Positions 1-64,000 of a stretch of 64,000 nucleotides of DNA are shown in pieces; positions within the stretch are counted from its first letter, which is position 1; every line of letters begins with the position of its first letter. Position numbers and translations under genes: made by a program. The notes beneath the pieces were generated by a model. The model had not been told where the DNA came from, made no database searches, and saw only the letters and a list, made by a program, of their open reading frames with translations. The stretch is from Candidatus Latescibacterota bacterium (lineage in GTDB: Bacteria; Latescibacterota; UBA2968; GCA-2709665): the NCBI GenBank assembly GCA_965208835.1, contig OZ242358.1, forward strand, positions 4,544,001 through 4,608,000, read 5' to 3'.

Positions 1-951
1 CGTTACCGTGGCGGGATCCGGCCACGGGCTCTTTCTGGCGAACTCGACGCCCTCTGCGACGGCGGCCCTGACCTCGCTTTCGATTCCGTCTAGGGCTTCC
101 CGGTCGGCAATGGCATCGTCCATCATTTTTCCGGCCAGCAATGCGATGGGGTCCCTGGCCTTCCAGGTCTCGAGTTCCTCTTGTGTCCGGTACCCGGTAT
201 CCCGCATGCCCTCCGCGTGGGAACGAGTGCGGTAGGTCTTGCAGTCCAGCAGCGTGGGGCCGCCGCCGTCACGGGCGCGAAGGACGGCGTCGCCGGCTTT
301 TTCATAGACGTCGAGGACGTCGTTTCCGTCCACCTGAACGCCGGTTACGCCATAGCCTTCCGCTCGCTGTGCGATATTCGTATTGCGGGTGGCGTACTCG
401 AAGGCGACTTCCGTGGCGTACCGGTTGTCTTCCAGGACGAAGACGACGGGCAGTTGCCAGATGGCGGCCATATTCAGGCCTTCGTGAAAGGCGCCGTTGT
501 TGACGCCGCCGTCCCCGAAGAAGGCCACGCTGACGCGGTCTGTTCCGAGCAACCTGAATGTATACGCGGCGCCGGCGGCCTGCAGGATGCTGGGGCCCAC
601 GATGCCGCTGGTGCCCATCAGGCCGATTTCGGGAGAGAAGAGGTGCATGCTGCCACCCCGTCCCCGCGCGCAACCTGTGGACTTTCCATAGAGTTCGGCG
701 ACGAGTTCGCCTATAGGCACGCCCTTGGCGAGCGCATGGCCGTGGCCCCGATGGGTGCTGAAGATCGTGTCTTCCCTGCGCAGATGCGCACAGACGCCCG
801 CCGCGATGGCCTCTTCTCCGACGTACGTGTGGCAGGCCCCCGGGATGAGTCCGGCCTGGTATGACCTGGCAATCTGCTCCTCGGTGCGCCGGATCGTCAG
901 CATCTGGCGGTAGAGGGACAGGATGCGTTCGTTTTCGAGACCTTGCGGCAT
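1..951 (-). CDS. TPP-dependent 2-oxoacid/acetoin dehydrogenase E1 alpha subunit (runs off window edge)
   Basis: Not in the ORF track. Manual minus-strand translation from ATG at 951: MPQGLENERILSLYRQMLTIRRTEEQ...HTYVGEEAIA...STHRGHGH...GRGGSMH...FFGDGGVNNGAFHEGLN...TYRTRSH. Contains the GDG..N TPP motif. Confidence 0.9.
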   Translation of the reverse strand, partial: MPQGLENERILSLYRQMLTIRRTEEQIARSYQAGLIPGACHTYVGEEAIAAGVCAHLRREDTIFSTHRGHGHALAKGVPIGELVAELYGKSTGCARGRGGSMHLFSPEIGLMGTSGIVGPSILQAAGAAYTFRLLGTDRVSVAFFGDGGVNNGAFHEGLNMAAIWQLPVVFVLEDNRYATEVAFEYATRNTNIAQRAEGYGVTGVQVDGNDVLDVYEKAGDAVLRARDGGGPTLLDCKTYRTRSHAEGMRDTGYRTQEELETWKARDPIALLAGKMMDDAIADREALDGIESEVRAAVAEGVEFARKSPWPDPATVT

Positions 952-987
952 GGTGCCTACCTTGCCTGCTCTGTTGGTGTCACGGGG

Positions 988-1800
988 TTACCCGCTGACG
1001 ATCGGGCCGCCGGGGTAGGTGCCTCCGGCGTTCATCGCGAGGTTGCCGCCGTCCATGGGCAACATCACGCCGGTGACCCACGCCGAGGCATCGGATGCGA
1101 GGAAGATGGCGGCGCCCACGATGTCCCGCGGCTCGCCGAACCGGCCGGCCGGTATGCCGCCCAGCCATGTATCGGCCATACGAGGTTCGGCCCTCAGGCG
1201 TTTTTCCAAAAACGGGTTCATGACCTGGGCGGGCAGAATCGCGTTCACACGCACGCCGCGGCTGCTCCACTCCGTGCTGAGCTCCCTGGTCATCTGCGCG
1301 ACAGCGCCCATGCCGATACTGTAGGCGACGTGGCCCCGCCCGATCGCGGTGAGGCTCGCGAGAGAGCCGATGTTGATAATACTGCCCTTGCCCGCGGCGA
1401 GCATGCGTCTGCCCCCCTCCTGGCAGCTGCAGAAGCGTGCGATGACCAGAGACTGCAGGCTTTCCTGGAGCTGATCCAGGGTGAGGTCCTCGGGCTTGCC
1501 GATCATCGTGGCGCCGGCGACGTTGCCCAGAACGTCGATCCGGCCGAATTCGCTGTCCAGCCTGGAGAACATCCCGCGGACCTGGTCGACGTCCGAAACG
1601 TCGCACCGCACGGGTATGGCGCGCCGGCCCAGCGATTCGATCTCGTGCGTGGTTTCCTGCGCGCCCGCTTCGTTGATGTCGGCCAGCATGAGATCCGCCC
1701 CGGCCTCCGCAAAACCGACGGCCATCGCCTTGCCCATCCCGCTGGCCGCGCCCGTCACCAGGGCGACGCGGTCGGTCATGTCGAATATCGGATGTGACAT
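988..1800 (-). CDS. SDR family NAD(P)-dependent oxidoreductase
   Basis: TGAASGMG Rossmann motif, NVAG, VRVNAILP. The catalytic YxxxK appears as YSIGM (Lys replaced). Confidence 0.9.
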   Translation of the reverse strand: MSHPIFDMTDRVALVTGAASGMGKAMAVGFAEAGADLMLADINEAGAQETTHEIESLGRRAIPVRCDVSDVDQVRGMFSRLDSEFGRIDVLGNVAGATMIGKPEDLTLDQLQESLQSLVIARFCSCQEGGRRMLAAGKGSIINIGSLASLTAIGRGHVAYSIGMGAVAQMTRELSTEWSSRGVRVNAILPAQVMNPFLEKRLRAEPRMADTWLGGIPAGRFGEPRDIVGAAIFLASDASAWVTGVMLPMDGGNLAMNAGGTYPGGPIVSG

Positions 1801-1859
1801 AGCCCATCTCCGTTCTTGCGCCTGGAAGCGGCTCCGGCTTCGATCGTCCCGGGGATTCG

Positions 1860-2225
1860 CTATTTCCCGAGATACGCGACGGCGTCGATTTCCACCAGGA
1901 TGCCCTTGTACATGTCACCGGCGCCAACCAGACGCCTGGTAGGCATCCGGCTCCTGTTTGTGAAATATCGCATATACGTGCGATTGAATTCGTCGCGGTC
2001 GTCCATGTCAAGGAGGAAGACGTTGACGCGGACGACGTCGTCAAAGGTGGCGCCTTCGCTTTCCAGCACCTGCACCATGTTGTCCATCGTGAAGACGGTC
2101 TGTTCCTCGATATTCCCGCCAACCACCTCGGCGCCTTCGACGGGGCCGAAGCCGGAGAGAAACAGCAGATCGCCCGCGCGGCGGGACATGGAGTAAAAGG
2201 GTTCGGGGCTCATCTGTTTAGCCAT
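1860..2225 (-). CDS. RidA/YjgF family protein
   Basis: LFLSG...IEEQT...VVRVNVFL...FNRTY...PTR...VEIDAVA; start MAKQ after a GGAGG RBS. Confidence 0.9.
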   Translation of the reverse strand: MAKQMSPEPFYSMSRRAGDLLFLSGFGPVEGAEVVGGNIEEQTVFTMDNMVQVLESEGATFDDVVRVNVFLLDMDDRDEFNRTYMRYFTNRSRMPTRRLVGAGDMYKGILVEIDAVAYLGK

Positions 2226-2263
2226 TGAATTTGCCTCCTGTAGTATTCCGGATTCCCTTCCTG

Positions 2264-3361
2264 TCAATTCTGAAGATGCAGCGCGTTGTCCTTTCGATGA
2301 TGGAACAGCGCGGGTTCGTGTTCCTTCAGCGGACGGCGCGGGCGAACGCCGGTGTTGACGATGTTGTCGGGATGGGGCCAACGGCTGTTGAGCACCGAGA
2401 CGAGGTTCTCCACGCCCGTGATCGCCACGTCCTGGCTGGCCTGCACGGACAGGCCCGAGATGTGCGGGGTCAGGATCACGTTTTCGAGCCGGGCGAGCGC
2501 ATGGTCGGGCGGCGCCTCCTGTTCGCCGAAGATCTCGATGTCGTCGAAAGTATCAATGGCGGCGCCCCCCAGATGTCCGCTTCGAATAAGGTCTGCCAGG
2601 GCATTCTCGTCCGTGATGGCCCCGCGGCAGGTATTGATGAAAAAGGAGCCGGGTTTCATCTTCCTGAGGGTGGGCGCGTCCAGCAGGCGAAAGGTCTCCC
2701 GCGTTAGAGGCAGATGCAGAGAAACAAAGTCCGATTCCGACAGCAGTGTGTCGAGGTCCACCATCCGTACGCCAAGGGCATCGGCCTCGTCCCGCGGCGC
2801 GTGCATATTCTTCCTTGTGGCCAGTATCTTCAGACCAAAGGGCTTTGCCCGTCTAACGACAGCCTTGGCCGATGCGCCGAAACCGATCAGACCGAGCGTC
2901 AGGCCCGAGACGCGTTGAAGCCTGAGACCTTCGTCTCTCGCTTTCTGGAACCTGCCGGCGTAGAAGTGCCGTGACATTGCCGGAATCTGCCGGGCAAGGG
3001 CGAGCAGGGAGGCCATGACGTGGTCCGCCATCTCGTCGTTGCAGAACGTAGGGACGTTGGAGACCACGATACCTGCATGGGTGGCGGTCTCGACGTCGAT
3101 CTTGTCGGTGCCGTTGCCCAGACGGGAGATGATCGTGCATTTGGTGAGGCTCCTGATGACCGGTTCGGGAAGGGACCCCGATACCACGGCCAGGGCGTCG
3201 CAATCCGCAACACCCGCAATGATGTCGTCCGGTTCGTACGCGTCCAACAGAGTTGGCGTGATGCCGTAGTGCCTGTACAGCGCCGCCTCGGTCGGATTGA
3301 TCGGAATGACCTCGGCATTGAGGCGGACGAATCGGATATCTTCGAAACCAGTACTGGGCAT
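2264..3361 (-). CDS. D-2-hydroxyacid dehydrogenase (CtBP/PGDH-like)
   Basis: GLIGFGASA, SLHLPLT, INTCRG, LTPHISG motifs. Confidence 0.9.
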   Translation of the reverse strand: MPSTGFEDIRFVRLNAEVIPINPTEAALYRHYGITPTLLDAYEPDDIIAGVADCDALAVVSGSLPEPVIRSLTKCTIISRLGNGTDKIDVETATHAGIVVSNVPTFCNDEMADHVMASLLALARQIPAMSRHFYAGRFQKARDEGLRLQRVSGLTLGLIGFGASAKAVVRRAKPFGLKILATRKNMHAPRDEADALGVRMVDLDTLLSESDFVSLHLPLTRETFRLLDAPTLRKMKPGSFFINTCRGAITDENALADLIRSGHLGGAAIDTFDDIEIFGEQEAPPDHALARLENVILTPHISGLSVQASQDVAITGVENLVSVLNSRWPHPDNIVNTGVRPRRPLKEHEPALFHHRKDNALHLQN

Positions 3362-3432
3362 CGGAAAAATCGTCGCAAATAGACCGCGTCCGCGCAACGA
3401 CGTTTGCGGCCTGATTTAATCTCTTGAATGGA

Positions 3433-3879
3433 TCAACTTGCGGAATGTTCGTCCCCGTCTCCCTGTTCCCCCTGCGGCGCGGGTGCCTCCGGTGAAAGAA
3501 GAAGCAATCCCGGTACGGAGGCAAAGTGGTGATCCATCGTGACCAGCCGCAAACCGTGCTCCATGGCCTGCGCCGAGATCCAGATGTCGTTCGTCGGGAT
3601 TGGGGTTCCGGCGCGTCTCAACCCGTTGAGGATCTCGGCATAGAACTCGGCTGTATCCTCGCTGACGGCACATATCTCCACGCGTGGCGTATCGAGAAAT
3701 TCGGCCAGTTCATCGCGGTTCTTGCGCTGCCTGATCCCGCCTTTGAAGCCCGATAGCAGCTCTCCTATACTGATCGAACTCATTACGATTCGTGAAGCTC
3801 GCCGAAGCAACGACACAACCGCCGGTTCCGCGCGCATGGCGTGCGAGTAGATATTGGTATCGATCAGGAGTTCGTTCAC
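3433..3879 (-). CDS. vapC: Type II TA toxin, VapC PIN-domain ribonuclease
   Basis: LIDTNIY...ELLSG...PTNDIWISAQAMEHGLRLVTMDHHF acidic PIN residues; overlaps the antitoxin stop (ATGA). Confidence 0.9.
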   Translation of the reverse strand: MNELLIDTNIYSHAMRAEPAVVSLLRRASRIVMSSISIGELLSGFKGGIRQRKNRDELAEFLDTPRVEICAVSEDTAEFYAEILNGLRRAGTPIPTNDIWISAQAMEHGLRLVTMDHHFASVPGLLLLSPEAPAPQGEQGDGDEHSAS

Positions 3880-4148
3880 TGCCAGAGTTCCGGATCGATG
3901 CGTCGCTCGGAGTCGATCTTTTCCTGGATGCGGACGAACTCATCCTCGTCCCAACGTCCAAACAGGTGGTCCAGGTCGCGATGGACCTCTGTGAACCGGC
4001 GTGATTTGTCCAATCCGAACTGCTGTCGCAATGCGTCCAGGGCCGTCTGGTTCATGCTCTTTCCTTCCCGCCTGGCCACCTCCCTCAACCTGGCGGCAAG
4101 CTGGGGATCCAGGCCACGCAGGGTCATGCTCTTCAGAACATCCGCCAA
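3876..4148 (-). CDS. Ribbon-helix-helix antitoxin (VapB/FitA-like)
   Basis: MTLRGLDPQLAARLREVARREGKSMNQ RHH signature; directly upstream of the PIN gene. Confidence 0.8.
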   Translation of the reverse strand: MADVLKSMTLRGLDPQLAARLREVARREGKSMNQTALDALRQQFGLDKSRRFTEVHRDLDHLFGRWDEDEFVRIQEKIDSERRIDPELWQ

Positions 4149-4199
4149 AGCGCATTTCCTTCCTTAATTGCAATCAATATATGATGGCGAATTGATATC

Positions 4200-4228
4200 A
4201 TTATACGAGATCACGCTCCGCAGGTCAA
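4200..4228 (-). promoter_or_regulatory. Sigma70-type promoter of the vapBC operon
   Basis: Minus strand reads TTGACC-N17-TATAAT, about 50 nt upstream of the antitoxin start. Confidence 0.7.
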
Positions 4229-4571
4229 GCACGATCCGTGCGGTCACTTTGAAACAACGGACGTCGAGGGGATTCCGCGCAGGTTCTGCCCCTCCACTGT
4301 CGAACACCTCGCAGCCCATAAGGAAGACGACATCAAGCCTGAGTAGCCATTCTCAGGTAAATTAGATGCACGGCTCGGGCCAGACGCTCATCAGCGCGTT
4401 GATGGCAGCAGTAAGCGGTCTGAGGTTGAAGGGATGATCTCCTTTAGCCCATGAGGCGCCGCGTCTGCGACATCTCGCTCAATCACCTCGAACGGCATCA
4501 GTCGCCTCGGTCGGCCTTCGGCTCTCCTCTGGACCTGAAGCGGGCTATGCGGCAAGTGTTCCTCGCACATG

Positions 4572-5396
4572 CTACAGTTTCAGAAACAACCCGACTTCCC
4601 AGACAGGGGCATCGAGCAGGTTGTGGCTTCGCGTGAACCTCGAAATCCCGGCGGTAATTCCCGCGTTGGGCGAAACATGGAAATCGATCTGGGATCCAAA
4701 GGACAGGTACTCGAGATCGTTGCGCGGGTGAAACTCATCGTCTGCTCTGTCTAGGGCTTCGACCCCGCGGAGCCAGATCGAGACGCCTATTCGCTCGGCG
4801 ATCGTATATCCAGCCTGCAGATTATATCGCAACTCGTCCGCGTGATTGTCATCGCGATTGTCACTGCTCTTTCGGTTGTTGTATCCGATCTCACCTATCA
4901 GATAGGCAGGTGCGGGATAGAGCGAATGGCCTACTTGAAGGGAAACATGTTGATTGAATTCGCCGTCGCCTGTCCAGAGGACGATATCCCCCCCCGATTC
5001 GCCCAGCGGCAATCCTGCCATGGCCTGCAAGCCGACCACCGTTGGTCCTTCTGTCAGAATCCCGATCCTGACACCTGCGTCCCAATCGCCAACACCGGTC
5101 GTTGAATCGAACCCTTCGACATCCACGGCGAAGTGCGTATAGACCGGCAAGTAGCCCACCAGCGTCACCCGGTCAATCACGCCGAATTCCCCGTAAAGAC
5201 TTGTCGTATAGCCACTCACGGTCGGGATCTCGGTCTTCGATCCATTCGCGATGAAAAGTGACTCGGCGCTGATAACCTGCTGGCTGAGTTTGAAGTACCC
5301 CCTACCCTTCGGCTGCGTCCATCCGCCTGCGTGGGCGATGGAGGAATCCAATATCATCACGCCCGTGAACAACGCGGCAAGAACAAACCCGTTCAC
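4572..5396 (-). CDS. Outer-membrane beta-barrel protein of unknown function
   Basis: Signal peptide (AHA|GGWT), alternating beta-strands, aromatic C-terminal strand (VGLFLKL). Related to 61155..62030. Confidence 0.7.
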   Translation of the reverse strand: MNGFVLAALFTGVMILDSSIAHAGGWTQPKGRGYFKLSQQVISAESLFIANGSKTEIPTVSGYTTSLYGEFGVIDRVTLVGYLPVYTHFAVDVEGFDSTTGVGDWDAGVRIGILTEGPTVVGLQAMAGLPLGESGGDIVLWTGDGEFNQHVSLQVGHSLYPAPAYLIGEIGYNNRKSSDNRDDNHADELRYNLQAGYTIAERIGVSIWLRGVEALDRADDEFHPRNDLEYLSFGSQIDFHVSPNAGITAGISRFTRSHNLLDAPVWEVGLFLKL

Positions 5397-5414
5397 TTAA
5401 TTCTCCTTTGCTTA

Positions 5415-5624
5415 GAAGCTGTCTTAAAATTCCCAGCGGTCTTCGCGCGGCTGCAAGAGCGCCGGTCGGCGTTGGTCAAACCCACCCGTCTTACGAGATC
5501 GAGGCTGCGCTTGCTCGCCTGTCATAGGCGGATTTGCCCGTCGGCGTTGCGCGCCCCTCGCGCCTCTTAACCGCCACTTTTTCGCTCGCGCTCTGGAACT
5601 CACCGGTAATTTTAAGACAGCTTC
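5415..5624. mobile_element. MITE (210 bp) with 17-bp perfect TIRs and TTA target duplication
   Basis: GAAGCTGTCTTAAAATT at 5415 and AATTTTAAGACAGCTTC ending 5624, with TTA on both sides; no transposase. A TWA duplication is consistent with IS5-family (IS1031 group) ends. Confidence 0.85.
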
Positions 5625-5627
5625 TTA

Positions 5628-8600
5628 TCAATTGCCCAATGAAGCGCTTCCGACTTCGCTGTTGATCAGCCTGCAATGAAGAATGAGGTGGCTCCATGAG
5701 TCGATATTCTTTCCACTGGCAGGAGTAAACGTCCATGCCTTATTCCCCGACTGCCGTGACACTTCACCAAATCCCCTGGCGCCGGCAGGTAAAGAACCAC
5801 CTTTGGGCCAGTTAATGTTGTTGCTGGTGTAAAGAGCAACAAACACATCCGGCGCCCCGCTCGGCGTTGACAGTCCGGTAATGCTGAGTCTGAGCTTCCC
5901 GTCGGAAGTCTCGCGTAGCGTCACGGATCCACCCGATGAATAGTTGTTTCGTCCACTAATCGTACCGGTACGGCTTCGCAGTGGTTCCGTTACGGTCAGC
6001 GTCGCCGTGCCGGATTTGCCGTCCACGGTCGCCGTGATCGTTGTGGAACCGGCGTCCACGCCCGTTGCCAACCCGGATGAGTTGATGGTGGCCACCGAGG
6101 CGCTGCCGCTCGTCCATGTGAACGTCTTGCCGGATATCATCGTGTTGTCCGAGTCAAAGGCGGTGGCGCTGAACTGCTGGGTCCCGCCCTCTTCGATTGA
6201 TACGGACGATGGACTTACCGTTACACGGTCCACAACCGGCGGCGGCTCGGTCACGGTCAGCGTCGCCGTGCCGGATTTTCCGTCCACCGTCGCCCTGATC
6301 GTCGTGGAACCGGCATCCACGCCCGTTGCCAACCCGGACGCGTTGATGGTGGCTACCGAGGTGCGGCTGCTCGACCAGGCGAACGTCTTGCCGGATATCA
6401 TCGTGTTGTCCGAGTCAAAGGCGGTGGCGCTGAACCGCTGGGTACCGCCCTCTTCGATTGATACGGACGATGGACTCACCGCGACACGGTCCACAACCGG
6501 CGGCGATTCGGTCACGGTCAGCGTCGCCGTGCCGGATACGCCATCCACCGTCGCCCTGATCGTTGTGGAACCGGCGTCCACCCCCGTTGCCAACCCGGAT
6601 GAGTTGATGGTGGCCACCGAGGCGCTGCTGCTCGTCCAGACAAAGGTCTTGCCGGATATCATCGTGTTGTCCGAGTCAAAGGCGGTGGCGCTGAACCGCT
6701 GGGTACCGCCCTCTTCGATTGATACGGACGATGGACTCACCGCGACACGGTCCACAACCGGCGGCGGCTCGGTCACGGTCAGCGTCGCCGTGCCGGATAC
6801 GCCGTCCACCGTCGCCCTGATCGTCGTGGAACCGGCGTCCACCCCCGTTGCCAACCCGGACGCGTTGATGGTGGCTACCGAGGTGCGGCTGCTCGACCAG
6901 GCGAACGTCTTGCCGGATATCATCGTGTTGTCCGAGTCAAAGGCGGTGGCGCTGAACTGCTGGGTCCCGCCCTCTTCGATTGATACGGACGATGGACTCA
7001 ACGTGACACGGGCCACAACCGGCGGCGGCTCGGTCACGGTCAGCGTCGCCGTGCCGGATACGCCGTCCACGGTCGCCCTGATCGTCGTGGAACCGGCGTC
7101 CACCCCCGTTGCCAACCCGGATGAGTTGATGGTGGCCACCGAGGCGCTGCTGCTCGTCCACGTGAACGTCTTGCCGGATATCATCGTGTTGTCCGAGTCA
7201 TAGGCGGTGGCGCTGAACCGCTGGGTCCCGCCCTCTTCGATTGATACGGACGATGGACTCACCGCGACACGGGCCACAACCGGTGGCGACTCGGTCACGG
7301 TCAGCGTCGCCGTGCCGGATTTTCCGTCCACCGTCGCCCTGATCGTCGTGGAACCGGCGTCCACCCCCGTTGCCAACCCGGATGAGTTGATGGTGGCCAC
7401 CGAGGCGCTGCTGCTCGTCCACGTGAACGTCTTGCCGGATATCTTCGTGTTGTCCGAGTCATAGGCGGTGGCGCTGAACCGCTGGGTCCCGCCCTCTTCG
7501 ATTGATACGGACGATGGACTTACCGTTACACGGTCCACAACCGGTGGCGACTCGGTCACGGTCAGCGTCGCCGTGCCGGATACGCCGTCCACCGTCGCCC
7601 TGATCGTCGTGGAACCGGCGTCCACCCCCGTTGCCAACCCGGATGAGTTGATGGTGGCCACCGAGGCGCTGCTGCTCGTCCACGTGAACGTCTTGCCGGA
7701 TATCTTCGTGTTGTCCGAGTCATAGGCGGTGGCGCTGAACCGCTGGGTACCGCCCTCTTCGATTGATACGGACGATGGACTCACCGCGACACGGGCCACA
7801 ACCGGCGGCGGCTCGGTCACGGTCAGCGTCGCCGTGCCGGATACGCCGCCCACGGTCGCCGTGATCGTCGTGGAACCGGCGTCCACCCCCGTTGCCAACC
7901 CGGATGAGTTGATGGTGGCTACCGAGGTGCGGCTGCTCGACCAGACAAAGGTCTTGCCAGATATCATCGTGTTGTCCGAGTCAAAGGCGGTGGCGCTGAA
8001 CTGCTGGGTCCCGCCCTCTTTGATTGATACGGACGATGGACTTACCGTTACACGGTCCACGACCGGTGGCGACTCGGTCACGGTCAGCGTCGCCGTGCCG
8101 GATACGCCGTCCACCGTCGCCCTGATCGTCGTGGAACCGGCGTCCACCCCCGTTGCCAACCCGGACGCGTTGATGGTGGCTACCGAGGTGCGGCTGCTCG
8201 ACCAGGCGAACGTCTTGCCGGATATCATCGTGTTGTCCGAGTCAAAGGCGGTGGCGCTGAACTGCTGGGTCCCGCCCTCTTCGATTGATACGGACGATGG
8301 ACTCAACGTGACACGGGCCACAACCGGCGGCGGCTCGGTCACGGTCAACGTCGCCGTGCCGGATACGCCGTCCACCGTCGCCCTGATCGTTGTGGAACCG
8401 GCGTCCTCGCCCGTTGCCAACCCGGACGAGTTGATGGTGGCCACCGAGGCGCTGCTGCTCGTCCACGTGAACGTCTTGCCGGATATCATCGTGTTGTCCG
8501 AGTCAAAGGCGGTGGCGCTGAACTGCTGGGTCCCGCCCTCTTCGATTGATACGGACGATGGACTCAACGTGACACGGGCCACAACCGGCGGCGGCTCGGT

Positions 8601-9185
8601 CACGGTCAGCGTCGCCGTGCCGGATACGCCGTCCACGGTCGCCGTGATCGTCGTGGAACCGGCGTCCACCCCCGTTGCCAACCCGGACGAGTCGATGGTC
8701 GCCACCGAGGTGCTGCTGCTCGTCCAGGTGAAGGTCTTGCCGGATATCATCGTGTCGTCCGAGCCATAGGCGGTGGCGCTGAACTGGTGGGTCCCGCCCT
8801 CTTCGATTGATACGGACGATGGACTTACCGTAACACTGGCCACGACCGGCGACGGCGGCTCGCAGGTCGTGCCGAACACTTCGGCAAAGAGCACAAAATC
8901 ACGAAAGCCGATCGCGTCATTGCCGTCTATATCCATCAGCGCGTTGAAATTGGCATCGCCCGAAGAGGTGTTAAACACTGCGACAAAGGAAAGAAAATCC
9001 GCGAATTCAACGATACCATTGTTGTCAAAATCAGCCTGACAAGCACGACTCCCATCTCCGTTTTCGGAGATCAGATCAAGAGACACGACGGCCATCGCGT
9101 TGCGACCGGAAAAGTCCGATGGTGCGAAGACGAGCAACAAAACGGCGAGAAATAGCAACTTCCTGATTGTCCTGTACGTGAACAT
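5628..9185 (-). CDS. Secreted protein: signal peptide, EF-hand/dockerin-like module, 11 Big_2 Ig-like repeats, C-terminal DM13-like domain
   Basis: Start MFTYRT after AAGGA. Ca-loop pair DFDNNGIVEFADF...DIDGNDAIGFRDF. 87-aa repeats (SPSSVSIEEGGT..FSATA...WTSS...VATI..SGLATG...GSTTI.AT). C-terminus GAPDVFVAL...LILHCRLINSEVGSASL resembles DM13. Confidence 0.85.
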   Translation of the reverse strand: MFTYRTIRKLLFLAVLLLVFAPSDFSGRNAMAVVSLDLISENGDGSRACQADFDNNGIVEFADFLSFVAVFNTSSGDANFNALMDIDGNDAIGFRDFVLFAEVFGTTCEPPSPVVASVTVSPSSVSIEEGGTHQFSATAYGSDDTMISGKTFTWTSSSTSVATIDSSGLATGVDAGSTTITATVDGVSGTATLTVTEPPPVVARVTLSPSSVSIEEGGTQQFSATAFDSDNTMISGKTFTWTSSSASVATINSSGLATGEDAGSTTIRATVDGVSGTATLTVTEPPPVVARVTLSPSSVSIEEGGTQQFSATAFDSDNTMISGKTFAWSSSRTSVATINASGLATGVDAGSTTIRATVDGVSGTATLTVTESPPVVDRVTVSPSSVSIKEGGTQQFSATAFDSDNTMISGKTFVWSSSRTSVATINSSGLATGVDAGSTTITATVGGVSGTATLTVTEPPPVVARVAVSPSSVSIEEGGTQRFSATAYDSDNTKISGKTFTWTSSSASVATINSSGLATGVDAGSTTIRATVDGVSGTATLTVTESPPVVDRVTVSPSSVSIEEGGTQRFSATAYDSDNTKISGKTFTWTSSSASVATINSSGLATGVDAGSTTIRATVDGKSGTATLTVTESPPVVARVAVSPSSVSIEEGGTQRFSATAYDSDNTMISGKTFTWTSSSASVATINSSGLATGVDAGSTTIRATVDGVSGTATLTVTEPPPVVARVTLSPSSVSIEEGGTQQFSATAFDSDNTMISGKTFAWSSSRTSVATINASGLATGVDAGSTTIRATVDGVSGTATLTVTEPPPVVDRVAVSPSSVSIEEGGTQRFSATAFDSDNTMISGKTFVWTSSSASVATINSSGLATGVDAGSTTIRATVDGVSGTATLTVTESPPVVDRVAVSPSSVSIEEGGTQRFSATAFDSDNTMISGKTFAWSSSRTSVATINASGLATGVDAGSTTIRATVDGKSGTATLTVTEPPPVVDRVTVSPSSVSIEEGGTQQFSATAFDSDNTMISGKTFTWTSGSASVATINSSGLATGVDAGSTTITATVDGKSGTATLTVTEPLRSRTGTISGRNNYSSGGSVTLRETSDGKLRLSITGLSTPSGAPDVFVALYTSNNINWPKGGSLPAGARGFGEVSRQSGNKAWTFTPASGKNIDSWSHLILHCRLINSEVGSASLGN
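5985..8856. repeat. 11 tandem 261-bp coding repeats
   Basis: Near-identical units recur every 261 bp (e.g. CCGCCCTCTTCGATTGATACGGACGATGGACT). Confidence 0.95.
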
Positions 9186-9202
9186 GGCAGGCACGTCCTT
9201 AT

Positions 9203-9362
9203 CAGTCCGTTGATAAAGTCGCTCTGCAGGCGAAGCCGAGCCATTGTGGCCGAAGACAAGGCGCGCAACCGAGTCCCATCCAGCGATTCGGCGAGGGAGC
9301 GCAACGCAGGTTTTCGACCGCAAGGGCCGACCGTAGCCCGGATCGGTTTTTTCAACGGGCTG
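9203..9362. mobile_element. MITE family B, 160-bp empty copy
   Basis: TIRs CAGTCCGTTGATAAA / TTTTTCAACGGGCTG with a TTAT duplication; homologous to 29815..30138. Confidence 0.8.
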
Positions 9363-9523
9363 TTATGTAAGGGTTCAGGTCACCGCTGTCCAGAAACCAT
9401 GGGATTCTCAGAGATGACGTTCGAAAAGTGGCTTCAAATGGCAATTTTGTACGGGTCTGACCCGGATAACGAAAACCAGGTTGCGATTGGTTCCCGATTG
9501 CGGATCACTGTCAACACCGTCAA

Positions 9524-9665
9524 TTTCGCGTATTTCGTACTCTCGTATTCTCGCTTTACGAAACTACGAATTGACGAATCTACGAATTGACGAATCTACG
9601 AAAAAGCGGGAATACGTCATTCGTCTTCTGGTTTTCTCGTTCACTCGTATTCTCGTATTCTCGCG
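9524..9665. repeat. Octamer simple repeats in opposing orientations
   Basis: TCTCGTAT-like units flank ACGAATTG/ACGAATCT units. Confidence 0.7.
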
Positions 9666-9717
9666 CTTTTGAGGCCAGTCTTACCGTTGCCTTTTTTCGG
9701 ACTGAGGCTTACGCCAT

Positions 9718-10779
9718 TCAGCGGATCCGGCCGCGCGCGTGTACCGGCCACGTCGCTTCGACCATTCCGTTGCGGGTGGCGACCATGACGTCGTGTTCGT
9801 TGACGCACGGACAGGGGTGAACCGGAAGCACCTGCACTCGCTCGCCGATCTCCGGTTTGACCGCGCATTGGGAGATGTCCACGTGGCCGTGCTCTTCGGA
9901 CGCGACTCCGATGAGCGCGTCGGGGTATTCGACGATATGTCCCATGCTGTCTCCCCGTTCCGTCTTGTAGATGGATGCGCTTAACGACTTGCTTCCCGCA
10001 TCCAGGAACATGCGGTCCCCGGTAGGCCTGCTCACGACGGTCGTGATCACGCGGAGCGCGCACTGATCCACGGTGTGCCGGCCTTCGGCCAGGTGCATGG
10101 CGCCGCCTACGGGGTATTCGCCGGCGCGGTACTCGGTGAGTTCGGGGATCTTGTGAGCGTCCAGCGCATGGGGGGTGCCGCCGCCGCTCACGACGTCGCG
10201 AGGCAGGCCGGCCCTGTCGAACAGGTCGATGGTTTCCTGTATGAGCGGTCTGGAATCGGGCGGCGTGGGAAAGCCCATGAATCCCCTGAGTTCCAGGCCG
10301 GGAAGATCGTGGACGAGTTTCGCCAGCTCGGCGGCCTCCCGAGGCGTGGGAACGCCCGTGCGTTCGAACCCCATTTCCACTTCGATCAGAATGCCGATGG
10401 AAACACCCTCGGAAGCGGCGGCACGGGAGAGTCCTCTGACGGTGAATTCGGAGTCCGGGGCGAGTGTTATCGGCAGTCGTTTCGCCAGGGCCGTAAGCCG
10501 TTCGAGTTTCCGGGCGCCCATGATGTTGTAGGGAATCAGCAGGTCGGTGTGGATGCCACCCGCCGCCAGGACTTCCGCTTCGCCGAGTTTCTGGCAGGTG
10601 AGGCCGATTGCGCCGTGATTCAGTTGCATCTGTGCGACGGCCAGGTTCTTGTGGGTCTTGATGTGGGGACGGAATCCGATGCCGTGTTCTTCGAAGTAGC
10701 CGTGGTATCGCTTCAGGTTTTCTTCAAGTGCGTCCAGGTTGATGACAAGGACAGGCGTGTCCAGTTCTTCAATGCGCAT
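9718..10779 (-). CDS. DSD1/D-threonine aldolase family PLP-dependent enzyme (fold type III)
   Basis: LDTPVLVI...RPHIKTHK...SGGGTP...EYRAG...DAGSKSL...SEEHG...PVHPC motifs. Confidence 0.9.
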   Translation of the reverse strand: MRIEELDTPVLVINLDALEENLKRYHGYFEEHGIGFRPHIKTHKNLAVAQMQLNHGAIGLTCQKLGEAEVLAAGGIHTDLLIPYNIMGARKLERLTALAKRLPITLAPDSEFTVRGLSRAAASEGVSIGILIEVEMGFERTGVPTPREAAELAKLVHDLPGLELRGFMGFPTPPDSRPLIQETIDLFDRAGLPRDVVSGGGTPHALDAHKIPELTEYRAGEYPVGGAMHLAEGRHTVDQCALRVITTVVSRPTGDRMFLDAGSKSLSASIYKTERGDSMGHIVEYPDALIGVASEEHGHVDISQCAVKPEIGERVQVLPVHPCPCVNEHDVMVATRNGMVEATWPVHARGRIR

Positions 10780-11107
10780 GCAGGTCTCCTTCGCCGTAAG
10801 TCGTCGCTTTGACTGCAGTGCCATTAAATAGCTTGCGCGGCGGCACGGGTCAAGGGATTTCGAAAGGGGAGCCGGCGTGAACGCTTTTCGCTTGACACGC
10901 GTCGCCTCCGGCCCAAAGTTTAGTGCGAATAACAGACGTCATAAGGTTCACGGTACCGTACATACGGATGCCCCGTCGAGAAGACCGACCGGCGTTGGTG
11001 TGACTGTGAACTGTTGACCCGGAACGGCAGGTTGGATAGTTTTCCATGGAACGGTCAACATTGTTTACGAAACGTCCAAACAAGATACCGGTTCGCGGAG
11101 CAAGGCT

Positions 11108-13570
11108 ATGAAAAACCAAATCCGTCGTTGCAGCCCCTGCCGTCCGGGCCGACTGTGCGTCTGGTTGTGGGTTCTCGCTGTTGCCCTGGCGTCTGAGACA
11201 CCTGCGGCTGAGGAGTCCCGTCCCACCGTTCGTCCGGCCGCGCGTGACTCGCTGGAATCCGCCGCCGAACGGCACGTGCATTCGGGCGCTTACAGGGAAG
11301 CCGCCGAAATTCTCGGCCGGCTTGTCGAAGCGTTTCCGGACGACGTCAATCTCCTGACGCGACAGGGGTACGCCCTGTTGAAAGCGGAAGATTTCGAATC
11401 CGCCATCATTGCGTTCGAATCGGCGAAGAAGCTCGATTCGGACCTTCCGGGCACCTACGTGGGGCTCGGGCTCGCCAGATTACGAAACTCGGGAAGGGGC
11501 CTGGAGGCGTTTTTCAATTTTCGCCAGGCCGTGGGTGAAGCGAGGTCCGCCATCGAGATCAACGCGGCTTACGGGCCGGCATACCGGCTCCTGGGGGAGG
11601 CCTATGGACGGTTTGAAGAAGACCACGAAAAGGCCCTGGGCTATTACACGACCTACATCGAACTGGAACCCGACAACCCCGAAGGACGCTACGAATTCGG
11701 ACTCTCGCTGGTCCAACTCGGGCAGTTTGACAAAATCGACGAACACATAACGCCCTTTATTGAAACGCACCCGTCGGAAAACCGGCTGCTCCCACTGGCC
11801 GCGCAGGCGCACTTCTACCTGGAACGGTTCGGACGGTCCCTGGAGCTCTTCGAGCGATATCTGCAGACGCTGGACCCCCCGGAGCGCGAACTCTTTAACG
11901 ATATCTCACTGGTCGCCTCCGCGGAGGAACTCGAAGCGTACCGGGCCGCCACGGAGGAGGAAAGGGTGACCTTCCTCAACAGGTTCTGGCTGAAGAGGGA
12001 CTCCGACATCCTGACGGCGATCAACGAACGGGTCATCGAGCACTATCGCCGGGTCTGGTACGCCCGGACCTTCTTCGCCGCCGCCGCCAGCCCCTGGGAC
12101 AAGAGAGGGGAGGTCTACATACGCTACGGACAGCCGGATTACCGGTCCCGATCCACGCGCAGGCAATTCGTGCAGAATCCGAAGGTCCAGGCCGTACGGG
12201 ACCGGATGGCGGTGGCGCTCTACGGCGACGAAGCCGCGCTGTTGACGTTTACAGGACCCGTGTTTCCGGTCAGGGCGAATCGCAGCCATCTGGAGGCCAC
12301 GCTCTTCGACCAGCGGGTCACCCCCGACGCAGCCGGCGCGACAACCGCTGACGACGACGTCGGCATTGACGCCTCCCAGGTTTCCGCACTGGCGGAAAAA
12401 GAACAGGATCCAATGGCGGCGATCAGGGAAAACAGCCGCTTCGACGAGTTCGGGGATCTGAATACCCGGCTTAATTTCGGCGGGTACGCCCCGATCACTC
12501 TGGACAACGAGGTCGGCACGGTGCCCTGGGAAACCTGGACGTACACGGGTATCGGAAACGGCATGGAAATCACGTTTACTGACGAACGGGGAACCGGAGC
12601 GTTCGACTTCGCGCCCATTCCGCCTCCATCGCTCGACACGGACGTGTCACGGCTGGCCCGATTCACCGAATACGCCCCGCGCGTCGTTTTTCGTAACGCG
12701 GTCTCCCGCATGCCCGACGTCTATCGCCCCAGGTTTCACCATCCCCCGCTGGATTTTTACTTCGATCTCGCCAGTTTCCGAGCTCCGGAGGGTGGGACCA
12801 CGCTGGAAGTCTACTACGGGATACCGGCCGCACAGGTGCAGGTCGGACAGAGACGCGATGTGTCGTACATCCAGGTCAAGTGCGCGCTCGCACTGGCCCC
12901 GGCGGATTACAGCGTTATCCATCGTACGTCTTCCAGTCGCGCCTACAGGGTCGCGAGCGATTTCAGTGGCGCACAGAAAGCGTTTATGCCGGAACTGCTC
13001 AAACTCCAGGTCCCGCCCGGGAAATACGACCTTCAGGTTCAGATCAAAGACCTGCTTTCCGGCCATAACGGCATATACCGGCAGACGGTGGACGTGAAGG
13101 AGTATCCCGATGACCGGCTTCGGATCAGCGATATTCAACTCGCCGCCACAATTGGCGAAACGAAGCTGCAGAAGCGATTTAAAAAGGGAGAAGTGTGGGT
13201 TGTGCCCATGCCGACGCGGAACTATCGGGGTGCCCAGCAGGTATATGCATACTACGAGATCTACAACCTGAAGAAGAATCGCTTCGGCCAGACCCGTTTC
13301 AAGGTCAAGTACGTTGTGCGGTACGTTTCGAAACCCATCCGCGGCGCGCTCGGATCCGTGGCGTCCGGTCTCCGCTCACTGTTCAAGAACAAGAGACCCT
13401 CGGTCTCGATTTCGTACGAACATGACGGTACCGAACCGAACGAACAGAGTTACCTGGAAATCGACCTCGACAAGGTCAAACACGGCGTGAACGTGCTTGA
13501 AGTCGAAATCAAGGACCTCGTCAGCGGCAGGAGCGAGGAACGCGAAATCCGCTTTCAGTACGGAGGTTGA
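11108..13570 (+). CDS. TPR + GWxTD-domain protein
   Basis: Signal peptide, N-terminal TPR-like helices, FWLKRDS....INE...EHYRRVWYA...PWDKRGEVYIRYGQPD core, C-terminal beta-sandwiches. Confidence 0.8.
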   Translation: MKNQIRRCSPCRPGRLCVWLWVLAVALASETPAAEESRPTVRPAARDSLESAAERHVHSGAYREAAEILGRLVEAFPDDVNLLTRQGYALLKAEDFESAIIAFESAKKLDSDLPGTYVGLGLARLRNSGRGLEAFFNFRQAVGEARSAIEINAAYGPAYRLLGEAYGRFEEDHEKALGYYTTYIELEPDNPEGRYEFGLSLVQLGQFDKIDEHITPFIETHPSENRLLPLAAQAHFYLERFGRSLELFERYLQTLDPPERELFNDISLVASAEELEAYRAATEEERVTFLNRFWLKRDSDILTAINERVIEHYRRVWYARTFFAAAASPWDKRGEVYIRYGQPDYRSRSTRRQFVQNPKVQAVRDRMAVALYGDEAALLTFTGPVFPVRANRSHLEATLFDQRVTPDAAGATTADDDVGIDASQVSALAEKEQDPMAAIRENSRFDEFGDLNTRLNFGGYAPITLDNEVGTVPWETWTYTGIGNGMEITFTDERGTGAFDFAPIPPPSLDTDVSRLARFTEYAPRVVFRNAVSRMPDVYRPRFHHPPLDFYFDLASFRAPEGGTTLEVYYGIPAAQVQVGQRRDVSYIQVKCALALAPADYSVIHRTSSSRAYRVASDFSGAQKAFMPELLKLQVPPGKYDLQVQIKDLLSGHNGIYRQTVDVKEYPDDRLRISDIQLAATIGETKLQKRFKKGEVWVVPMPTRNYRGAQQVYAYYEIYNLKKNRFGQTRFKVKYVVRYVSKPIRGALGSVASGLRSLFKNKRPSVSISYEHDGTEPNEQSYLEIDLDKVKHGVNVLEVEIKDLVSGRSEEREIRFQYGG

Positions 13571-13660
13571 GGGAGCGACCGCGCGTGAAAGGAACGGCAA
13601 GGTCCCGCTTCGCGGGCAAATTCCCGTTTCGGGAGTTTGTCTTACGGGTAACCGACGAGA

Positions 13661-14401
13661 ATGGAGATGAATCATCGCGTTGGATCCGCCTTGGTCGCAG
13701 CGATTGGCTTCGTTGCGCTTTTCTCAGAACGGGAAACGCCGGCGCAGGTCGCCGGGTTCGACCCGGAAGCCCTGGCGAAGCAGTTCGTGGGCTACGACGT
13801 CTCCAGAAACGCGGGAAAGGGGTATTCCGAGAGCGCGAGTTTGGCTACGCTGGCGTGGGGTGAAAGCTATCTGCTGAACGCCTACGTCAAGATGTACCGG
13901 TCGACCCGGAACACGCGGTGGCTGGATAAGATCGTGGACCACTTCGACCGGATGGTCGCCAATATGAGCGACCACGACGGCGACGGGATCCCCGGGTGGC
14001 ACACGGACCGGTATTCCGTGTCGCGGATGCGGGCCGAATCGCTGCACAATCGGGGAATGGCGTCCATAAGGCCGTTAGAGGCCACCGTCAGGAATATACA
14101 ACAGGCCCACGAGGCGATCGACGCGGAGTTCATCATCGAACGGGTCGCTTCGAACCGGTACGTGGTACGGGACCTCACCCACGGAAACGTGGTCTATGAC
14201 GGCCCGTATTCTCTGGGTCAGAACATCCCCGGCATTCCGGGTTTCGAACTGCGCCTGGACAGAATCCCCGAAATCGGAGACAGGTTCCGCGTGGAGACGT
14301 GGGCCGTGCGCCCCCTGGAATACGCCGTTCACGAGGGGATGATCCTGTACCCCATCGTGCAGTTTATCGAACTGGCCCTGAGTGCGGTTGCTGTTAAGTA
14401 A
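13661..14401 (+). pseudogene. Secreted alpha/alpha-toroid-type protein, probably C-terminally truncated
   Basis: Signal peptide; LAWGESYLLNAYVKMYRSTRNTRWLD helical motif. The ORF ends abruptly after VHEGMILYPIVQF, at a point where sequence character changes. Confidence 0.5.
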
Positions 14402-14438
14402 ATGCGTCGGGACACCACCAATGTCCCTATTGACACGC

Positions 14439-14463
14439 GGGCAACCACACGGATTGCCCCTAC
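14439..14463 (-). repeat. GTAG-type REP hairpin
   Basis: Minus strand GTAGGGGCAATCCGTGTGGTTGCCC: a GTAG tetranucleotide followed by a GGGCAA/TTGCCC stem. Confidence 0.55.
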
Positions 14464-14549
14464 AAATCCGAATTCAGCGCGTCCGGTGGCGTCAGAGATG
14501 TATTTTCAGAACACCAGACAAGAAACCGGCGATTCAGGAGCGTTCTGCG

Positions 14550-15689
14550 GTGCCGATATTTGAACTTCCAGGGGGGCGTCTTTCGTTACGGACTTTTGGC
14601 CGGTTGGCCTGGCTCTGCGCAAGGATAGCCGCCGGCGTCGCCGTCGTCGTCGTACCGTTCGGTTACGCGATCACCGGCGTGCACAAGGACGTCCTCATGG
14701 GGGCGGGTTCCGGGCTCGCGTTCGGCATCGGCATCGGCCTGCGCATGGGCCATCGCGCCGGTCTGTCCACTGGCATCCTGATCGGTACGGTGGCTGGGCT
14801 CATCACGGCGCTTCTGGCAGGCATCATTCCCCAGGACGGCACACTCTTCATCGTTCCGCCGGTCGTCGCGCTCGCCGTGGGTCTGGTCGACGGCATCTCG
14901 CCCACGGTCCGGCACGGATACCGGCGCGCCGTCCTCGAGTCCCTGACGATGTCCGTCCTTCTCGGACTGGGTCTGCTGCCCGGACTCGGTCGGGCCGGAT
15001 TGATATCCTCTCTCATGGTCATGCCGCCCACAGCCCTGATCGTTGGCTCGTACGGGCAAATCGCCGCCAGGCGTCCTTTCCGTCCGCCGGTGTTGCTGAT
15101 ACTTGGTTCCGTGGCGATGTGGGCTCTGGTTGGCTTCCTTGTTGCGAGCGAATTGGCAAGGGGCTCGTCCGTAAGGATTCACGGCGTTCCGATAAGTCCC
15201 ACTCAGCTCGCTACAGTCTCTATCGTCGTTTTCATGATCATCGTACCGATCGCCGCGTTCCTGGCTGGACGGGCTGCCGCGATGTGGATTCAGCCCCGGC
15301 TCCGGGTTTACAGGCAACTCACCGAGTACCTGAGGGTGATGTGGGTGCCCATCGGGAGCTTTGCCATCGGGTACCTGACGCTCATCGTCCTGTTCGCCGG
15401 CTTCTACGGCATGCTGGGACGTTTCAGCCAGGACGCGTTCTCGGGGGACGGCGCCGCATCCGGTATCGTCGACTGGATTGCGTTCTCTTTCTTTACCTCT
15501 CTGGCAAGGGACTACTCGGAAATCGTTCCTCAGTCCCTTTCGGCGCGGGCGCTGGTCGCCGGCCACCTCGTCCTTTCCATCGGGTGGGGCCTGGTCGTGT
15601 TCGCCGCCGTGATGTCCTACCTTCAGCCGCAGATTGAGCGGATCGCAAAGCGGGAGAACGCGGACGGCGACGAACCCGCGTCGACCTGA
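14550..15689 (+). CDS. Multi-pass membrane protein with C-terminal two-TM ion-channel-like (Ion_trans_2) domain
   Basis: GTG start after CAGGAG; many Gly-rich TM helices. YLTLIVLFAGFY...WIAFSFFTSLARDYSEIVPQSLSARALV fits the TM-pore-TM layout. Confidence 0.65.
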   Translation: MPIFELPGGRLSLRTFGRLAWLCARIAAGVAVVVVPFGYAITGVHKDVLMGAGSGLAFGIGIGLRMGHRAGLSTGILIGTVAGLITALLAGIIPQDGTLFIVPPVVALAVGLVDGISPTVRHGYRRAVLESLTMSVLLGLGLLPGLGRAGLISSLMVMPPTALIVGSYGQIAARRPFRPPVLLILGSVAMWALVGFLVASELARGSSVRIHGVPISPTQLATVSIVVFMIIVPIAAFLAGRAAAMWIQPRLRVYRQLTEYLRVMWVPIGSFAIGYLTLIVLFAGFYGMLGRFSQDAFSGDGAASGIVDWIAFSFFTSLARDYSEIVPQSLSARALVAGHLVLSIGWGLVVFAAVMSYLQPQIERIAKRENADGDEPAST

Positions 15690-15703
15690 CTGGCGCGTGA
15701 AGC

Positions 15704-18154
15704 ATGACACGGAGGAAAGCAATGTTGAAACTGAGGGTTTTGCAGATCGCGGCGAACCGCGTACGGTTGGGGGTGGATCTCGCGGGTCTCCCCGGAGCCC
15801 GGATATACCGTTCGCGACGGGCGTCCGGCCCCTATGAAGAAGTCGGGGTGGCGTTCGAGGAGACGTACGACGATACGATTAACCTGGAGCCGGGCAGGAC
15901 CTATTTCTATCAGGCGATGGAGTGGCGGGCGCCCAGCCTGTATCCGGATGCCGGCAGCATAAAAGGCGGGACCCCGATTCGCGTCGCGGTGCCCCGTGCG
16001 CAGAAGGAAAAGCGTTTCGAGCTGTCGGAAACCCGCGAGGAATTCACGATATCGATGGGCGGTTACCTGGATGAATCCAATTCGGTCACCGTGGGCCCGG
16101 AAGTCTACTGTCCCGGTCCGAATTCGAGCATGCCGCCGTACGACCAGATCTTCGAACCGAACCAATACGTCGTCATCGAGAACCGGGGAGAGACGGACGT
16201 GGTGAACCCGTGGGTGGTGGCCAACGGCCGGCGGGACTGGTGGTCCGTGGAGACAATGACGGAAGAAATCGCGGGCATCGCCGGAGGGGGCAGCGTGAGC
16301 GACCAGGACAAGATGATGGCGGTCTGGAAATTCGTGGTTGACGAACTCTACGACAGCCGGATCGGATTGTCCTGGTTCGACCAGACCAGCGACCCGGTCA
16401 GGCTCTTCAACGTCTACGGCTTCGAGGGCTGCGTGGCCAACGCCATCACCAGCCGGCGCCTGGCGGAGCAGATGGGCGTGAAGAGCCGGGAAATCTGGCT
16501 GGGCGGGACCATCGATGGTTACGGTCGCGGGCGCAGCTGCGGACACGATATCTTCGAGGCGTTCGCGGACGGCGCGTGGCATTTTCTGGATACGGACCTG
16601 ATGGTGTTCTTTCTGAATCGCGACAACACCACGGTTGCCGGCTCCGGGGACCTGGCGCGGGATATCGACCTGCTGCGCCGCTCCCACCGCAACCTGGGCC
16701 TGTGCGGGCGAGACCTGCCCGAGAAGGACTATTACTATACGCCCTTCCGGGAAGGCCAGTACGTCTATCCGCCCAACAAGGGCGGCGCCTGGATGGACGC
16801 CGCGGGAAAGATAAATCAGACGCCCGGGGAATTCCCGACTGCACGGACCATGGCATTGCGGCTGCGACCAGGCGAGAAACTCGTCCGCTACTGGGACAAC
16901 GTCGGAAAGAACGTGATCCGGGGGCGGCGCCTCTATCCGACCGTTCGCTATTCCAACGGGAAGCTGGCCTACCGGCCCGATCTGCGCAGCCCGCTCGCAT
17001 TGAACGGGACAGAATCGGCGCGTAACGTCGCACAGGAAACGTCCGGCAGACGCGTCGCGCTGCATCCGGAGAAGCAGGGCGAGGTATCGGAGGTGGTGTG
17101 GCGGGTGGCGTCGCCCTACGCGATTGCCGGGGCGCGGGTGGGTATCCGGTGTCGATGCGACACGCAGGAAGACGGCCTGGAAGTGCTGCTTTCCAAGGAC
17201 GGAGAGGAGTGGCGGTCCGTGTGGGTCGCCATCGGACGGCGGCTGGACGCCAGCGTGGACCTGGACTGGTACCTGAATCCCGCGCTGAACGACTGGCGCG
17301 GCGAAAAAGACCTCGGATGGCGGATGGGGCCGTGTTATCAATACTATATCAAGGTGGCCATGTGGGCGGGGTCCCGGCCTCACGGGGTGGGCCTGGACGC
17401 AATCCGTTTCGATACGGATATCCAGTGCGCCACGCGGTCCCTTCCTTCGCTGTTCTGTGGCGAAAATACGATCGCATACCGGGACGACACCCCGGGGCAC
17501 AGAAACGTGCGGGTGACGTACGGATGGCGGGAGGAGCGATCCATCCGCCCGCCGGGCGCGCCCGGGCTGGTATACCCTCAGGATGAGTCGGACGTCGACT
17601 GTCTGGATTTCGAATTCCGCTGGAAGCGCCCGCGAGGGGGTACCGGAAAGGTGGACGATTACCACGTCCAGGTCAGCCGGTACGCTGATTTCAGATGGTG
17701 CGTATGCCCCGCGTTCAACCGCTACGTGGGAAGGACCGCATACGCGGGCGGGACGAAATGGCAGGCGGAGTTTCCGAATCTCCTGAATCCCGATGAAGTC
17801 TATTACTGGCGCGTGCGGGCCCGGAACGAAAGGGGCGTGTGGGGAGACTGGAGCGAAGTGCGGTCCTTCGTGCCCCACGGTCCGAGTCTGCCGGCGGACC
17901 TCAGGGTGGAGGGCCGCGGCGGAAAGCGATCATTGGCGTGGTCCGCGAATCCAGGCGGGAACCCGGCGGTGCGCTATCGGGTTCACGGGTCCCCGGAGCC
18001 CGGCGGATTCTCCGCGACGGATGAGAATCTGCTCGGTGCCGTTGGCGAAGCCCGCTGGCCGTTGAACGATGTGGAGAAGGGGATGTCCTATCGGGTCGTG
18101 GCGGTGGATGCCAGCGGCGTCCCGAGTACGCCGTCGGAATACATAACGGTGTGA
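15704..18154 (+). CDS. Transglutaminase-like domain protein with C-terminal FN3-like domains
   Basis: GFEGCVANA...GHDIFEAFADGAWHFLDTD Cys-His-Asp pattern; FN3 signatures YYWRVRARNERGVWGDWS and YRVVAVDASG. Confidence 0.7.
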   Translation: MTRRKAMLKLRVLQIAANRVRLGVDLAGLPGARIYRSRRASGPYEEVGVAFEETYDDTINLEPGRTYFYQAMEWRAPSLYPDAGSIKGGTPIRVAVPRAQKEKRFELSETREEFTISMGGYLDESNSVTVGPEVYCPGPNSSMPPYDQIFEPNQYVVIENRGETDVVNPWVVANGRRDWWSVETMTEEIAGIAGGGSVSDQDKMMAVWKFVVDELYDSRIGLSWFDQTSDPVRLFNVYGFEGCVANAITSRRLAEQMGVKSREIWLGGTIDGYGRGRSCGHDIFEAFADGAWHFLDTDLMVFFLNRDNTTVAGSGDLARDIDLLRRSHRNLGLCGRDLPEKDYYYTPFREGQYVYPPNKGGAWMDAAGKINQTPGEFPTARTMALRLRPGEKLVRYWDNVGKNVIRGRRLYPTVRYSNGKLAYRPDLRSPLALNGTESARNVAQETSGRRVALHPEKQGEVSEVVWRVASPYAIAGARVGIRCRCDTQEDGLEVLLSKDGEEWRSVWVAIGRRLDASVDLDWYLNPALNDWRGEKDLGWRMGPCYQYYIKVAMWAGSRPHGVGLDAIRFDTDIQCATRSLPSLFCGENTIAYRDDTPGHRNVRVTYGWREERSIRPPGAPGLVYPQDESDVDCLDFEFRWKRPRGGTGKVDDYHVQVSRYADFRWCVCPAFNRYVGRTAYAGGTKWQAEFPNLLNPDEVYYWRVRARNERGVWGDWSEVRSFVPHGPSLPADLRVEGRGGKRSLAWSANPGGNPAVRYRVHGSPEPGGFSATDENLLGAVGEARWPLNDVEKGMSYRVVAVDASGVPSTPSEYITV

Positions 18155-18210
18155 GCCCAATCCAACTTTCTCGCTGAAGTCCGTCTCAACTGACTCAATG
18201 GGGGATACGT

Positions 18211-19260
18211 ATGTCCGAACGTGAATACAGCGCGGTTATCGTGGGTCTGACGGGTATCGGGGCCAGGCGTCCTGCTGAAGCCGAGGGTCTGCCTTTATAC
18301 GGCGCCATGCCCATGTCGCACGCCTCGGCCTATTACCGTACTCCGCAGACTCGGCTGACCGCTGTCTGCGACCTCCGCGAGGAGGCGCTGGACGGTTTCC
18401 GGGAGAGTTGGAAAGACGTGTGGCCCGAAATGCGCTACTATCTGGATTATCGGGAGATGCTGGAAGCCGAAAACCCCGATCTGGTGAGCGTTGCGACGTC
18501 CGACCACCGCCACGCCGATATCGTGGTGGACGCGGCCGAGCGCGGTACGGCCGCGATTCTCTGCGAAAAACCGCTTGCAACCACGCTCGAAGACGCCGAC
18601 AGGATGATTGCGGCAACCGAAGCGAACGGGACCGTTCTTTCCGTGGACCACTCCCGGCGGTGGTACCCGCAATACCTCAAGGCGCGCGAGATCCTCCGCA
18701 GCGGCGAGATCGGACCGCTCCGCACCGTCGGGTGCGAGATGTTCGGTCCGCGCTCGATGCTGTTCCGCAACGGGACGCACGCCCTGGATACGGTCTGCTT
18801 TCTCGCCGACGGAGACCCGCTCTGGCTGGTGGCGGATCTGGAGGACGGGTTCGAACATTTCACGGAATATCGGGGCGGCGGAGGGAAGGACTCCGCGAGC
18901 GATCCCTACGCCTCGGCTTACATCCGGTTCGGAAACGGCGTAAGGGCTTTTTACAACTCCTTCAAGACCGCGTTTTCCGGCTGGCGGTTCGTCATGACGT
19001 GCGAGGACGGGCGGGTGGAAGCCACCGATACGTCCGCGAGACTGATCCGCGGCGGCACCTTCGAGACTTCCGAGATCGTCACGGAGCACTACATGATGCA
19101 CTCCAAGGGCGCCCTGGTGGCGGAACTGGTGCATCTGCTGGAACACGGCGGAGACCCGGTGTCTCCCGCGAGGGAGGCGAGAAAGTCGCTGGAGGTCATC
19201 CTGGGCATCCTGAAATCGCACCACGCCGGCAACACGCGCGTCGACTTTCCCCTGTCCTGA
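18211..19260 (+). CDS. Gfo/Idh/MocA oxidoreductase
   Basis: VGLTGIG, VATSDHRH, LCEKPLA, NGTHALD. Confidence 0.9.
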   Translation: MSEREYSAVIVGLTGIGARRPAEAEGLPLYGAMPMSHASAYYRTPQTRLTAVCDLREEALDGFRESWKDVWPEMRYYLDYREMLEAENPDLVSVATSDHRHADIVVDAAERGTAAILCEKPLATTLEDADRMIAATEANGTVLSVDHSRRWYPQYLKAREILRSGEIGPLRTVGCEMFGPRSMLFRNGTHALDTVCFLADGDPLWLVADLEDGFEHFTEYRGGGGKDSASDPYASAYIRFGNGVRAFYNSFKTAFSGWRFVMTCEDGRVEATDTSARLIRGGTFETSEIVTEHYMMHSKGALVAELVHLLEHGGDPVSPAREARKSLEVILGILKSHHAGNTRVDFPLS

Positions 19261-19274
19261 GGAGTACATCTGTA

Positions 19275-20573
19275 ATGAAAACCGTCGATCCCGCCGCTGT
19301 CTGGGACGTGCGCCCATGGGGGTGTCCGGCACTCACCGTCCGTGACTTCAACGGCGATGGAAGGAACGAAGTCCTGTTTATTCAGAATGCGGGCGCGCAC
19401 GCCAACGAGGCATTCGATCCGCGATTTCCGGACGTGCAGGGGTACAAGACCGGTGTGGAAGAACAGGAGCTTTTCTGCCTGACGCTTACGGACGGGGAGG
19501 GACGGGTTCTCTGGCAGGTGGGAGAGCCGTGGGCGCTCGAACGGCCGTTTTCATGGAACGGCAGCAACTTCTGCCAGGTGGTGGACCTGGACGGGGACGG
19601 TCAGGTCGAGATCATGCTCATCCACAAATCTGAACTGATGGTGTACAAAGGGGCCACGGGCGAGTTGTGCAGCCGGCACAGTCTGCCCCATTCCGGGTTC
19701 TATTTCGCCCGCGCGGTCCGGACCGATCGCTCAGGCCGGTTCCACATCTTCACGAAGAGCGTGACCACCTCGGCCACCCATGGCTACGGGAATCCCTCCC
19801 TCCTGCTGGACCACAATTTCAACGTCGTCTGGGAAATCGAGGTCGACGGCGCCGGGCATGGCGGCAACTACGCTGACGTGGACGGCGACGGGCTGGACGA
19901 ACTCCTGGTCGGCTTCAGCCTGTTCGATCATGACGGCAGTCCCCTGTGGTCCCATCCCCCCATGTCCGAAAACGATCACCTTGACGATTCCGTGATTGCC
20001 GATATCGACGACGACGGACGGTTCGAATTCGCCCTCGCCCACGACGGGCACGACGCGGTCGTACACAATTCGGATGGAACCGTGCGGTTCACCGTTCCGA
20101 TGCACCATTGCCAGAACATCCTGCCGGGAAGATTCTTCAAGGACGAACCGGGGCTTCAACTGGCCTTTGTGGACAAGGCAATGGGCCGCCCCGAGGAAAG
20201 GGAGGCCGCGATCGTCAACGCAGGCGGCCGCGAACTGTCGCGTCACCGGACGATGGGCTATTACTCGGTCATTTCGTGGGCGACCGATCTGGGCGGGGAC
20301 AGCCTGATGCGCCTGGAGTGGCCGGCCCAATCCGACGCCGAACATCGCGTGGTGTGGGTGGACCCCACGGGCAGGGAACTCGCAAAGCTGAAAGCCAGGG
20401 AGAACTTCCACGACCGGTTTCAGAAATTCGGTCTCGAGTCATTTCCGGCCGGGGGCCGTTATTTCGGGACGTGCCACAATTCGACCATCGGAGACGTCGA
20501 CGGAGACGGACAAGACGAGTACCTGGTAACCGATCGCGAAAAGGTGTGGGTTTTCAAGCAGCCGCGATTATAG
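19275..20573 (+). CDS. FG-GAP/VCBS beta-propeller protein (PL11 rhamnogalacturonan lyase-like)
   Basis: Repeated DxDGDG.xE Ca loops (DFNGDGRNE, DLDGDGQVE, DVDGDGLDE, DIDDDGRFE, DVDGDGQDE), GAGH motif. The true start is MKTVDP. Confidence 0.7.
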   Translation: MKTVDPAAVWDVRPWGCPALTVRDFNGDGRNEVLFIQNAGAHANEAFDPRFPDVQGYKTGVEEQELFCLTLTDGEGRVLWQVGEPWALERPFSWNGSNFCQVVDLDGDGQVEIMLIHKSELMVYKGATGELCSRHSLPHSGFYFARAVRTDRSGRFHIFTKSVTTSATHGYGNPSLLLDHNFNVVWEIEVDGAGHGGNYADVDGDGLDELLVGFSLFDHDGSPLWSHPPMSENDHLDDSVIADIDDDGRFEFALAHDGHDAVVHNSDGTVRFTVPMHHCQNILPGRFFKDEPGLQLAFVDKAMGRPEEREAAIVNAGGRELSRHRTMGYYSVISWATDLGGDSLMRLEWPAQSDAEHRVVWVDPTGRELAKLKARENFHDRFQKFGLESFPAGGRYFGTCHNSTIGDVDGDGQDEYLVTDREKVWVFKQPRL

Positions 20574-20599
20574 TGATTGGATCCTGGCCGGCGCATCGC

Positions 20600-21217
20600 C
20601 TAATCGAAATACTCGTCTTCGCTGAACTTCGTCCAGGACTTGAAAACCGGAAACGGCAAGGGCAGATTACCGTTCGGGTCGTTTACCTTGAACGATATCT
20701 TCCCGCCGTCGAAGAGGTCCCGGATCGAAATGGAAACGCCCGATGTCTGAATACAGTTCTCGCACTTATCCGGGAATGACTGCGCCGAATTCGGCGCGAC
20801 GAAGGAAATCCTGTACTCCGATCCGTTTCCTGACCCTTCAATTCGATAGTCTTTCGCCCGGACCTCCCATTCGTTTATGGCGTGTGCGTCCCTGGCATAC
20901 TGGGCCCAGAGGTTGAACCCGCCGGTAAAATCGAGGATGACGCCCTTTCTCGGACTCGCGTCCCTGGAAGGCTGGAACTGACGAAACGACCGCCCGTCCA
21001 TCGTCGTCCTGATTCGTTCTTCTTCATCTGCGCTCACCGGTTCGAACGGGCCGTTCTGCCCGCATGACGTCGCGAACAACAAGGTAGACAGTGAAGCCAA
21101 CAGCGCAATCCACAGCCGATTCCAACCGTCGGTACGTTCCCCGGTGGACTTCGCACCGCAGTTCACGGCAACGCCCGCTTCCGGCGTTACACGGATTCTA
21201 TCGGGTTCGTCAGACAT
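20600..21217 (-). CDS. Hypothetical protein, possible lipoprotein
   Basis: Hydrophobic stretch ending in FATSC-G; GGGAGG RBS; convergent with the flanking plus-strand gene. Confidence 0.65.
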   Translation of the reverse strand: MSDEPDRIRVTPEAGVAVNCGAKSTGERTDGWNRLWIALLASLSTLLFATSCGQNGPFEPVSADEEERIRTTMDGRSFRQFQPSRDASPRKGVILDFTGGFNLWAQYARDAHAINEWEVRAKDYRIEGSGNGSEYRISFVAPNSAQSFPDKCENCIQTSGVSISIRDLFDGGKISFKVNDPNGNLPLPFPVFKSWTKFSEDEYFD

Positions 21218-21361
21218 GATTTCCTCCCTGCTGGACGGGACATCTGTCATGCCGGTCCGGACGCCACTGACACGACGCATCACGACCCCTGCGAGGGAAA
21301 TATACCCAAACGTCCGCGTAGGTTCAACCCGGCGGTCCGGACGAACGGATGGGAATGCCCC

Positions 21362-22771
21362 ATGACGCCTGAAGCCATTCTGAACAAGGTCTGCGATTCG
21401 ATCGACGTGCTGGTCGAGGCGGGAAAACCCTACGGCGGTCTGTTTCCGTCATTGCTGGATCTGGAAACGCACCGGATGTTGACGAAACTGCCCCCGCCGA
21501 TCCACGGACAGCGTATGGGCGACCGCGCTTTTCTGGGCAGCAATCTTATGCACGACCAGCACCTGCTCAAGATCATGTACGCCCTGGACCGTGACGGGTA
21601 CCGGGAAGCGGCCGACCGGTACCTGCGCCGGTTCGCGACCCATTGCACCGATACGGTTACCGGCCTGTTCCCGTGGGGCGAGCACGCGTACTGGCATCTT
21701 GAGGAGGACCGTGTGGGCGACAGCCACCGGCTGGCCCTTCCGGATAAGGAGCCCGGCACCACGCTGCACGACCATCTGCGGCAGGCGCCCGTCTGGCTGT
21801 GGGAAAAGCTGCATGCCTTCAACCCCGCGTGCGTCGAGCGGTTTGCCGAAGGGCTGGACTACCACTACAAGGACGGGGCGCCTCGGGAATATATCCGCCA
21901 CGCCCACATCGAGCGGAGAGAGCGCCTCGAACGCGGACCGGCCTCCTCGGATTTCCCGCGGCACGGCGGGTTCTACATTCTGGACTGGTCGTTTGCCCAT
22001 CGGAAGTCGTCGCGCGCGGATTTTCTGAGGCAGATCGAGACGATGCTGGACTACTGGTGGGCTCACCGTGACCCGGCCGGCCTGCTGCTGTCCACGACTC
22101 GGGGTCCCGAAGCGCCGGCGCCCATGCACAACGCGAACACCCCGGCCCAGACGGTTTCCCTTGCGGCCAGCCTGCTGGAAGCCGCTGAACTGCTCGATGG
22201 AAGCGCGAAGGAGCTGATCGACCGGATGCGGAAGCGCGCCGGCGTGTATATCGACGGTTTTCTGACGGCCCCCCACGATCCTGACGCCGGCGTCTTCGTG
22301 TCCGCCTGCCGGCGTGGGACGAATGAAATCTTGAACACGAACCCCGTCTGGGGAAGCATCTATGGAAACTGGCCGCTGGCTTACGTGGCTCTGATCGCCC
22401 TGTGCATCTACAGGATCACGGAGGATGAACGGCTATTGGACTGGGCGGACGGTGCGGGCCGCTGGCATTCCACGACCCCCTTCCCCGAGGGTGTCCCGGT
22501 CCCCGCGATGGACGCCGGTCTCGCGGTCGAGTTGCTGGCGGACCTCTACGACCTGACCGGTGACACCGACTGGCTGGAACGGGGACTGGAGCTGGCCCGG
22601 ACGCTGATTCCGAATTATATGGATAGGGATCTTGTACGGGGCGCGGCGGGTATCGAGTGGTACGAGTCCCAGATGGTACCGGGAGACCTGCTGCACGGCA
22701 TGGCGAGGCTGGCGTTGCTCGCCATAAACCGAGATGCGTGCCCCCTGACAACGAACTATACCGCGAAGTGA
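21362..22771 (+). CDS. Alpha/alpha-toroid enzyme, pectate lyase family 2-like
   Basis: SNLMHDQHLL...YREAADRYL...TGLFPWGEH resembles the PL2 GLxxWGGH region; LYDLTGD..WL helical hairpins. Confidence 0.55.
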   Translation: MTPEAILNKVCDSIDVLVEAGKPYGGLFPSLLDLETHRMLTKLPPPIHGQRMGDRAFLGSNLMHDQHLLKIMYALDRDGYREAADRYLRRFATHCTDTVTGLFPWGEHAYWHLEEDRVGDSHRLALPDKEPGTTLHDHLRQAPVWLWEKLHAFNPACVERFAEGLDYHYKDGAPREYIRHAHIERRERLERGPASSDFPRHGGFYILDWSFAHRKSSRADFLRQIETMLDYWWAHRDPAGLLLSTTRGPEAPAPMHNANTPAQTVSLAASLLEAAELLDGSAKELIDRMRKRAGVYIDGFLTAPHDPDAGVFVSACRRGTNEILNTNPVWGSIYGNWPLAYVALIALCIYRITEDERLLDWADGAGRWHSTTPFPEGVPVPAMDAGLAVELLADLYDLTGDTDWLERGLELARTLIPNYMDRDLVRGAAGIEWYESQMVPGDLLHGMARLALLAINRDACPLTTNYTAK

Positions 22772-22779
22772 GGCGGAAC

Positions 22780-23829
22780 GTGCGTGCAAAGACGTTCAGG
22801 CTGTGGGCGGGAGGAGACGCGCACGTGGGCACGGACCTGGCGGCGGGCAATCGCCGGAGCCTGGCCGAGGCGATCGTGCAGGCGGAAAAGGGCGGCGCGG
22901 AGGGCGGACCTCCGTTCGAGTGGGACATCATGCTGGACATTGGAGACCTGTCGGGGTCCCAGGCGCCGCCTGGAGACGAAGAAGGGGAAGAGGTCGTACG
23001 GCAGTACAGCGCGTCGACGCTTCATCCGCGGGAAGACTTCTACAATATCGTGGGCAACCACGACGCCAGCGGACCGGACGAGCCGTGCCAGTGGTGGTTC
23101 CGGAAATGGGTGGATCCCACCGGTGAAAATACCGAGTATTCCAACGTCCACGCGGGCCGGCGGCCGTACCAGGTCGAAGGGACCTGGGAGCGGTACTCGT
23201 TTCAGGTTGGGAATATCCTGTTTCTGGCGATGGGAGACCGGAACGACGGCGGGCCGCCGGTGGGGCGGGCCGCCAGAGGCGGGTTCCCGGCCGGCGCGGT
23301 GACGCGGGAGACGTTTGAATGGTGGAAGAAGAAAGTAGAGGCTAACCGGGACAGGATCATTGTGACGGCGCACCACCACATGTTGAAGGACACAACGGTG
23401 GCATCCGGCCCCTGGGAGGGCGTGGACGGCGGATATCACGGCCGGTTCGAAAACGGAGCGCCCATCGGCGCGTCCTACCTCTATTTCGTTGGGGGAACAC
23501 CGGATGCCGGCGCATTCGAGTCCTACCTCGAAGCGCATCCGGGGGCGATTGACCTCTGGCTGGGGGGGCATACCCATACGAATCCGGACGACACCCTCGG
23601 CGGGAGGACCCACGTGGAGCTGAAGTGGGGGGTGACTTTCGTCAACGTGGCGGCGATTTCCCGATATCACGGAAAGAAGAACATCTCGATGAGCAGGCTG
23701 CTGACATTCCGGGAAGGCGCGTCGGAGGTCAATATCAAATGCTATCTCCATATGAGCGATTACGCTGCCCAGGGATGGTACGACAGTGCGGAGAGATCGG
23801 CACCGCTTCGGAAGGCATTCTCATATTGA
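22780..23829 (+). CDS. Calcineurin-like metallophosphoesterase
   Basis: GDAH, GD, GNHD, HH, GHTH motifs. Confidence 0.85.
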   Translation: MRAKTFRLWAGGDAHVGTDLAAGNRRSLAEAIVQAEKGGAEGGPPFEWDIMLDIGDLSGSQAPPGDEEGEEVVRQYSASTLHPREDFYNIVGNHDASGPDEPCQWWFRKWVDPTGENTEYSNVHAGRRPYQVEGTWERYSFQVGNILFLAMGDRNDGGPPVGRAARGGFPAGAVTRETFEWWKKKVEANRDRIIVTAHHHMLKDTTVASGPWEGVDGGYHGRFENGAPIGASYLYFVGGTPDAGAFESYLEAHPGAIDLWLGGHTHTNPDDTLGGRTHVELKWGVTFVNVAAISRYHGKKNISMSRLLTFREGASEVNIKCYLHMSDYAAQGWYDSAERSAPLRKAFSY

Positions 23830-23859
23830 CCGGCGTGCCGGTCACGACGGACGGAACCG

Positions 23860-24022
23860 GTGTTCTGTCCCGGAAATAAGTTGCCTGAATTCGGCCGCCG
23901 AGTCGCCCGACTCGCAAGGCGCCAGAGCGCAGGCGACCTGCGCAAGGTCGGCGAGCGAGGGGAACGAAGCGAGACGGGATGAATCGACGGCCGAATGGTG
24001 AGGTATTTATGGGACAGGACAC
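23860..24022. mobile_element. MITE family C, free-standing 163-bp copy
   Basis: TIRs GTGTTCTGTCCCGGAAATA / TATTTATGGGACAGGACAC; reverse-complement homolog at 29852..30013. Confidence 0.8.
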
Positions 24023-24026
24023 TGAG

Positions 24027-24992
24027 ATGACGACATTCCAGATCGACGGCCGTGACAAGCGGCGACCCATCCGGCTGAGGATTGAGGTCGACAACCAGTT
24101 CGAAGGCGGTGGCCGGTGGCTTCGGGGCGGCCTGCACTCCCACGTGGCGCAAATGGGCGAGTCCCGCGAAGTCTGCGAACACTACATGAACCTGGGATTC
24201 GACTTCCTTGCGACAACGGACTACCTCAGCATCACGCCGATGCCGGAAGCGACGGAAGCCTTCGTAACCGTTCCCGGCGCCGAGATGTTCTGCCCCGGCG
24301 GCGACGACCTGACCCATATTATCTGCCTGGGCATGCGGCATCTTCCTCAGCCGCTGGACGGCACGGTGGAGGACGTCTCCCGCCTGGTCCGGGACACCGA
24401 GGCGCAGGGCGGACTGGCCGTGCTGGCGCACCCCGCCTGGAGCGACTACTCCTGGGAGAAAGCGTATGCCCTGGCAAAGTCCGGGCTGGTCGGCCTGGAG
24501 GTAAGCAACCGGCTGACCTGGCAGATCAACGGCAAGGAGCGATCGGAGGAACTCTGGCAGATGCTGTTCAACGCGGGCGTCCGGCTGGCCGCGATCGGCG
24601 TGGACGATGCGATCGTGCTGGACGACGCGGACGTGACCGGGCGGACGTGGACTGGCGTACTCGTCCGGCGACCGGGCGTGGAGGGCATTCTGGAAGGTAT
24701 ACGCGCGCAGCGGACGTACGCCAGCGAGGGACCGGAGATTCGCGACTTTCGCATCGAAGCTCGGGGCGCGGTTGTCGTGGAATGCAGCCCGTGTACGGCG
24801 TGTCACATCCGGTCGAAGGGGTTCGGGGTCCGCAGTCTGCAGTCGGCGTCGCCTTCGAATCGGTTCGAGGTCGACCTGACCGTTGAAGGCTACCGCATGC
24901 GGGACTGGGTATTCGCGTGCGTGGAGGACGAATTCGGGCGACGTGCCTGGACCAGCGCCATACCCGTCCGCGTTGAGAAGACATCACTCTAG
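24027..24992 (+). CDS. PHP-domain (CehA/McbA-like) metallohydrolase
   Basis: WLRGGLHSH, LATTD, PGAE, LAHP, GLEV.N, GVDDA, YASEGP. Confidence 0.8.
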   Translation: MTTFQIDGRDKRRPIRLRIEVDNQFEGGGRWLRGGLHSHVAQMGESREVCEHYMNLGFDFLATTDYLSITPMPEATEAFVTVPGAEMFCPGGDDLTHIICLGMRHLPQPLDGTVEDVSRLVRDTEAQGGLAVLAHPAWSDYSWEKAYALAKSGLVGLEVSNRLTWQINGKERSEELWQMLFNAGVRLAAIGVDDAIVLDDADVTGRTWTGVLVRRPGVEGILEGIRAQRTYASEGPEIRDFRIEARGAVVVECSPCTACHIRSKGFGVRSLQSASPSNRFEVDLTVEGYRMRDWVFACVEDEFGRRAWTSAIPVRVEKTSL

Positions 24993-25007
24993 CCCTGGGA
25001 GGACAGG

Positions 25008-27023
25008 ATGAAGAGGACCATTCGACGGACGGCGATGCTGCACTTTGAAGAGGCGAGCTTCTCCCGGGACTACGTGAAGTGGGTCGGCGAGGAGGGATTT
25101 ACCGACATTGGATTGGGGCTGAAGCCTGAAGACGATAAGATGACAGGGCAGGGATACGTCTGGGAAAAGGTCTGCCGGCTGGCGGAATGGGCCGGCGAAT
25201 TCGGGCTGGGCGTGATCGTGTTTACCGGATACATGAAATATCGCGAGACGTTTCTTCGGACCCATCCTGAACGCAGCCTCGTCTGCGTCGGGGGCAGCGG
25301 CGCCGCGTTGGACAGCGACAATATCGTGAGGACACGGTGGCTCTGTCCGTTCCAGCCCGAGAACAAGGCCGAATACGTGGACATGATTCACAAGGTGATC
25401 CGGCTGCCGGCGGTTCGGGAAATCCATCTCAATGACGAGGCCGAAATCGGGTTCTCGAATGGAGATGTGGGCTGCTATTGCGACCACTGCGTCGCGGAAT
25501 ACGAACGCGACACCGGCGAACCCCCTCCCAGGGAGGTCGACTGGGCTTCACCGTCCTGGTGGCGGTGGGTGCAGCACCGGATGGAGGCCTGGTCCGCCGT
25601 TCACGCCTTTTTTCGCGAGGGAATCAAGAAGGTGCGGCCGGACGTCGTCGTGGGCATCCAGCATTCGCCGAAGGTGGTGACTTTCAACGAAAACCCCTGG
25701 CTGTCCGGCATCGACCTGTCCCGCGACGCGGAGGCCATGGACGTCCTGTGCACCGACCCGTACCACCACATTCACTATTCCCATTTTACCTATCGCCCCA
25801 TGCGCCGCATCCAGGCGGAGGCGACGCGCGCGCTGGGCGGAGCGACGATCGGGCGTTCACTGTTCATCTATCCCCAGGGTTTCATGCCGCCCTCGGGGAG
25901 CCTGGAGTTGACACGCCGGGACGGATTCATGGCCGGTGCCGTGCCGTTTGCGCTGGGGGCGGAGAATATCTCCCCATACACGTTCGATCTTTGCCAGATC
26001 ATCCCGGGCTACTACGACGGACTGCAGGACGCCTCGCGGCTGATTCCCTATTTTGAAAAAACCCGGCCCTACAGCGCCGCCACGTTGATCAAGCCCTCCC
26101 AGACGGAAATCTACGGGTATCCCGACAAGCGATGGGGGCGGGAGTACCTGGCAATATGGCCAGACGTGATGAACCAGGTTGGGCTGCCCTGGCGATGGGT
26201 CTTCGACCGGCGGCTTCCGGATGCCGGCGAGGCGTTGAGCGGCCCGGTCATCCTTCCGGAGACCCACTGCCTGACGCGTGAACAGCGCTCCGTACTGGAA
26301 GCGCACGCGCGCGGCGGCAACGGGCTGCTCCGGGTGGGGCGGACGCCGTCCGGCGACTGGTCCGGGGAAGGCGCGCATCCGCCCCCCTCCGGCGACGAGA
26401 CAGGGCTCTCGGAGTTAAAGCCGCTCGATTCCGGCCACTCGCTGCTCAAGGGGATCGATACGCCCATCATGCTGGGGTCGGCGTTCCTGGAACCCGGTCT
26501 CGAAGGGGAGACGATCGCCGAAGTGGACGGGCGACCCGCTCTCGTAGCGGCCGAGACCAACGGACGGCGTGAGGTCTGGCTGGCGGGAACGCCCCTGTTC
26601 AACTACGTGGAACCCGGAGACCACGGAGCCGTACGGGCGCCCACGGGCGGGATGTCACTCTTGCGGAACGCGCTGGCGTGGCTGTCGGCCGAAGCGCCCG
26701 CGGCGAGGTTGTGGCCGTATCCACCAAAAAACGACTACGGAGAACTGCGCCCCTGGGACCGCCGGGACGTGCCGACGATGGAACTGTTTCCGAGTCTGGG
26801 AGATGGGTGCCTCGTCGGTCTGATCTTCAACTACCTGGGGCTGGCCTACGAGACGAATCTGGAGATGCGGGTTCCGGATGGGTCGGCGCCAAAAACGCTG
26901 GTGGATATATATTCCGGCGAGGATCTGATGGGATCCGCCGACTTCGACGGGCAAATTGTCCGGTTGCCGGTGGATATGCCCGGCGACCAGGACTTCCTGG
27001 CTGTTGAACTGCAATGGGAGTAA
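25008..27023 (+). CDS. GH42-like TIM-barrel protein with glutamine amidotransferase-like trimerisation domain (paralog 1)
   Basis: LNDE followed by CYCDHC, TDPY, then VILPETHCL domain; same length as 48961..50976. Confidence 0.65.
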   Translation: MKRTIRRTAMLHFEEASFSRDYVKWVGEEGFTDIGLGLKPEDDKMTGQGYVWEKVCRLAEWAGEFGLGVIVFTGYMKYRETFLRTHPERSLVCVGGSGAALDSDNIVRTRWLCPFQPENKAEYVDMIHKVIRLPAVREIHLNDEAEIGFSNGDVGCYCDHCVAEYERDTGEPPPREVDWASPSWWRWVQHRMEAWSAVHAFFREGIKKVRPDVVVGIQHSPKVVTFNENPWLSGIDLSRDAEAMDVLCTDPYHHIHYSHFTYRPMRRIQAEATRALGGATIGRSLFIYPQGFMPPSGSLELTRRDGFMAGAVPFALGAENISPYTFDLCQIIPGYYDGLQDASRLIPYFEKTRPYSAATLIKPSQTEIYGYPDKRWGREYLAIWPDVMNQVGLPWRWVFDRRLPDAGEALSGPVILPETHCLTREQRSVLEAHARGGNGLLRVGRTPSGDWSGEGAHPPPSGDETGLSELKPLDSGHSLLKGIDTPIMLGSAFLEPGLEGETIAEVDGRPALVAAETNGRREVWLAGTPLFNYVEPGDHGAVRAPTGGMSLLRNALAWLSAEAPAARLWPYPPKNDYGELRPWDRRDVPTMELFPSLGDGCLVGLIFNYLGLAYETNLEMRVPDGSAPKTLVDIYSGEDLMGSADFDGQIVRLPVDMPGDQDFLAVELQWE

Positions 27024-27094
27024 CAGTTCAGGAAGACCGGCCTATAGGTGCGAACTCGCGCAGGCATCCTTATCGGCTATCGAAGCGTGGTCAT

Positions 27095-27165
27095 TGAGCT
27101 TGTCGAAATGCCCGCAATGCGCTACCCTTCGCCGACCCTTCGACAGGCTCAGGGAGCGGCTCAGG
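27095..27165. repeat. REP-like CTTCGACA(A/G)GCTCAG inverted-repeat element, copy 1
   Basis: TGAGCTTGTCGAA ... CCCTTCGCCGACCCTTCGACAGGCTCAGGGAGCGGCTC; also at 38667 and 60763. Confidence 0.8.
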
Positions 27166-27467
27166 TCAGGGCCTTGGATGCTACGGGCTTGAGATTCCAA
27201 CCCACAAGAAATCGCATCTGGCGCCCACGTAGTTGCGATCGAATTCCGGACTGACTCCGCAAGACATATCGGTCGCACTCAGGTAGACAGTCCGGTTACG
27301 TATAAGATACCATACCGGATTACTCCCAGAGCAGGGCGCGCTGTTCCGTCCCGCACCGATTTAAGTTATCCATCGGGGTTGGCAGGCCAGCGTAGCGGGT
27401 CCGTCCCGTGAGGGAATTCGCGCCATGCATTAGGCAGGCCCCGCGCCCAGCGGCGACTTTTCTAAAG

Positions 27468-27597
27468 GCGGTAAGAAGGTAGAGGGAAGCCGGTAGAAGA
27501 AATCCGTGCCCGCTACTATATGCCTTCTTGCCTCCGGCACGAGAAGAAACCTTACATGGCAGGCAATCTCTCCCCTCTCCCGTCTTACGTCTACCCG
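27468..27597 (-). repeat. Dispersed 130-bp element family D, copy 1
   Basis: Reverse complement aligns with 57619..57748 (GGGTAGACGTAAG..GGGGAGAGATTGCCTGCC..GTAAG.TTTCTTCTCGTGCCG.AGGCAAG..CGGGCA.GGATTTCTTCTACCG). Confidence 0.8.
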
Positions 27598-27806
27598 GTT
27601 TTTCAAGGAACACGCCGTAGGCAGGGAATTGGGGGAAAGGTGAATTTTGAATTTGGGTCTCGCTTTCTAATTCCGGCCTCTGGCTGATCACCGATAGCTG
27701 ATAGCGCTGTTTGATGTCGGGGATCGAAGGAATCTTGCTCTCGTTGCTATCTAAGGAGTCGCCCGCCTTGCGGTTTCTTCGGATTCTCTTTGTGCCCTTG
27801 ATTTTT

Positions 27807-27833
27807 CATCCTGTCCATCCTGTTCATCCATGT
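27807..27833. repeat. ATCCTG(TCC) 9-mer repeat cluster
   Basis: CATCCTGTCCATCCTGTTCATCCATG; related clusters at 38566..38596 and 51021..51061. Confidence 0.7.
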
Positions 27834-27885
27834 TGGTTTCGCCTCACGACTTAAGGCATTCCACAATAAACGGAGGAACCGAACG

Positions 27886-28731
27886 ATGTCCGAACGAGCC
27901 GACGCGCACATCCATCTGTTCGACGGAGGCTACCAGGATTCCTTTATGAAACGGCTGGGCCGGCCCGTCGATGAAGCCGTCGTCTACGCCTCCCTGGCGA
28001 AAGACCACGGGGTGAAGGCCGCGCTGATCGTCGGGTACGCGGACGTTCCATGGGCGGCGGAGAACACCCGCTATCTCACGCGGATGGCGGCCGAGTACGA
28101 CTGGGTGTATCCCGCGGCCTATTTTGATGCAGCGGAGCCCCCTACGATCGAAGCGCTGACGCAACTTCAGGCGGACGGATTCGTGGGGGTGAGCTTTTAT
28201 ATTTTCGGGCCCGAACGCGTGGACGCGCTCCTCGCCATATCGGACGAGGTCTGGCAGTGGCTGGTTTCCAGGCGCTGGCTCGTGAGCGTGAATTCCAAGG
28301 GCGACGACTGGAACGCCTGGCAGAATGTCCTTACACGACATCCGGAGTTGCGTCTCGTCCTGTCCCATCTTGGCCTGCCTCCAAAGCAGGCGGAAGCGCC
28401 CGACGCGGACGGTGCGAGAGAGGCGATGGCCAGCGTCCTGGCGCTGGCGGAATTTCCCCAGTCGCGGGTCAAGCTTAGCGGCTTCTACGCGCTGACCGAT
28501 CCGGGCCACGACTATCCGCATCACGCGGCCTGGCCCTACGTTGAAGCGCTGCTGGATGCCTACGGCGCTGGTCGTCTGCTATGGGCATCGGACTATTCGC
28601 CCTGCCTGGACTGTCTGACGTTTCCACAGACGTACGACCTGTTTTCGAAAATGCCGTTCCTCACCGATGAGGACCGGACGCGCATCGAAGGATCCAATCT
28701 TCTCGCGCTGCTGGACGAGGTCGAATATTGA
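27886..28731 (+). CDS. Amidohydrolase (Amidohydro_2)
   Basis: DAHIH, LSHLG, VKLSG, LLWASDY. Confidence 0.9.
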   Translation: MSERADAHIHLFDGGYQDSFMKRLGRPVDEAVVYASLAKDHGVKAALIVGYADVPWAAENTRYLTRMAAEYDWVYPAAYFDAAEPPTIEALTQLQADGFVGVSFYIFGPERVDALLAISDEVWQWLVSRRWLVSVNSKGDDWNAWQNVLTRHPELRLVLSHLGLPPKQAEAPDADGAREAMASVLALAEFPQSRVKLSGFYALTDPGHDYPHHAAWPYVEALLDAYGAGRLLWASDYSPCLDCLTFPQTYDLFSKMPFLTDEDRTRIEGSNLLALLDEVEY

Positions 28732-28806
28732 GCCGGGCTCCGTTTCGCAACAATAAGCTCACCGGAATCGCAATTGTATTCCGAGGTCTGCCCCGGAGGT
28801 TCTGAA

Positions 28807-29799
28807 ATGCAAAAACTGGGCGTTGGGATCGTTGGCATCGGACACGCGGGACGGGAACATTTCAAGGCGTTTGACGAGAATCCGGATGCAGAGGTGCGGG
28901 CGGCCTGGGCGCCAAGTGTACGCAGACTGGACCTCTTCCCCGGCTCCATGGACCTGTTTGCCCCCACCTACGAGTCGATGCTGGAGCGTGACGACATTCA
29001 TATTATTTCCCTGTGCAGCCCCAACTACGCCCACGCCGATCAGTCGGTTGCGGCGCTTGAAGCAGGCAAGCACGTGATCTGCGAAAAACCCCTGGCGACC
29101 ACCCTGGAGGACTGCGAGCGGATCGTACGGATGGCCGACACGAAACCCTCGCTGAAGTTCATGGTGGGGCAGAGCGCGCGGTTCAATCCCATCTGCAAGA
29201 CCATCAAACGTATGTACGACGATGGAGAACTGGGTGAAGCCTTCTACGCCGAGGCGGACTATCTGCACAACATCGGGAAACGGATCAAGGACTGGTGGGT
29301 CGACGACCGGAATCCGCACTTCGGACTGATGGGCGGCGGCGTCCACCCCATCGATCTCCTGCGATGGATCGTGGGAGACATCGACGAAGTATTCACGATT
29401 TCCAACCACAAGGTGCTCGCCGAATTTCCGCACGACGATGCGTACCTGATGAATTTCCGATTCGAAAACGGATGCATGGGCAAGATGGCCGCGTTCCTGG
29501 GTTGCCAGCGGCCCTATGAGTTGAATCTGGCGATTTACGGCACAAGGGGCACCGCGATCAACGACAGGTTGTATCTCAGCAAAATCGAAGAGTTGGAGGA
29601 TTTTATCCGGCTCCCGATTACGATTCTTGCCGAGCACCCCACGTTCGGGGAAGAGATGGCGCACTTCGTGGGTTGCATTCTGAACGACGGGACGCCGATG
29701 ATCGACGTGCGGGACGGCGCGAAATCCGCGGCCACCTGCATCGCGGGTGCGGTGTCCATCGAGACCGGCAAACCCGTTCGCGTGAAGAATTCATTCTGA
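28807..29799 (+). CDS. Gfo/Idh/MocA oxidoreductase
   Basis: GIVGIGHAG, GKHVICEKP, GGVHPID. Confidence 0.9.
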   Translation: MQKLGVGIVGIGHAGREHFKAFDENPDAEVRAAWAPSVRRLDLFPGSMDLFAPTYESMLERDDIHIISLCSPNYAHADQSVAALEAGKHVICEKPLATTLEDCERIVRMADTKPSLKFMVGQSARFNPICKTIKRMYDDGELGEAFYAEADYLHNIGKRIKDWWVDDRNPHFGLMGGGVHPIDLLRWIVGDIDEVFTISNHKVLAEFPHDDAYLMNFRFENGCMGKMAAFLGCQRPYELNLAIYGTRGTAINDRLYLSKIEELEDFIRLPITILAEHPTFGEEMAHFVGCILNDGTPMIDVRDGAKSAATCIAGAVSIETGKPVRVKNSF

Positions 29800-29814
29800 A
29801 ATCCGTTCGTCAAA

Positions 29815-30138
29815 CAGTCCGTTGAAAAAGTCGCTCTGCAGGCGAGGTATGGCGTCCCGTCCCGGAGATATGTCACCATTCATCCGCCGATTCATCCCGT
29901 CTGGCGGCGTTGCCCTCGCTCGGGGACCTTGCGCAGGTCGCCTCGCTCAGGCGCCTTGCCAGCCGGGCGACTCGGCGGTCGAATTTCGGCAATCTATCTC
30001 CGGAACAGAACACTTGCCATTGTGGTCGAAGACAAGGCGCGCAACCGAGTCCCATCCTGCGATTCGGCGAGGGCGCGCAACGCCGTATTTCGACCGCAAG
30101 GGCCGGCCGCAGCCCGGATGGGCTTTTTCAACGGGCTG
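29815..30138. mobile_element. MITE family B copy containing an inserted family C MITE (29852..30013)
   Basis: Outer TIRs CAGTCCGTTGAAAAA/TTTTTCAACGGGCTG. The outer halves match 9203..9362 and the inner 162 bp match the reverse complement of 23860..24022. Confidence 0.85.
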
Positions 30139-30152
30139 CTAAGGAGAACCCG

Positions 30153-30950
30153 ATGAAGCTATCGCTGTCCGGTCGCCTGATTGAAATGACGAAGCAGTCC
30201 TATGCGATGACGGTGGAAGAATTCCTGGCGCTTACGGTCAGCGCGGGCTATGAGGGCGTGCACCTGAGGGACGGTCAGATCGATCACCTCATCAGGGACG
30301 AACGCTTCGATGAGGTTGAAGCCCTCTATGCCGGGCACGGGCTGGGCTGCAGCATGCTCTGGGGACGGCTGGATTCGGCTTCGTTCGACGCGGACCTGAC
30401 CGGAAAGAAACTGGCGCTTCTTCCGCGTGTCGGACTGGACCAGTTGATGATCGGGTATCCCACGGATATCGAATTGATCCGTGAGTGGTGTGACCTGGCC
30501 GCACGGCAGGAAATCACGCTTGTCATCGCATGTCATTTCAACAGCATGTTCGAGGATATCCTCCGCGCCCGAGATTTCGTCAGGAAGGTGGACCGCCCGA
30601 ACCTCGGGCTGAACGTCGATCCGCTGAATATCCACATGGCCGAGCAGGACTACGGCCTGGCCACCCTGGAACAGGTGCGGGACCTGCTGAGCATCGTCAA
30701 CGTACAGGGCGGCGTACTGCACCAGGGCGAACAGACCATTATCCGGTATTACCTGAAGACCACCCCGACGTTCCGCAGGGTGTACCTGTGCGACGAGGAC
30801 CATCTCGACATCCCGCGATTCATATCGAATCTGAAGACCATCGGATATGATGGTTACGTCAACGTCCTCGAGCCGTATTCAAAGGACGAAGACCCCTCTC
30901 GCGTGGCGACGGAAACGGCCCGGTTGCTGCAGGGATATATCGATGGTTGA
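30153..30950 (+). CDS. Sugar phosphate isomerase/epimerase (xylose isomerase-like TIM barrel)
   Basis: Start MKLSLS after AAGGAG; GYEGVHL, VDRPNLGLNVDPLN, IGYDGYVNVLE. Confidence 0.8.
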   Translation: MKLSLSGRLIEMTKQSYAMTVEEFLALTVSAGYEGVHLRDGQIDHLIRDERFDEVEALYAGHGLGCSMLWGRLDSASFDADLTGKKLALLPRVGLDQLMIGYPTDIELIREWCDLAARQEITLVIACHFNSMFEDILRARDFVRKVDRPNLGLNVDPLNIHMAEQDYGLATLEQVRDLLSIVNVQGGVLHQGEQTIIRYYLKTTPTFRRVYLCDEDHLDIPRFISNLKTIGYDGYVNVLEPYSKDEDPSRVATETARLLQGYIDG

Positions 30951-31032
30951 TGGCAGCCAGATGGCTCCCTCTCCGGGGTCCGCACGTTCCAAAGAATCTC
31001 ATCAATTTTTCTAATAGCAGATTGAAAAAGAC

Positions 31033-31061
31033 TTGACATCGATAATTCTCGTCCATTAATT
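31033..31061 (+). promoter_or_regulatory. Candidate promoter of the outer-membrane uptake cassette
   Basis: Perfect TTGACA in an AT-rich intergenic tract with an imperfect -10 (ATTAAT/TTAATT) 16-17 nt downstream. Confidence 0.4.
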
Positions 31062-31258
31062 GCGATTCGTAGGAATATTACTATCGTGATTTATTCGGAA
31101 TCATTTCCCACCTTATTCATCGAACAACTACGCATAGACGCCGGACGATAACACTGCAAGGAGGTGATGATCCGACAGGATTGATGGTGCGTTTTGCCTG
31201 ATGGCACCGGAATGTCCGGATGTTGCTCGTGACATCTGAATTTTGGAGGAGGTTGAAT

Positions 31259-31975
31259 ATGCGTAACGGTGTGTTGGTATGTATGGCAGCGGCGCTGCTG
31301 CTGCTTTCGGCGGGAACGGTCTACGGGGGCGGTGTGGCCGGAAGTTGGGGGCTCGGGATGTTCCTGGACTACAACCGGTCGATCTTCAAGCTGAAAGACT
31401 GGTATGAAACCGGCCGGGGGCAGGCAGGCGTCGTGTTCACCTACGTGATGAGTCCTAGGACCAGCGTGGAGATGGAGTTTCACCGGTCAATATTCGAGAA
31501 CGGAGCACTGGAAGACACCCCGTTTACCTGGCCCGTAGACGGCAGAGACTATAAGTCACCTGATGCTGCGAGCGAGATGCGTATCAGCAGCTTTCTGGTG
31601 AACGCGGTGGTCAGACGAGGAGGCGGAGGCATCCTTGCAAAGGAGAAGTATTCCACCTACGTGACCGTCGGCGCGGGCTTCTACGACTACAAGACGGACG
31701 TAAGCGGCCTGATCTTTCCGGGGCAACGCGAGGCGCCCCTGGACAAGGATCTGGTGATCGAGCCGTTCAGCGATTCGCGCACGGCACTGGGCGCCAACGT
31801 GGGCCTGGGTGTGGAGGCGTTCGTGTTCGATAACATTTCGCTGGATGTGCGCGCGCGGTACAATCTCCTGCTGGGCGAGTTAAGGCCGATGGAGGCGTGG
31901 GGTCTCGAAGGCCAGACGTTTCCGATGCAGTTCCTGAATGCGCGCGGGGGCATCCGGTTCTACTTCGAGAAATAG
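31259..31975 (+). CDS. Small outer-membrane beta-barrel protein (OmpA/OmpW-like)
   Basis: Signal peptide, YVTVGAGFY, LGANVGLGVEAF, SLDVRARY, terminal GGIRFYF. Confidence 0.8.
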   Translation: MRNGVLVCMAAALLLLSAGTVYGGGVAGSWGLGMFLDYNRSIFKLKDWYETGRGQAGVVFTYVMSPRTSVEMEFHRSIFENGALEDTPFTWPVDGRDYKSPDAASEMRISSFLVNAVVRRGGGGILAKEKYSTYVTVGAGFYDYKTDVSGLIFPGQREAPLDKDLVIEPFSDSRTALGANVGLGVEAFVFDNISLDVRARYNLLLGELRPMEAWGLEGQTFPMQFLNARGGIRFYFEK

Positions 31976-32065
31976 CAACGCAGGCGTGACATTGAAAGAG
32001 GCAGCCCGTTGGATCTCAGTTGGAATGTCTTGCAAGTGAAACAGACGCCGCGAAAAGGAGGAACC

Positions 32066-35000
32066 ATGAGCAGGCTCAGGTTTTTGACGGGCGCTGTGGT
32101 CGTTTTGTGTACCGTGTTCTTTGCCGCCAATGCGGTAATGGCCGCGACAACCGGCAAGATCGTCGGCCGCGTGACGGACGAGCAGGGGGAACCCCTGCCG
32201 GGCGCGAGTGTGGCGATTGAGGAAGCCCGGCTGGGCGGAACGACCGATGCGGACGGATTCTACGTGATCGTCTCCGTAACGCCCGGCCAGTACAAGCTGA
32301 CGGCATCGATGGTGGGGTATCACTCGGTGGTCAAAGAGCAGGTGGGCATACGGGTGGACTTCACCACAACGGTTGACTTTCAGCTTCGTGAAACCGAACT
32401 GGAACTGGAAGAGATGGTGGTCGTCGCCGAGAGACCGCCGGTGGATCCCGATAAGACGGACAGCCGTTACGTCGTGACCGCCGAGGAGATCGAGCGAACC
32501 CCCATTCTGAGAAACGTCACCGAGGTCCTGGAGCTGGAGCCGGGCTATGCCGTTGACGGCAGCGGCGCGATCCGGGGCTGGGTGGCCAGCCACAACGTCG
32601 TCTACGTAGACGGCGTTCCTGTTTCCGGCAGAGACGGGCGCGGCATCGGCGGCGGATGGGGCGACGGCGGCGAGAGACAGTGGTACGGCGTCAACCTCAA
32701 GGCGGTGCAGGAGGTCTCGGTCATCACGGGCGGTATGAACGCCGAGTACGGAAACGCGCAGGCAGGCGTCATCCAGATCGTAACGCGCGACGGCGGCGCG
32801 CAATATCACGGCGAGGCGGAATATCGTCTCACCCCTGCCGGCAAGAAACACTGGGGCGAGAATGTCTACGAGGCGCCGGAACTGCGTGGAAACGCGAAGT
32901 GGAACGATCCGGCGTGGACGTCCGAGGTGGACCCCGAAACGGGTAACCTCGTCCACCCGCGCACGAACTACACGGACTGGCGGGGCCACTACCTGGATGG
33001 GTTTCTCAGCGGTCCCCTGATGGGGAACTCGTCGTTCTTCGCCAGCGCCCGGCACCTGCGTGACGCCGCCGTGCTCCCCGGACCGTGGCGGACCCGGCCG
33101 GCAAACCTGAGGACCACGGCAAAGCTGACGGTCCCGGCGGGGTCGAACATGAAGCTGCGGATCGGATGGATGTACGACTTCTCGGAGAATTTCAACAACG
33201 GACGACTGTCCAGGTATAGCTTCCCGAACGTCATCCGGGGCCCGGGACGCGACCTCTTCATTCCCGATGGATCGATCGCGGGGGCGGAAAAACAGACCGA
33301 CAACATGATCTACGGTGTGATCACCCACACCATCAGCCCCAGGACGTTCTACGAAGTGAGCGTGTCTCGCTATGGAAGCCGGACGGACACCAGTGGCGTG
33401 GGGAATAAAACCACGTCCGTCAGGACCGACAGCGAAGGGTATTTCTACATCGGCCGGGAGGACGTCTGGGCATTCAAGGTCGGCGAGCAGAACCGTTTCA
33501 GCCTGAAGGCCGACCTGTCCAGCCAGATGACGCGGGGCCACTTCGCCAAGACCGGCTTCGAGTTCATGACGTTCGAGAACTGGTGGACGTGGACCGGCAT
33601 GACGCCCGGCGACGCGAAACGGGACATCCGTTACATCGGGCAGCCGGAACCCGGCGAGGCCGTGACGCCCAAACAGTTCGGCGCCTACGTCCAGGACAAG
33701 ATGGAGTTCGAGGGGTTGATCGTCAACGTCGGCCTGCGCTACGACCGCCTGTGGGGTCAGGACGTTCAGTTGCTGCCGTCGTTCACGTCGGGGTGGTACA
33801 ACGCGATGGATACGTTCATCCAGGCGCCCACCGGGCCCATGCGGACCATACAGGGCTGGAGCCCCAGGCTGGGTATCTCACACCCCATCACGGCCAGGTC
33901 CAGCATGCATTTCTACTACGGCCGATACATGATGATCCCCTCCTTCCGGCAGCAGTTCGGGAGCCATTGGGAGACGGCTTCCGGGCCGGACGGGATTCCC
34001 GGCGTCCCGTGGAGTCATTTCAACGCGAAAGACGAAAGCTACGGCGCCAACGTCATCAGTCCGGTCTGGGACCACGGTCACCCCACGACCAGTTTCGAGG
34101 TGGGTACGGACTGGAACTTCGTAAGCGACTACGTCTTCTCTTTGGCGGCGTTCTACAAGAGCGGCCATCTGCAGAGTACCGGCATCTGGCACGACGCCGT
34201 CGATCCTGTCACGGGCAGGACGGGCGCCATCGGGGGCACGTACGGTTCCGAACGCACGGAGGACGTCAAGGGGTTCGAGTTCAGCATGCGGAAGGGCTTC
34301 AGCAACTTCTTCGCGTTCCGCGCCGCAATGAACCTGGAGTGGCTGGAAGCCATCCACTGGCTGGGCGACGCCGAGACGGTTGCCAGCGTCCTGATCTATC
34401 CCGACCGGAGTTTCATCGCCAGCGGAAGGTATCACAAGGAATGGCGCGTCGCGGGTGGCCGCAGGGAACCCGTTCCGCTCACGGCGGAGGAGATCAAGAC
34501 GCTTGGCGACAAGGCGGAAGAGAACCTGCAAAAGGTCCGGGAGAATGTGAATGCCTTCAACGCCCGCGGCTCAGCGCCTCTCCAGCCGGCGTGGGAAGTC
34601 GAGGGCCTGACGGACGAAGCGAGAGAATGGCTTCAGGGCATCTGGTTTCAGAAGTTCTGGTTCAGCACCGGCAATATCTTCACGCGCGGACGCCGCAGCC
34701 AGGGCAGCCTTCAGATGTTCTTCTCCTCCCCGCTCGACTACGGTCCGGGCAAGCAGTACGCGGGCGCCACGCTGTTCGGCGGCATCAACGCCAACCTGAT
34801 CTACCGGATCTACACGGGCAGCAAATTCAATTACATCAAGCTGACCGGAGCCAACACGCCGGCGAGACGGCCCTTGCACACGGAGGCCGACCTGAACCTG
34901 CAGAAGCACTTCCGCTTCGGGAACGTGAACGCCGACGTGTTCGTGGAAGTGTTCAACCTGTTCAACCAGCAGGACGCCAGCGGCGTCACCGGTACGGACT

Positions 35001-35131
35001 ACATGTGGTGGGGGCTCCAGCAGCCCAGGCCCAACGACGCGACGTACCTCAATTACGGGGACGTTTCCGACCGTTCGCGCTATATAGGCAATCCCCGGAT
35101 AACGCACATGGGAATCAGGTTGAGCTTCTGA
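32066..35131 (+). CDS. TonB-dependent receptor with N-terminal carboxypeptidase-regulatory-like domain
   Basis: ATTGKIVGRVTD..GEPLPGASV, plug VQEVSVITGGMNAEYGNAQAGVIQIVT, YVQDKMEF, SPRLGISHPI, VFNLFN, terminal MGIRLSF. Confidence 0.92.
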   Translation: MSRLRFLTGAVVVLCTVFFAANAVMAATTGKIVGRVTDEQGEPLPGASVAIEEARLGGTTDADGFYVIVSVTPGQYKLTASMVGYHSVVKEQVGIRVDFTTTVDFQLRETELELEEMVVVAERPPVDPDKTDSRYVVTAEEIERTPILRNVTEVLELEPGYAVDGSGAIRGWVASHNVVYVDGVPVSGRDGRGIGGGWGDGGERQWYGVNLKAVQEVSVITGGMNAEYGNAQAGVIQIVTRDGGAQYHGEAEYRLTPAGKKHWGENVYEAPELRGNAKWNDPAWTSEVDPETGNLVHPRTNYTDWRGHYLDGFLSGPLMGNSSFFASARHLRDAAVLPGPWRTRPANLRTTAKLTVPAGSNMKLRIGWMYDFSENFNNGRLSRYSFPNVIRGPGRDLFIPDGSIAGAEKQTDNMIYGVITHTISPRTFYEVSVSRYGSRTDTSGVGNKTTSVRTDSEGYFYIGREDVWAFKVGEQNRFSLKADLSSQMTRGHFAKTGFEFMTFENWWTWTGMTPGDAKRDIRYIGQPEPGEAVTPKQFGAYVQDKMEFEGLIVNVGLRYDRLWGQDVQLLPSFTSGWYNAMDTFIQAPTGPMRTIQGWSPRLGISHPITARSSMHFYYGRYMMIPSFRQQFGSHWETASGPDGIPGVPWSHFNAKDESYGANVISPVWDHGHPTTSFEVGTDWNFVSDYVFSLAAFYKSGHLQSTGIWHDAVDPVTGRTGAIGGTYGSERTEDVKGFEFSMRKGFSNFFAFRAAMNLEWLEAIHWLGDAETVASVLIYPDRSFIASGRYHKEWRVAGGRREPVPLTAEEIKTLGDKAEENLQKVRENVNAFNARGSAPLQPAWEVEGLTDEAREWLQGIWFQKFWFSTGNIFTRGRRSQGSLQMFFSSPLDYGPGKQYAGATLFGGINANLIYRIYTGSKFNYIKLTGANTPARRPLHTEADLNLQKHFRFGNVNADVFVEVFNLFNQQDASGVTGTDYMWWGLQQPRPNDATYLNYGDVSDRSRYIGNPRITHMGIRLSF

Positions 35132-35197
35132 CGTGAGTGCGCCCCTCCGGAGAAGGAGGGACCGAACTCATTGGTCATCTTTGAGGAGGTCAAAGAA

Positions 35198-37468
35198 ATG
35201 AAAAGGAATATCGTAAGCGGGATTGCGCTCATGGCTCTGGTGTTCAGCACCTCGGTCCACGCGGAACTCCGGGTCCAGTCCCGTGCGAAGGTATGGGACA
35301 TCTACTGGAACTCGGGCACGCAGGGTGTGCGCGCCGCCACGCCCATGAGCTGGTACCGGCCCGTGGGCATGGCTTATCCGGGAAGGTTCTGGGTGCAGTA
35401 CCCGCAGGAATTCATCGACTACTGGGGCACCCGGACCTGGGGCGTCCGGTCCGAGTGGGTGGTCTACTACAACGAATTGTGCGGCACCATGCCCGGCTGG
35501 AACCAGTTCATCGCGACAAGAGTCGGCGGTGATTACCACGTTTCCGAGTCGAAGGCAACGCTTGAATCGGAGGACGTAGTCCCCATGGCCTACGATCCTT
35601 CGCAGGGGCCGGAGAGCAATATCGGCTACCGGAAGGTATCTCCCCTGGGTCCCGTTATGGCCAACTGGTGGCCGGGGCAGCCCGCGCCGGGTCCCGCTTC
35701 GCCGGTGGAGATCCACAACTACCGGTACAGCGAATATATGGACGCCGACAAGGACAACTTTCCGGAGAGCATCATCGTCAGCAAATGGACCACAAAGAAC
35801 GGCATCACCGTAACGAAAAAGTCGTACGCATGGAGCTATCCGGACTTCGACGACTTCCAGATTATGGAATATACGTTCGAGAACACCGGAGATTCGGACG
35901 GTGACGGCGTGTCGGACCTCGGCGGCGGCGGGCTGCAGTTGAACGATACGTTCCTGATTTTCTCCACCCGCTTTTACGCCTCCCAGTGCGGCCAGGCCCA
36001 CTATGCGGGGGATTCATTCTTCCGGCGTACCATTCCGATCGCGCTGGACGATTGGTACAAATATACCGAAGCGGCCAACTTCGACGGTCCGGGCGATGCG
36101 TTGGGGCTCAAGATGTGGTATGCTTTTGATGCGGACAATCCCGACCTGCCCGGAAACGACATCGGCAAACCCTATAGTGAGGAACGCGCCAACCAGAGCT
36201 GGCACCAGTGCTGTCTCCAGCAGACGAAAATCGAGGGGGAGATGGGGGCCTTCCAGTACATCGGCGCCGCCCCGCTGGCATACACGCCCGGATCGGTCAA
36301 CGATGCCTCGACCTTTACCTTCGACACCGGCGGAGACGCGAGCTTTATCGAGCCACGGGTGGCCGACCAGCCCCACACGGTCAAATGGTGGGACTACAGG
36401 GACCGAACGGATTTTTCGGAACCGGGTTCGGAAAACATGAGCTCCGAGCAGATCTACAGCGAACTGACGAGTCCCGCGCCATTCATAAAGGACAATCCCA
36501 CCACGATAGACGGGCTCGTCGCTTCCTTCGCCTATGGGCCGTACGACATGGCCCCCGGAGACAAGGTGAGAATCGTCTACGCCCTGGTGGCGGCCGCGCC
36601 GGTGGAGGAGAATATCTATGGTTGGGCCAAGCAGAGCCGGCAGGAAGATATGCTGTCGGACAAGCCCATGAACAACCTGCTCAAACACCACAAGGCCGCG
36701 GCCGACGCCTTCAGGTGGAACTACGATCTGCCCGATCCCCCGCCTGACGTCAAGACGGAAACCACCGCGTCGGTCGACGGATTCAACCTGATCAAGTGGA
36801 CCGACGCAGGCGACAATGCGACCGACCCCGACTACACCGGCGCCGAGGCGCAGGACATCGTGGGCTACCGGGTCTACCGCTCGGACTATAAAATCGACGA
36901 CTGGAAGCTGATGGCCGATGTCTCGCTGAAGGACCCGGAGTACTATAGCGGCGGCACCTACCAGGTTGAAGACAGAAGGTCCGTTGCGGGTTTCGAGTAC
37001 ACCTACCGCGTGGCCGCCTACGACTCGGGCCACGACGACTGGAACGGGACCGGGATGGCCATTCCGTCCATGGAAGGTGGCAACAGTGCGCCCGAGCAGT
37101 GGGCGGGCGGCGTTATGACCAGCGTACCCTTCGTGCCGGCCAACGCTTCGGCGGACCAGCTGGCGCGAGACGTGATCGTCGTCCCCAATCCGCACAAGGT
37201 GGACGGGGCCCACAACTATCCGTCAGCGGGGTTGATACGGTTTACGAATATCCCGCAAAAATGCACGATCCGGATCTACACCGTTGCGGGCGAGCTTGCC
37301 GCCTTGATTGAACACGAAGACCCCGCCCGGGGCGAAGCCGGATGGAACCAGATCCCCCACTCGCGCGGCGGTGACGTGCCCGCCGGCGTCTACTACTGGA
37401 TCGTCGAATCCCAGATGCCGGGGAGCGCGGGCCAGACACAGCGCGGAACGTTGATGATCATCAAGTAG
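35198..37468 (+). CDS. Secreted protein with FN3-like domain and T9SS type-A-CTD/FlgD-Ig-like C-terminus
   Basis: Sec signal (VHA|EL, no lipobox); GYRVYRS...YTYRVAAYD; C-terminus VVPNP...IRFTNIP...IRIYTVAGEL...W....GVYYWIVE...GTLMIIK. Confidence 0.8.
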   Translation: MKRNIVSGIALMALVFSTSVHAELRVQSRAKVWDIYWNSGTQGVRAATPMSWYRPVGMAYPGRFWVQYPQEFIDYWGTRTWGVRSEWVVYYNELCGTMPGWNQFIATRVGGDYHVSESKATLESEDVVPMAYDPSQGPESNIGYRKVSPLGPVMANWWPGQPAPGPASPVEIHNYRYSEYMDADKDNFPESIIVSKWTTKNGITVTKKSYAWSYPDFDDFQIMEYTFENTGDSDGDGVSDLGGGGLQLNDTFLIFSTRFYASQCGQAHYAGDSFFRRTIPIALDDWYKYTEAANFDGPGDALGLKMWYAFDADNPDLPGNDIGKPYSEERANQSWHQCCLQQTKIEGEMGAFQYIGAAPLAYTPGSVNDASTFTFDTGGDASFIEPRVADQPHTVKWWDYRDRTDFSEPGSENMSSEQIYSELTSPAPFIKDNPTTIDGLVASFAYGPYDMAPGDKVRIVYALVAAAPVEENIYGWAKQSRQEDMLSDKPMNNLLKHHKAAADAFRWNYDLPDPPPDVKTETTASVDGFNLIKWTDAGDNATDPDYTGAEAQDIVGYRVYRSDYKIDDWKLMADVSLKDPEYYSGGTYQVEDRRSVAGFEYTYRVAAYDSGHDDWNGTGMAIPSMEGGNSAPEQWAGGVMTSVPFVPANASADQLARDVIVVPNPHKVDGAHNYPSAGLIRFTNIPQKCTIRIYTVAGELAALIEHEDPARGEAGWNQIPHSRGGDVPAGVYYWIVESQMPGSAGQTQRGTLMIIK

Positions 37469-37527
37469 GGGCAGATCTCTATTTCTGCTCGGCTCAGGTC
37501 CATACTGAAACTTAAGGAGATGACGCG

Positions 37528-38481
37528 ATGAAACGGACGTTGTGGATCGGACTGACAGCGGCGGTGATCTGCGCCCTGCTCTACCCCCGGGGGGCGGACG
37601 CCCAGGACCAGCGGCGGTTGGCGCGGATGGTCCTCCCTGTTCTGAAGATCGATCATGGAGCACGAATGGCCGGTATGGGCGGTGCGTTCGTGGCCGTATC
37701 GGACAATATCGATGCCATATTTTCGAATCCCGCCGGACTTACGCATATCGAACGCGCCGCGTTTACGCTCGGATACACCCGGTGGCTGATGAACGACCAC
37801 ATCCTTACGGGCGGGATGGCCTACAACACGGCGTACGGGGTTCTGGGTGTTAACGTCGTTACCTTCAGCCCCCACGAGTTCGAAGAGACGACCATTTTCC
37901 AGCCCACCGGGACCGGACGGTACCCGGATATGGGCGATCTCTCGCTGGGCGTGGTCTACGCCAGGAAACTGACGGACAAACTCTCCGTCGGCTCGATGTT
38001 CCGCTGGACCCAACAGACCCTCGATACCGACCGCCTGAACGCGTGGGACGTCGGCGTATCCACGTTTTTCTATACCGGTTTCAGGAGCCTGCGCCTCGGC
38101 ATGACGTTCGAGAACATGGGCAAGGACGTCAAGGTGATTGACGACGTCAGGAAGATGCCGGTTGCCTTCAGCACGGCCGCGGCAATGGAAATTGTCGGCG
38201 CCACGGGCGACCCCACCTATATCACGGTAACCTTCGAAAATTCCTACGCCACGGATTTCGCCGACCCGCAGTACCGGTTCGGCGGCGAACTCTGGCTTCA
38301 GAACAACTTTGCCCTCCGGGCGGGCTATAAGGCGAACTTCGACGAAGAGTCGTGGACGCTCGGAGCGGGTTTGAAATTCTCGATGCCGAACGGGCGGATC
38401 GTGCAGGCCGACGTCGCGTACAGCGATTTCGGCACGTATCTGGATGCCCCGCTGCGGTTCACGCTGAGCGGCGCATTCTAA
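37528..38481 (+). CDS. PorV/PorQ-family outer-membrane barrel
   Basis: LKIDHGARMAGMGGAFVAVSDNIDAIFSNPAGL signature, ALRAGY, terminal F. Confidence 0.85.
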   Translation: MKRTLWIGLTAAVICALLYPRGADAQDQRRLARMVLPVLKIDHGARMAGMGGAFVAVSDNIDAIFSNPAGLTHIERAAFTLGYTRWLMNDHILTGGMAYNTAYGVLGVNVVTFSPHEFEETTIFQPTGTGRYPDMGDLSLGVVYARKLTDKLSVGSMFRWTQQTLDTDRLNAWDVGVSTFFYTGFRSLRLGMTFENMGKDVKVIDDVRKMPVAFSTAAAMEIVGATGDPTYITVTFENSYATDFADPQYRFGGELWLQNNFALRAGYKANFDEESWTLGAGLKFSMPNGRIVQADVAYSDFGTYLDAPLRFTLSGAF

Positions 38482-38501
38482 GCTTTCAGGAAGCATCTTG
38501 T

Positions 38502-38542
38502 AAAAGAGAAATGGCGGTCCTCAGGGATTGCCATTTCTTTTT
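38502..38542 (+). terminator. Rho-independent terminator closing the OMP-TBDR-CTD-PorV cassette
   Basis: AGAAATGGCGGTCC-TCAG-GGATTGCCATTTCT hairpin plus T-run, about 20 nt after the stop. Confidence 0.75.
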
Positions 38543-38666
38543 ATCCTCATTTGCTCAAAATGCCGAACTTACATGGATGGGCAGGATAGGCAGGATCAAA
38601 AACGATCAGGACTGTCGCGGGGAGCATCCGATAGTTTGCCCTTTTTTCACAACATTGACCGGGCAT

Positions 38667-38747
38667 CCTGAGCCGCTCCCTGAGCTTGTCGAAGGGTCGG
38701 CGAAGGAAAAAGGGAGCCGAAACGCGGGCGCTTCGACAAGCTCAGCG
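38667..38747. repeat. REP-like CTTCGACAAGCTCAG element, copy 2
   Basis: CTGAGCCGCTCCCTGAGCTTGTCGAAGGGTCGGCGAAGG ... CTTCGACAAGCTCAG. Confidence 0.8.
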
Positions 38748-39015
38748 TCCCCGTTTGGGCAAGTTTCTCTCTAACGTAGCAGGCATAATAGATGTCAACC
38801 ATTTACTGCTCCCGGCAATAAGCAGGATTGATAAAGATTAAACAGGATAAGAAACCAAGAGCAGGATCCCAGGGTTACGACACACGCCTTTCCGCATCGA
38901 TACCTTCTACGTCTTTTGTGCTTTTTGTGGCCGATACGACGGTTTTCTTTTCTCGAATTATGTTTAATGTTCAGTCATCGGATTCTGCCGCCGGCGCGGC
39001 GGTGAGGGGCGAAGT

Positions 39016-40227
39016 GTGGGTCGATTTCGGAAGATCTGTCTGACGTGCGATGTGCAGCAGGATGCCCAGGCCTTGAACTGCGGCTTCTGCGCGGGACCTC
39101 TGGGATTTCGATACCACTATCACGACGTTGCATGGGACGACCGCTTCGACGGTACCATGTGGCGCTACTGGCCCCTGCTTCCGGTAGACGCCCCCGATGG
39201 CGCCGTGACCCTGGGCGAAGGCGGTACCCCTCTGCTGCCCGCCCGGAGCTTCGACGGACACCAGGTCTATCTGAAGGACGAGACCCGCAACCCCACCGGA
39301 TCCCATAAGGATCGTTCGCTCTCGGTTGCGATCACACACGCGAAGGCCATCGGCGCGGATGTTTCCGTCATCGTATCGACAGGCAGCGCGGGCATCTCGA
39401 ACGCCGCGCTGGCCGCACGGGCGGGCATGCGCAGCGTCGTGGTCATGACCGGGGGAACGCCGCCCGATCGGCTTTACCCCATGTACGGCCTGGGCGCGGT
39501 GCTTGTCGAGGTGAAGGCCCTGATCGATCCGATCGTGCAGGGGGTGATTGATGTCTGTCGTGAACATGGACTCTATCTGAGCACCACCAGCCGGAATTCC
39601 AATCCCTACCAATCCGAGGGGAACAAAACCATCGCCTTCGAGATTGTGGAGGAACTCGGCAAGGCGCCGGACTGGGTCGTGGTTCCCGTGGGTGGCGGCG
39701 GCACCGTATCGGGGGTCTGGCGGGGGTTTCAGGATTGTCTGGCGCTCGGACTCACTGACGCCCTTCCCAGAATGATCGGCGTGGTGCCTCGAGACTACAA
39801 TGCGCTGGAGGCGGCCATTGAACGCGGATTGAACCGCTGGGAAGACGTGCTGGCGCTGCCCTATGACAACCCGCCGCCTTCCATTCTGGTGAAACTCGCC
39901 CACGGCTACCCCCCGGACGGCATGGAAGCCCTGGAGACCATACGTTCGTCGAGCGGTTTTTTCATTTCCGTCACGGACGAGGAAGCCCTTTCAGCCCAGG
40001 AAGCCTGCGGACGGCGGGAAGGACTGTTCGTGGAGCCGTCCACGGGCGCATGCCTGGCCGGCACAACCCGTCTGATGGACTCGGGACAGGTCCGTCCCGA
40101 AGACGTCGTCGTCGCCATCGTCAGCGGTTCCGGCTATCGCGAAACCGCGTGTACCATGGCCGTACGTCCACTCGCGACACAGGCGATTTCCATAGAAGAA
40201 CTGTCCGATACCCTTTCGGAACTCTAA
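39016..40227 (+). CDS. Threonine synthase-like PLP enzyme (fold type II)
   Basis: N-terminal CxxC..CxxC, LGEGGTPL, NPTGSHKDR, PVGGGG, VEPST. Confidence 0.85.
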   Translation: MGRFRKICLTCDVQQDAQALNCGFCAGPLGFRYHYHDVAWDDRFDGTMWRYWPLLPVDAPDGAVTLGEGGTPLLPARSFDGHQVYLKDETRNPTGSHKDRSLSVAITHAKAIGADVSVIVSTGSAGISNAALAARAGMRSVVVMTGGTPPDRLYPMYGLGAVLVEVKALIDPIVQGVIDVCREHGLYLSTTSRNSNPYQSEGNKTIAFEIVEELGKAPDWVVVPVGGGGTVSGVWRGFQDCLALGLTDALPRMIGVVPRDYNALEAAIERGLNRWEDVLALPYDNPPPSILVKLAHGYPPDGMEALETIRSSSGFFISVTDEEALSAQEACGRREGLFVEPSTGACLAGTTRLMDSGQVRPEDVVVAIVSGSGYRETACTMAVRPLATQAISIEELSDTLSEL

Positions 40228-40239
40228 AGGAACGAAAGA

Positions 40240-41262
40240 ATGTCACTGCATCTTGCAAAGTGGCGTCGTCGCGAAGAGCCGATCCTGTCCGCGCTGACCA
40301 CCCGCCAGGACTGGTGCCGGGTTGAACTCTACAATCCGACGGTGATCCGCGCGGCGGACAGGTACATGATGTGGTACATCGCTCAAGGTACCGCTACCCG
40401 TACAGACGATTCGGTCGTGGGCTTTGCCGAATCGGACGACGGAATCCACTGGAACGAGCACCCGGACAACCCCATCCTCACCCGCGACGATCTGCCGGCC
40501 TGCGACGCCTGGCAGACACCCCACGTGATCTTCGACGCGGACGAAGGCCTGTTCAAGATGTGGTTCATCATGTCGACCGTGGTCCGGGGCGGTCCAACCT
40601 GGCTCGTGAGCTTCGCGCAGCAACTGGGTTATGCCACCAGCCGCGACGGGCTGAAATGGGACGTACATCCGGAGCCGATCTATCACAGCGGGCGACGTCC
40701 GTGCGTGATCAAGGACGGTCCTGGTGCCTACCGGATGTGGATGAACTCATCGCCGACGCCCGACGGAAGCTTCGACGACCTGGTACATCACATCTATCGC
40801 TTCGAATCCACGGACGGCCTCCGCTGGACGCGCGACCCCGAACCCGCCGTGAGCTTCAACGAGAAACTCAGGGGAACGGTCTATCCATTCGTCATGCGCG
40901 ACGGCGACGGATATATCATGTGGTACGGCGCCTGGCCCGCCGGCGGCGAAGTGGTGATCGACACGGGGTCCGAATCGCCGCTGGTCCGCCCCGTATTCGA
41001 AATCTACTGCTCCACGTCGTCCGATGGCCTCGTCTGGACCCACCACCACGACGCGCCCGCCCTGCCGGCAACGCGGGATCCGAACCACTACGACGGGCGG
41101 TATACCTCCACGCCGTGCGTCGTGGACGGCGGGGACCGCTATCTGATGTATTATTCGGCCCGCGATTGGGGTACCCTCTACAGGACGGGCGCCGACACGC
41201 TTGGCATCGACAGAGCCGGAATCTACCGCCACATCGGCGTGGCCGAGAGCGACAGGACCTGA
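40240..41262 (+). CDS. Five-bladed beta-propeller hydrolase-like protein (GH32/43/130 clan-like)
   Basis: Repeated MWY...(A/S)xSxDGxxW blades, DNPIL, YTSTPCV. Confidence 0.75.
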   Translation: MSLHLAKWRRREEPILSALTTRQDWCRVELYNPTVIRAADRYMMWYIAQGTATRTDDSVVGFAESDDGIHWNEHPDNPILTRDDLPACDAWQTPHVIFDADEGLFKMWFIMSTVVRGGPTWLVSFAQQLGYATSRDGLKWDVHPEPIYHSGRRPCVIKDGPGAYRMWMNSSPTPDGSFDDLVHHIYRFESTDGLRWTRDPEPAVSFNEKLRGTVYPFVMRDGDGYIMWYGAWPAGGEVVIDTGSESPLVRPVFEIYCSTSSDGLVWTHHHDAPALPATRDPNHYDGRYTSTPCVVDGGDRYLMYYSARDWGTLYRTGADTLGIDRAGIYRHIGVAESDRT

Positions 41263-41288
41263 AATGTCGGCGATGAAGAGGAGAACGA

Positions 41289-43283
41289 GTGGACAGCGCT
41301 CGAGCACACGATCCGAGGCAACACGCGCAATCGGAGAATCAGCCGGCGCCGTCGGAAGACGGGCTGACCCTTCGCGCATTCCTGATCGGTCTGGGTCTCT
41401 GCGTGTTCATGGGCGTCGCGTTGACCTACAACCGGATGGTCGTCCAGGGGCCGTTCATGGGCAACTACCATATGGACCGGGGCGTACTGTTCGTTTTCTT
41501 TATTCTCGTGCTGGTGGTCAACCCTCTGGCGGGAGCCCTGAAGCGCCGCTTCTCACTCGGGCGGGGCGAATTACTGGCCATCTACGTCATGTTGCTGTTT
41601 CTGATGCCGTCATGGAAGATGACCAAGGCCCTGCTGGGTTTCATGACGGGCGTCACCTACTATGCCTCGCCGGAAATGCGGCACCTGGAAGCCGTGTTGC
41701 CCAATGCCCTGCCCTGGCTGTCGATCCTGGATACCGAAACGGTACGGGGGCTGTACGACGGGCTTCCCGCCGGGGACCCGGTACCCTGGTGGTCGTGGGT
41801 GGTTCCCCTGTGGAGCTGGGGGTCGTTCCTGGTCGTGCTTTACGTCGTGCTCGTCTGCCTGGCAGTACTCATGAGAAAGCAGTGGGAGGAGCACGAGCGC
41901 TTCGCGTTTCCCATCATGCAGGTGCCGCTGGAGATGAGCATGATGGGCGCGCGGACGGTGGGTCCCCTGTTCCGCGGCAGAATGATGTGGGGAGGGTTCG
42001 CGGTACCCTTTCTGATCGGATTGTTGAACGGGCTTCAGAGGTACTACTATTCGCTTCCGCGGATTCCGCTGCGGACGATTCTATGGATCTTCCGACGGGC
42101 GATTCCCTTGCACATCGGTCTTCATTTCGCGATTTTCGGGTACTCGTATTTCGTGAATACGGACGTAAGCCTGAGCATCTGGCTGTTCAACGTCATCGCA
42201 AAATGCATCAGCGGAATTCTGGCCATTGTGGGGGCGGAGACATACGGCGTCTCCGGGGTCGTAGGGAGGCACAGTTCGCAGGGATCGGAACTCCTGGCGA
42301 TGCTGGGCATGGGGTATATGCTCGGCCTGGCGGGGTACAGTCTGTGGATCGCGAGGGGGCACCTGCGTGAGGTCTGGGCCAGGGCCATGGGCCGCCCATC
42401 GCGCCTGGACGATTCGGATGAGGTGGTCCCCTATCGATCCGCGGTGGCCGGGATCGTTGCAGGGACACTCTATCTCGGATGCTGGCTCTACCAGGCGGGC
42501 ATCTCTCCCCATCTGGTCCTGCTGCTGGGCTTCTTCAGCTTTGTCGTCTTTCTGGTGCTCGCCCGGATCGTGAGCGAGACCGGATATTCCGTAACCTATT
42601 CCCCGCTGAATCCGTCTGAGTTCGTCGTATGCGCCGTGGGTTCCGCGGCGTTCAGTCCGACGGGGCTGACATCTCTGGGCGTCAGTTTCGCCTGGACGAT
42701 GACCCGGTTGAATACGCTGATGCCAAGGGCCTCCGGCGCGCTGCGACTCGCACGGGAGATCGGACGCAAGCGGGGGCTGCTGGTGGCGATGGGCGCCGCG
42801 CTGGCCGCCGGCCTGGTCGCGGCGAGCTATACGACGCTCCAACTGGGATACGAACACGGCGGTCGCAATTTGGACTACTGGTTCCGGGACGTGAACGACT
42901 GTGCGTTGCCGTTCGACGAATACATCGGTCGCAGGCTGCTCTCACCCTCGCCCATCTTCTACCCCGGATTCCTGTATACGGGTCTGGGCGTGGGTGTCGT
43001 GGTGTTGATGATGGCGCTCCGTTCGCGGCTTCCGTGGTGGCCGCTGCACCCGGTGGCGCTGCCGGTGAGTACGATCGCCTATACGCACAACTATTTTTTC
43101 AGCGTATTTCTCGCCTGGGGAATCAAGTCGCTCGTGCTGCGGTTCGGAGGCGCCAATCTCTACAGGACGACCCGGCCGCTCTTCATGGGGATCATCCTCG
43201 GCGAGGCGGTCTGCCTGGGAATGTGGATCGTCATCGACAGCATCACGGGCAAAGTGGGCGGGATCTGGATCCTGCAACCGTGA
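41289..43283 (+). CDS. DUF6785/DUF6784-type multi-pass membrane protein (putative transporter)
   Basis: Many TM helices; GLTLRAFLIG, RKQWEEHERFAFP, RIVSETG, PWWPLHPV, FLAWGIKSLVLRFGG..LY...PLFMGIILG. Confidence 0.75.
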   Translation: MDSARAHDPRQHAQSENQPAPSEDGLTLRAFLIGLGLCVFMGVALTYNRMVVQGPFMGNYHMDRGVLFVFFILVLVVNPLAGALKRRFSLGRGELLAIYVMLLFLMPSWKMTKALLGFMTGVTYYASPEMRHLEAVLPNALPWLSILDTETVRGLYDGLPAGDPVPWWSWVVPLWSWGSFLVVLYVVLVCLAVLMRKQWEEHERFAFPIMQVPLEMSMMGARTVGPLFRGRMMWGGFAVPFLIGLLNGLQRYYYSLPRIPLRTILWIFRRAIPLHIGLHFAIFGYSYFVNTDVSLSIWLFNVIAKCISGILAIVGAETYGVSGVVGRHSSQGSELLAMLGMGYMLGLAGYSLWIARGHLREVWARAMGRPSRLDDSDEVVPYRSAVAGIVAGTLYLGCWLYQAGISPHLVLLLGFFSFVVFLVLARIVSETGYSVTYSPLNPSEFVVCAVGSAAFSPTGLTSLGVSFAWTMTRLNTLMPRASGALRLAREIGRKRGLLVAMGAALAAGLVAASYTTLQLGYEHGGRNLDYWFRDVNDCALPFDEYIGRRLLSPSPIFYPGFLYTGLGVGVVVLMMALRSRLPWWPLHPVALPVSTIAYTHNYFFSVFLAWGIKSLVLRFGGANLYRTTRPLFMGIILGEAVCLGMWIVIDSITGKVGGIWILQP

Positions 43284-43337
43284 GCGTGCAGACGGCGCGG
43301 CTCGGGTGCCGCCACGCCGATCGAAGAGGATACATAT

Positions 43338-44156
43338 ATGGATTCAGGAGCAGATCGGATGCAAAGCGAACTGGACCAGATGCGCGTCAACGGCTGGTGT
43401 GTGGTCAAGGACGTCGTACCCGAGGACCGGGTTACGGCGGTGAGAGAGCGCGTTATGGATGCCGTACATCGGCACGCGAATGCCGAAACGCTCGACGAAA
43501 AGGGCATCGGCCACGTCTCCGGTTTCGTCGCCCGGGAGCAGTCTTTCGCGCCCTATGTGGCGGATTCCGGGGTCATGGGCGTCGTCATGGGAATGCTGGG
43601 CGAACACGTCCGGATCTCATTCACAACCGCGACGGTGAATTTCCCCGGTAACCCGCGCGGCGCGTGGCACGCCGACTGGCCCTTCAACCAGAACAACGCG
43701 GGGCATATTGCCGCGCCCTATCCCGACGCGGTGATGCACCTCACCACGCTATGGATGCTCTCCCCCTTCAGTGCGAAAAACGGAGGAACCCTCATTCTTC
43801 CCGGCAGCCACCGTTCGAACAACAATCCAAGCGGGGGAAACGGATTCGACCCGCTCGGCGCGATTCCCGGCGAATGCAACGCGGAAGGCGAAGCGGGAAG
43901 CGTGCTGATGCTGGACAGCCGGCTGTGGCACGCCTCGGCCCCCAACCGTTCCGACGAGCCTCGCGTGTCGGTCGTCATTCGCTACGCGCCCTGGTGGCTC
44001 GATACCGGTGTTCTGATGCCCGGGTCCGACGAGCGGAGACTGATGCTGGAGGCCACCGGACTGAATGCGCCCGAAGTCCCGCCCGTTCCCCGGGAAGTGT
44101 ATGATTCGATGCCGGAAAAGGTGAAGCCCCTTTTCAGGCACTGGGTGCGGTCGTAG
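43338..44156 (+). CDS. Phytanoyl-CoA dioxygenase (PhyH)-family Fe(II)/2OG oxygenase
   Basis: NGWCVVKDV, WHADW (HxD), GGT..LPGSH, DSRLWH, R. Confidence 0.9.
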   Translation: MDSGADRMQSELDQMRVNGWCVVKDVVPEDRVTAVRERVMDAVHRHANAETLDEKGIGHVSGFVAREQSFAPYVADSGVMGVVMGMLGEHVRISFTTATVNFPGNPRGAWHADWPFNQNNAGHIAAPYPDAVMHLTTLWMLSPFSAKNGGTLILPGSHRSNNNPSGGNGFDPLGAIPGECNAEGEAGSVLMLDSRLWHASAPNRSDEPRVSVVIRYAPWWLDTGVLMPGSDERRLMLEATGLNAPEVPPVPREVYDSMPEKVKPLFRHWVRS

Positions 44157-44205
44157 GACTGGCGTCTTGCCGAATCGTATCAGTCGTAACTGGAGGTGTA
44201 CCGAG

Positions 44206-45159
44206 ATGGCCGAGACAGCGACAAAAGCCAAGTATACCGCGCCGAATCCCGGGTTTGGTTTCTCGGATGTGCCACAGACCGAATTCGACTATCCATTCCC
44301 GGCCCTGACGCTGGAGCAGCGGATGCGGTTCGAGCTTTTCGGGTACACCATCGTCGAGGACCTGTTTACCGAGCCGGAGTTGCAGTCCATAGAAGCGTCA
44401 GCCAACAAACTGAAGGCGGAAATCCTGGACGCGGCCGGCAACGTCGAGATCACGCCGCCTCCGCCGCCCAGGAAATACGAGGACTTCCGGGACGGGGCGA
44501 TCTGGCGGGCGAACCGGAGGAGGACGGCTTCGGGCGACCTTCACCTGGAACGTCTTGAGATTGAGAACGTGCTGGGCCTGGACCCCGTCTACCTGTCGGT
44601 TCTGACAAGGCCGCGCGTCTTGGGGATCGCCACGGAACTGCTGGGCGGGACATTTCGCTTCCATCAGGTCGCCGTCCGCTTCAACCGGCGTTCCGAAACC
44701 CCCGTTCTGGGATGGCACGGCGGGGTGACCCGGCACAAGGACCGGGCGGTCCGCAAGAATGGCTGGTTCCATACGCAGATCCTCGGTTTGATCCTCTATC
44801 TCACGGACGTGGGCCGTGGCGACGGCGGTACCGGGATCTTCGCGGGAAGTCACAGACTCGACCTCTCGTACGACGATCTGAAACAGTACATCACGGACCA
44901 TCCGGACTCCGAGTTCTTCCACCAGACCACGGCAAAGCGGGGCTCGGCGCTGCTGTTCGCCGACGGCCCGTTGATGCACCGGACCATCAACATCGAGACG
45001 GACAGGGAACGGCTCATCATGCTCTCGCGGCTGGTCCATTCCGACTACGAGTTCGGCGGAATGGCGTCACTCGGACAGACCGACCACGTACCGCATGAGC
45101 TGATGCCGCTGTTCTATGGACGGGCGTTCACGCCCAGATATCGACCCCGCGGGGAATAA
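44206..45159 (+). CDS. PhyH-family Fe(II)/2OG enzyme with HxG instead of HxD/E
   Basis: FGYTIVEDL, GWHGG, YLTDV...GGT.IFAGSH, LMH, R. Confidence 0.85.
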   Translation: MAETATKAKYTAPNPGFGFSDVPQTEFDYPFPALTLEQRMRFELFGYTIVEDLFTEPELQSIEASANKLKAEILDAAGNVEITPPPPPRKYEDFRDGAIWRANRRRTASGDLHLERLEIENVLGLDPVYLSVLTRPRVLGIATELLGGTFRFHQVAVRFNRRSETPVLGWHGGVTRHKDRAVRKNGWFHTQILGLILYLTDVGRGDGGTGIFAGSHRLDLSYDDLKQYITDHPDSEFFHQTTAKRGSALLFADGPLMHRTINIETDRERLIMLSRLVHSDYEFGGMASLGQTDHVPHELMPLFYGRAFTPRYRPRGE

Positions 45160-45263
45160 GTGCAGGAGAGAGTGGTGAGAGCCCCCCGGTCCCCTCGGCG
45201 CCCTAGACTTTCTCTCTTTCCTCACTCCTCTTCACTCTCTTCTCGCAACGGAAGGATGATGAG

Positions 45264-46541
45264 ATGGCGGCGCGAGTTCCCGAGGTCCCGGCCTGGTTTG
45301 TCCCCCGCATCTGCGGCGTCGACCCGACAGGACGGACGATTTCGGTCAAGCCCGGAGAGACCATTGACCTTCGTCTCGACGTAGAACCCTGTCAGTCGCT
45401 CCCGACACGGCAGGACTGGCGGCGCCTGTCCGATCCCGTCCTGTCAGCGGCGACGACGAAACAGGATTGGTGCCGCGTACTCCTCTACATGCCCTGCGTG
45501 CTGATAGCGGACGGGATCTTCAAGATGTGGTACGTTGGCAGTTCCGACCACGCGCGCAACCCATCGTACATCCACCTCGGGTACGCCACGTCGACGGACG
45601 GGCTGCGCTGGGACCCGCGGCCGGACAATCCGATCGCCACCGACGATGCGATTCCGTGGGGCTGGCGTTTCCAGGCGCCGTACGTGCTCTACGACCAGGA
45701 CGAGAAGATTTACAAGATGTGGTTTACCGCCGTCGATGAAATCGACGCTGACGGACGCCCGTGGCTGAACCAGCGCGTGGGGTACGGCGAGAGTCCCGAC
45801 GGGATTTCATGGACGTTCCTCCCGGAGCCCGTGTTGCGAACCGGGCGGCGTCCGTGTGTCCTGAAACTGGATGACGGGACGTACAGGATGTGGGTGAACG
45901 CGCCGTCCAGGTCGGCTCCGGATTTGCAGATGACCCTGAATGTTGTTTCCGCCCGCTCCGAGGACGGTCTGCACTGGAAACACGAAGACGACGCAGTTCG
46001 GTACGGCGGGATCTATCGCTCTTGCGTGTATCCCTTCGTGATGCACGATCGGGGCGAACTGGCGATGTGGTTCGGCGGTCACCGGGCGGGCGGGCTCTTC
46101 GATATTTCGTTCGGGCGGACGCGTGACGGCGGCACCTGGTACTACCAGAACGACGTGCCGACGTTTCCCTCGAACCCGCGAAGGGAAGCGTTCGACGGCC
46201 GGTACACGTCCACCCCGCACGTCTTGAAATTGCCGGGCAGATACCTGATGTACTATTCCGCGCGGGATCTGGACGACGGCTGGGTCGCGCCTGACGGCTC
46301 GCGCCAACGGGACGGCGAGGGGGTGTATCGCCACATCGGGTGCGCCGAATTGCCGGCCGACGAAGTGGAAGATCCGGGCCTCCGGTATTCGTGGACGTCC
46401 AATGGCAGGGCGATAACCGGAAACGGCGGAACATTGCGATTCGTCGCGGACAGGGCGGGAAGACATTCGATAACCTGCCGCGTGGAAAATGGCAACGGGT
46501 CAGCCGCGTACACGTGGGAAGTGGATGCAGGCAATGGATAA
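45264..46541 (+). CDS. Five-bladed beta-propeller protein inserted in a split Ig-like domain; paralog of 40240..41262
   Basis: Shares QDWCRV.LY.P.V, GRRPCV.K, DGRYTSTP, YLMYYSARD, G.YRHIG.AE; terminal Ig-like strands (ISVKPGETIDL; YSWTSNG...HSITCRV). Confidence 0.75.
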   Translation: MAARVPEVPAWFVPRICGVDPTGRTISVKPGETIDLRLDVEPCQSLPTRQDWRRLSDPVLSAATTKQDWCRVLLYMPCVLIADGIFKMWYVGSSDHARNPSYIHLGYATSTDGLRWDPRPDNPIATDDAIPWGWRFQAPYVLYDQDEKIYKMWFTAVDEIDADGRPWLNQRVGYGESPDGISWTFLPEPVLRTGRRPCVLKLDDGTYRMWVNAPSRSAPDLQMTLNVVSARSEDGLHWKHEDDAVRYGGIYRSCVYPFVMHDRGELAMWFGGHRAGGLFDISFGRTRDGGTWYYQNDVPTFPSNPRREAFDGRYTSTPHVLKLPGRYLMYYSARDLDDGWVAPDGSRQRDGEGVYRHIGCAELPADEVEDPGLRYSWTSNGRAITGNGGTLRFVADRAGRHSITCRVENGNGSAAYTWEVDAGNG

Positions 46542-46962
46542 GACCGTGATCCTGGCCGCCGACCGCCGCGCGCGTTGTGCGGTGGAGGTGCCGGCGAAAC
46601 CGGAACCCGCTGAAAAGACGGCCGGGGAAGAACTGGCGCATTACATCGGGAAGCTCGCCGGCGCCTCCATCGGTCTGCATCATGGGGAAGTGAGCGGCGC
46701 GTCCGTAAGGCTTCTGGTTGGCGCCAGAGCGCGTGACGAGATTGGCGACCGGCTGATGGGCGCGAGACGGACCGCGGAAACCTACCACCGGACGCGGGAT
46801 CAGGACCACTTGAAGCGGCTGGCCCGGGAACGGGACGCCATCGTCGACTACATCGCCGCGAATCCCGTGGACGGCGCCTATCACCTGGGCGGCATTGGCG
46901 GGCAGCGAGGGAATATCAATAACTTCCTGCTGGGACACCTCTGGGGAATCGAAAGGATCTGA
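46534..46962 (+). CDS. Short protein resembling the N-terminal domain of GH20/GH67/DUF4838 proteins, possibly a fragment
   Basis: EKTAGEELAHYIGKLAGASI...LLVG pattern; no catalytic domain follows. Confidence 0.5.
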   Translation: MDKTVILAADRRARCAVEVPAKPEPAEKTAGEELAHYIGKLAGASIGLHHGEVSGASVRLLVGARARDEIGDRLMGARRTAETYHRTRDQDHLKRLARERDAIVDYIAANPVDGAYHLGGIGGQRGNINNFLLGHLWGIERI

Positions 46963-46965
46963 GGC

Positions 46966-48786
46966 ATGGAACAACCCATTCTGATATTGCGCGCGGACAG
47001 CGACCCGTCGGAAGATCTCTGTGCCGAGGTGCTCCGATGCGAGGGCTTTCCGTGGCACGAAGAACGCCCCGCATCGGGATTTGACGGTGTGTCTCCCGGC
47101 GTGAGGCTGGTCGTTCTCGCTGGCGCCGGCTTCGGCCATACGACCGCGGAGCGCCTGGCGAGGGCTGTCTCCGCGGGTGTGACGCTGATCTCAACCGCGC
47201 CCGACCCTGCCGTCGCGGCAGCGTTCGGCGTCTCGGTTTCGGATACTGAAACCGATGCCCACGTGGCCGTAACCGCGCTGAACGGTTGGGAACATGGCAA
47301 CGTCCCGTTGCTGTGCCCCGACGACACTGCCCGCACCCTTCGCGGCGGCCAGGAAGCGGCGGCGCTTCGGGCCGATAGCGGACAGCGGTGCGGATCCGGA
47401 CTCGTTTCCGCCCGCGTGGGAAATGGAACCGCCTGGATTTACGGCTACGACCTCTGCCGTACCGTGGCCGCGCTGCGTCACGGTACGGGCGACGTGCGTG
47501 AGCGGCCGGCGAAGGATATGGGGCCGCTCACGGGGCCCCGGCACATCTACGGATTCTTCGACCTTTCCGACAAGCTGCCCCGGGACGTGCCGGTATGCGA
47601 TCTGCATCAGGATATTCTTCGGACGTTTGTGCTCGCTTCTCTCGCCGATTCGAGTCTTCCTCGCCTGTGGCACTTTCCCGACGCCGCCCCCGCGCTCTGG
47701 TTCGTGAAGGGCGACGGCTGCGGAGAAATCGGCGTCGACGTGGAGGTGGAAGTCGTAGAGGAGTACGACGCCTATCTGACATTCAACAGACCCCCCGTGA
47801 GCCGGTACGGCGGTGACTTGATGAAAGACTGGCACGAACGGGGGCACGGCATCACCATCGAAGCCAATCTGGACGACGTCACCAGGCCCGTCGTCGAGGT
47901 CTCGGGACAGAAGGTCCGTCGGTCGCGCACCGCGCAGGACCTGAACGAAAACGCACTTCCCGATATCCGCGCCAACCTCGAGGCGCACCGCGACAGCTTC
48001 TTCCGCGACACGGGTCTGGACATGGACTCGATCTGCATTCACGGCTGCCAGTGGTCGGGGCAGCCGATGGCGGAAATGGTTGTCGACCTCGGCTGGTACA
48101 CACCCACCCACTTCATCTCCCACGATCCGCGGATGCGCTACGATGAGCGCTACGGGCCGTATATGATTTCGACCGCGCTGCCTCTTCGCTATTTTCAACA
48201 CGGTGTGGGGGTCCTCGACCTCTGGCACATGCCGGCGCAGTGGGACGAGAGCCAGACGCTGGGGGAACGGGACGTTTCGGATCCCAAGTCCACCGGAAGG
48301 GTGGGCCTTTCGACAGAAGCGTACGGCGAGGAGCTCGCCCGGTTCGCCGAAGACGCGGCACATCGCTGGCACGGGGTACAGATCGCCAACTTTCACCCGA
48401 GCTACGTCGTTATGCCCCAGGACGATCCCCGTGCGTCCCGCCGGTCGCTGGAGATGGGCCTCGACGGCGCCCGGGCGGCGGGATGCCGGTTCGAGAACCA
48501 GGAGCGATGGTCGCGGTTCTCCCGGGCCAGGGCCGACGTGCGCCTCGAGGGGCTACGGGAAGACGGCCAGGCCGTCTTTCTGACGATGGCCTCCCCTGGC
48601 GACCTCCCGGGCCTCACGCTGCTGCTGCCCGATCGCGTGACCGGGGTCCGCGTTGCCGAAACGGGTCAGCCCCTGGAAATCCGCGAGGTTGTGCTGGAGG
48701 GACGGTCCCAGCGGGCCGTGTCCCTGGATCTGGTCGCCGAAACGCCGCGTACCCTTCGCATGGAGACCGCAACGGGTCCATTCTGA
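46966..48786 (+). CDS. Hypothetical protein with polysaccharide-deacetylase-like barrel
   Basis: RLWHFP...VKGDGC, RGHGITI, CIHGCQW, NFHP. Confidence 0.6.
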   Translation: MEQPILILRADSDPSEDLCAEVLRCEGFPWHEERPASGFDGVSPGVRLVVLAGAGFGHTTAERLARAVSAGVTLISTAPDPAVAAAFGVSVSDTETDAHVAVTALNGWEHGNVPLLCPDDTARTLRGGQEAAALRADSGQRCGSGLVSARVGNGTAWIYGYDLCRTVAALRHGTGDVRERPAKDMGPLTGPRHIYGFFDLSDKLPRDVPVCDLHQDILRTFVLASLADSSLPRLWHFPDAAPALWFVKGDGCGEIGVDVEVEVVEEYDAYLTFNRPPVSRYGGDLMKDWHERGHGITIEANLDDVTRPVVEVSGQKVRRSRTAQDLNENALPDIRANLEAHRDSFFRDTGLDMDSICIHGCQWSGQPMAEMVVDLGWYTPTHFISHDPRMRYDERYGPYMISTALPLRYFQHGVGVLDLWHMPAQWDESQTLGERDVSDPKSTGRVGLSTEAYGEELARFAEDAAHRWHGVQIANFHPSYVVMPQDDPRASRRSLEMGLDGARAAGCRFENQERWSRFSRARADVRLEGLREDGQAVFLTMASPGDLPGLTLLLPDRVTGVRVAETGQPLEIREVVLEGRSQRAVSLDLVAETPRTLRMETATGPF

Positions 48787-48901
48787 CTACGAAATGGGTC
48801 AGACCGAGCCGGTCGGCAGTGTCGAACACCTGCCGCCGGATCTAATGCCGCTGTTTTACGGACGCTCGTTCATACCCAGGTACCGACCCGCGGGGCGATA
48901 G
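48775..48901 (+). pseudogene. 3' remnant of a second HxG-type PhyH paralog
   Basis: Encodes VHSDYEMGQTEPVGSVEHLPPDLMPLFYGRSFIPRYRPAGR*, matching the C-terminus of 44206..45159 (VHSDYEFGGMASLGQTDHVPHELMPLFYGRAFTPRYRPRGE*). Confidence 0.85.
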
Positions 48902-48960
48902 GCAGGACGCCGGCGTTTACAACCCTGGGGTATCAGCGCCCTGCATCGCGGAGAATACGA

Positions 48961-50976
48961 ATGAAACGGACAATACGCCGTACGGCGCTTCTGAACATCC
49001 AGAAGGTGAGCTATTCCCGCGACCACGTGGCGCGAGTCCGGAGCGAGGGATTCACGGACATCGGCGTCTCCCTGAAAGCGGGAGAGCGGAAGTTCACGGG
49101 CCAGGGATTCAACTGGGAACAGGTGGGTCACTTCGGTGCGTGGGCCCGGGAATTCGGCCTGGGGATGACCGTATTCACCGGCTATATGAAGTACCGGGAG
49201 ACCTTCCTGCGGGACCATCCGGAGCGGGCCATGGTTTGCGTCGGCGGTTCGGGTACCGCGCTGGACAGCGATAACCTCGTGCGCACCAAATGGCTGTGCC
49301 CGTTCCAGCCGGAGAACAAAGCGGATTACCTGGATCTCCTGAGGAAAGTGATCGGGCTGCCCGCGCTCCGGGAGATTCACCTCAACGACGAAGCCGCGAT
49401 TGGGTTCGCAAACGGCGACATCGGCTGCTATTGCGACCACTGCGTATCCGAATACGAAAGGGAATACGGCTCGCCGCCGCCAGCCGATTTCGACTGGGAG
49501 TCTGACGCGTGGTGGGCGTGGGTACAGCGCAGGATGGCGCGGTGGACCGAAGTCCATGCCTGGTTCCGCGAGCAGATCAGGAAGGAGCGCCCGGACGTCC
49601 TGGTCGGCATTCAGTATTCGCCGGTGGTCGTATCCTTCAACGACAACATCTGGCGCGCGGGGATCGATCTCTCGCAGGACGCGCTGGCCCAGGACGTGCT
49701 CTGTACGGACCCCTATCACTACAACCATACGTCGCATTTCACCTACCGGCCCGCGCGCCGGATCCTGACCGAGGCGACCCGGACGCTGGCAGGCGCCACG
49801 GTCGGGCGTTCGATGAATATCTATCCGCAGGCATTCAGACCGCCCCTGGGCGGGCCGGAGTTGACCCGCAGAGACGGTTTTATGGCCGGCGCGGTTCCCT
49901 ACGCGCTCGGTGCGGACAACATTACGCCGTATTCCAACGATCTCGCCCGCATCCTGCCCGGATTTCTGGACGGATTCCACGAGGCGGGTAAACTCATTCC
50001 CTATTTCGAGAAGACGAAACCCTGCGCATCCGCCACCGTCATCAACCCCACGCAGACGGAAATCTACGGGCATCCGGAAACCGGCTGGGCCCGAAAGGCG
50101 CTGGCGGTCTGGCCCGACGTGATGAACCACGTGGGCCTGCCGTGGCGCTGGCACTTCGACGGTCGCCTCGCGGATGCATGGGAGGCGCTGGAAGGGCCGG
50201 TGATCCTGCCGGATACCCACTGCCTGACCCGAGATCAGAGGGCCGTACTGCAGACCCATGCCGCATCGGGCAACGGCCTGCTCTGGGTGGGGCGGACCCC
50301 GAACCGGGACTGGCCGGGCAACGGGCCGTGTCCACCGCCGGAGGGGAAATCCATCGACAGTGCGGAAATGCGCCCAGTAAAACGGGACCATCCTCTCCTG
50401 GAGGGCATTTCGCACCCCGTCATGCTGCAGTCCGCGTTTTTGCAACCCGGAATCGAAGGGGAGACGGTGGGCGAGATCGACGGGAGGCCGGCGCTGGTCG
50501 TGAACGAGGATAACGGCGGACGCCAGGCCTGGCTGGCGGGGGTCCCGGAATTCAGCTACGTGACGCCCGGAGACCACGGCGGCGTCCGGGCGCCCACGGA
50601 CGGCATACCCCTGCTGAGGAATATCCTGAAATGGCTGGCGCGGGACGAACCGGTTGCCCGCCTCTGGCCGTACCCGCCCGATAACGCCTACCGGGACCTG
50701 CGGCCGTGGGACCGCCGCGACGTGCCGACCATGGAGTTGTTCCCGATGATCGGCGACGACTGCCTTGTCTGCCTCATCTTCAACTACGTGGGGCTGGAAT
50801 ATCGGACGAACCTGGTAATGGGCGCGCCGAAAGGCGCCGAGATTACTTCACTGACCGATATCTTCAACGGAACCGAAGCGCTCGCCGCCGCCGAGGTCGA
50901 CGGCAGCGAGGTCATTATGCCAGTCAGGATGTCGAATCAGACCGAATACCTGGCCGTGGAACTGACGTGGCGATAG
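48961..50976 (+). CDS. GH42-like TIM-barrel/trimerisation-domain protein (paralog 2)
   Basis: Colinear 671-aa paralog of 25008..27023. Confidence 0.65.
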   Translation: MKRTIRRTALLNIQKVSYSRDHVARVRSEGFTDIGVSLKAGERKFTGQGFNWEQVGHFGAWAREFGLGMTVFTGYMKYRETFLRDHPERAMVCVGGSGTALDSDNLVRTKWLCPFQPENKADYLDLLRKVIGLPALREIHLNDEAAIGFANGDIGCYCDHCVSEYEREYGSPPPADFDWESDAWWAWVQRRMARWTEVHAWFREQIRKERPDVLVGIQYSPVVVSFNDNIWRAGIDLSQDALAQDVLCTDPYHYNHTSHFTYRPARRILTEATRTLAGATVGRSMNIYPQAFRPPLGGPELTRRDGFMAGAVPYALGADNITPYSNDLARILPGFLDGFHEAGKLIPYFEKTKPCASATVINPTQTEIYGHPETGWARKALAVWPDVMNHVGLPWRWHFDGRLADAWEALEGPVILPDTHCLTRDQRAVLQTHAASGNGLLWVGRTPNRDWPGNGPCPPPEGKSIDSAEMRPVKRDHPLLEGISHPVMLQSAFLQPGIEGETVGEIDGRPALVVNEDNGGRQAWLAGVPEFSYVTPGDHGGVRAPTDGIPLLRNILKWLARDEPVARLWPYPPDNAYRDLRPWDRRDVPTMELFPMIGDDCLVCLIFNYVGLEYRTNLVMGAPKGAEITSLTDIFNGTEALAAAEVDGSEVIMPVRMSNQTEYLAVELTWR

Positions 50977-51020
50977 TGTTCTATCCCGATTCAGGTGCAT
51001 GCTTCCGGCTGTTTGGGGTT

Positions 51021-51061
51021 GATCCTGTTGATCCTGTCCATCCTGTCCATCCATGTAAGTT
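51021..51061. repeat. ATCCTG 9-mer repeat cluster
   Basis: GATCCTGTTGATCCTGTCCATCCTGTCCATCCATGTAAGTT; its end matches the reverse complement of 38566..38587. Confidence 0.7.
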
Positions 51062-51094
51062 CCTTTTTGTCGACAAATATGCTGACGGGGACGC

Positions 51095-52204
51095 GTGGCG
51101 ATGATACAGACCGTTGACGGAGGCATCCTTTCGTGGCGTCGCGGGACAGGGGCGTTCATGCCCGCCATCACTCCGTTGTCCGATGGCAGCATGATCGCGT
51201 GCCAGCACGTGGGCGAGAGCCTGGGTTCCGCGGACAACCATATCGAAGTCCTTCGCTCCTCCGACGGCGCGGCGACGTGGGTGAACGAAGGCAGCATCCA
51301 CGGCGGCGGGCCTCCGGACGACGGGTGGAGTTACAGAAGCCCCCACATCAGCGAGGCGCCCGGCGGGCGGCTCGCCATGACCGTGACGCGTTTCGAGATG
51401 CGGTCCGAAAGGCTGTTCGATCCCAACTCCGAGGTGTTGCAGCGACCGGAGATGCTGCTGATCCGGTCGGATGACAAGGGCCGCACCTGGTCTCCGCCAC
51501 AGGTCATTCACGTGGACCTGCCGCCGGAGAAATACACGTGCAATGGCGCCGGCGTGCTTCTTCAACTCGATCCGGACCGGTGGATGTACCCGCTGGAAAC
51601 CTGGAAGCCGGAGGGGTATGCCGGGCCGCCCGACCAGAAGGCCGCGGCAGTCTTCTCCGCAGACCAGGGACGAACCTGGGGTGAGTTTACGGTGGTGGCC
51701 GACGATCCTTCGGGGGAGTTGCTCTGGTGGGACCAGATGAATACGGTTTTGCCGGACGGCAGAATTTACACCACGCTCTGGACCCACGTCTATGGTACCT
51801 CCGAGGATCTTCCCAATCACTGGACCGTCTCGGACGATGGAGGGAGGACATGGTCCGCGCCGCGGCCCACCAACCTGCGGGGGCAGGTCTGCTCCCCCAT
51901 CGCGCTGGCAGACGGACGGGTGGCGGCCATATACAACTTCCGCCGCGAACCGCATGGAATACGCGTGGCAATCAGCGAGGACCTGGAGACGTTCGATCTG
52001 GATGACCAGATCGTCGTGTTCGACGCCGGGGCCGAGGCCACCCTGGGAGAGCCGGAGACGGACAATTTCCTGGCCGAACACATGCAGATCGCTTTCGGAA
52101 AGCCCGGCGGCATCCGGCTCGACGACGGCGACCTGATGACGTATTTCTGGTGTACGGTCGGGGGCGTCACGCATACGCGATGGGTGCGGTTGAAGATCAA
52201 TTAA
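51095..52204 (+). CDS. Sialidase-like BNR/Asp-box beta-propeller protein
   Basis: Asp boxes SSDGAATW, SDDKGRTW, SADQGRTW, SDDGGRTW. Confidence 0.8.
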   Translation: MAMIQTVDGGILSWRRGTGAFMPAITPLSDGSMIACQHVGESLGSADNHIEVLRSSDGAATWVNEGSIHGGGPPDDGWSYRSPHISEAPGGRLAMTVTRFEMRSERLFDPNSEVLQRPEMLLIRSDDKGRTWSPPQVIHVDLPPEKYTCNGAGVLLQLDPDRWMYPLETWKPEGYAGPPDQKAAAVFSADQGRTWGEFTVVADDPSGELLWWDQMNTVLPDGRIYTTLWTHVYGTSEDLPNHWTVSDDGGRTWSAPRPTNLRGQVCSPIALADGRVAAIYNFRREPHGIRVAISEDLETFDLDDQIVVFDAGAEATLGEPETDNFLAEHMQIAFGKPGGIRLDDGDLMTYFWCTVGGVTHTRWVRLKIN

Positions 52205-52247
52205 AGGGTTGCACGCCGGCGACAACCGGATATTGGAGGCTGAGAAC

Positions 52248-53327
52248 ATGAACGGACCCGGCCAGACCTCGACCCGTGTGGCCGCGGACGTCCTGGAAAC
52301 ATTCGTACGCGACCTGTATCTGGCTGCCGGCGTGCCCGGCGACGACGCGGAAACGATCGCCGGAGCGACCCTCTGCCAGGAGACCCGCGGCAATACGACC
52401 CACGGGCTCCGGCTCGTTCACTTCAATCTTCGGGGGTTGGACGATGGGACGATCCGGGCCAATCCGGACCAGCCCGTCCTGAGCGACCGGGGCATGACCG
52501 CGGTTATCGAAGGCGACCACGGCGTGGGTATTGTGGGCTGTATGAGGGGGATGCGGCTTGCGATCGCCAAGGCCCGGGAGGGTGGCATCGGCGTCGCGCT
52601 GATCGTACGCAACAACCACTTTCTCGCCGCCGTACCGTATTGCCTGGAAGCGGCCAACGCGGGCATGATCGGCATGGCGTTCTCAAACACCAAGGGATCC
52701 ATGGGATATCCAGGCGCCCGCGGCTCTGTGATCGGCAACACGCCGATGGGGTTCGGCATTCCGACAGCCGGCGGCTTCCCCATCCTGTTCGACGCGTGCA
52801 TGACCGCCTCGGGGGGCCGGATGCGGCAGTGGATCCGGGAAGGCAAGCGGATTCCCCGGGATATTCGGGGCTTCGACCGGGACGGCACGCCCACCGACGA
52901 CCCGCGGGCCGTCATCGGCGGCGGGACCACGATGCCGATCGGCGGCCACAAGGGCGCAGGTCTGGCCATTCTGGTTGAGGCGCTGACGGGCGTGCTGGGC
53001 GGCGCCGCTTTCCTGAGCGATATCACGCCCCGCGACCAGGCGGACCGTACGGACAAGATCCACGCGGTCAGCCATTGCTGCATCGCCATTGACGTCGCGG
53101 CGTTTATGCCCGTGGCCGATTTCGAAGCGCGGATGGCGGACTTCGTCGCGGACCTCAAGGGCAGTCCCCTGGGCGGCGAGTCCGATGAGATCCGGCTGCC
53201 CGGCGAAAGAATGGAGCGGACCCGGCAAGAATGCGAGATTCACGGCGTGCCGCTGGAACCGGATGTGCGCCAGGAACTGGAGGAGTGGGCAAAGCGATTG
53301 GGCGTACGTTTCCCGGATACCGTGTAG
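52248..53327 (+). CDS. Ldh_2 (malate/L-sulfolactate/ureidoglycolate dehydrogenase) family oxidoreductase
   Basis: RGNTTHGL, RNNHF, IGNTP, GGHKGAGLA, RLPGE. Confidence 0.9.
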   Translation: MNGPGQTSTRVAADVLETFVRDLYLAAGVPGDDAETIAGATLCQETRGNTTHGLRLVHFNLRGLDDGTIRANPDQPVLSDRGMTAVIEGDHGVGIVGCMRGMRLAIAKAREGGIGVALIVRNNHFLAAVPYCLEAANAGMIGMAFSNTKGSMGYPGARGSVIGNTPMGFGIPTAGGFPILFDACMTASGGRMRQWIREGKRIPRDIRGFDRDGTPTDDPRAVIGGGTTMPIGGHKGAGLAILVEALTGVLGGAAFLSDITPRDQADRTDKIHAVSHCCIAIDVAAFMPVADFEARMADFVADLKGSPLGGESDEIRLPGERMERTRQECEIHGVPLEPDVRQELEEWAKRLGVRFPDTV

Positions 53328-53354
53328 TCCGCCGCTGTATCGATGCGAGGAGAT

Positions 53355-53852
53355 ATGGACGACCGATACCGGATTCGCGGCGCGACCGAAGCCGACCTGG
53401 ACCGGATAGGCGAGATCATCCGTCAGGCGTGGGAGCCGATTTTTGGGCTGCACGAAGAGAACTGGGGCGAGGAGCTCTTCGACGCCCTCTATGCGAACTG
53501 GCCGGAAAACATCAAGGCCAGCGTCGGGCGCCACATGGCGGAACACCCGGAATGCGCGTTCGTCGTCGAGTCACGCGAAACCGGCGAGGTCGTATCGTTT
53601 ATCACTTATCTGCTGGATACGAAAAAAGGGATTGGAGTCGTCGGCCTGAACGCCGTCGAGGCCGGGTTGCAGGGGCAGGGAATCGGGACCATGATGTACA
53701 ACTTCGTCATGGACCGGTTCCGAAAGGCAGGGCTGAAATACGCCCAGGTAAGAACGGGCCTGAACGATGCGCAGGCCGGCGCCCGGAGGGCCTACGAGAA
53801 GGCGGGCTTCAACATCGAGCGCAAAGAGGTCATCTATTACGCGTATTTGTGA
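53355..53852 (+). CDS. GNAT N-acetyltransferase
   Basis: AVEAGLQGQGIG acetyl-CoA loop, ARRAYEKAGF. Confidence 0.85.
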   Translation: MDDRYRIRGATEADLDRIGEIIRQAWEPIFGLHEENWGEELFDALYANWPENIKASVGRHMAEHPECAFVVESRETGEVVSFITYLLDTKKGIGVVGLNAVEAGLQGQGIGTMMYNFVMDRFRKAGLKYAQVRTGLNDAQAGARRAYEKAGFNIERKEVIYYAYL

Positions 53853-53960
53853 ACACAAAAGGCGTATCTACCGAGTAGCGAGACAACACACTTGTGCGTA
53901 TATTATGATGCCTGTTCTCCCGAAAAGATCGCTCACAATTAGCAGCCAATTGGGGTAGGT

Positions 53961-54266
53961 ATGGCGCCGCTCCGGATAGAATTGCCGCAAGCCCGGATTG
54001 ATGATTTCTGTTGTCGCTGGAAAATTACTGAATTGGCTGCGTTTGGCTCTGTGCTTCGCGGTGACTTTGCAAAAGACAGCGACGTCGACCTTCTGGTTAC
54101 GTTCACCCCGGGCGCCGAACACAGTTTACTCGATCTGGTTCAGATGCAGGAAGAATTGTCGGAAATTCTCGGACGGCCTGTTGACCTCATCGAAGAGCAG
54201 GGGCTCCGAAATCCTTTCCGCAGGAAGGGCATTCTGAGCACCAAAGAGGTGATTTATGCGGCCTGA
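53961..54266 (+). CDS. mntA: Minimal nucleotidyltransferase (MntA-type antitoxin)
   Basis: FGSVLRGDFAKDSDVDLLV, GRPVDL. Confidence 0.88.
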   Translation: MAPLRIELPQARIDDFCCRWKITELAAFGSVLRGDFAKDSDVDLLVTFTPGAEHSLLDLVQMQEELSEILGRPVDLIEEQGLRNPFRRKGILSTKEVIYAA

Positions 54267-54280
54267 GAGCCGGGATGGCG
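54256..54280 (+). pseudogene. Possible 5' stub of the cognate HepT (DUF86) gene
   Basis: An ATG overlapping the mntA 3' end gives MRPESRD, then unrelated sequence and an early stop. Confidence 0.45.
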
Positions 54281-54357
54281 TTACATTTTATCGTGGCAAC
54301 CCCTTGCGAGAGAGAAGAAACGTCCATGTTTTGTCGATAGCGGAACTTTAGGATGAC

Positions 54358-54630
54358 TTACTCCCTGAATAGGTCGGAATGGGAGCCGGTACGCACCAGG
54401 TACAACTCGGCCCCATCGATACGGTAGACCAAGAGCCAGTCCGGTTCGATGTGGGCTTCTCGGTGATTTAGCCAGTTTCCCCGCAGTTTGTGGTCACGAT
54501 AACGAATTGGCAAATGCGTCTCCCGAATCAACAACGCCAAGACCTCTCTCAGTTTACCGAGATTCTTCCCTCTTGCCTCTGCTCGTTTTACGTCACGCCG
54601 GAATTGAGTCGAACGAACAGTAGCCAGCAT
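54358..54630 (-). CDS. yafQ: YafQ-family mRNA interferase toxin
   Basis: FRRDVK...YRDHKLRGNW..HREAHIEPDWLLVY...RTGSHSDLF. Confidence 0.92.
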   Translation of the reverse strand: MLATVRSTQFRRDVKRAEARGKNLGKLREVLALLIRETHLPIRYRDHKLRGNWLNHREAHIEPDWLLVYRIDGAELYLVRTGSHSDLFRE

Positions 54631-54631
54631 G

Positions 54632-54889
54632 TCAGATGCCAAGATCCCGGAACAATTCATCGGCGCTGCTGAATCGTTTGCCCTTTCCCTCTTCCAGTTC
54701 CTTCATCGCTTTGACAGTCGTGGAATTAGGGACTTTTACAGCGAACGGTAGCCGTTTCTCTTCGGCTATCCTCAGCAACAGCAGGCGGATCGCATCGGAA
54801 ACAGAAAGGCCCATGGCTTCAAGCGCCTCAGTCGCCCGTGCTTTGGTATCGCTGTCGATTCGCGCGCGTACCACACTATCGTTACCCAT
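54632..54889 (-). CDS. dinJ: DinJ/RelB antitoxin
   Basis: VVRARID...GLSVSDAIRL...LPF.VKVPN..T..A..E...LFRDLGI. Confidence 0.92.
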   Translation of the reverse strand: MGNDSVVRARIDSDTKARATEALEAMGLSVSDAIRLLLLRIAEEKRLPFAVKVPNSTTVKAMKELEEGKGKRFSSADELFRDLGI

Positions 54890-54905
54890 TTAAAGACCTC
54901 CAAAG

Positions 54906-54943
54906 TGTAGCCACAATGTAGCAACAAAGACATGGCTTGTCAA
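54906..54943 (-). promoter_or_regulatory. dinJ-yafQ promoter with tandem operator
   Basis: Minus strand TTGACA-N17-TACATT, overlapped by two near-palindromic boxes TGTAGCCACA and TGTAGCAACA. Confidence 0.75.
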
Positions 54944-54994
54944 GGAAGAACCCGGTCGGAATCGACTCGAAGCACTCGTTGAAAGGCGGCGGCC

Positions 54995-56062
54995 GTGGAG
55001 AAGTACATCTTTGCGGGTGGTCCTGCAGAAGCGGGGCGGGCACAGGGCGCGCTCGATCCCGAATACGCCCGGCGTGAGCTGGAGAAGCGGTTGGAACAAC
55101 CCCAGGACTTCGAGGACAGCTACTTCCGTGAGAACATGGCTTTCATGCGGCGGGAGTTTCCGGAACTGGTGACTCAGATTGAGGCATACGGCGACGCGGC
55201 GGGGATCGAAAACTTCGACCATACGTTTCTGCTGCACGTCTACTTCGCGGCCACCGACCTGGACGGTTGTTCGGCGCTCGGGATCATGCTGAAGGACGAC
55301 GGTCCGGCGATGTTGAGGACGTACGATACGAGCTCGATGGGCAGGGTCGAGGATTTCGTAAAGGACAAGATCCTGATGGGACTGCCGGACGCCAGGCCGC
55401 ACGGGCTGGCCGGCATCGGGGAGCGGTTCGGCGTCACCGTCGGCACGGCGGTCAACGACGCGGGGCTGCTGGTGGGCTGCGCGTCGGGGCACCGGAAATA
55501 TAATCCCGGCGCCAACCCAGAACACGTCAATCTCTATTTCACCACGCACCTGCTTGCGCAATATTGCTCCAATTGCGACGATGTCAGGCATTTCCTCCGG
55601 CAGTACCGGATCTCAGGCATCAAAGGGCTCACGGGCGTGGCCGTTGACTCGGCCGACGACATGGTCGGGTTCGAGCTGGAATCGGCGAACATTGCCCTTC
55701 GGGAACCCGAAAACGGAATGGTTCTCGAGACCAACCACTGGCAGGACCCGGACCTCCAGCGCCCGTCTCGAAAGGCCGATCCGGACTGGTGGGCGAGCGC
55801 CTCGTACTACAACTCTCAGAACCGGGTCCAGTACCTGGCCTGTCACCGTGATGCGTTCGAGAAAATGCGCACCGTGAGCGAACTGACCGATTTTTCTTTC
55901 GACGTGCACGCGCCGGGCCGGATTCTGCAGAGCCCTGAAACCAACATCGGAAGCTGGTTCACCACCCACGCGATCTTCATGACGTCGCGGGACCGGAAGC
56001 TGCGGGTCCACCGGTATCCGCTGGAGAAGAGACGGTCCACGGAAATGACGTATGGGGAGTGA
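54995..56062 (+). CDS. C45-family Ntn-hydrolase (autoproteolytic acyltransferase/amidase), paralog 1
   Basis: DG|CSALG nucleophile site after an approximately 90-aa prosegment; VNDAGL; ETNHW. Confidence 0.75.
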   Translation: MEKYIFAGGPAEAGRAQGALDPEYARRELEKRLEQPQDFEDSYFRENMAFMRREFPELVTQIEAYGDAAGIENFDHTFLLHVYFAATDLDGCSALGIMLKDDGPAMLRTYDTSSMGRVEDFVKDKILMGLPDARPHGLAGIGERFGVTVGTAVNDAGLLVGCASGHRKYNPGANPEHVNLYFTTHLLAQYCSNCDDVRHFLRQYRISGIKGLTGVAVDSADDMVGFELESANIALREPENGMVLETNHWQDPDLQRPSRKADPDWWASASYYNSQNRVQYLACHRDAFEKMRTVSELTDFSFDVHAPGRILQSPETNIGSWFTTHAIFMTSRDRKLRVHRYPLEKRRSTEMTYGE

Positions 56063-56087
56063 CGGAAACTGCGAAACGGGAGGAATC

Positions 56088-57587
56088 ATGGATCGGAAGA
56101 ACACGGACCCCGGCAGCGCGGATGGGTTCCTTCTGATGGACGGGATCGAATCGGTTCACCACGTCACGCAAACCGTGTGCGAAGCGGAAAAACACCCGCT
56201 GAATCCCGTACTGCCGGTGGGCGACTCGCACGAGTGGGATTCCACCCACTGCGCGCCGTGGTCCTCGCCTACGGTCATCTACGACGATGAAGACGGACTG
56301 TTCAAGGCCTGGTACGCCGGATCGGACATCGCGACGTCGAGGTGGTGGGCGATGGGGTACGCCGTCAGCGAGGACGGGATCAACTGGCACAAACCCGAAC
56401 TGGGCCTGTACGAGTACAACGGGAGCAAGAAGAACAACATCGTCCTGGACGGGCGCGGCCCGATTGTCAAGGACGACGCCGAGCCGGACCCGAACAAGCG
56501 ATTCAAGGGGATCAAGCGCAGCTTCGGCGGGCAGAAGGTCTATGCCGGAAAGGGCGCCCGGGCCAACTACTCGCCCGACGGGATCCACTGGACCGAGGGT
56601 CCGAACATCGACCTGCCGGAGTGGTTTCGCGGCCCCCCCGATATCGGCGTGCTCGTCCGCGACGACCAGGACCCGGATCCCTCACGCCGGTACAAAACCG
56701 TCTTCCAGGAGATGGTACCGTTCGACAAGCCGGATATCAAGCGCCACGCCGATCGGTACCGCGGCCTCGGACGCGCGAAGACTCTGGCGTACGGCCCGGA
56801 CATCGAGAACTTCCGGCGGGCAGAGGAGAATCCCCTGATCTCCCCCGCCGACGGGCTCGAGTACGAAGACCATCACATCATGATGTCGCCGTACGGCGGC
56901 GCGTGGATCGTCTGCTACGAGTACGGTTGGTACGTGCCGAACGGCTACGGCCGCTACGGGATGTACTCGGCCGACATCCGGCTGGCGGTCAGCGGCGACG
57001 GGCTCAGTTTCGATCGTGTCAATCCCCACCAGAAGGTCATCGCCCGCGGCGCCCACGGCGAGTGGGACGGGGGGCTGCTCATCATTACGGATAAACCGGT
57101 TGTCAAGGACGGGACCGTCTACCTGTTCTATGGCGGGGCGGGCGAAGAGTTCACGAGTTGGCCGCCGGAAAACGAGGTCCCCGAGTTCATCCATGAGATG
57201 GGGAGCGGGAGCGCGCGCATGGCGCGGATGGGTCTGGCCACGCTTCGCGAAGACGGGTTCACCTGCTTGGAGACCCCGGACCGCGAGACGCCGGGACACG
57301 CGACCACCGCCCCGCTGGCGCTGACTGACAGGTCGACCGAACTGACGGTCAACGTGGGCGATGTCCGGCGCAACCGCAACTGGCTCGAAGTCGAAGTCCT
57401 GGACGCCGACTCCGGCGAACCGATTGCGGGATACGAATGCGAGGACTGCAATGATATCGACGTCGACGGGCTGCGGCGCCGCGTCACCTGGGGCGACAAT
57501 GGTCTTGCCGGCATCGGCCGGGACCGCTTCAGGCTGCGCTTCCATCTCTATGGCGCCGCCCGGCTGTACGGTTATCGATTCGACTGA
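56088..57587 (+). CDS. GH32-like beta-propeller plus beta-sandwich protein
   Basis: KHPLNPVL, FKAWY, SEDGINWHKPELGL, GLATLREDGF, LRFHL..ARLY. Confidence 0.7.
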   Translation: MDRKNTDPGSADGFLLMDGIESVHHVTQTVCEAEKHPLNPVLPVGDSHEWDSTHCAPWSSPTVIYDDEDGLFKAWYAGSDIATSRWWAMGYAVSEDGINWHKPELGLYEYNGSKKNNIVLDGRGPIVKDDAEPDPNKRFKGIKRSFGGQKVYAGKGARANYSPDGIHWTEGPNIDLPEWFRGPPDIGVLVRDDQDPDPSRRYKTVFQEMVPFDKPDIKRHADRYRGLGRAKTLAYGPDIENFRRAEENPLISPADGLEYEDHHIMMSPYGGAWIVCYEYGWYVPNGYGRYGMYSADIRLAVSGDGLSFDRVNPHQKVIARGAHGEWDGGLLIITDKPVVKDGTVYLFYGGAGEEFTSWPPENEVPEFIHEMGSGSARMARMGLATLREDGFTCLETPDRETPGHATTAPLALTDRSTELTVNVGDVRRNRNWLEVEVLDADSGEPIAGYECEDCNDIDVDGLRRRVTWGDNGLAGIGRDRFRLRFHLYGAARLYGYRFD

Positions 57588-57618
57588 GACAGTGGTCAGA
57601 AAAAACGAAAACCAGGAG

Positions 57619-57748
57619 CGGGTAGACGTAAGCCGGAAAAGGGGAGAGATTGCCTGCCTCGTAAGTTTTCTTCTCGTGCCGCAGGCAAGGAAGAATAGCA
57701 TACCGGGCAAGGATTTCTTCTACCGTCTACCCTCTTCCGTCTCCCCGC
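57619..57748 (+). repeat. Dispersed 130-bp element family D, copy 2
   Basis: Homolog of 27468..27597 with imperfect terminal inverted heptamer repeats. Confidence 0.8.
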
Positions 57749-57790
57749 ATTTCTTCCACCGGCCACTGGTTTTCCTTAAGGTGAATTCCC

Positions 57791-59620
57791 ATGGGTGAAG
57801 CTCATACGGCTGACGTAATTGTGGCCAGGGACGTGATGGTCCCGATGCGGGACGGCGTGCGTCTGGCAACCGACCTCTACTTCCCCGGCGAGGTTGCGAA
57901 TCGACGTACCGGGACCTTCCCGGCGGTCCTGGAGCGGACGCCGTACAACAAGAACGGCGGTTCGGCTATCGCAAGCTTTTTCGCGCGTCACGGCTACATC
58001 GCCGCCGTACAGGACTGCAGGGGACGCTACGGTTCCGAGGGCGCGTTCTTCCCGTTCAGGGACGACCCGGAGGACGGGTACGACACCATCGAATGGATCG
58101 CCGATCATCCCTCGTGCAACGGGAAGGTGGGCATGCACGGTTGTTCCTACGATGCGTGGGTGCAGTTCCACGCGGCCACGCAGAACCCACCGTCCCTTGT
58201 GACCATGATTCCATTCGAAGGGCCCATCAACGCCTACCACTACAGCATGCGCGAAGGCGGCGCGCTGCATCTCGGCCTCCTGAACTGGGCGGTCCGGATG
58301 TCGATAACGGGCCACGAGGCGCAGGCGGACCCGGCCATTGCCGAAGCCGTACGGGCGATGTCCGCCGACGGAACACAGTTCCTCGAATGGGCATCCCGCA
58401 TCCCCTGGCGGCGCGGTCAGACGCCGCTGGCGGTGGTCCCGCAATATGAGGACGCGGTCTTCCAGCTTTATTTCGAGAACAACGACTATACGGAATTCTG
58501 GCGGCGGCCGGGATTCGCGATGGACGAATATTTCGATTCGTTTCCCGACATGCCCATCCTCTGGATGGTGGGCTGGTTCGACTGGTATCCCAGGACCATC
58601 ATCGACGGGTACCAGAAGATGGTGAGCATGGGACGCGGGAATCAGCACCTGCTCGTGGGCCCCTGGACCCACGGCAACTGCGAACCGTCCTGCGGAGACG
58701 TGCACTTCGGGCCGGAGGGCGGCCTCCATTTCCATAAGGATTTCCTCCACCTCTACCTGCAGTGGTTCAACCGGTGGCTGAAGGAGGATACCACGGTGGA
58801 CGTGGGCAGCGCTGTGCGGATGTTCCGGATGGGCGGCGGGGACGGCAGCCGGGACAGAGACGGACTCCTGCAACACGGCGGGAAGTGGTTCAGCGTGGAT
58901 GGGTGGCCGCCGAAGGGTTCGCGTTCGATTAACTACTATATCCACGAGAACGGATTTCTGTCGTCCGATGCCCCGTCCGAGGAAGACGCCTCGACCACGT
59001 ACACCTACGACCCGCGCAATACGGTATCCAGCAACGGCCGCTGTATCATCCCCTACGGTCCGATGAAGGAGGGGTGGTTCAAGGGGATGGGGCCCCGCGA
59101 TCAGATCGAGATCGAGACCCTTCCCGGGCATGGCATCCCCGGCATGCCCATCGCCTCACGGCCCGATGTGCTGGTCTTTCAGACCGCGCCGCTGACAGAC
59201 GACCTGTCGATCGCCGGGAACATCAGAGGGAGCCTCTGGATATCCTCGGACGCGCCGGATACCGATTTCTTTCTGAAGCTGCTCGACGTCCATCCCGCCA
59301 GCCCGGACGATCCGAACGGGTACGCCTTCCCCGTTTCCGAAGGCATCCTCAGGGTTCGATATCGTGACAGCTTCGAACATCCGCGTCCGATGGAGCCGGG
59401 AACGGTGTATCGCATCGAGATCGACATGCAGCCGGCGGCAAACCTGTTCAAAGCGGGGCATCGCATCCGACTGGATCTCTGCAGCAGCAACTTTCCGAAT
59501 TACGACATCAACCGCAACACGGGCGATCCCGATGACAGAGACTGGCGCATCGCGCGGAATACCGTCTACCACGAGGCGGGACGAGCCTCATACATAGAAC
59601 TGCCCGTCTGGGAGGCGTGA
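57791..59620 (+). CDS. CocE/NonD family serine hydrolase
   Basis: MRDGVRLATD, RTPY, QDCRGRYGSEG, GCSY, GWFD, GPWTH, SSNFP. Confidence 0.92.
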   Translation: MGEAHTADVIVARDVMVPMRDGVRLATDLYFPGEVANRRTGTFPAVLERTPYNKNGGSAIASFFARHGYIAAVQDCRGRYGSEGAFFPFRDDPEDGYDTIEWIADHPSCNGKVGMHGCSYDAWVQFHAATQNPPSLVTMIPFEGPINAYHYSMREGGALHLGLLNWAVRMSITGHEAQADPAIAEAVRAMSADGTQFLEWASRIPWRRGQTPLAVVPQYEDAVFQLYFENNDYTEFWRRPGFAMDEYFDSFPDMPILWMVGWFDWYPRTIIDGYQKMVSMGRGNQHLLVGPWTHGNCEPSCGDVHFGPEGGLHFHKDFLHLYLQWFNRWLKEDTTVDVGSAVRMFRMGGGDGSRDRDGLLQHGGKWFSVDGWPPKGSRSINYYIHENGFLSSDAPSEEDASTTYTYDPRNTVSSNGRCIIPYGPMKEGWFKGMGPRDQIEIETLPGHGIPGMPIASRPDVLVFQTAPLTDDLSIAGNIRGSLWISSDAPDTDFFLKLLDVHPASPDDPNGYAFPVSEGILRVRYRDSFEHPRPMEPGTVYRIEIDMQPAANLFKAGHRIRLDLCSSNFPNYDINRNTGDPDDRDWRIARNTVYHEAGRASYIELPVWEA

Positions 59621-59646
59621 CAACATTCAATGCGGAGGAGTCAACG

Positions 59647-60711
59647 ATGGAAACGCGAACGTTTCGAGGGAGTCCCGCGGAGATCGGAAGGGCCCAGGGT
59701 TCCATAAGCCCTGAGGCCGCGCAGGACTACCTGAAGTTCTGGCAGGCCCGGCCGCACGATTTCGAGAATTCCTACTTCCGGCAGAACATGGCATTTATGC
59801 GCCGTGAGTTTCCGGATATGATCGAGCAGATTGAATCGTTCGGAGAGGCGGCGGGAATGGCGTCTTTCGACCACGCGTATTACGGCCACATTCTCTGGAC
59901 CGGGCCCGTGGGGGATGCCTGCTCCACGCTTGGAATCGTACTGGATGATGACGGACCCGCGATGCTGTCCACCAATGACGGTGGGACGGATACGGTGCCC
60001 GGAACGGTGTCCGGTTCCGTTGTCTCATTTTTCCCGGACACGAAGCCTCATGGGATGATGGGGTTCGGTTCCAGCAGGCACGTCACACTCGGGATGGGCG
60101 TGAACGACGCCGGTCTGGCCGTGGGGGCGAACTCCGGTCATCGGAAGTTCAACTTCGCCTCCGATCCCGAACATCTGAACCTCTACTTCGTTGTCCACCT
60201 GCTGACGCAGCACTGCGGCGACTGTGACGACGTCCGGCATTTCGTGGAACAGTACCGCCTCTCGGGACAGAAGGGGATGAACCTGGTCACCGTCGACGCC
60301 GAGGGGAACATACTGGGTCTGGAACTGGAGTCCGAGAACATCGCCATTTCGGAGGCGCAGGACGGGATGCTCCTGGAGGTCAATCACTGGCAGCATCCCA
60401 GGCTTCAGAATCCGTCCCGTGAGGCCGACCCCGAATTCTGGGACGGGCCCTACTATTACAACTCACAGGCGCGCGTCATGTATTTCGCGCACTATCGGAA
60501 TGTCTTCGCCCGGTTGAAGACCCTTCAGGAACTGATTGATTTCTCCTTCGACGTCCACGCGCCCGGGCGGATCCTGCAGACGCATGGTCTGAACGTTGGA
60601 GACCTCATCTCCTGCCAGGTGATGTTCGCAACCACGCGAGATCGAAAGATGAGGCTATACCTGCATCCGATCGAGAAAGACGACTACGAGGAGTTTGAAT
60701 TTCCGAATTGA
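59647..60711 (+). CDS. C45-family Ntn-hydrolase, paralog 2
   Basis: DA|CSTLG; shares SYFRxNMAFMRREFP, PEHxNLYF, YYNSQ, DFSFDVHAPGRILQ with 54995..56062. Confidence 0.75.
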   Translation: METRTFRGSPAEIGRAQGSISPEAAQDYLKFWQARPHDFENSYFRQNMAFMRREFPDMIEQIESFGEAAGMASFDHAYYGHILWTGPVGDACSTLGIVLDDDGPAMLSTNDGGTDTVPGTVSGSVVSFFPDTKPHGMMGFGSSRHVTLGMGVNDAGLAVGANSGHRKFNFASDPEHLNLYFVVHLLTQHCGDCDDVRHFVEQYRLSGQKGMNLVTVDAEGNILGLELESENIAISEAQDGMLLEVNHWQHPRLQNPSREADPEFWDGPYYYNSQARVMYFAHYRNVFARLKTLQELIDFSFDVHAPGRILQTHGLNVGDLISCQVMFATTRDRKMRLYLHPIEKDDYEEFEFPN

Positions 60712-60762
60712 ACACAGGGTTGAATTTTCAGTTTGCCGAAACGAGCTTACCTGCATTGCGTG

Positions 60763-60866
60763 CGCTGAGCCTGTCGAAGCAAGTTTGTCGAAATTTCGAA
60801 GTTTCCGCGTTTTGGCGCCGTTTTGACCCTTCGCCGACCCTTCGACAGGCTCAGGGAGCGGCTCTG
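60763..60866. repeat. REP-like CTTCGACAGGCTCAG element, copy 3
   Basis: CTGAGCCTGTCGAAG ... CCCTTCGCCGACCCTTCGACAGGCTCAGGGAGCGGCTC. Confidence 0.8.
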
Positions 60867-61154
60867 GGCCCGAGGCACTGATATACGAAGCCTGACGTGT
60901 CGCATCTTGCAACAAAAAAGGCACTCCGAAGGAAGTTTGTTGCGATTCGGACGCGAATATTGTAGACTTTAAGGCGAATAGGCCGTCTCAATAAGGCCGT
61001 TCCGGCGGCATGATATCCCCGCCAGCCGTCAGGTGCGGCATTTCGCACGCTTGTCCTCTGCCTTTGCCTGACCCGGTCCGGCAAACCGGGGGGACGTATC
61101 GAAAAGGAGTTGGAGTTGAGCCAATCAGCTGAAATCTCGTTCCCGTACGCGAAG

Positions 61155-62030
61155 ATGACAATCCCGAGAACCATCTCGCGCATGGTCGCCCTACTCGTCC
61201 TCACCTTCGGACTCTTCGCACCCAAGGCCGCTTACGCGGGCGCGTGGACCCTTGAAAAGGGCCAGGTGTGGAGCAAGATTACCGGCCTGTACCAGGCCAC
61301 CGATGAACACTACGACAAGGATGGAGAACCGAGCGGATTTCCCGCCGACTATACTTCGCGGGAGGTGTATCTCGACGTGTATTACGGGGTGACCAAGCGC
61401 TTCGATCTCGGCGTTCAGTTTGCGGCGATCAACCGGAAATTCGAAAATTTCACTTCGAACAGGCACCGGGAGATGTTCGGATATCGCGCAAAAGAGTCAG
61501 GTCTGGGCGACATCCGCGTCTTCGGCAAGGTCAACCTCGTTCACGAGCCCGTCGTGGGTACCGTGATGCTTGGTATCAAGGCGCCAACCGGAGATTTCCG
61601 CGCCGCGCCCGAAGCCATGTCCGCCGGCAACGGGCAGTGGGACGTCGAAGTGGTTGCGCAGATCGGCAAGTCCTACTGGCCCATCCCGATATACGCCAAT
61701 ATCGATCTGGGATATCGCCTCCGGGAGACCAACGAGACCATTCACCACAACCCGGACGATGAGTTGATCTACAATGTCGAGATCGGCGGCAGCCCCGTGG
61801 AAATGTTGAACCTTGCCCTCAAGCTGGAAGGGATCTCGGGCGCCGGCCGGCGGGTCACCTATGCGATACCCACGGCGATCGTCAGCCTGCCGCAGGGCAT
61901 CGCCCTGGAAGCCGCGGCGCGCGTGTCCGTGCTCGGCCGCGCCGACCCCTCGCTGGGTGCGCCCTATACGTTTTTCGCAGGTTCCACATTCCTGGTCGGG
62001 ATCTCCTACACGGGAAGCCTGATGCAATAG
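61155..62030 (+). CDS. Outer-membrane beta-barrel 'transporter'-like protein, related to 4572..5396
   Basis: Signal peptide AYA|GAWT, SGLGDI, KAPTG, GNGQWD, LGKS-like GKSYWP.P.Y, DELIY. Confidence 0.7.
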   Translation: MTIPRTISRMVALLVLTFGLFAPKAAYAGAWTLEKGQVWSKITGLYQATDEHYDKDGEPSGFPADYTSREVYLDVYYGVTKRFDLGVQFAAINRKFENFTSNRHREMFGYRAKESGLGDIRVFGKVNLVHEPVVGTVMLGIKAPTGDFRAAPEAMSAGNGQWDVEVVAQIGKSYWPIPIYANIDLGYRLRETNETIHHNPDDELIYNVEIGGSPVEMLNLALKLEGISGAGRRVTYAIPTAIVSLPQGIALEAAARVSVLGRADPSLGAPYTFFAGSTFLVGISYTGSLMQ

Positions 62031-62086
62031 CGGCTTCAACGAAACATCCCAACGCCGCCGATGGAACAGCCAAGGGAACCGGAGAC

Positions 62087-62119
62087 AAAAGGGAAGGGGC
62101 AATGCCCCATCCCTTTTTT
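62087..62119 (+). terminator. Rho-independent terminator
   Basis: AAAAGGGAAGGGGC-AAT-GCCCCATCCCTTTTTT. Confidence 0.75.
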
Positions 62120-62192
62120 AGTTGTCGGAGACGATCAGAAACAGATGATTGGAGTGAGGATCAGTTGCATAGGGAACGCGGGTTCGACGCGG

Positions 62193-63269
62193 ATGATTGC
62201 GATTTTCTGGTTGTTTCTTGCAAGCGCAGCGGTACACGCGCACACCCCGACCCCGGCTTCTGAGACGCCGCAAATCTCGGAATTACATCGCGGGGTCTGT
62301 TTCGTCGCCGGGCCCGGCCGCCCCACGGATGCGGCTTTCGACCGCCTGGCCGCGTTGAACGTGAACTGGATTTCCCAGACGCCGTTCGGGTGGCAGCGCA
62401 GCGCCGGCAGCCCCGAGGTAATCCTGGCGACTTCCGGCCGCGTCTGGTGGGGGGAATCGGACGAGGGCCTGGAGGATGCGGCCCGAAGGGCGCGGCAGCG
62501 AGGCATACGGACGATACTGAAGCCACACGTCTGGATCCGTGACCGCGGTGACGGGAGATGGCGTGGGAATATCGACTTTTCGACGCCTGAAAAATGGGAC
62601 ACGTGGTGGGCAAGTTATCGGCGGTTTATCCTCCACTACGCCGCACTCGCGGAATCCACGGGGATGGAGGCGCTGTGTATTGGAACGGAACTCCGCAGCG
62701 CCGTGTTGAACCGCCCCGACGCCTGGCGCAAGTTGATCGCGGACGTGCGGGCGGTGTACAGGGGTGAACTCACCTATTCGGCGAACTGGTACCGGGAATT
62801 CGAGGAGGTGCCCTTCTGGGACGCGCTCGATTACATTGGACTCCAGGTCTACTTCCCGCTGGCGGACAGCTCCGACGCCGCTTTGACGGTCGACGAGTTT
62901 AAGGCTGCGTGGGCGCCCCATGTAAAGCTGATCGAAACAGTACAGCAGCGGGTGGACAAGCCGGTACTCTTCACGGAGGTGGGCTACAGGAGTACCGCGG
63001 ATGCTGCCGTGGAGCCGTGGGTGTGGCGGTCGGCGGCGCCTGTGGACCTCGAGCTGCAGGCAGCCTGTTACGAGGCGATGTTCCGGACGTTCTGGCGTAA
63101 GCCCTGGTTTGCGGGCACGCACGTGTGGAAGTGGTTCCCGGAGGGGAGTACGCAATTCGGAGGACGACGCGCTCGCCGCCACGCACTTCAAAGGGAACGG
63201 GGATTCACGCCGCAGGGCAAACCCGCGGAAGAGGTGCTTGCACGTTGGTACAGAGGGGACGGGGAATGA
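62193..63269 (+). CDS. GH113-like (clan GH-A) glycoside hydrolase
   Basis: Signal peptide, LKPHVW, IGTEL (acid/base), TYSANW, FWDALDYIG..YFPL, LFTEVGY (nucleophile), FTPQGKPA. Confidence 0.85.
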   Translation: MIAIFWLFLASAAVHAHTPTPASETPQISELHRGVCFVAGPGRPTDAAFDRLAALNVNWISQTPFGWQRSAGSPEVILATSGRVWWGESDEGLEDAARRARQRGIRTILKPHVWIRDRGDGRWRGNIDFSTPEKWDTWWASYRRFILHYAALAESTGMEALCIGTELRSAVLNRPDAWRKLIADVRAVYRGELTYSANWYREFEEVPFWDALDYIGLQVYFPLADSSDAALTVDEFKAAWAPHVKLIETVQQRVDKPVLFTEVGYRSTADAAVEPWVWRSAAPVDLELQAACYEAMFRTFWRKPWFAGTHVWKWFPEGSTQFGGRRARRHALQRERGFTPQGKPAEEVLARWYRGDGE

Positions 63270-63565
63270 ATACAGGTCGACATCCGGAAACCAGACACCG
63301 AAACCACGCGATTATCGGGAGAGATTCCAGGCTGATAACGTATGTTGGCGCAGTGATCAAATACAACCCTTTACTTCACCTCGATTGTTTCCCATATTAG
63401 GCCATGCACCGTGGCCCACGAAGGCTTCACGCAGCGGCGTGGTGTCGAAGTGATTTATGATTGACTGTCGCAATTCTACGAAATCTTCTTCGAACCGTAT
63501 CTGCATTTTCGGCCAACTTTGCGGCGCCGGGGATAACTCTACACCACCTGACAGGAGGTAGAACC

Positions 63566-63886
63566 ATGGCCAATTACATGTTCCGCACCAGGTACACGCG
63601 GTCGGGTCTTGAGGGCCTGCTCAGAGAGGGAGGCACGGGACGCCGGGAAGCTTTGAGGCAGACCATCGAAGGGATGGGCGGCAAGCTGGAGGGCTTCTAC
63701 TACGCGATGGGCGATGACGACCTCATCCTGATCGCCGACATACCCGATGAAACCACTGCGGCGGCCCTCGCCCTCAACATCGCCGCGGCGGGCGCTCTGG
63801 AAGTCTCCACGACGGTCCTGATATCGCCGGAGACCATCGACGAAGCGGTGAACAGAAGCGTATCGTACCGGCTGCCTGGCGAGTGA
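63566..63886 (+). CDS. GYD domain-containing protein
   Basis: Start MANY after AGGAGG; R.EA....IE.MGGKL..FYYAMGDDD....AD.PD pattern. Confidence 0.85.
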   Translation: MANYMFRTRYTRSGLEGLLREGGTGRREALRQTIEGMGGKLEGFYYAMGDDDLILIADIPDETTAAALALNIAAAGALEVSTTVLISPETIDEAVNRSVSYRLPGE

Positions 63887-64000
63887 TCGGGCAAAGCATC
63901 ACGAAAACAGGATAACCGGAAGCCGGCACGGAAATCGTGGAGGCGTCGATGAGTGCCGAACGCCGAACCGACAGTGATCGGTCGATTCACCGGATAGATT

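Follow-up and report, generated by a model that had tools for sequence, protein, structure and literature searches.

Four co-oriented genes of a Candidatus Latescibacterota bacterium, encoding a small outer-membrane barrel, a TonB-dependent transporter, a 756-aa secreted protein of an unnamed family and a PorV-like barrel, form a unit that is kept together across related genomes. We propose, with about even confidence, that this unit is a SusD-independent outer-membrane uptake module, in which a putative surface partner is held by its private PorV-like barrel. The unit lies on contig OZ242358.1 of assembly GCA_965208835.1 (4,544,001-4,608,000, forward strand), and all coordinates refer to this 64,000-nt window (Table 1). 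We found no printed description of the four-gene unit in the literature.

Layout and boundaries of the unit

An initial annotation of this DNA had described four tightly linked genes between an AT-rich promoter region and a clear terminator, and this description is confirmed. All four genes are on the + strand, with intergenic gaps of 90, 66 and 59 nt, and each product carries a signal-peptide-like hydrophobic stretch at its N-terminus. The GC content is 0.50 at the start of the unit (31000-31499) and 0.49 at its end (38500-38999), against 0.58-0.66 within it and approximately 0.60 around the leader, and a ribosome-binding site, GGAGGAGG, precedes the ATG at 31259 of the small barrel gene. Thus, the leader is AT-rich as described; the promoter itself is one that we infer, since a sigma-70 consensus scan of the leader gave no match on the + strand. 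The terminator hairpin folds with -25.7 kcal/mol (z = -6.31), a stability reached by 0/200 shuffles, though a simple terminator scan did not pick it up. In RNA libraries, a contig of 6,884 nt covers 31642-38490 at ~94% identity and spans all three gene junctions, and short pieces of the unit are present in libraries of two further studies; such contigs are proof of neither a single transcript nor transcription.

Table 1. Features of the four-gene unit and its surroundings, in window coordinates
Feature	Position	Strand	Basis
AT-rich leader, probable promoter region	31000..31258	+	GC dip
Small outer-membrane beta-barrel protein, 238 aa, signal peptide	31259..31975	+	PF13505 OMP_b-brl
TonB-dependent transporter, ~1021 aa	32066..35131	+	CarboxypepD_reg + Plug
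Secreted non-lipoprotein, 756 aa, unnamed family	35198..37468	+	structure model
Galactose-mutarotase-like beta-supersandwich of the 756-aa protein	35264..36727	+	VIA-align vs PDB
FN3-type beta-sandwich of the 756-aa protein	36740..37033	+	model, Foldseek
Variant T9SS C-terminal domain (PNP…IRF…IYT..G…GVY…IIK)	37160..37465	+	hhalign, model
PorV/PorQ-family outer-membrane barrel, 317 aa	37528..38481	+	NF033709
Intrinsic terminator hairpin	38503..38542	+	18-bp stem, then T tract
DUF6785+DUF6784 polytopic membrane protein, 664 aa	41289..43283	+	PF20581, PF20580

A fixed and repeatedly duplicated module

The four-gene order is found 5 times in this genome. Among 80 related loci from 43 assemblies it is kept, on one strand, in 70, and contig ends cut 7 of the remaining 10. 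The transporter gene lies directly 5' and the PorV-like gene directly 3' of the tail protein gene in 78/80 loci each, the missing cases being at contig ends. The small barrel gene comes first in 70/80 loci and in all 5 copies of the genome itself, and is absent from 3 related loci that have sufficient upstream flank. With 5 recurrences in one genome and 70 in 80 related loci, the arrangement is far beyond chance, and the conservation of gene order that the initial annotation had set as a check on its reading was confirmed.

The same annotation had asked for co-phylogeny of the tail protein and its PorV paralog, and the congruence extends to all four gene trees. Their patristic distances correlate at r 0.87-0.92, while shuffles of module membership within genomes averaged 0.28-0.32 and peaked at 0.64, with 0/1000 reaching the observed values. 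Such co-inheritance of linked genes is expected from tandem duplication even without protein binding. Of 151 genomes sampled across the phylum, 101 have the tail-protein family, as do 48/48 genomes of the two families of this bacterium's order, each of these carrying 3 to at least 7 copies. Thus, the unit is fixed, has been repeatedly duplicated and is inherited as a module.

The 756-aa protein carries a divergent T9SS tail

The 756-aa protein comprises a signal peptide (residues 1-22), a beta-supersandwich (~23-510), an FN3 domain (~515-612), a linker and a variant T9SS C-terminal domain, or CTD (~655-756), in a model of pLDDT 88.6 and pTM 0.89. Its predicted cleavage site, …STSVHA/ELRV, has no Cys nearby, so that the protein is not a lipoprotein; the secreted non-lipoprotein first described is therefore what the sequence predicts. 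No Pfam family scores above threshold on this protein, and no Pfam domain was found in any of 68 relatives. The FN3 domain that had also been proposed is recovered by the model as 7 strands at residues 521-609, for which Foldseek returns FN3 tandems, and NCBI names one relative a 'fibronectin type III domain-containing protein'.

Compared by VIA-align with 48,161 PDB chains, the modelled supersandwich is best matched by the N-domain of a glucoamylase (1lf6_A, Z 18.2, rmsd 3.0, 235 aligned), followed by N-domains of GH15, GH94, GH65 and GH116 enzymes (Z 15-17), a GH174 fucanase (Z 12.8, over residues 76-375 of the fucanase's 449) and aldose epimerases (Z 11-13). No (alpha/alpha)6 or other recognised catalytic domain accompanies it. 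The modelled body of the protein adopts a fold characteristic of enzymes that act on glycans; a common fold alone is no demonstration of function.

The tail had been called CTD-like, and profile comparison shows it to be a genuine, though diverged, T9SS C-terminal domain. The type-A model TIGR04183 does not match it, and it stands outside the 24 TIGR04183 matches of the genome. When 48 family tails were aligned with 21 canonical TIGR04183 tails taken from this genome, hhalign found homology (Prob 96.6, E 5e-10) over 82 columns reaching the last residue, and the model shows a 7-strand sandwich at residues 660-754. In NCBIfam, the tail best matches the PorZ C-terminus (E 4.5e-4); CHU_C gives E 0.074 and matches 6/48 family members weakly.

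A private barrel of the PorV/PorQ family

The PorV-like barrel scores 154.1 bits on the PorV/PorQ family model NF033709 (cut-off 90), and fails the equivalog models of both PorV (62.1, cut-off 250) and PorQ (56.1, cut-off 220). In a tree, a branch with SH-like support of 96 separates all 74 barrels encoded in such cassettes from the genome's 4 other PorV-family paralogs, which assigns the unit barrel, on sequence grounds, to a cassette-specific PorV/PorQ subfamily. The T9SS translocon gene sprA is also present, as a single frame of 2094 aa (631 bits), and SprA occurs in 146/151 sampled genomes of the phylum. A search for sprA, porU and susD had been suggested; a PorU-like gene was found as well, which, like the best PorV gene of the genome, scores below its equivalog cut-off. 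The models of GldL, GldM and PorP/SprF match nothing in the genome, and control genomes are silent for the same three models, while GldK matches through an FGE-like domain only.

We give hardly any credence to a reading in which a hydrophobic or amphipathic substrate passes through the barrel as through a FadL-type channel, the CTD is a mere Ig-like module and the unit is unrelated to type IX secretion. PorV-family barrels are indeed FadL homologues (PMC12578637), Toluene_X matches the barrel weakly (20.8 bits) and the tail escapes canonical tail models. However, that Toluene_X score is below its cut-off of 29.7, whereas the family score is well above its own. A profile of 39 barrel members finds a single PDB match, F. 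johnsoniae PorV (6h3i_F, E 8e-20); FadL chains are absent from the results up to E = 1, so that the barrel groups with PorV/PorQ rather than FadL, as first suggested. Moreover, the tail aligns to its last residue with the real T9SS tails of the genome, and SprA is present in 100/101 genomes with the tail-protein family, the exception having only a weak family match.

It is less easy to set aside the idea that no stable complex is formed, which we nevertheless regard as unlikely. The PorV-like barrel would then be a dedicated shuttle that does no more than take the variant tail through the T9SS; after cleavage of the tail, the protein would be released or linked to a surface glycolipid, acting as a free or loosely bound glycan binder or enzyme whose products are imported by the co-regulated transporter. 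Type-A tails, with which this tail shares homology, are normally cleaved by PorU in Porphyromonas (PMC11285876), the genome has its PorU-like gene, and standalone supersandwich enzymes, namely the aldose epimerases and the fucanase, are among the fold matches; co-regulation would in addition suffice for synteny and co-inheritance. However, the genome has a canonical PorV that already handles at least 24 type-A tails, and a private barrel for each copy (5/5 here, 78/80 loci) better fits a lasting one-to-one partnership. The known cognate pairs of barrel and tail, PorQ with PorZ and PorP with type-B cargo, are also anchoring pairs (PMC10202324). We therefore favour a lasting partnership of tail and barrel over a shuttle, because every copy has its private barrel despite the canonical PorV.

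The transporter and its surroundings

The longest form of the transporter frame starts at TTG 32009, and its signal peptide begins at Met 32066. This is followed by a CarboxypepD_reg-like N-terminal domain (PF13620, 72.6 bits), a TonB-box-like VVVAERPP, whose V120, A122 and P125 are invariant across 24 sequences, a plug (PF07715, 45.9 bits) and a 22-strand-type barrel with large loops. Its model (pLDDT 75.3) has the fold of TonB-dependent transporters, and Foldseek matches it to PfeA/FepA (E 6.8e-24) and to SusC (5fq6_B, E 6.6e-21). On the SusC/RagA model TIGR04056 it scores 60.9 bits against a cut-off of 368, and we rejected it as SusC-like by sequence, a point overlooked in the initial annotation. 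By sequence it is not siderophore-specific either, and SusC is no nearer to it than siderophore receptors are. TonB_C has 10 matches in the genome. The small barrel is an OMP_b-brl protein (29.7 bits, cut-off 28.7), as are its nearest Atlas clusters.

The absence of a SusD-like lipoprotein, first reported for the unit, extends to the whole genome: SusD_RagB has no match anywhere in its 5.18 Mb (97.8% complete). In the bacterium's own family it is found in 0/19 genomes, and in the phylum in 28/151, with one match each.

The immediate neighbours of the unit are general sugar and amino-acid enzymes, without clear CAZymes; one GHL10 match (23.6 bits) is below its cut-off of 27.9, and a GH130 match reaches 26.6 against 26 with no single stretch passing alone. 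Further downstream, beyond the terminator and two enzyme genes, lies the gene of the DUF6785/6784 protein (PF20581, 355.8 bits; PF20580, 92.4 bits), which was overlooked in the initial annotation and sits outside the segment annotated there. A related copy of 664 aa, at locus L017, has at least 9 hydrophobic 19-mers. Genes of this family are found downstream on the same strand in 48/80 related loci, frequently as the very next gene after that of the PorV-like barrel, and 2.8-6.1 kb from 4 of the 5 cassettes of the genome. The protein is probably an inner-membrane partner and a recurrent fifth component of the unit.

These neighbours bear on the direction of transport. A transporter working outwards, like Oar of Myxococcus xanthus, could export or assemble the 756-aa protein or other cargo, making the unit a device for secretion or surface assembly. 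Secretion of the protease PopC is reported to require Oar, a TonB-dependent transporter, and the same paper mentions a carboxypeptidase regulatory domain, the kind of domain seen here (PMC6434023); the lack of a SusC-like or siderophore-specific sequence and of a GldLM motor match would also suit this idea. However, an export route already exists, because the genome encodes SprA and the cargo ends in a T9SS-type tail, and a polytopic membrane protein and sugar-metabolic genes beside the unit fit import. We consider export very improbable, and import by the transporter is the reading that we retain.

Relation to known systems and proposed mechanism

The unit resembles the polysaccharide utilisation loci of Bacteroidota, with their SusC/SusD (RagA/RagB) pairs and 'utilisomes', in its large TonB-dependent transporter, which has a carboxypeptidase-regulatory-like domain at its N-terminus and whose gene adjoins that of the surface partner, in the many diverged paralogous sets per genome, and in the sugar-metabolic and membrane transporter genes nearby. 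In contrast to those systems, the Latescibacterota genome has no SusD, the transporter fails the SusC/RagA model, two additional barrels belong to the unit, and the partner is a Sec/T9SS-type supersandwich protein and not a TPR lipoprotein.

Similarly, the PorQ-PorZ and PorV-PorU pairs of Porphyromonas gingivalis join a PorV/PorQ-family barrel to a single partner whose CTD is a proposed uncleaved anchor, PorZ retaining its tail to bind PorQ (PMC10202324), and PorZ is also where the unit tail finds its best match. Unlike these pairs, the unit barrel fits neither equivalog, the cargo has no PorZ or PorU body, and the pair lies within a transporter operon and is multiplied 5-fold. Type-B cargo genes such as sprB are clustered with the genes of their cognate barrels, PorP/SprF, whose proposed role is to hold the cargo on the surface (PMC10202324), just as the cargo gene here adjoins a private barrel gene, and the weak CHU_C matches recall type-B tails. 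However, the unit barrel is of the PorV/PorQ family in a genome without a PorP/SprF match (the control being silent too), the tail is nearer to type A, and a transporter belongs to the unit and not to the known pairs.

BamG, a 14-strand FadL/PorV-like barrel, docks on BamA and is an attachment platform for surface-exposed proteins (PMC12578637). By analogy, the PorV-like barrel may sit on the larger barrel of the transporter in the same way, although the Bacteroidota BAM is a machine for folding outer-membrane proteins whose surface proteins are lipoproteins, and the unit barrel scores only 18.8 bits on the BamG model (cut-off 250). Finally, chu_1276-chu_1280 of Cytophaga hutchinsonii is an atypical SusD-less PUL in which substrate use depends on a glycan-binding surface protein other than SusD (PMC12016534). 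By its description, this cluster of a transporter-like outer-membrane protein with a non-SusD surface protein is like the unit; however, the binding protein has another architecture (SGBP-B-like), and the words T9SS, CTD and PorV are absent from the main text of that paper.

On the reading that we propose, the module would work as follows. The 756-aa protein would cross the inner membrane by Sec, through its signal peptide, and the outer membrane through the T9SS translocon (SprA), steered by its variant CTD. The uncleaved tail would then remain bound to the PorV/PorQ-like barrel encoded next to it, as with PorZ and PorQ or type-B cargo and PorP/SprF, and this binding would hold the supersandwich-FN3 body at the cell surface, next to the transporter that the operon also encodes. 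There, the body may capture, and perhaps trim, a glycan-type substrate and pass it to the transporter for TonB-powered import, after which the DUF6785/6784 protein would probably move the product over the inner membrane; the small barrel may be an extra, less constant member of the complex. The alternative uptake architecture first imagined for this locus is thus supported in part, by the conserved order, the PorV/PorQ barrel, the T9SS tail and the glycan-enzyme fold of the body, and it is this fold, with the gene neighbourhood, that suggests a polysaccharide as substrate. In this bacterium, the unit probably takes the role played by SusC/SusD in Bacteroides, and its five diverged copies would probably serve different substrates.

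Four co-oriented genes with defined boundaries

The unit considered here, which we call the cassette, consists of four co-oriented genes for a small barrel, a TonB-dependent transporter, a 756-aa protein and a PorV-like barrel, and lies in a host genome assembled as a single contig of 5.18 Mb (59.5% GC, 97.8% complete). The genes are separated by gaps of 90, 66 and 59 nt, all four products carry a signal-peptide-like segment at the N-terminus, and the GC content dips to 0.50 just upstream of the unit and to 0.49 just downstream. The open reading frames, the GC profile and hairpin folding bore out in every point what the initial annotation had placed here, namely four co-oriented genes with an AT-rich flank and a terminator. 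A scan with the sigma-70 consensus gave no + strand site upstream of the unit; this consensus leaves out FCB promoters, so the result carries little weight.

Positions of the cassette genes and of neighbouring features in the window
Feature	Position	Strand	Remarks
Small barrel	31259-31975	+	238 aa
TonB-dependent transporter	32066-35131	+	
756-aa protein	35198-37468	+	no lipobox cysteine
PorV-like barrel	37528-38481	+	317 aa
Terminator hairpin	38503-38542		18-bp stem, -25.7 kcal/mol, z -6.3, 0/200 shuffles as stable, then a T tract
Intergenic RCAGGAT cluster	38581-38867	+	
Intergenic RCAGGAT cluster	27808-27823	-	
Intergenic RCAGGAT cluster	51022-51046	-	
13-bp inverted repeat	38682-38694 and 38731-38743		perfect, 36-nt spacer; intergenic, 3' of the cassette
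Terminator-like site	inside the inverted repeat (38682-38743)	-	
Co-oriented run downstream of the terminator	39016-45159	+	
DUF6785/6784 protein, window copy	41289-43283	+	beyond the terminator and two enzyme genes

Upstream of the unit lie genes of the Amidohydro_2, GFO/IDH/MocA and xylose-isomerase-like TIM-barrel types, while the downstream run encodes a PLP-dependent enzyme, a weakly GH130-like protein, the polytopic membrane protein with DUF6785 and DUF6784, and two PhyH-type dioxygenases. This neighbourhood suggests catabolism of sugars or sugar derivatives, without clear CAZymes. With 36 copies in the window where 13.6 are expected, a count that none of 100 shuffles reaches, the heptamer RCAGGAT is over-represented. 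Five of the copies fall in the 290 bp that separate the cassette terminator from the operon after it, and doublets and triplets at 9-bp spacing occur elsewhere in the window; the heptamer may serve as a regulator site or be a small repeat. The arms of the inverted repeat listed in the table are GAGCTTGTCGAAG and CTTCGACAAGCTC, and a terminator-like site was flagged inside it.

The cassette recurs in fixed order and is inherited as a unit

That the gene order should recur elsewhere is confirmed within the genome itself, where BLAST against all six-frame ORFs found four further complete cassettes in the same order, five in all. Identity among these paralogous sets is 28-35% for the 756-aa protein and its relatives (hereafter the tail protein), 34-39% for the transporter, 40-43% for the PorV-like barrel and 31-48% for the small barrel. 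Among GTDB species genomes, 280 stretches encode a tail-protein relative, and the best 80 of these 280 loci, from 43 assemblies (60 labelled Latescibacterota, 13 Gemmatimonadota, 2 Marinimicrobia, 1 KSB1 and 4 unlabelled), were surveyed with HMMs built from the genome's five sets. The order small barrel, transporter, tail protein, PorV-like barrel on one strand was found in 70 of these best 80 loci. A contig end interrupts seven of the ten incomplete loci (L015, L023, L062, L064, L075, L080 and L081), and in the other three (L048, L060 and L061) the small barrel is absent within the flank. Some loci are near-identical, at 93-99% protein identity, and are labelled Candidatus Latescibacterota, with some bins labelled Gemmatimonadota. 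At one locus (L089:5341-8820) a single stop-to-stop open frame encodes both the tail protein and the PorV-like barrel, possibly a natural fusion or the result of an assembly frameshift; this locus was tallied as complete in the order count and left out of the trees.

FastTree trees were built for 74 complete modules, 69 from the loci and five from this genome. Patristic distances correlate for all six family pairs (r 0.87-0.92), including the tail protein and the PorV-like barrel, the pair for which the initial annotation had proposed a test of co-phylogeny, whereas reshuffling of modules within genomes (18 genomes, 51 modules) gave a mean r of 0.28-0.32 with a maximum of 0.64, the observed value being reached by none of 1000 shuffles. 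Because the congruence lies beyond all within-genome shuffles, this shows that the parts have not been swapped between paralogous modules and are inherited as a unit, a result that speaks to inheritance and not to binding.

The cassette barrel belongs to the PorV/PorQ family

The PorV-like barrel passes the PorV/PorQ family model NF033709 with 154.1 bits (cut-off 90), its four paralogues in the genome scoring 137-177 bits, and fails the equivalog models for PorV (NF033710, 62.1 bits vs 250) and PorQ (NF033711, 56.1 bits vs 220). When a profile of 39 members was compared with the PDB up to E = 1, the sole protein returned was F. johnsoniae PorV (E 8e-20). Were the barrel instead a FadL-type channel unrelated to T9SS, the model to expect would be Toluene_X (PF03349), which touches residues 50-83 only, at 20.8 bits vs 29.7, and the family profile meets no FadL chain in the PDB up to E = 1; we therefore regard such a channel as very improbable and retain the original grouping with PorV rather than FadL. 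In the barrel tree, one branch separates the 74 cassette barrels from the genome's four other PorV-family genes (SH-like 96, a FastTree-only support on long branches).

A supersandwich protein ends in a divergent T9SS tail

No Pfam or NCBIfam model passes on the 756-aa protein, and its 68 relatives among 5.8 billion proteins are all without Pfam domains, the named ones being called hypothetical. Searched against 1.84 billion cluster representatives, the tail-protein profile matched 433 below E 1e-30 and 2,679 below 1e-10, and none of the 433 (50% identity clusters) is named. An AlphaFold model from a 48-sequence alignment reached pLDDT 88.6 and pTM 0.89. Because Foldseek matches of the whole model to the PDB were too weak (TM ~0.1-0.25, to GH116/GH94 N-domains, FN3 tandems and, with prob 0.6, PorZ), the fold was named by an exhaustive VIA-align structural search. 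This search identified residues ~20-510 as a galactose-mutarotase-like beta-supersandwich with extensions to ~640, the matches being the glucoamylase N-domain 1lf6_A (Z 18.2, rmsd 3.0, 235 aligned), the N-domains of glucodextranase, cellobiose/cellodextrin phosphorylases, GH116 and GH65 (Z 15-17) and aldose epimerases (Z 11-13). More than 20 glycan-enzyme N-domains match at Z above 13, against a background of Z 7-8 by the tool's own statement. As modelled, the body of the protein belongs to the galactose-mutarotase-like supersandwich fold, the match being one of fold, and the model has no catalytic (alpha/alpha)6 domain after the supersandwich. The FN3 domain first called from the sequence is visible in the model as a sandwich at residues ~515-612, and a seven-strand C-terminal sandwich follows at 660-754.

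The initial annotation had also likened the C-terminus to a T9SS C-terminal domain, and this reading stands though the canonical models miss the tail. The 24 matches to TIGR04183 in the genome leave out all five cassette proteins, Por_Secre_tail (PF18962) gave no match to the 756-aa protein at E up to 0.1, and the type-B model CHU_C (PF13585) missed its threshold of 27 with 13.6 bits (E 0.074). Among 48 family members, at E up to 0.01, CHU_C matched six (best E 6.3e-5), and FlgD_ig and Por_Secre_tail one each. With hhalign, the 48 family tails aligned to 21 canonical tails of the same genome (the 24 TIGR04183 matches minus three that end 12 or more residues before the stop) with Prob 96.6 and E 5e-10, over 82 columns to the last residue; the best NCBIfam match of the tail is the PorZ C-terminus (E 4.5e-4). 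Since the profiles align with the genome's own canonical tails through the last residue, the tail is, judged by this homology, a real but divergent T9SS C-terminal domain.

A TonB-dependent transporter without SusD in a SprA-bearing phylum

With 29.7 bits, the small barrel is just above the cut-off of the generic OMP_b-brl model (28.7), and its nearest language-model protein clusters are also of the OMP_b-brl kind. In the transporter, the models for CarboxypepD_reg (72.6 bits) and Plug (45.9 bits, cut-off 23.9) match. Before the plug stands the motif VVVAERPP, which varies little or not at all among 24 family members and which we take to be the TonB box. Its structure model (pLDDT 75.3, pTM 0.72) matched PfeA, FepA, FusA and SusC in the PDB, all at E 1e-20 to 1e-24, for example PfeA at E 6.8e-24 with a target TM of 0.65 and the SusC chain 5fq6_B at E 6.6e-21 with TM 0.52, and resembles classical TonB-dependent transporters and SusC chains about equally. 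A SusC-like receptor was considered and rejected: TIGR04056 gave 60.9 bits vs a cut-off of 368.25, over the N-terminal 215 residues only, and in the PDB the 24-member profile matched only plug regions of FepA/Cir-type receptors and a fragment of the SusC N-terminal extension, with no full-length SusC.

The genome contains 10 TonB_C matches, so that Plug, 22-strand barrel fold, TonB-box-like motif and a genomic TonB, the generic marks of a TonB-dependent transporter, were all found. The transporter might instead work outwards, in the manner of Oar, a TonB-dependent transporter and reported protein exporter of Myxococcus (PMC6434023). The two have a domain type in common; we judge an outward role to be quite improbable.

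The claim that no SusD-like lipoprotein is present proved right well beyond the cassette, as SusD_RagB has no match in the whole 5.18-Mb genome or in any of 19 sampled genomes of the window's own family; in the sampled phylum genomes it occurs in 28/151, with one match each. SprA is found in 146/151 of these genomes. The tail-protein family is present in 101/151 (E up to 1e-10). In the window's order, all 48 sampled genomes of its two families carry the protein, each with 3 to at least 7 matches; many of the matches in the family labelled f3 are weak and possibly partial.

The genome itself encodes SprA (631 bits, one 2094-aa frame), a PorU-like frame (~1,930-1,940 aa, 220 bits, below cut-off) that carries a type-A tail of its own, and at least 24 type-A tails. 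Models for GldL, GldM and PorP/SprF had no match in the genome; as the control genomes were equally silent, these genes may yet be present, and the T9SS may be driven by a diverged motor or by a different one. GldK matched solely through its FGE-sulfatase-like domain. The best PorV candidate of the genome is a non-cassette gene (153 bits to the equivalog, cut-off 250) that adjoins an M6-like T9SS protein. At this locus (4051853-4056214 of the genome, the PorV candidate itself at 4051853-4052899), the neighbour encodes 1032 aa, ends in a type-A tail and is similar to the 'T9SS-dependent M6-like inactivated metalloprotease' (183 bits, cut-off 600). Cassette 2 is immediately preceded by a gene (L011:2292-3167, genome positions 628291-629166) whose 291-aa product has a Cohesin match of 29.7 bits and a canonical type-A / FlgD_ig tail, and the same cassette is followed by a TPR gene and two GldK-like genes with an FGE-sulfatase domain.

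Recurrent accessory genes and RNA-library contigs

Clustering of the flanking ORFs of the 80 loci revealed a family with DUF6785 and DUF6784 downstream on the same strand in 48/80 (best 80 of 280), often 1-250 nt from the PorV-like stop and sometimes in two copies. The protein has ~665 aa and at least nine hydrophobic segments. BLAST gives 23 matches to it in the genome, one of them a 141-aa fragment, and 4/5 cassettes have a match within 2.8-6.1 kb, for which chance is estimated at roughly 5% per cassette. Paralogues also occur at genome positions 4619813-4629171, beyond the window. A second family, with GWxTD/TPR domains, directly follows the PorV-like gene in 29/80 loci (e.g. L032:9354-10748 and L049:9484-12261), with a member beside cassette 5 of the genome (4181026-4183800), and may be an additional accessory component in some of the cassette subfamilies.

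One RNA library contains a 6,884-nt contig that by itself aligns to 31642-38490, with 415 differing letters and 16 gaps, and crosses each of the three gene junctions. Another library from this study has five overlapping contigs over 31247-38479, and two other RNA studies contributed short pieces at 90-99% identity. These contigs are consistent with co-expression of the unit and no more, because contigs cannot prove one transcript and DNA can occur in RNA libraries. Likewise, as these are contigs only, the uncovered parts (X5, X6) and the low cover past the unit ends (X1, X2) are not read as transcript ends.

Discussion

From gene identities, folds, tail homology, synteny, co-inheritance and the absence of SusD, we infer that the unit is most likely an uptake module, and the contacts, location, substrate and direction of transport that we assign to it are likewise deduced. 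The tail would direct the supersandwich protein through SprA, and the private PorV/PorQ-like barrel would keep the tail, and so anchor the protein beside the transporter. The supersandwich body could then bind or trim a glycan-type substrate, TonB would power import via the transporter, and the DUF6785/6784 protein may carry the product over the inner membrane. Whereas the SusC/SusD system has an adjacent SusD-like lipoprotein, the cassette has none, and its transporter fails the SusC/RagA model.

Several precedents exist for single steps of this scheme. In PMC10202324, PorZ is described as retaining its tail for binding to PorQ, and the genes of type-B cargo as clustering with cognate PorP/SprF barrels that anchor the cargo. 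Similarly, PMC12578637 describes a FadL/PorV-like barrel, BamG, that docks on BamA and gives surface proteins a platform, and an atypical PUL without SusD exists in Cytophaga hutchinsonii (PMC12016534). Against such anchored arrangements, the barrel might instead shuttle and release its cargo with no stable complex being formed; with retained tails and anchoring barrels on record, we hold this reading to be fairly unlikely.

It is tempting to extend the uptake module into a SusD-independent 'utilisome' made from T9SS parts and serving as the main architecture of the phylum, a tentative possibility that we would not yet favour. The transporter, the small barrel and the PorV-like barrel would form one multi-barrel outer-membrane complex, the PorV-like barrel would act as a socket that permanently holds the uncleaved variant tail, and the mutarotase-like glycan-binding domain would be a lid over the transporter mouth. 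Each copy (five here, seven or more in relatives) would have its own substrate and a matched DUF6785/6784 protein, the latter being a new inner-membrane permease family. If this were true, Latescibacterota and several further uncultured FCB phyla would capture nutrients mainly by this architecture, and PorV-family barrels would be general sockets for surface proteins.

All parts of the unit are of known kinds, and the combination is new. A literature search with most subscription journals outside its scope returned no description of an operon joining a transporter, a T9SS-tail protein and a PorV-like barrel, and no mention of DUF6785/DUF6784. Latescibacterota, Marinimicrobia, KSB1 and related groups are abundant, have not been cultured and degrade organic matter; the unit is among the most multiplied outer-membrane gene sets that they have. 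If the uptake model holds, the unit would be a second, independent answer to the problem solved by SusC/SusD, would widen the role of T9SS from the display of enzymes and adhesins to the building of transporter complexes, and would place a third class of tail-barrel pair next to the PorV/type A and PorP/type B classes. Moreover, it would give the DUF6785/6784 families their first functional context and provide a marker set for substrate-uptake loci where susC/susD-based PUL prediction fails. The finding bears on the outer-membrane biology and the ecology of the uncultured FCB phyla.
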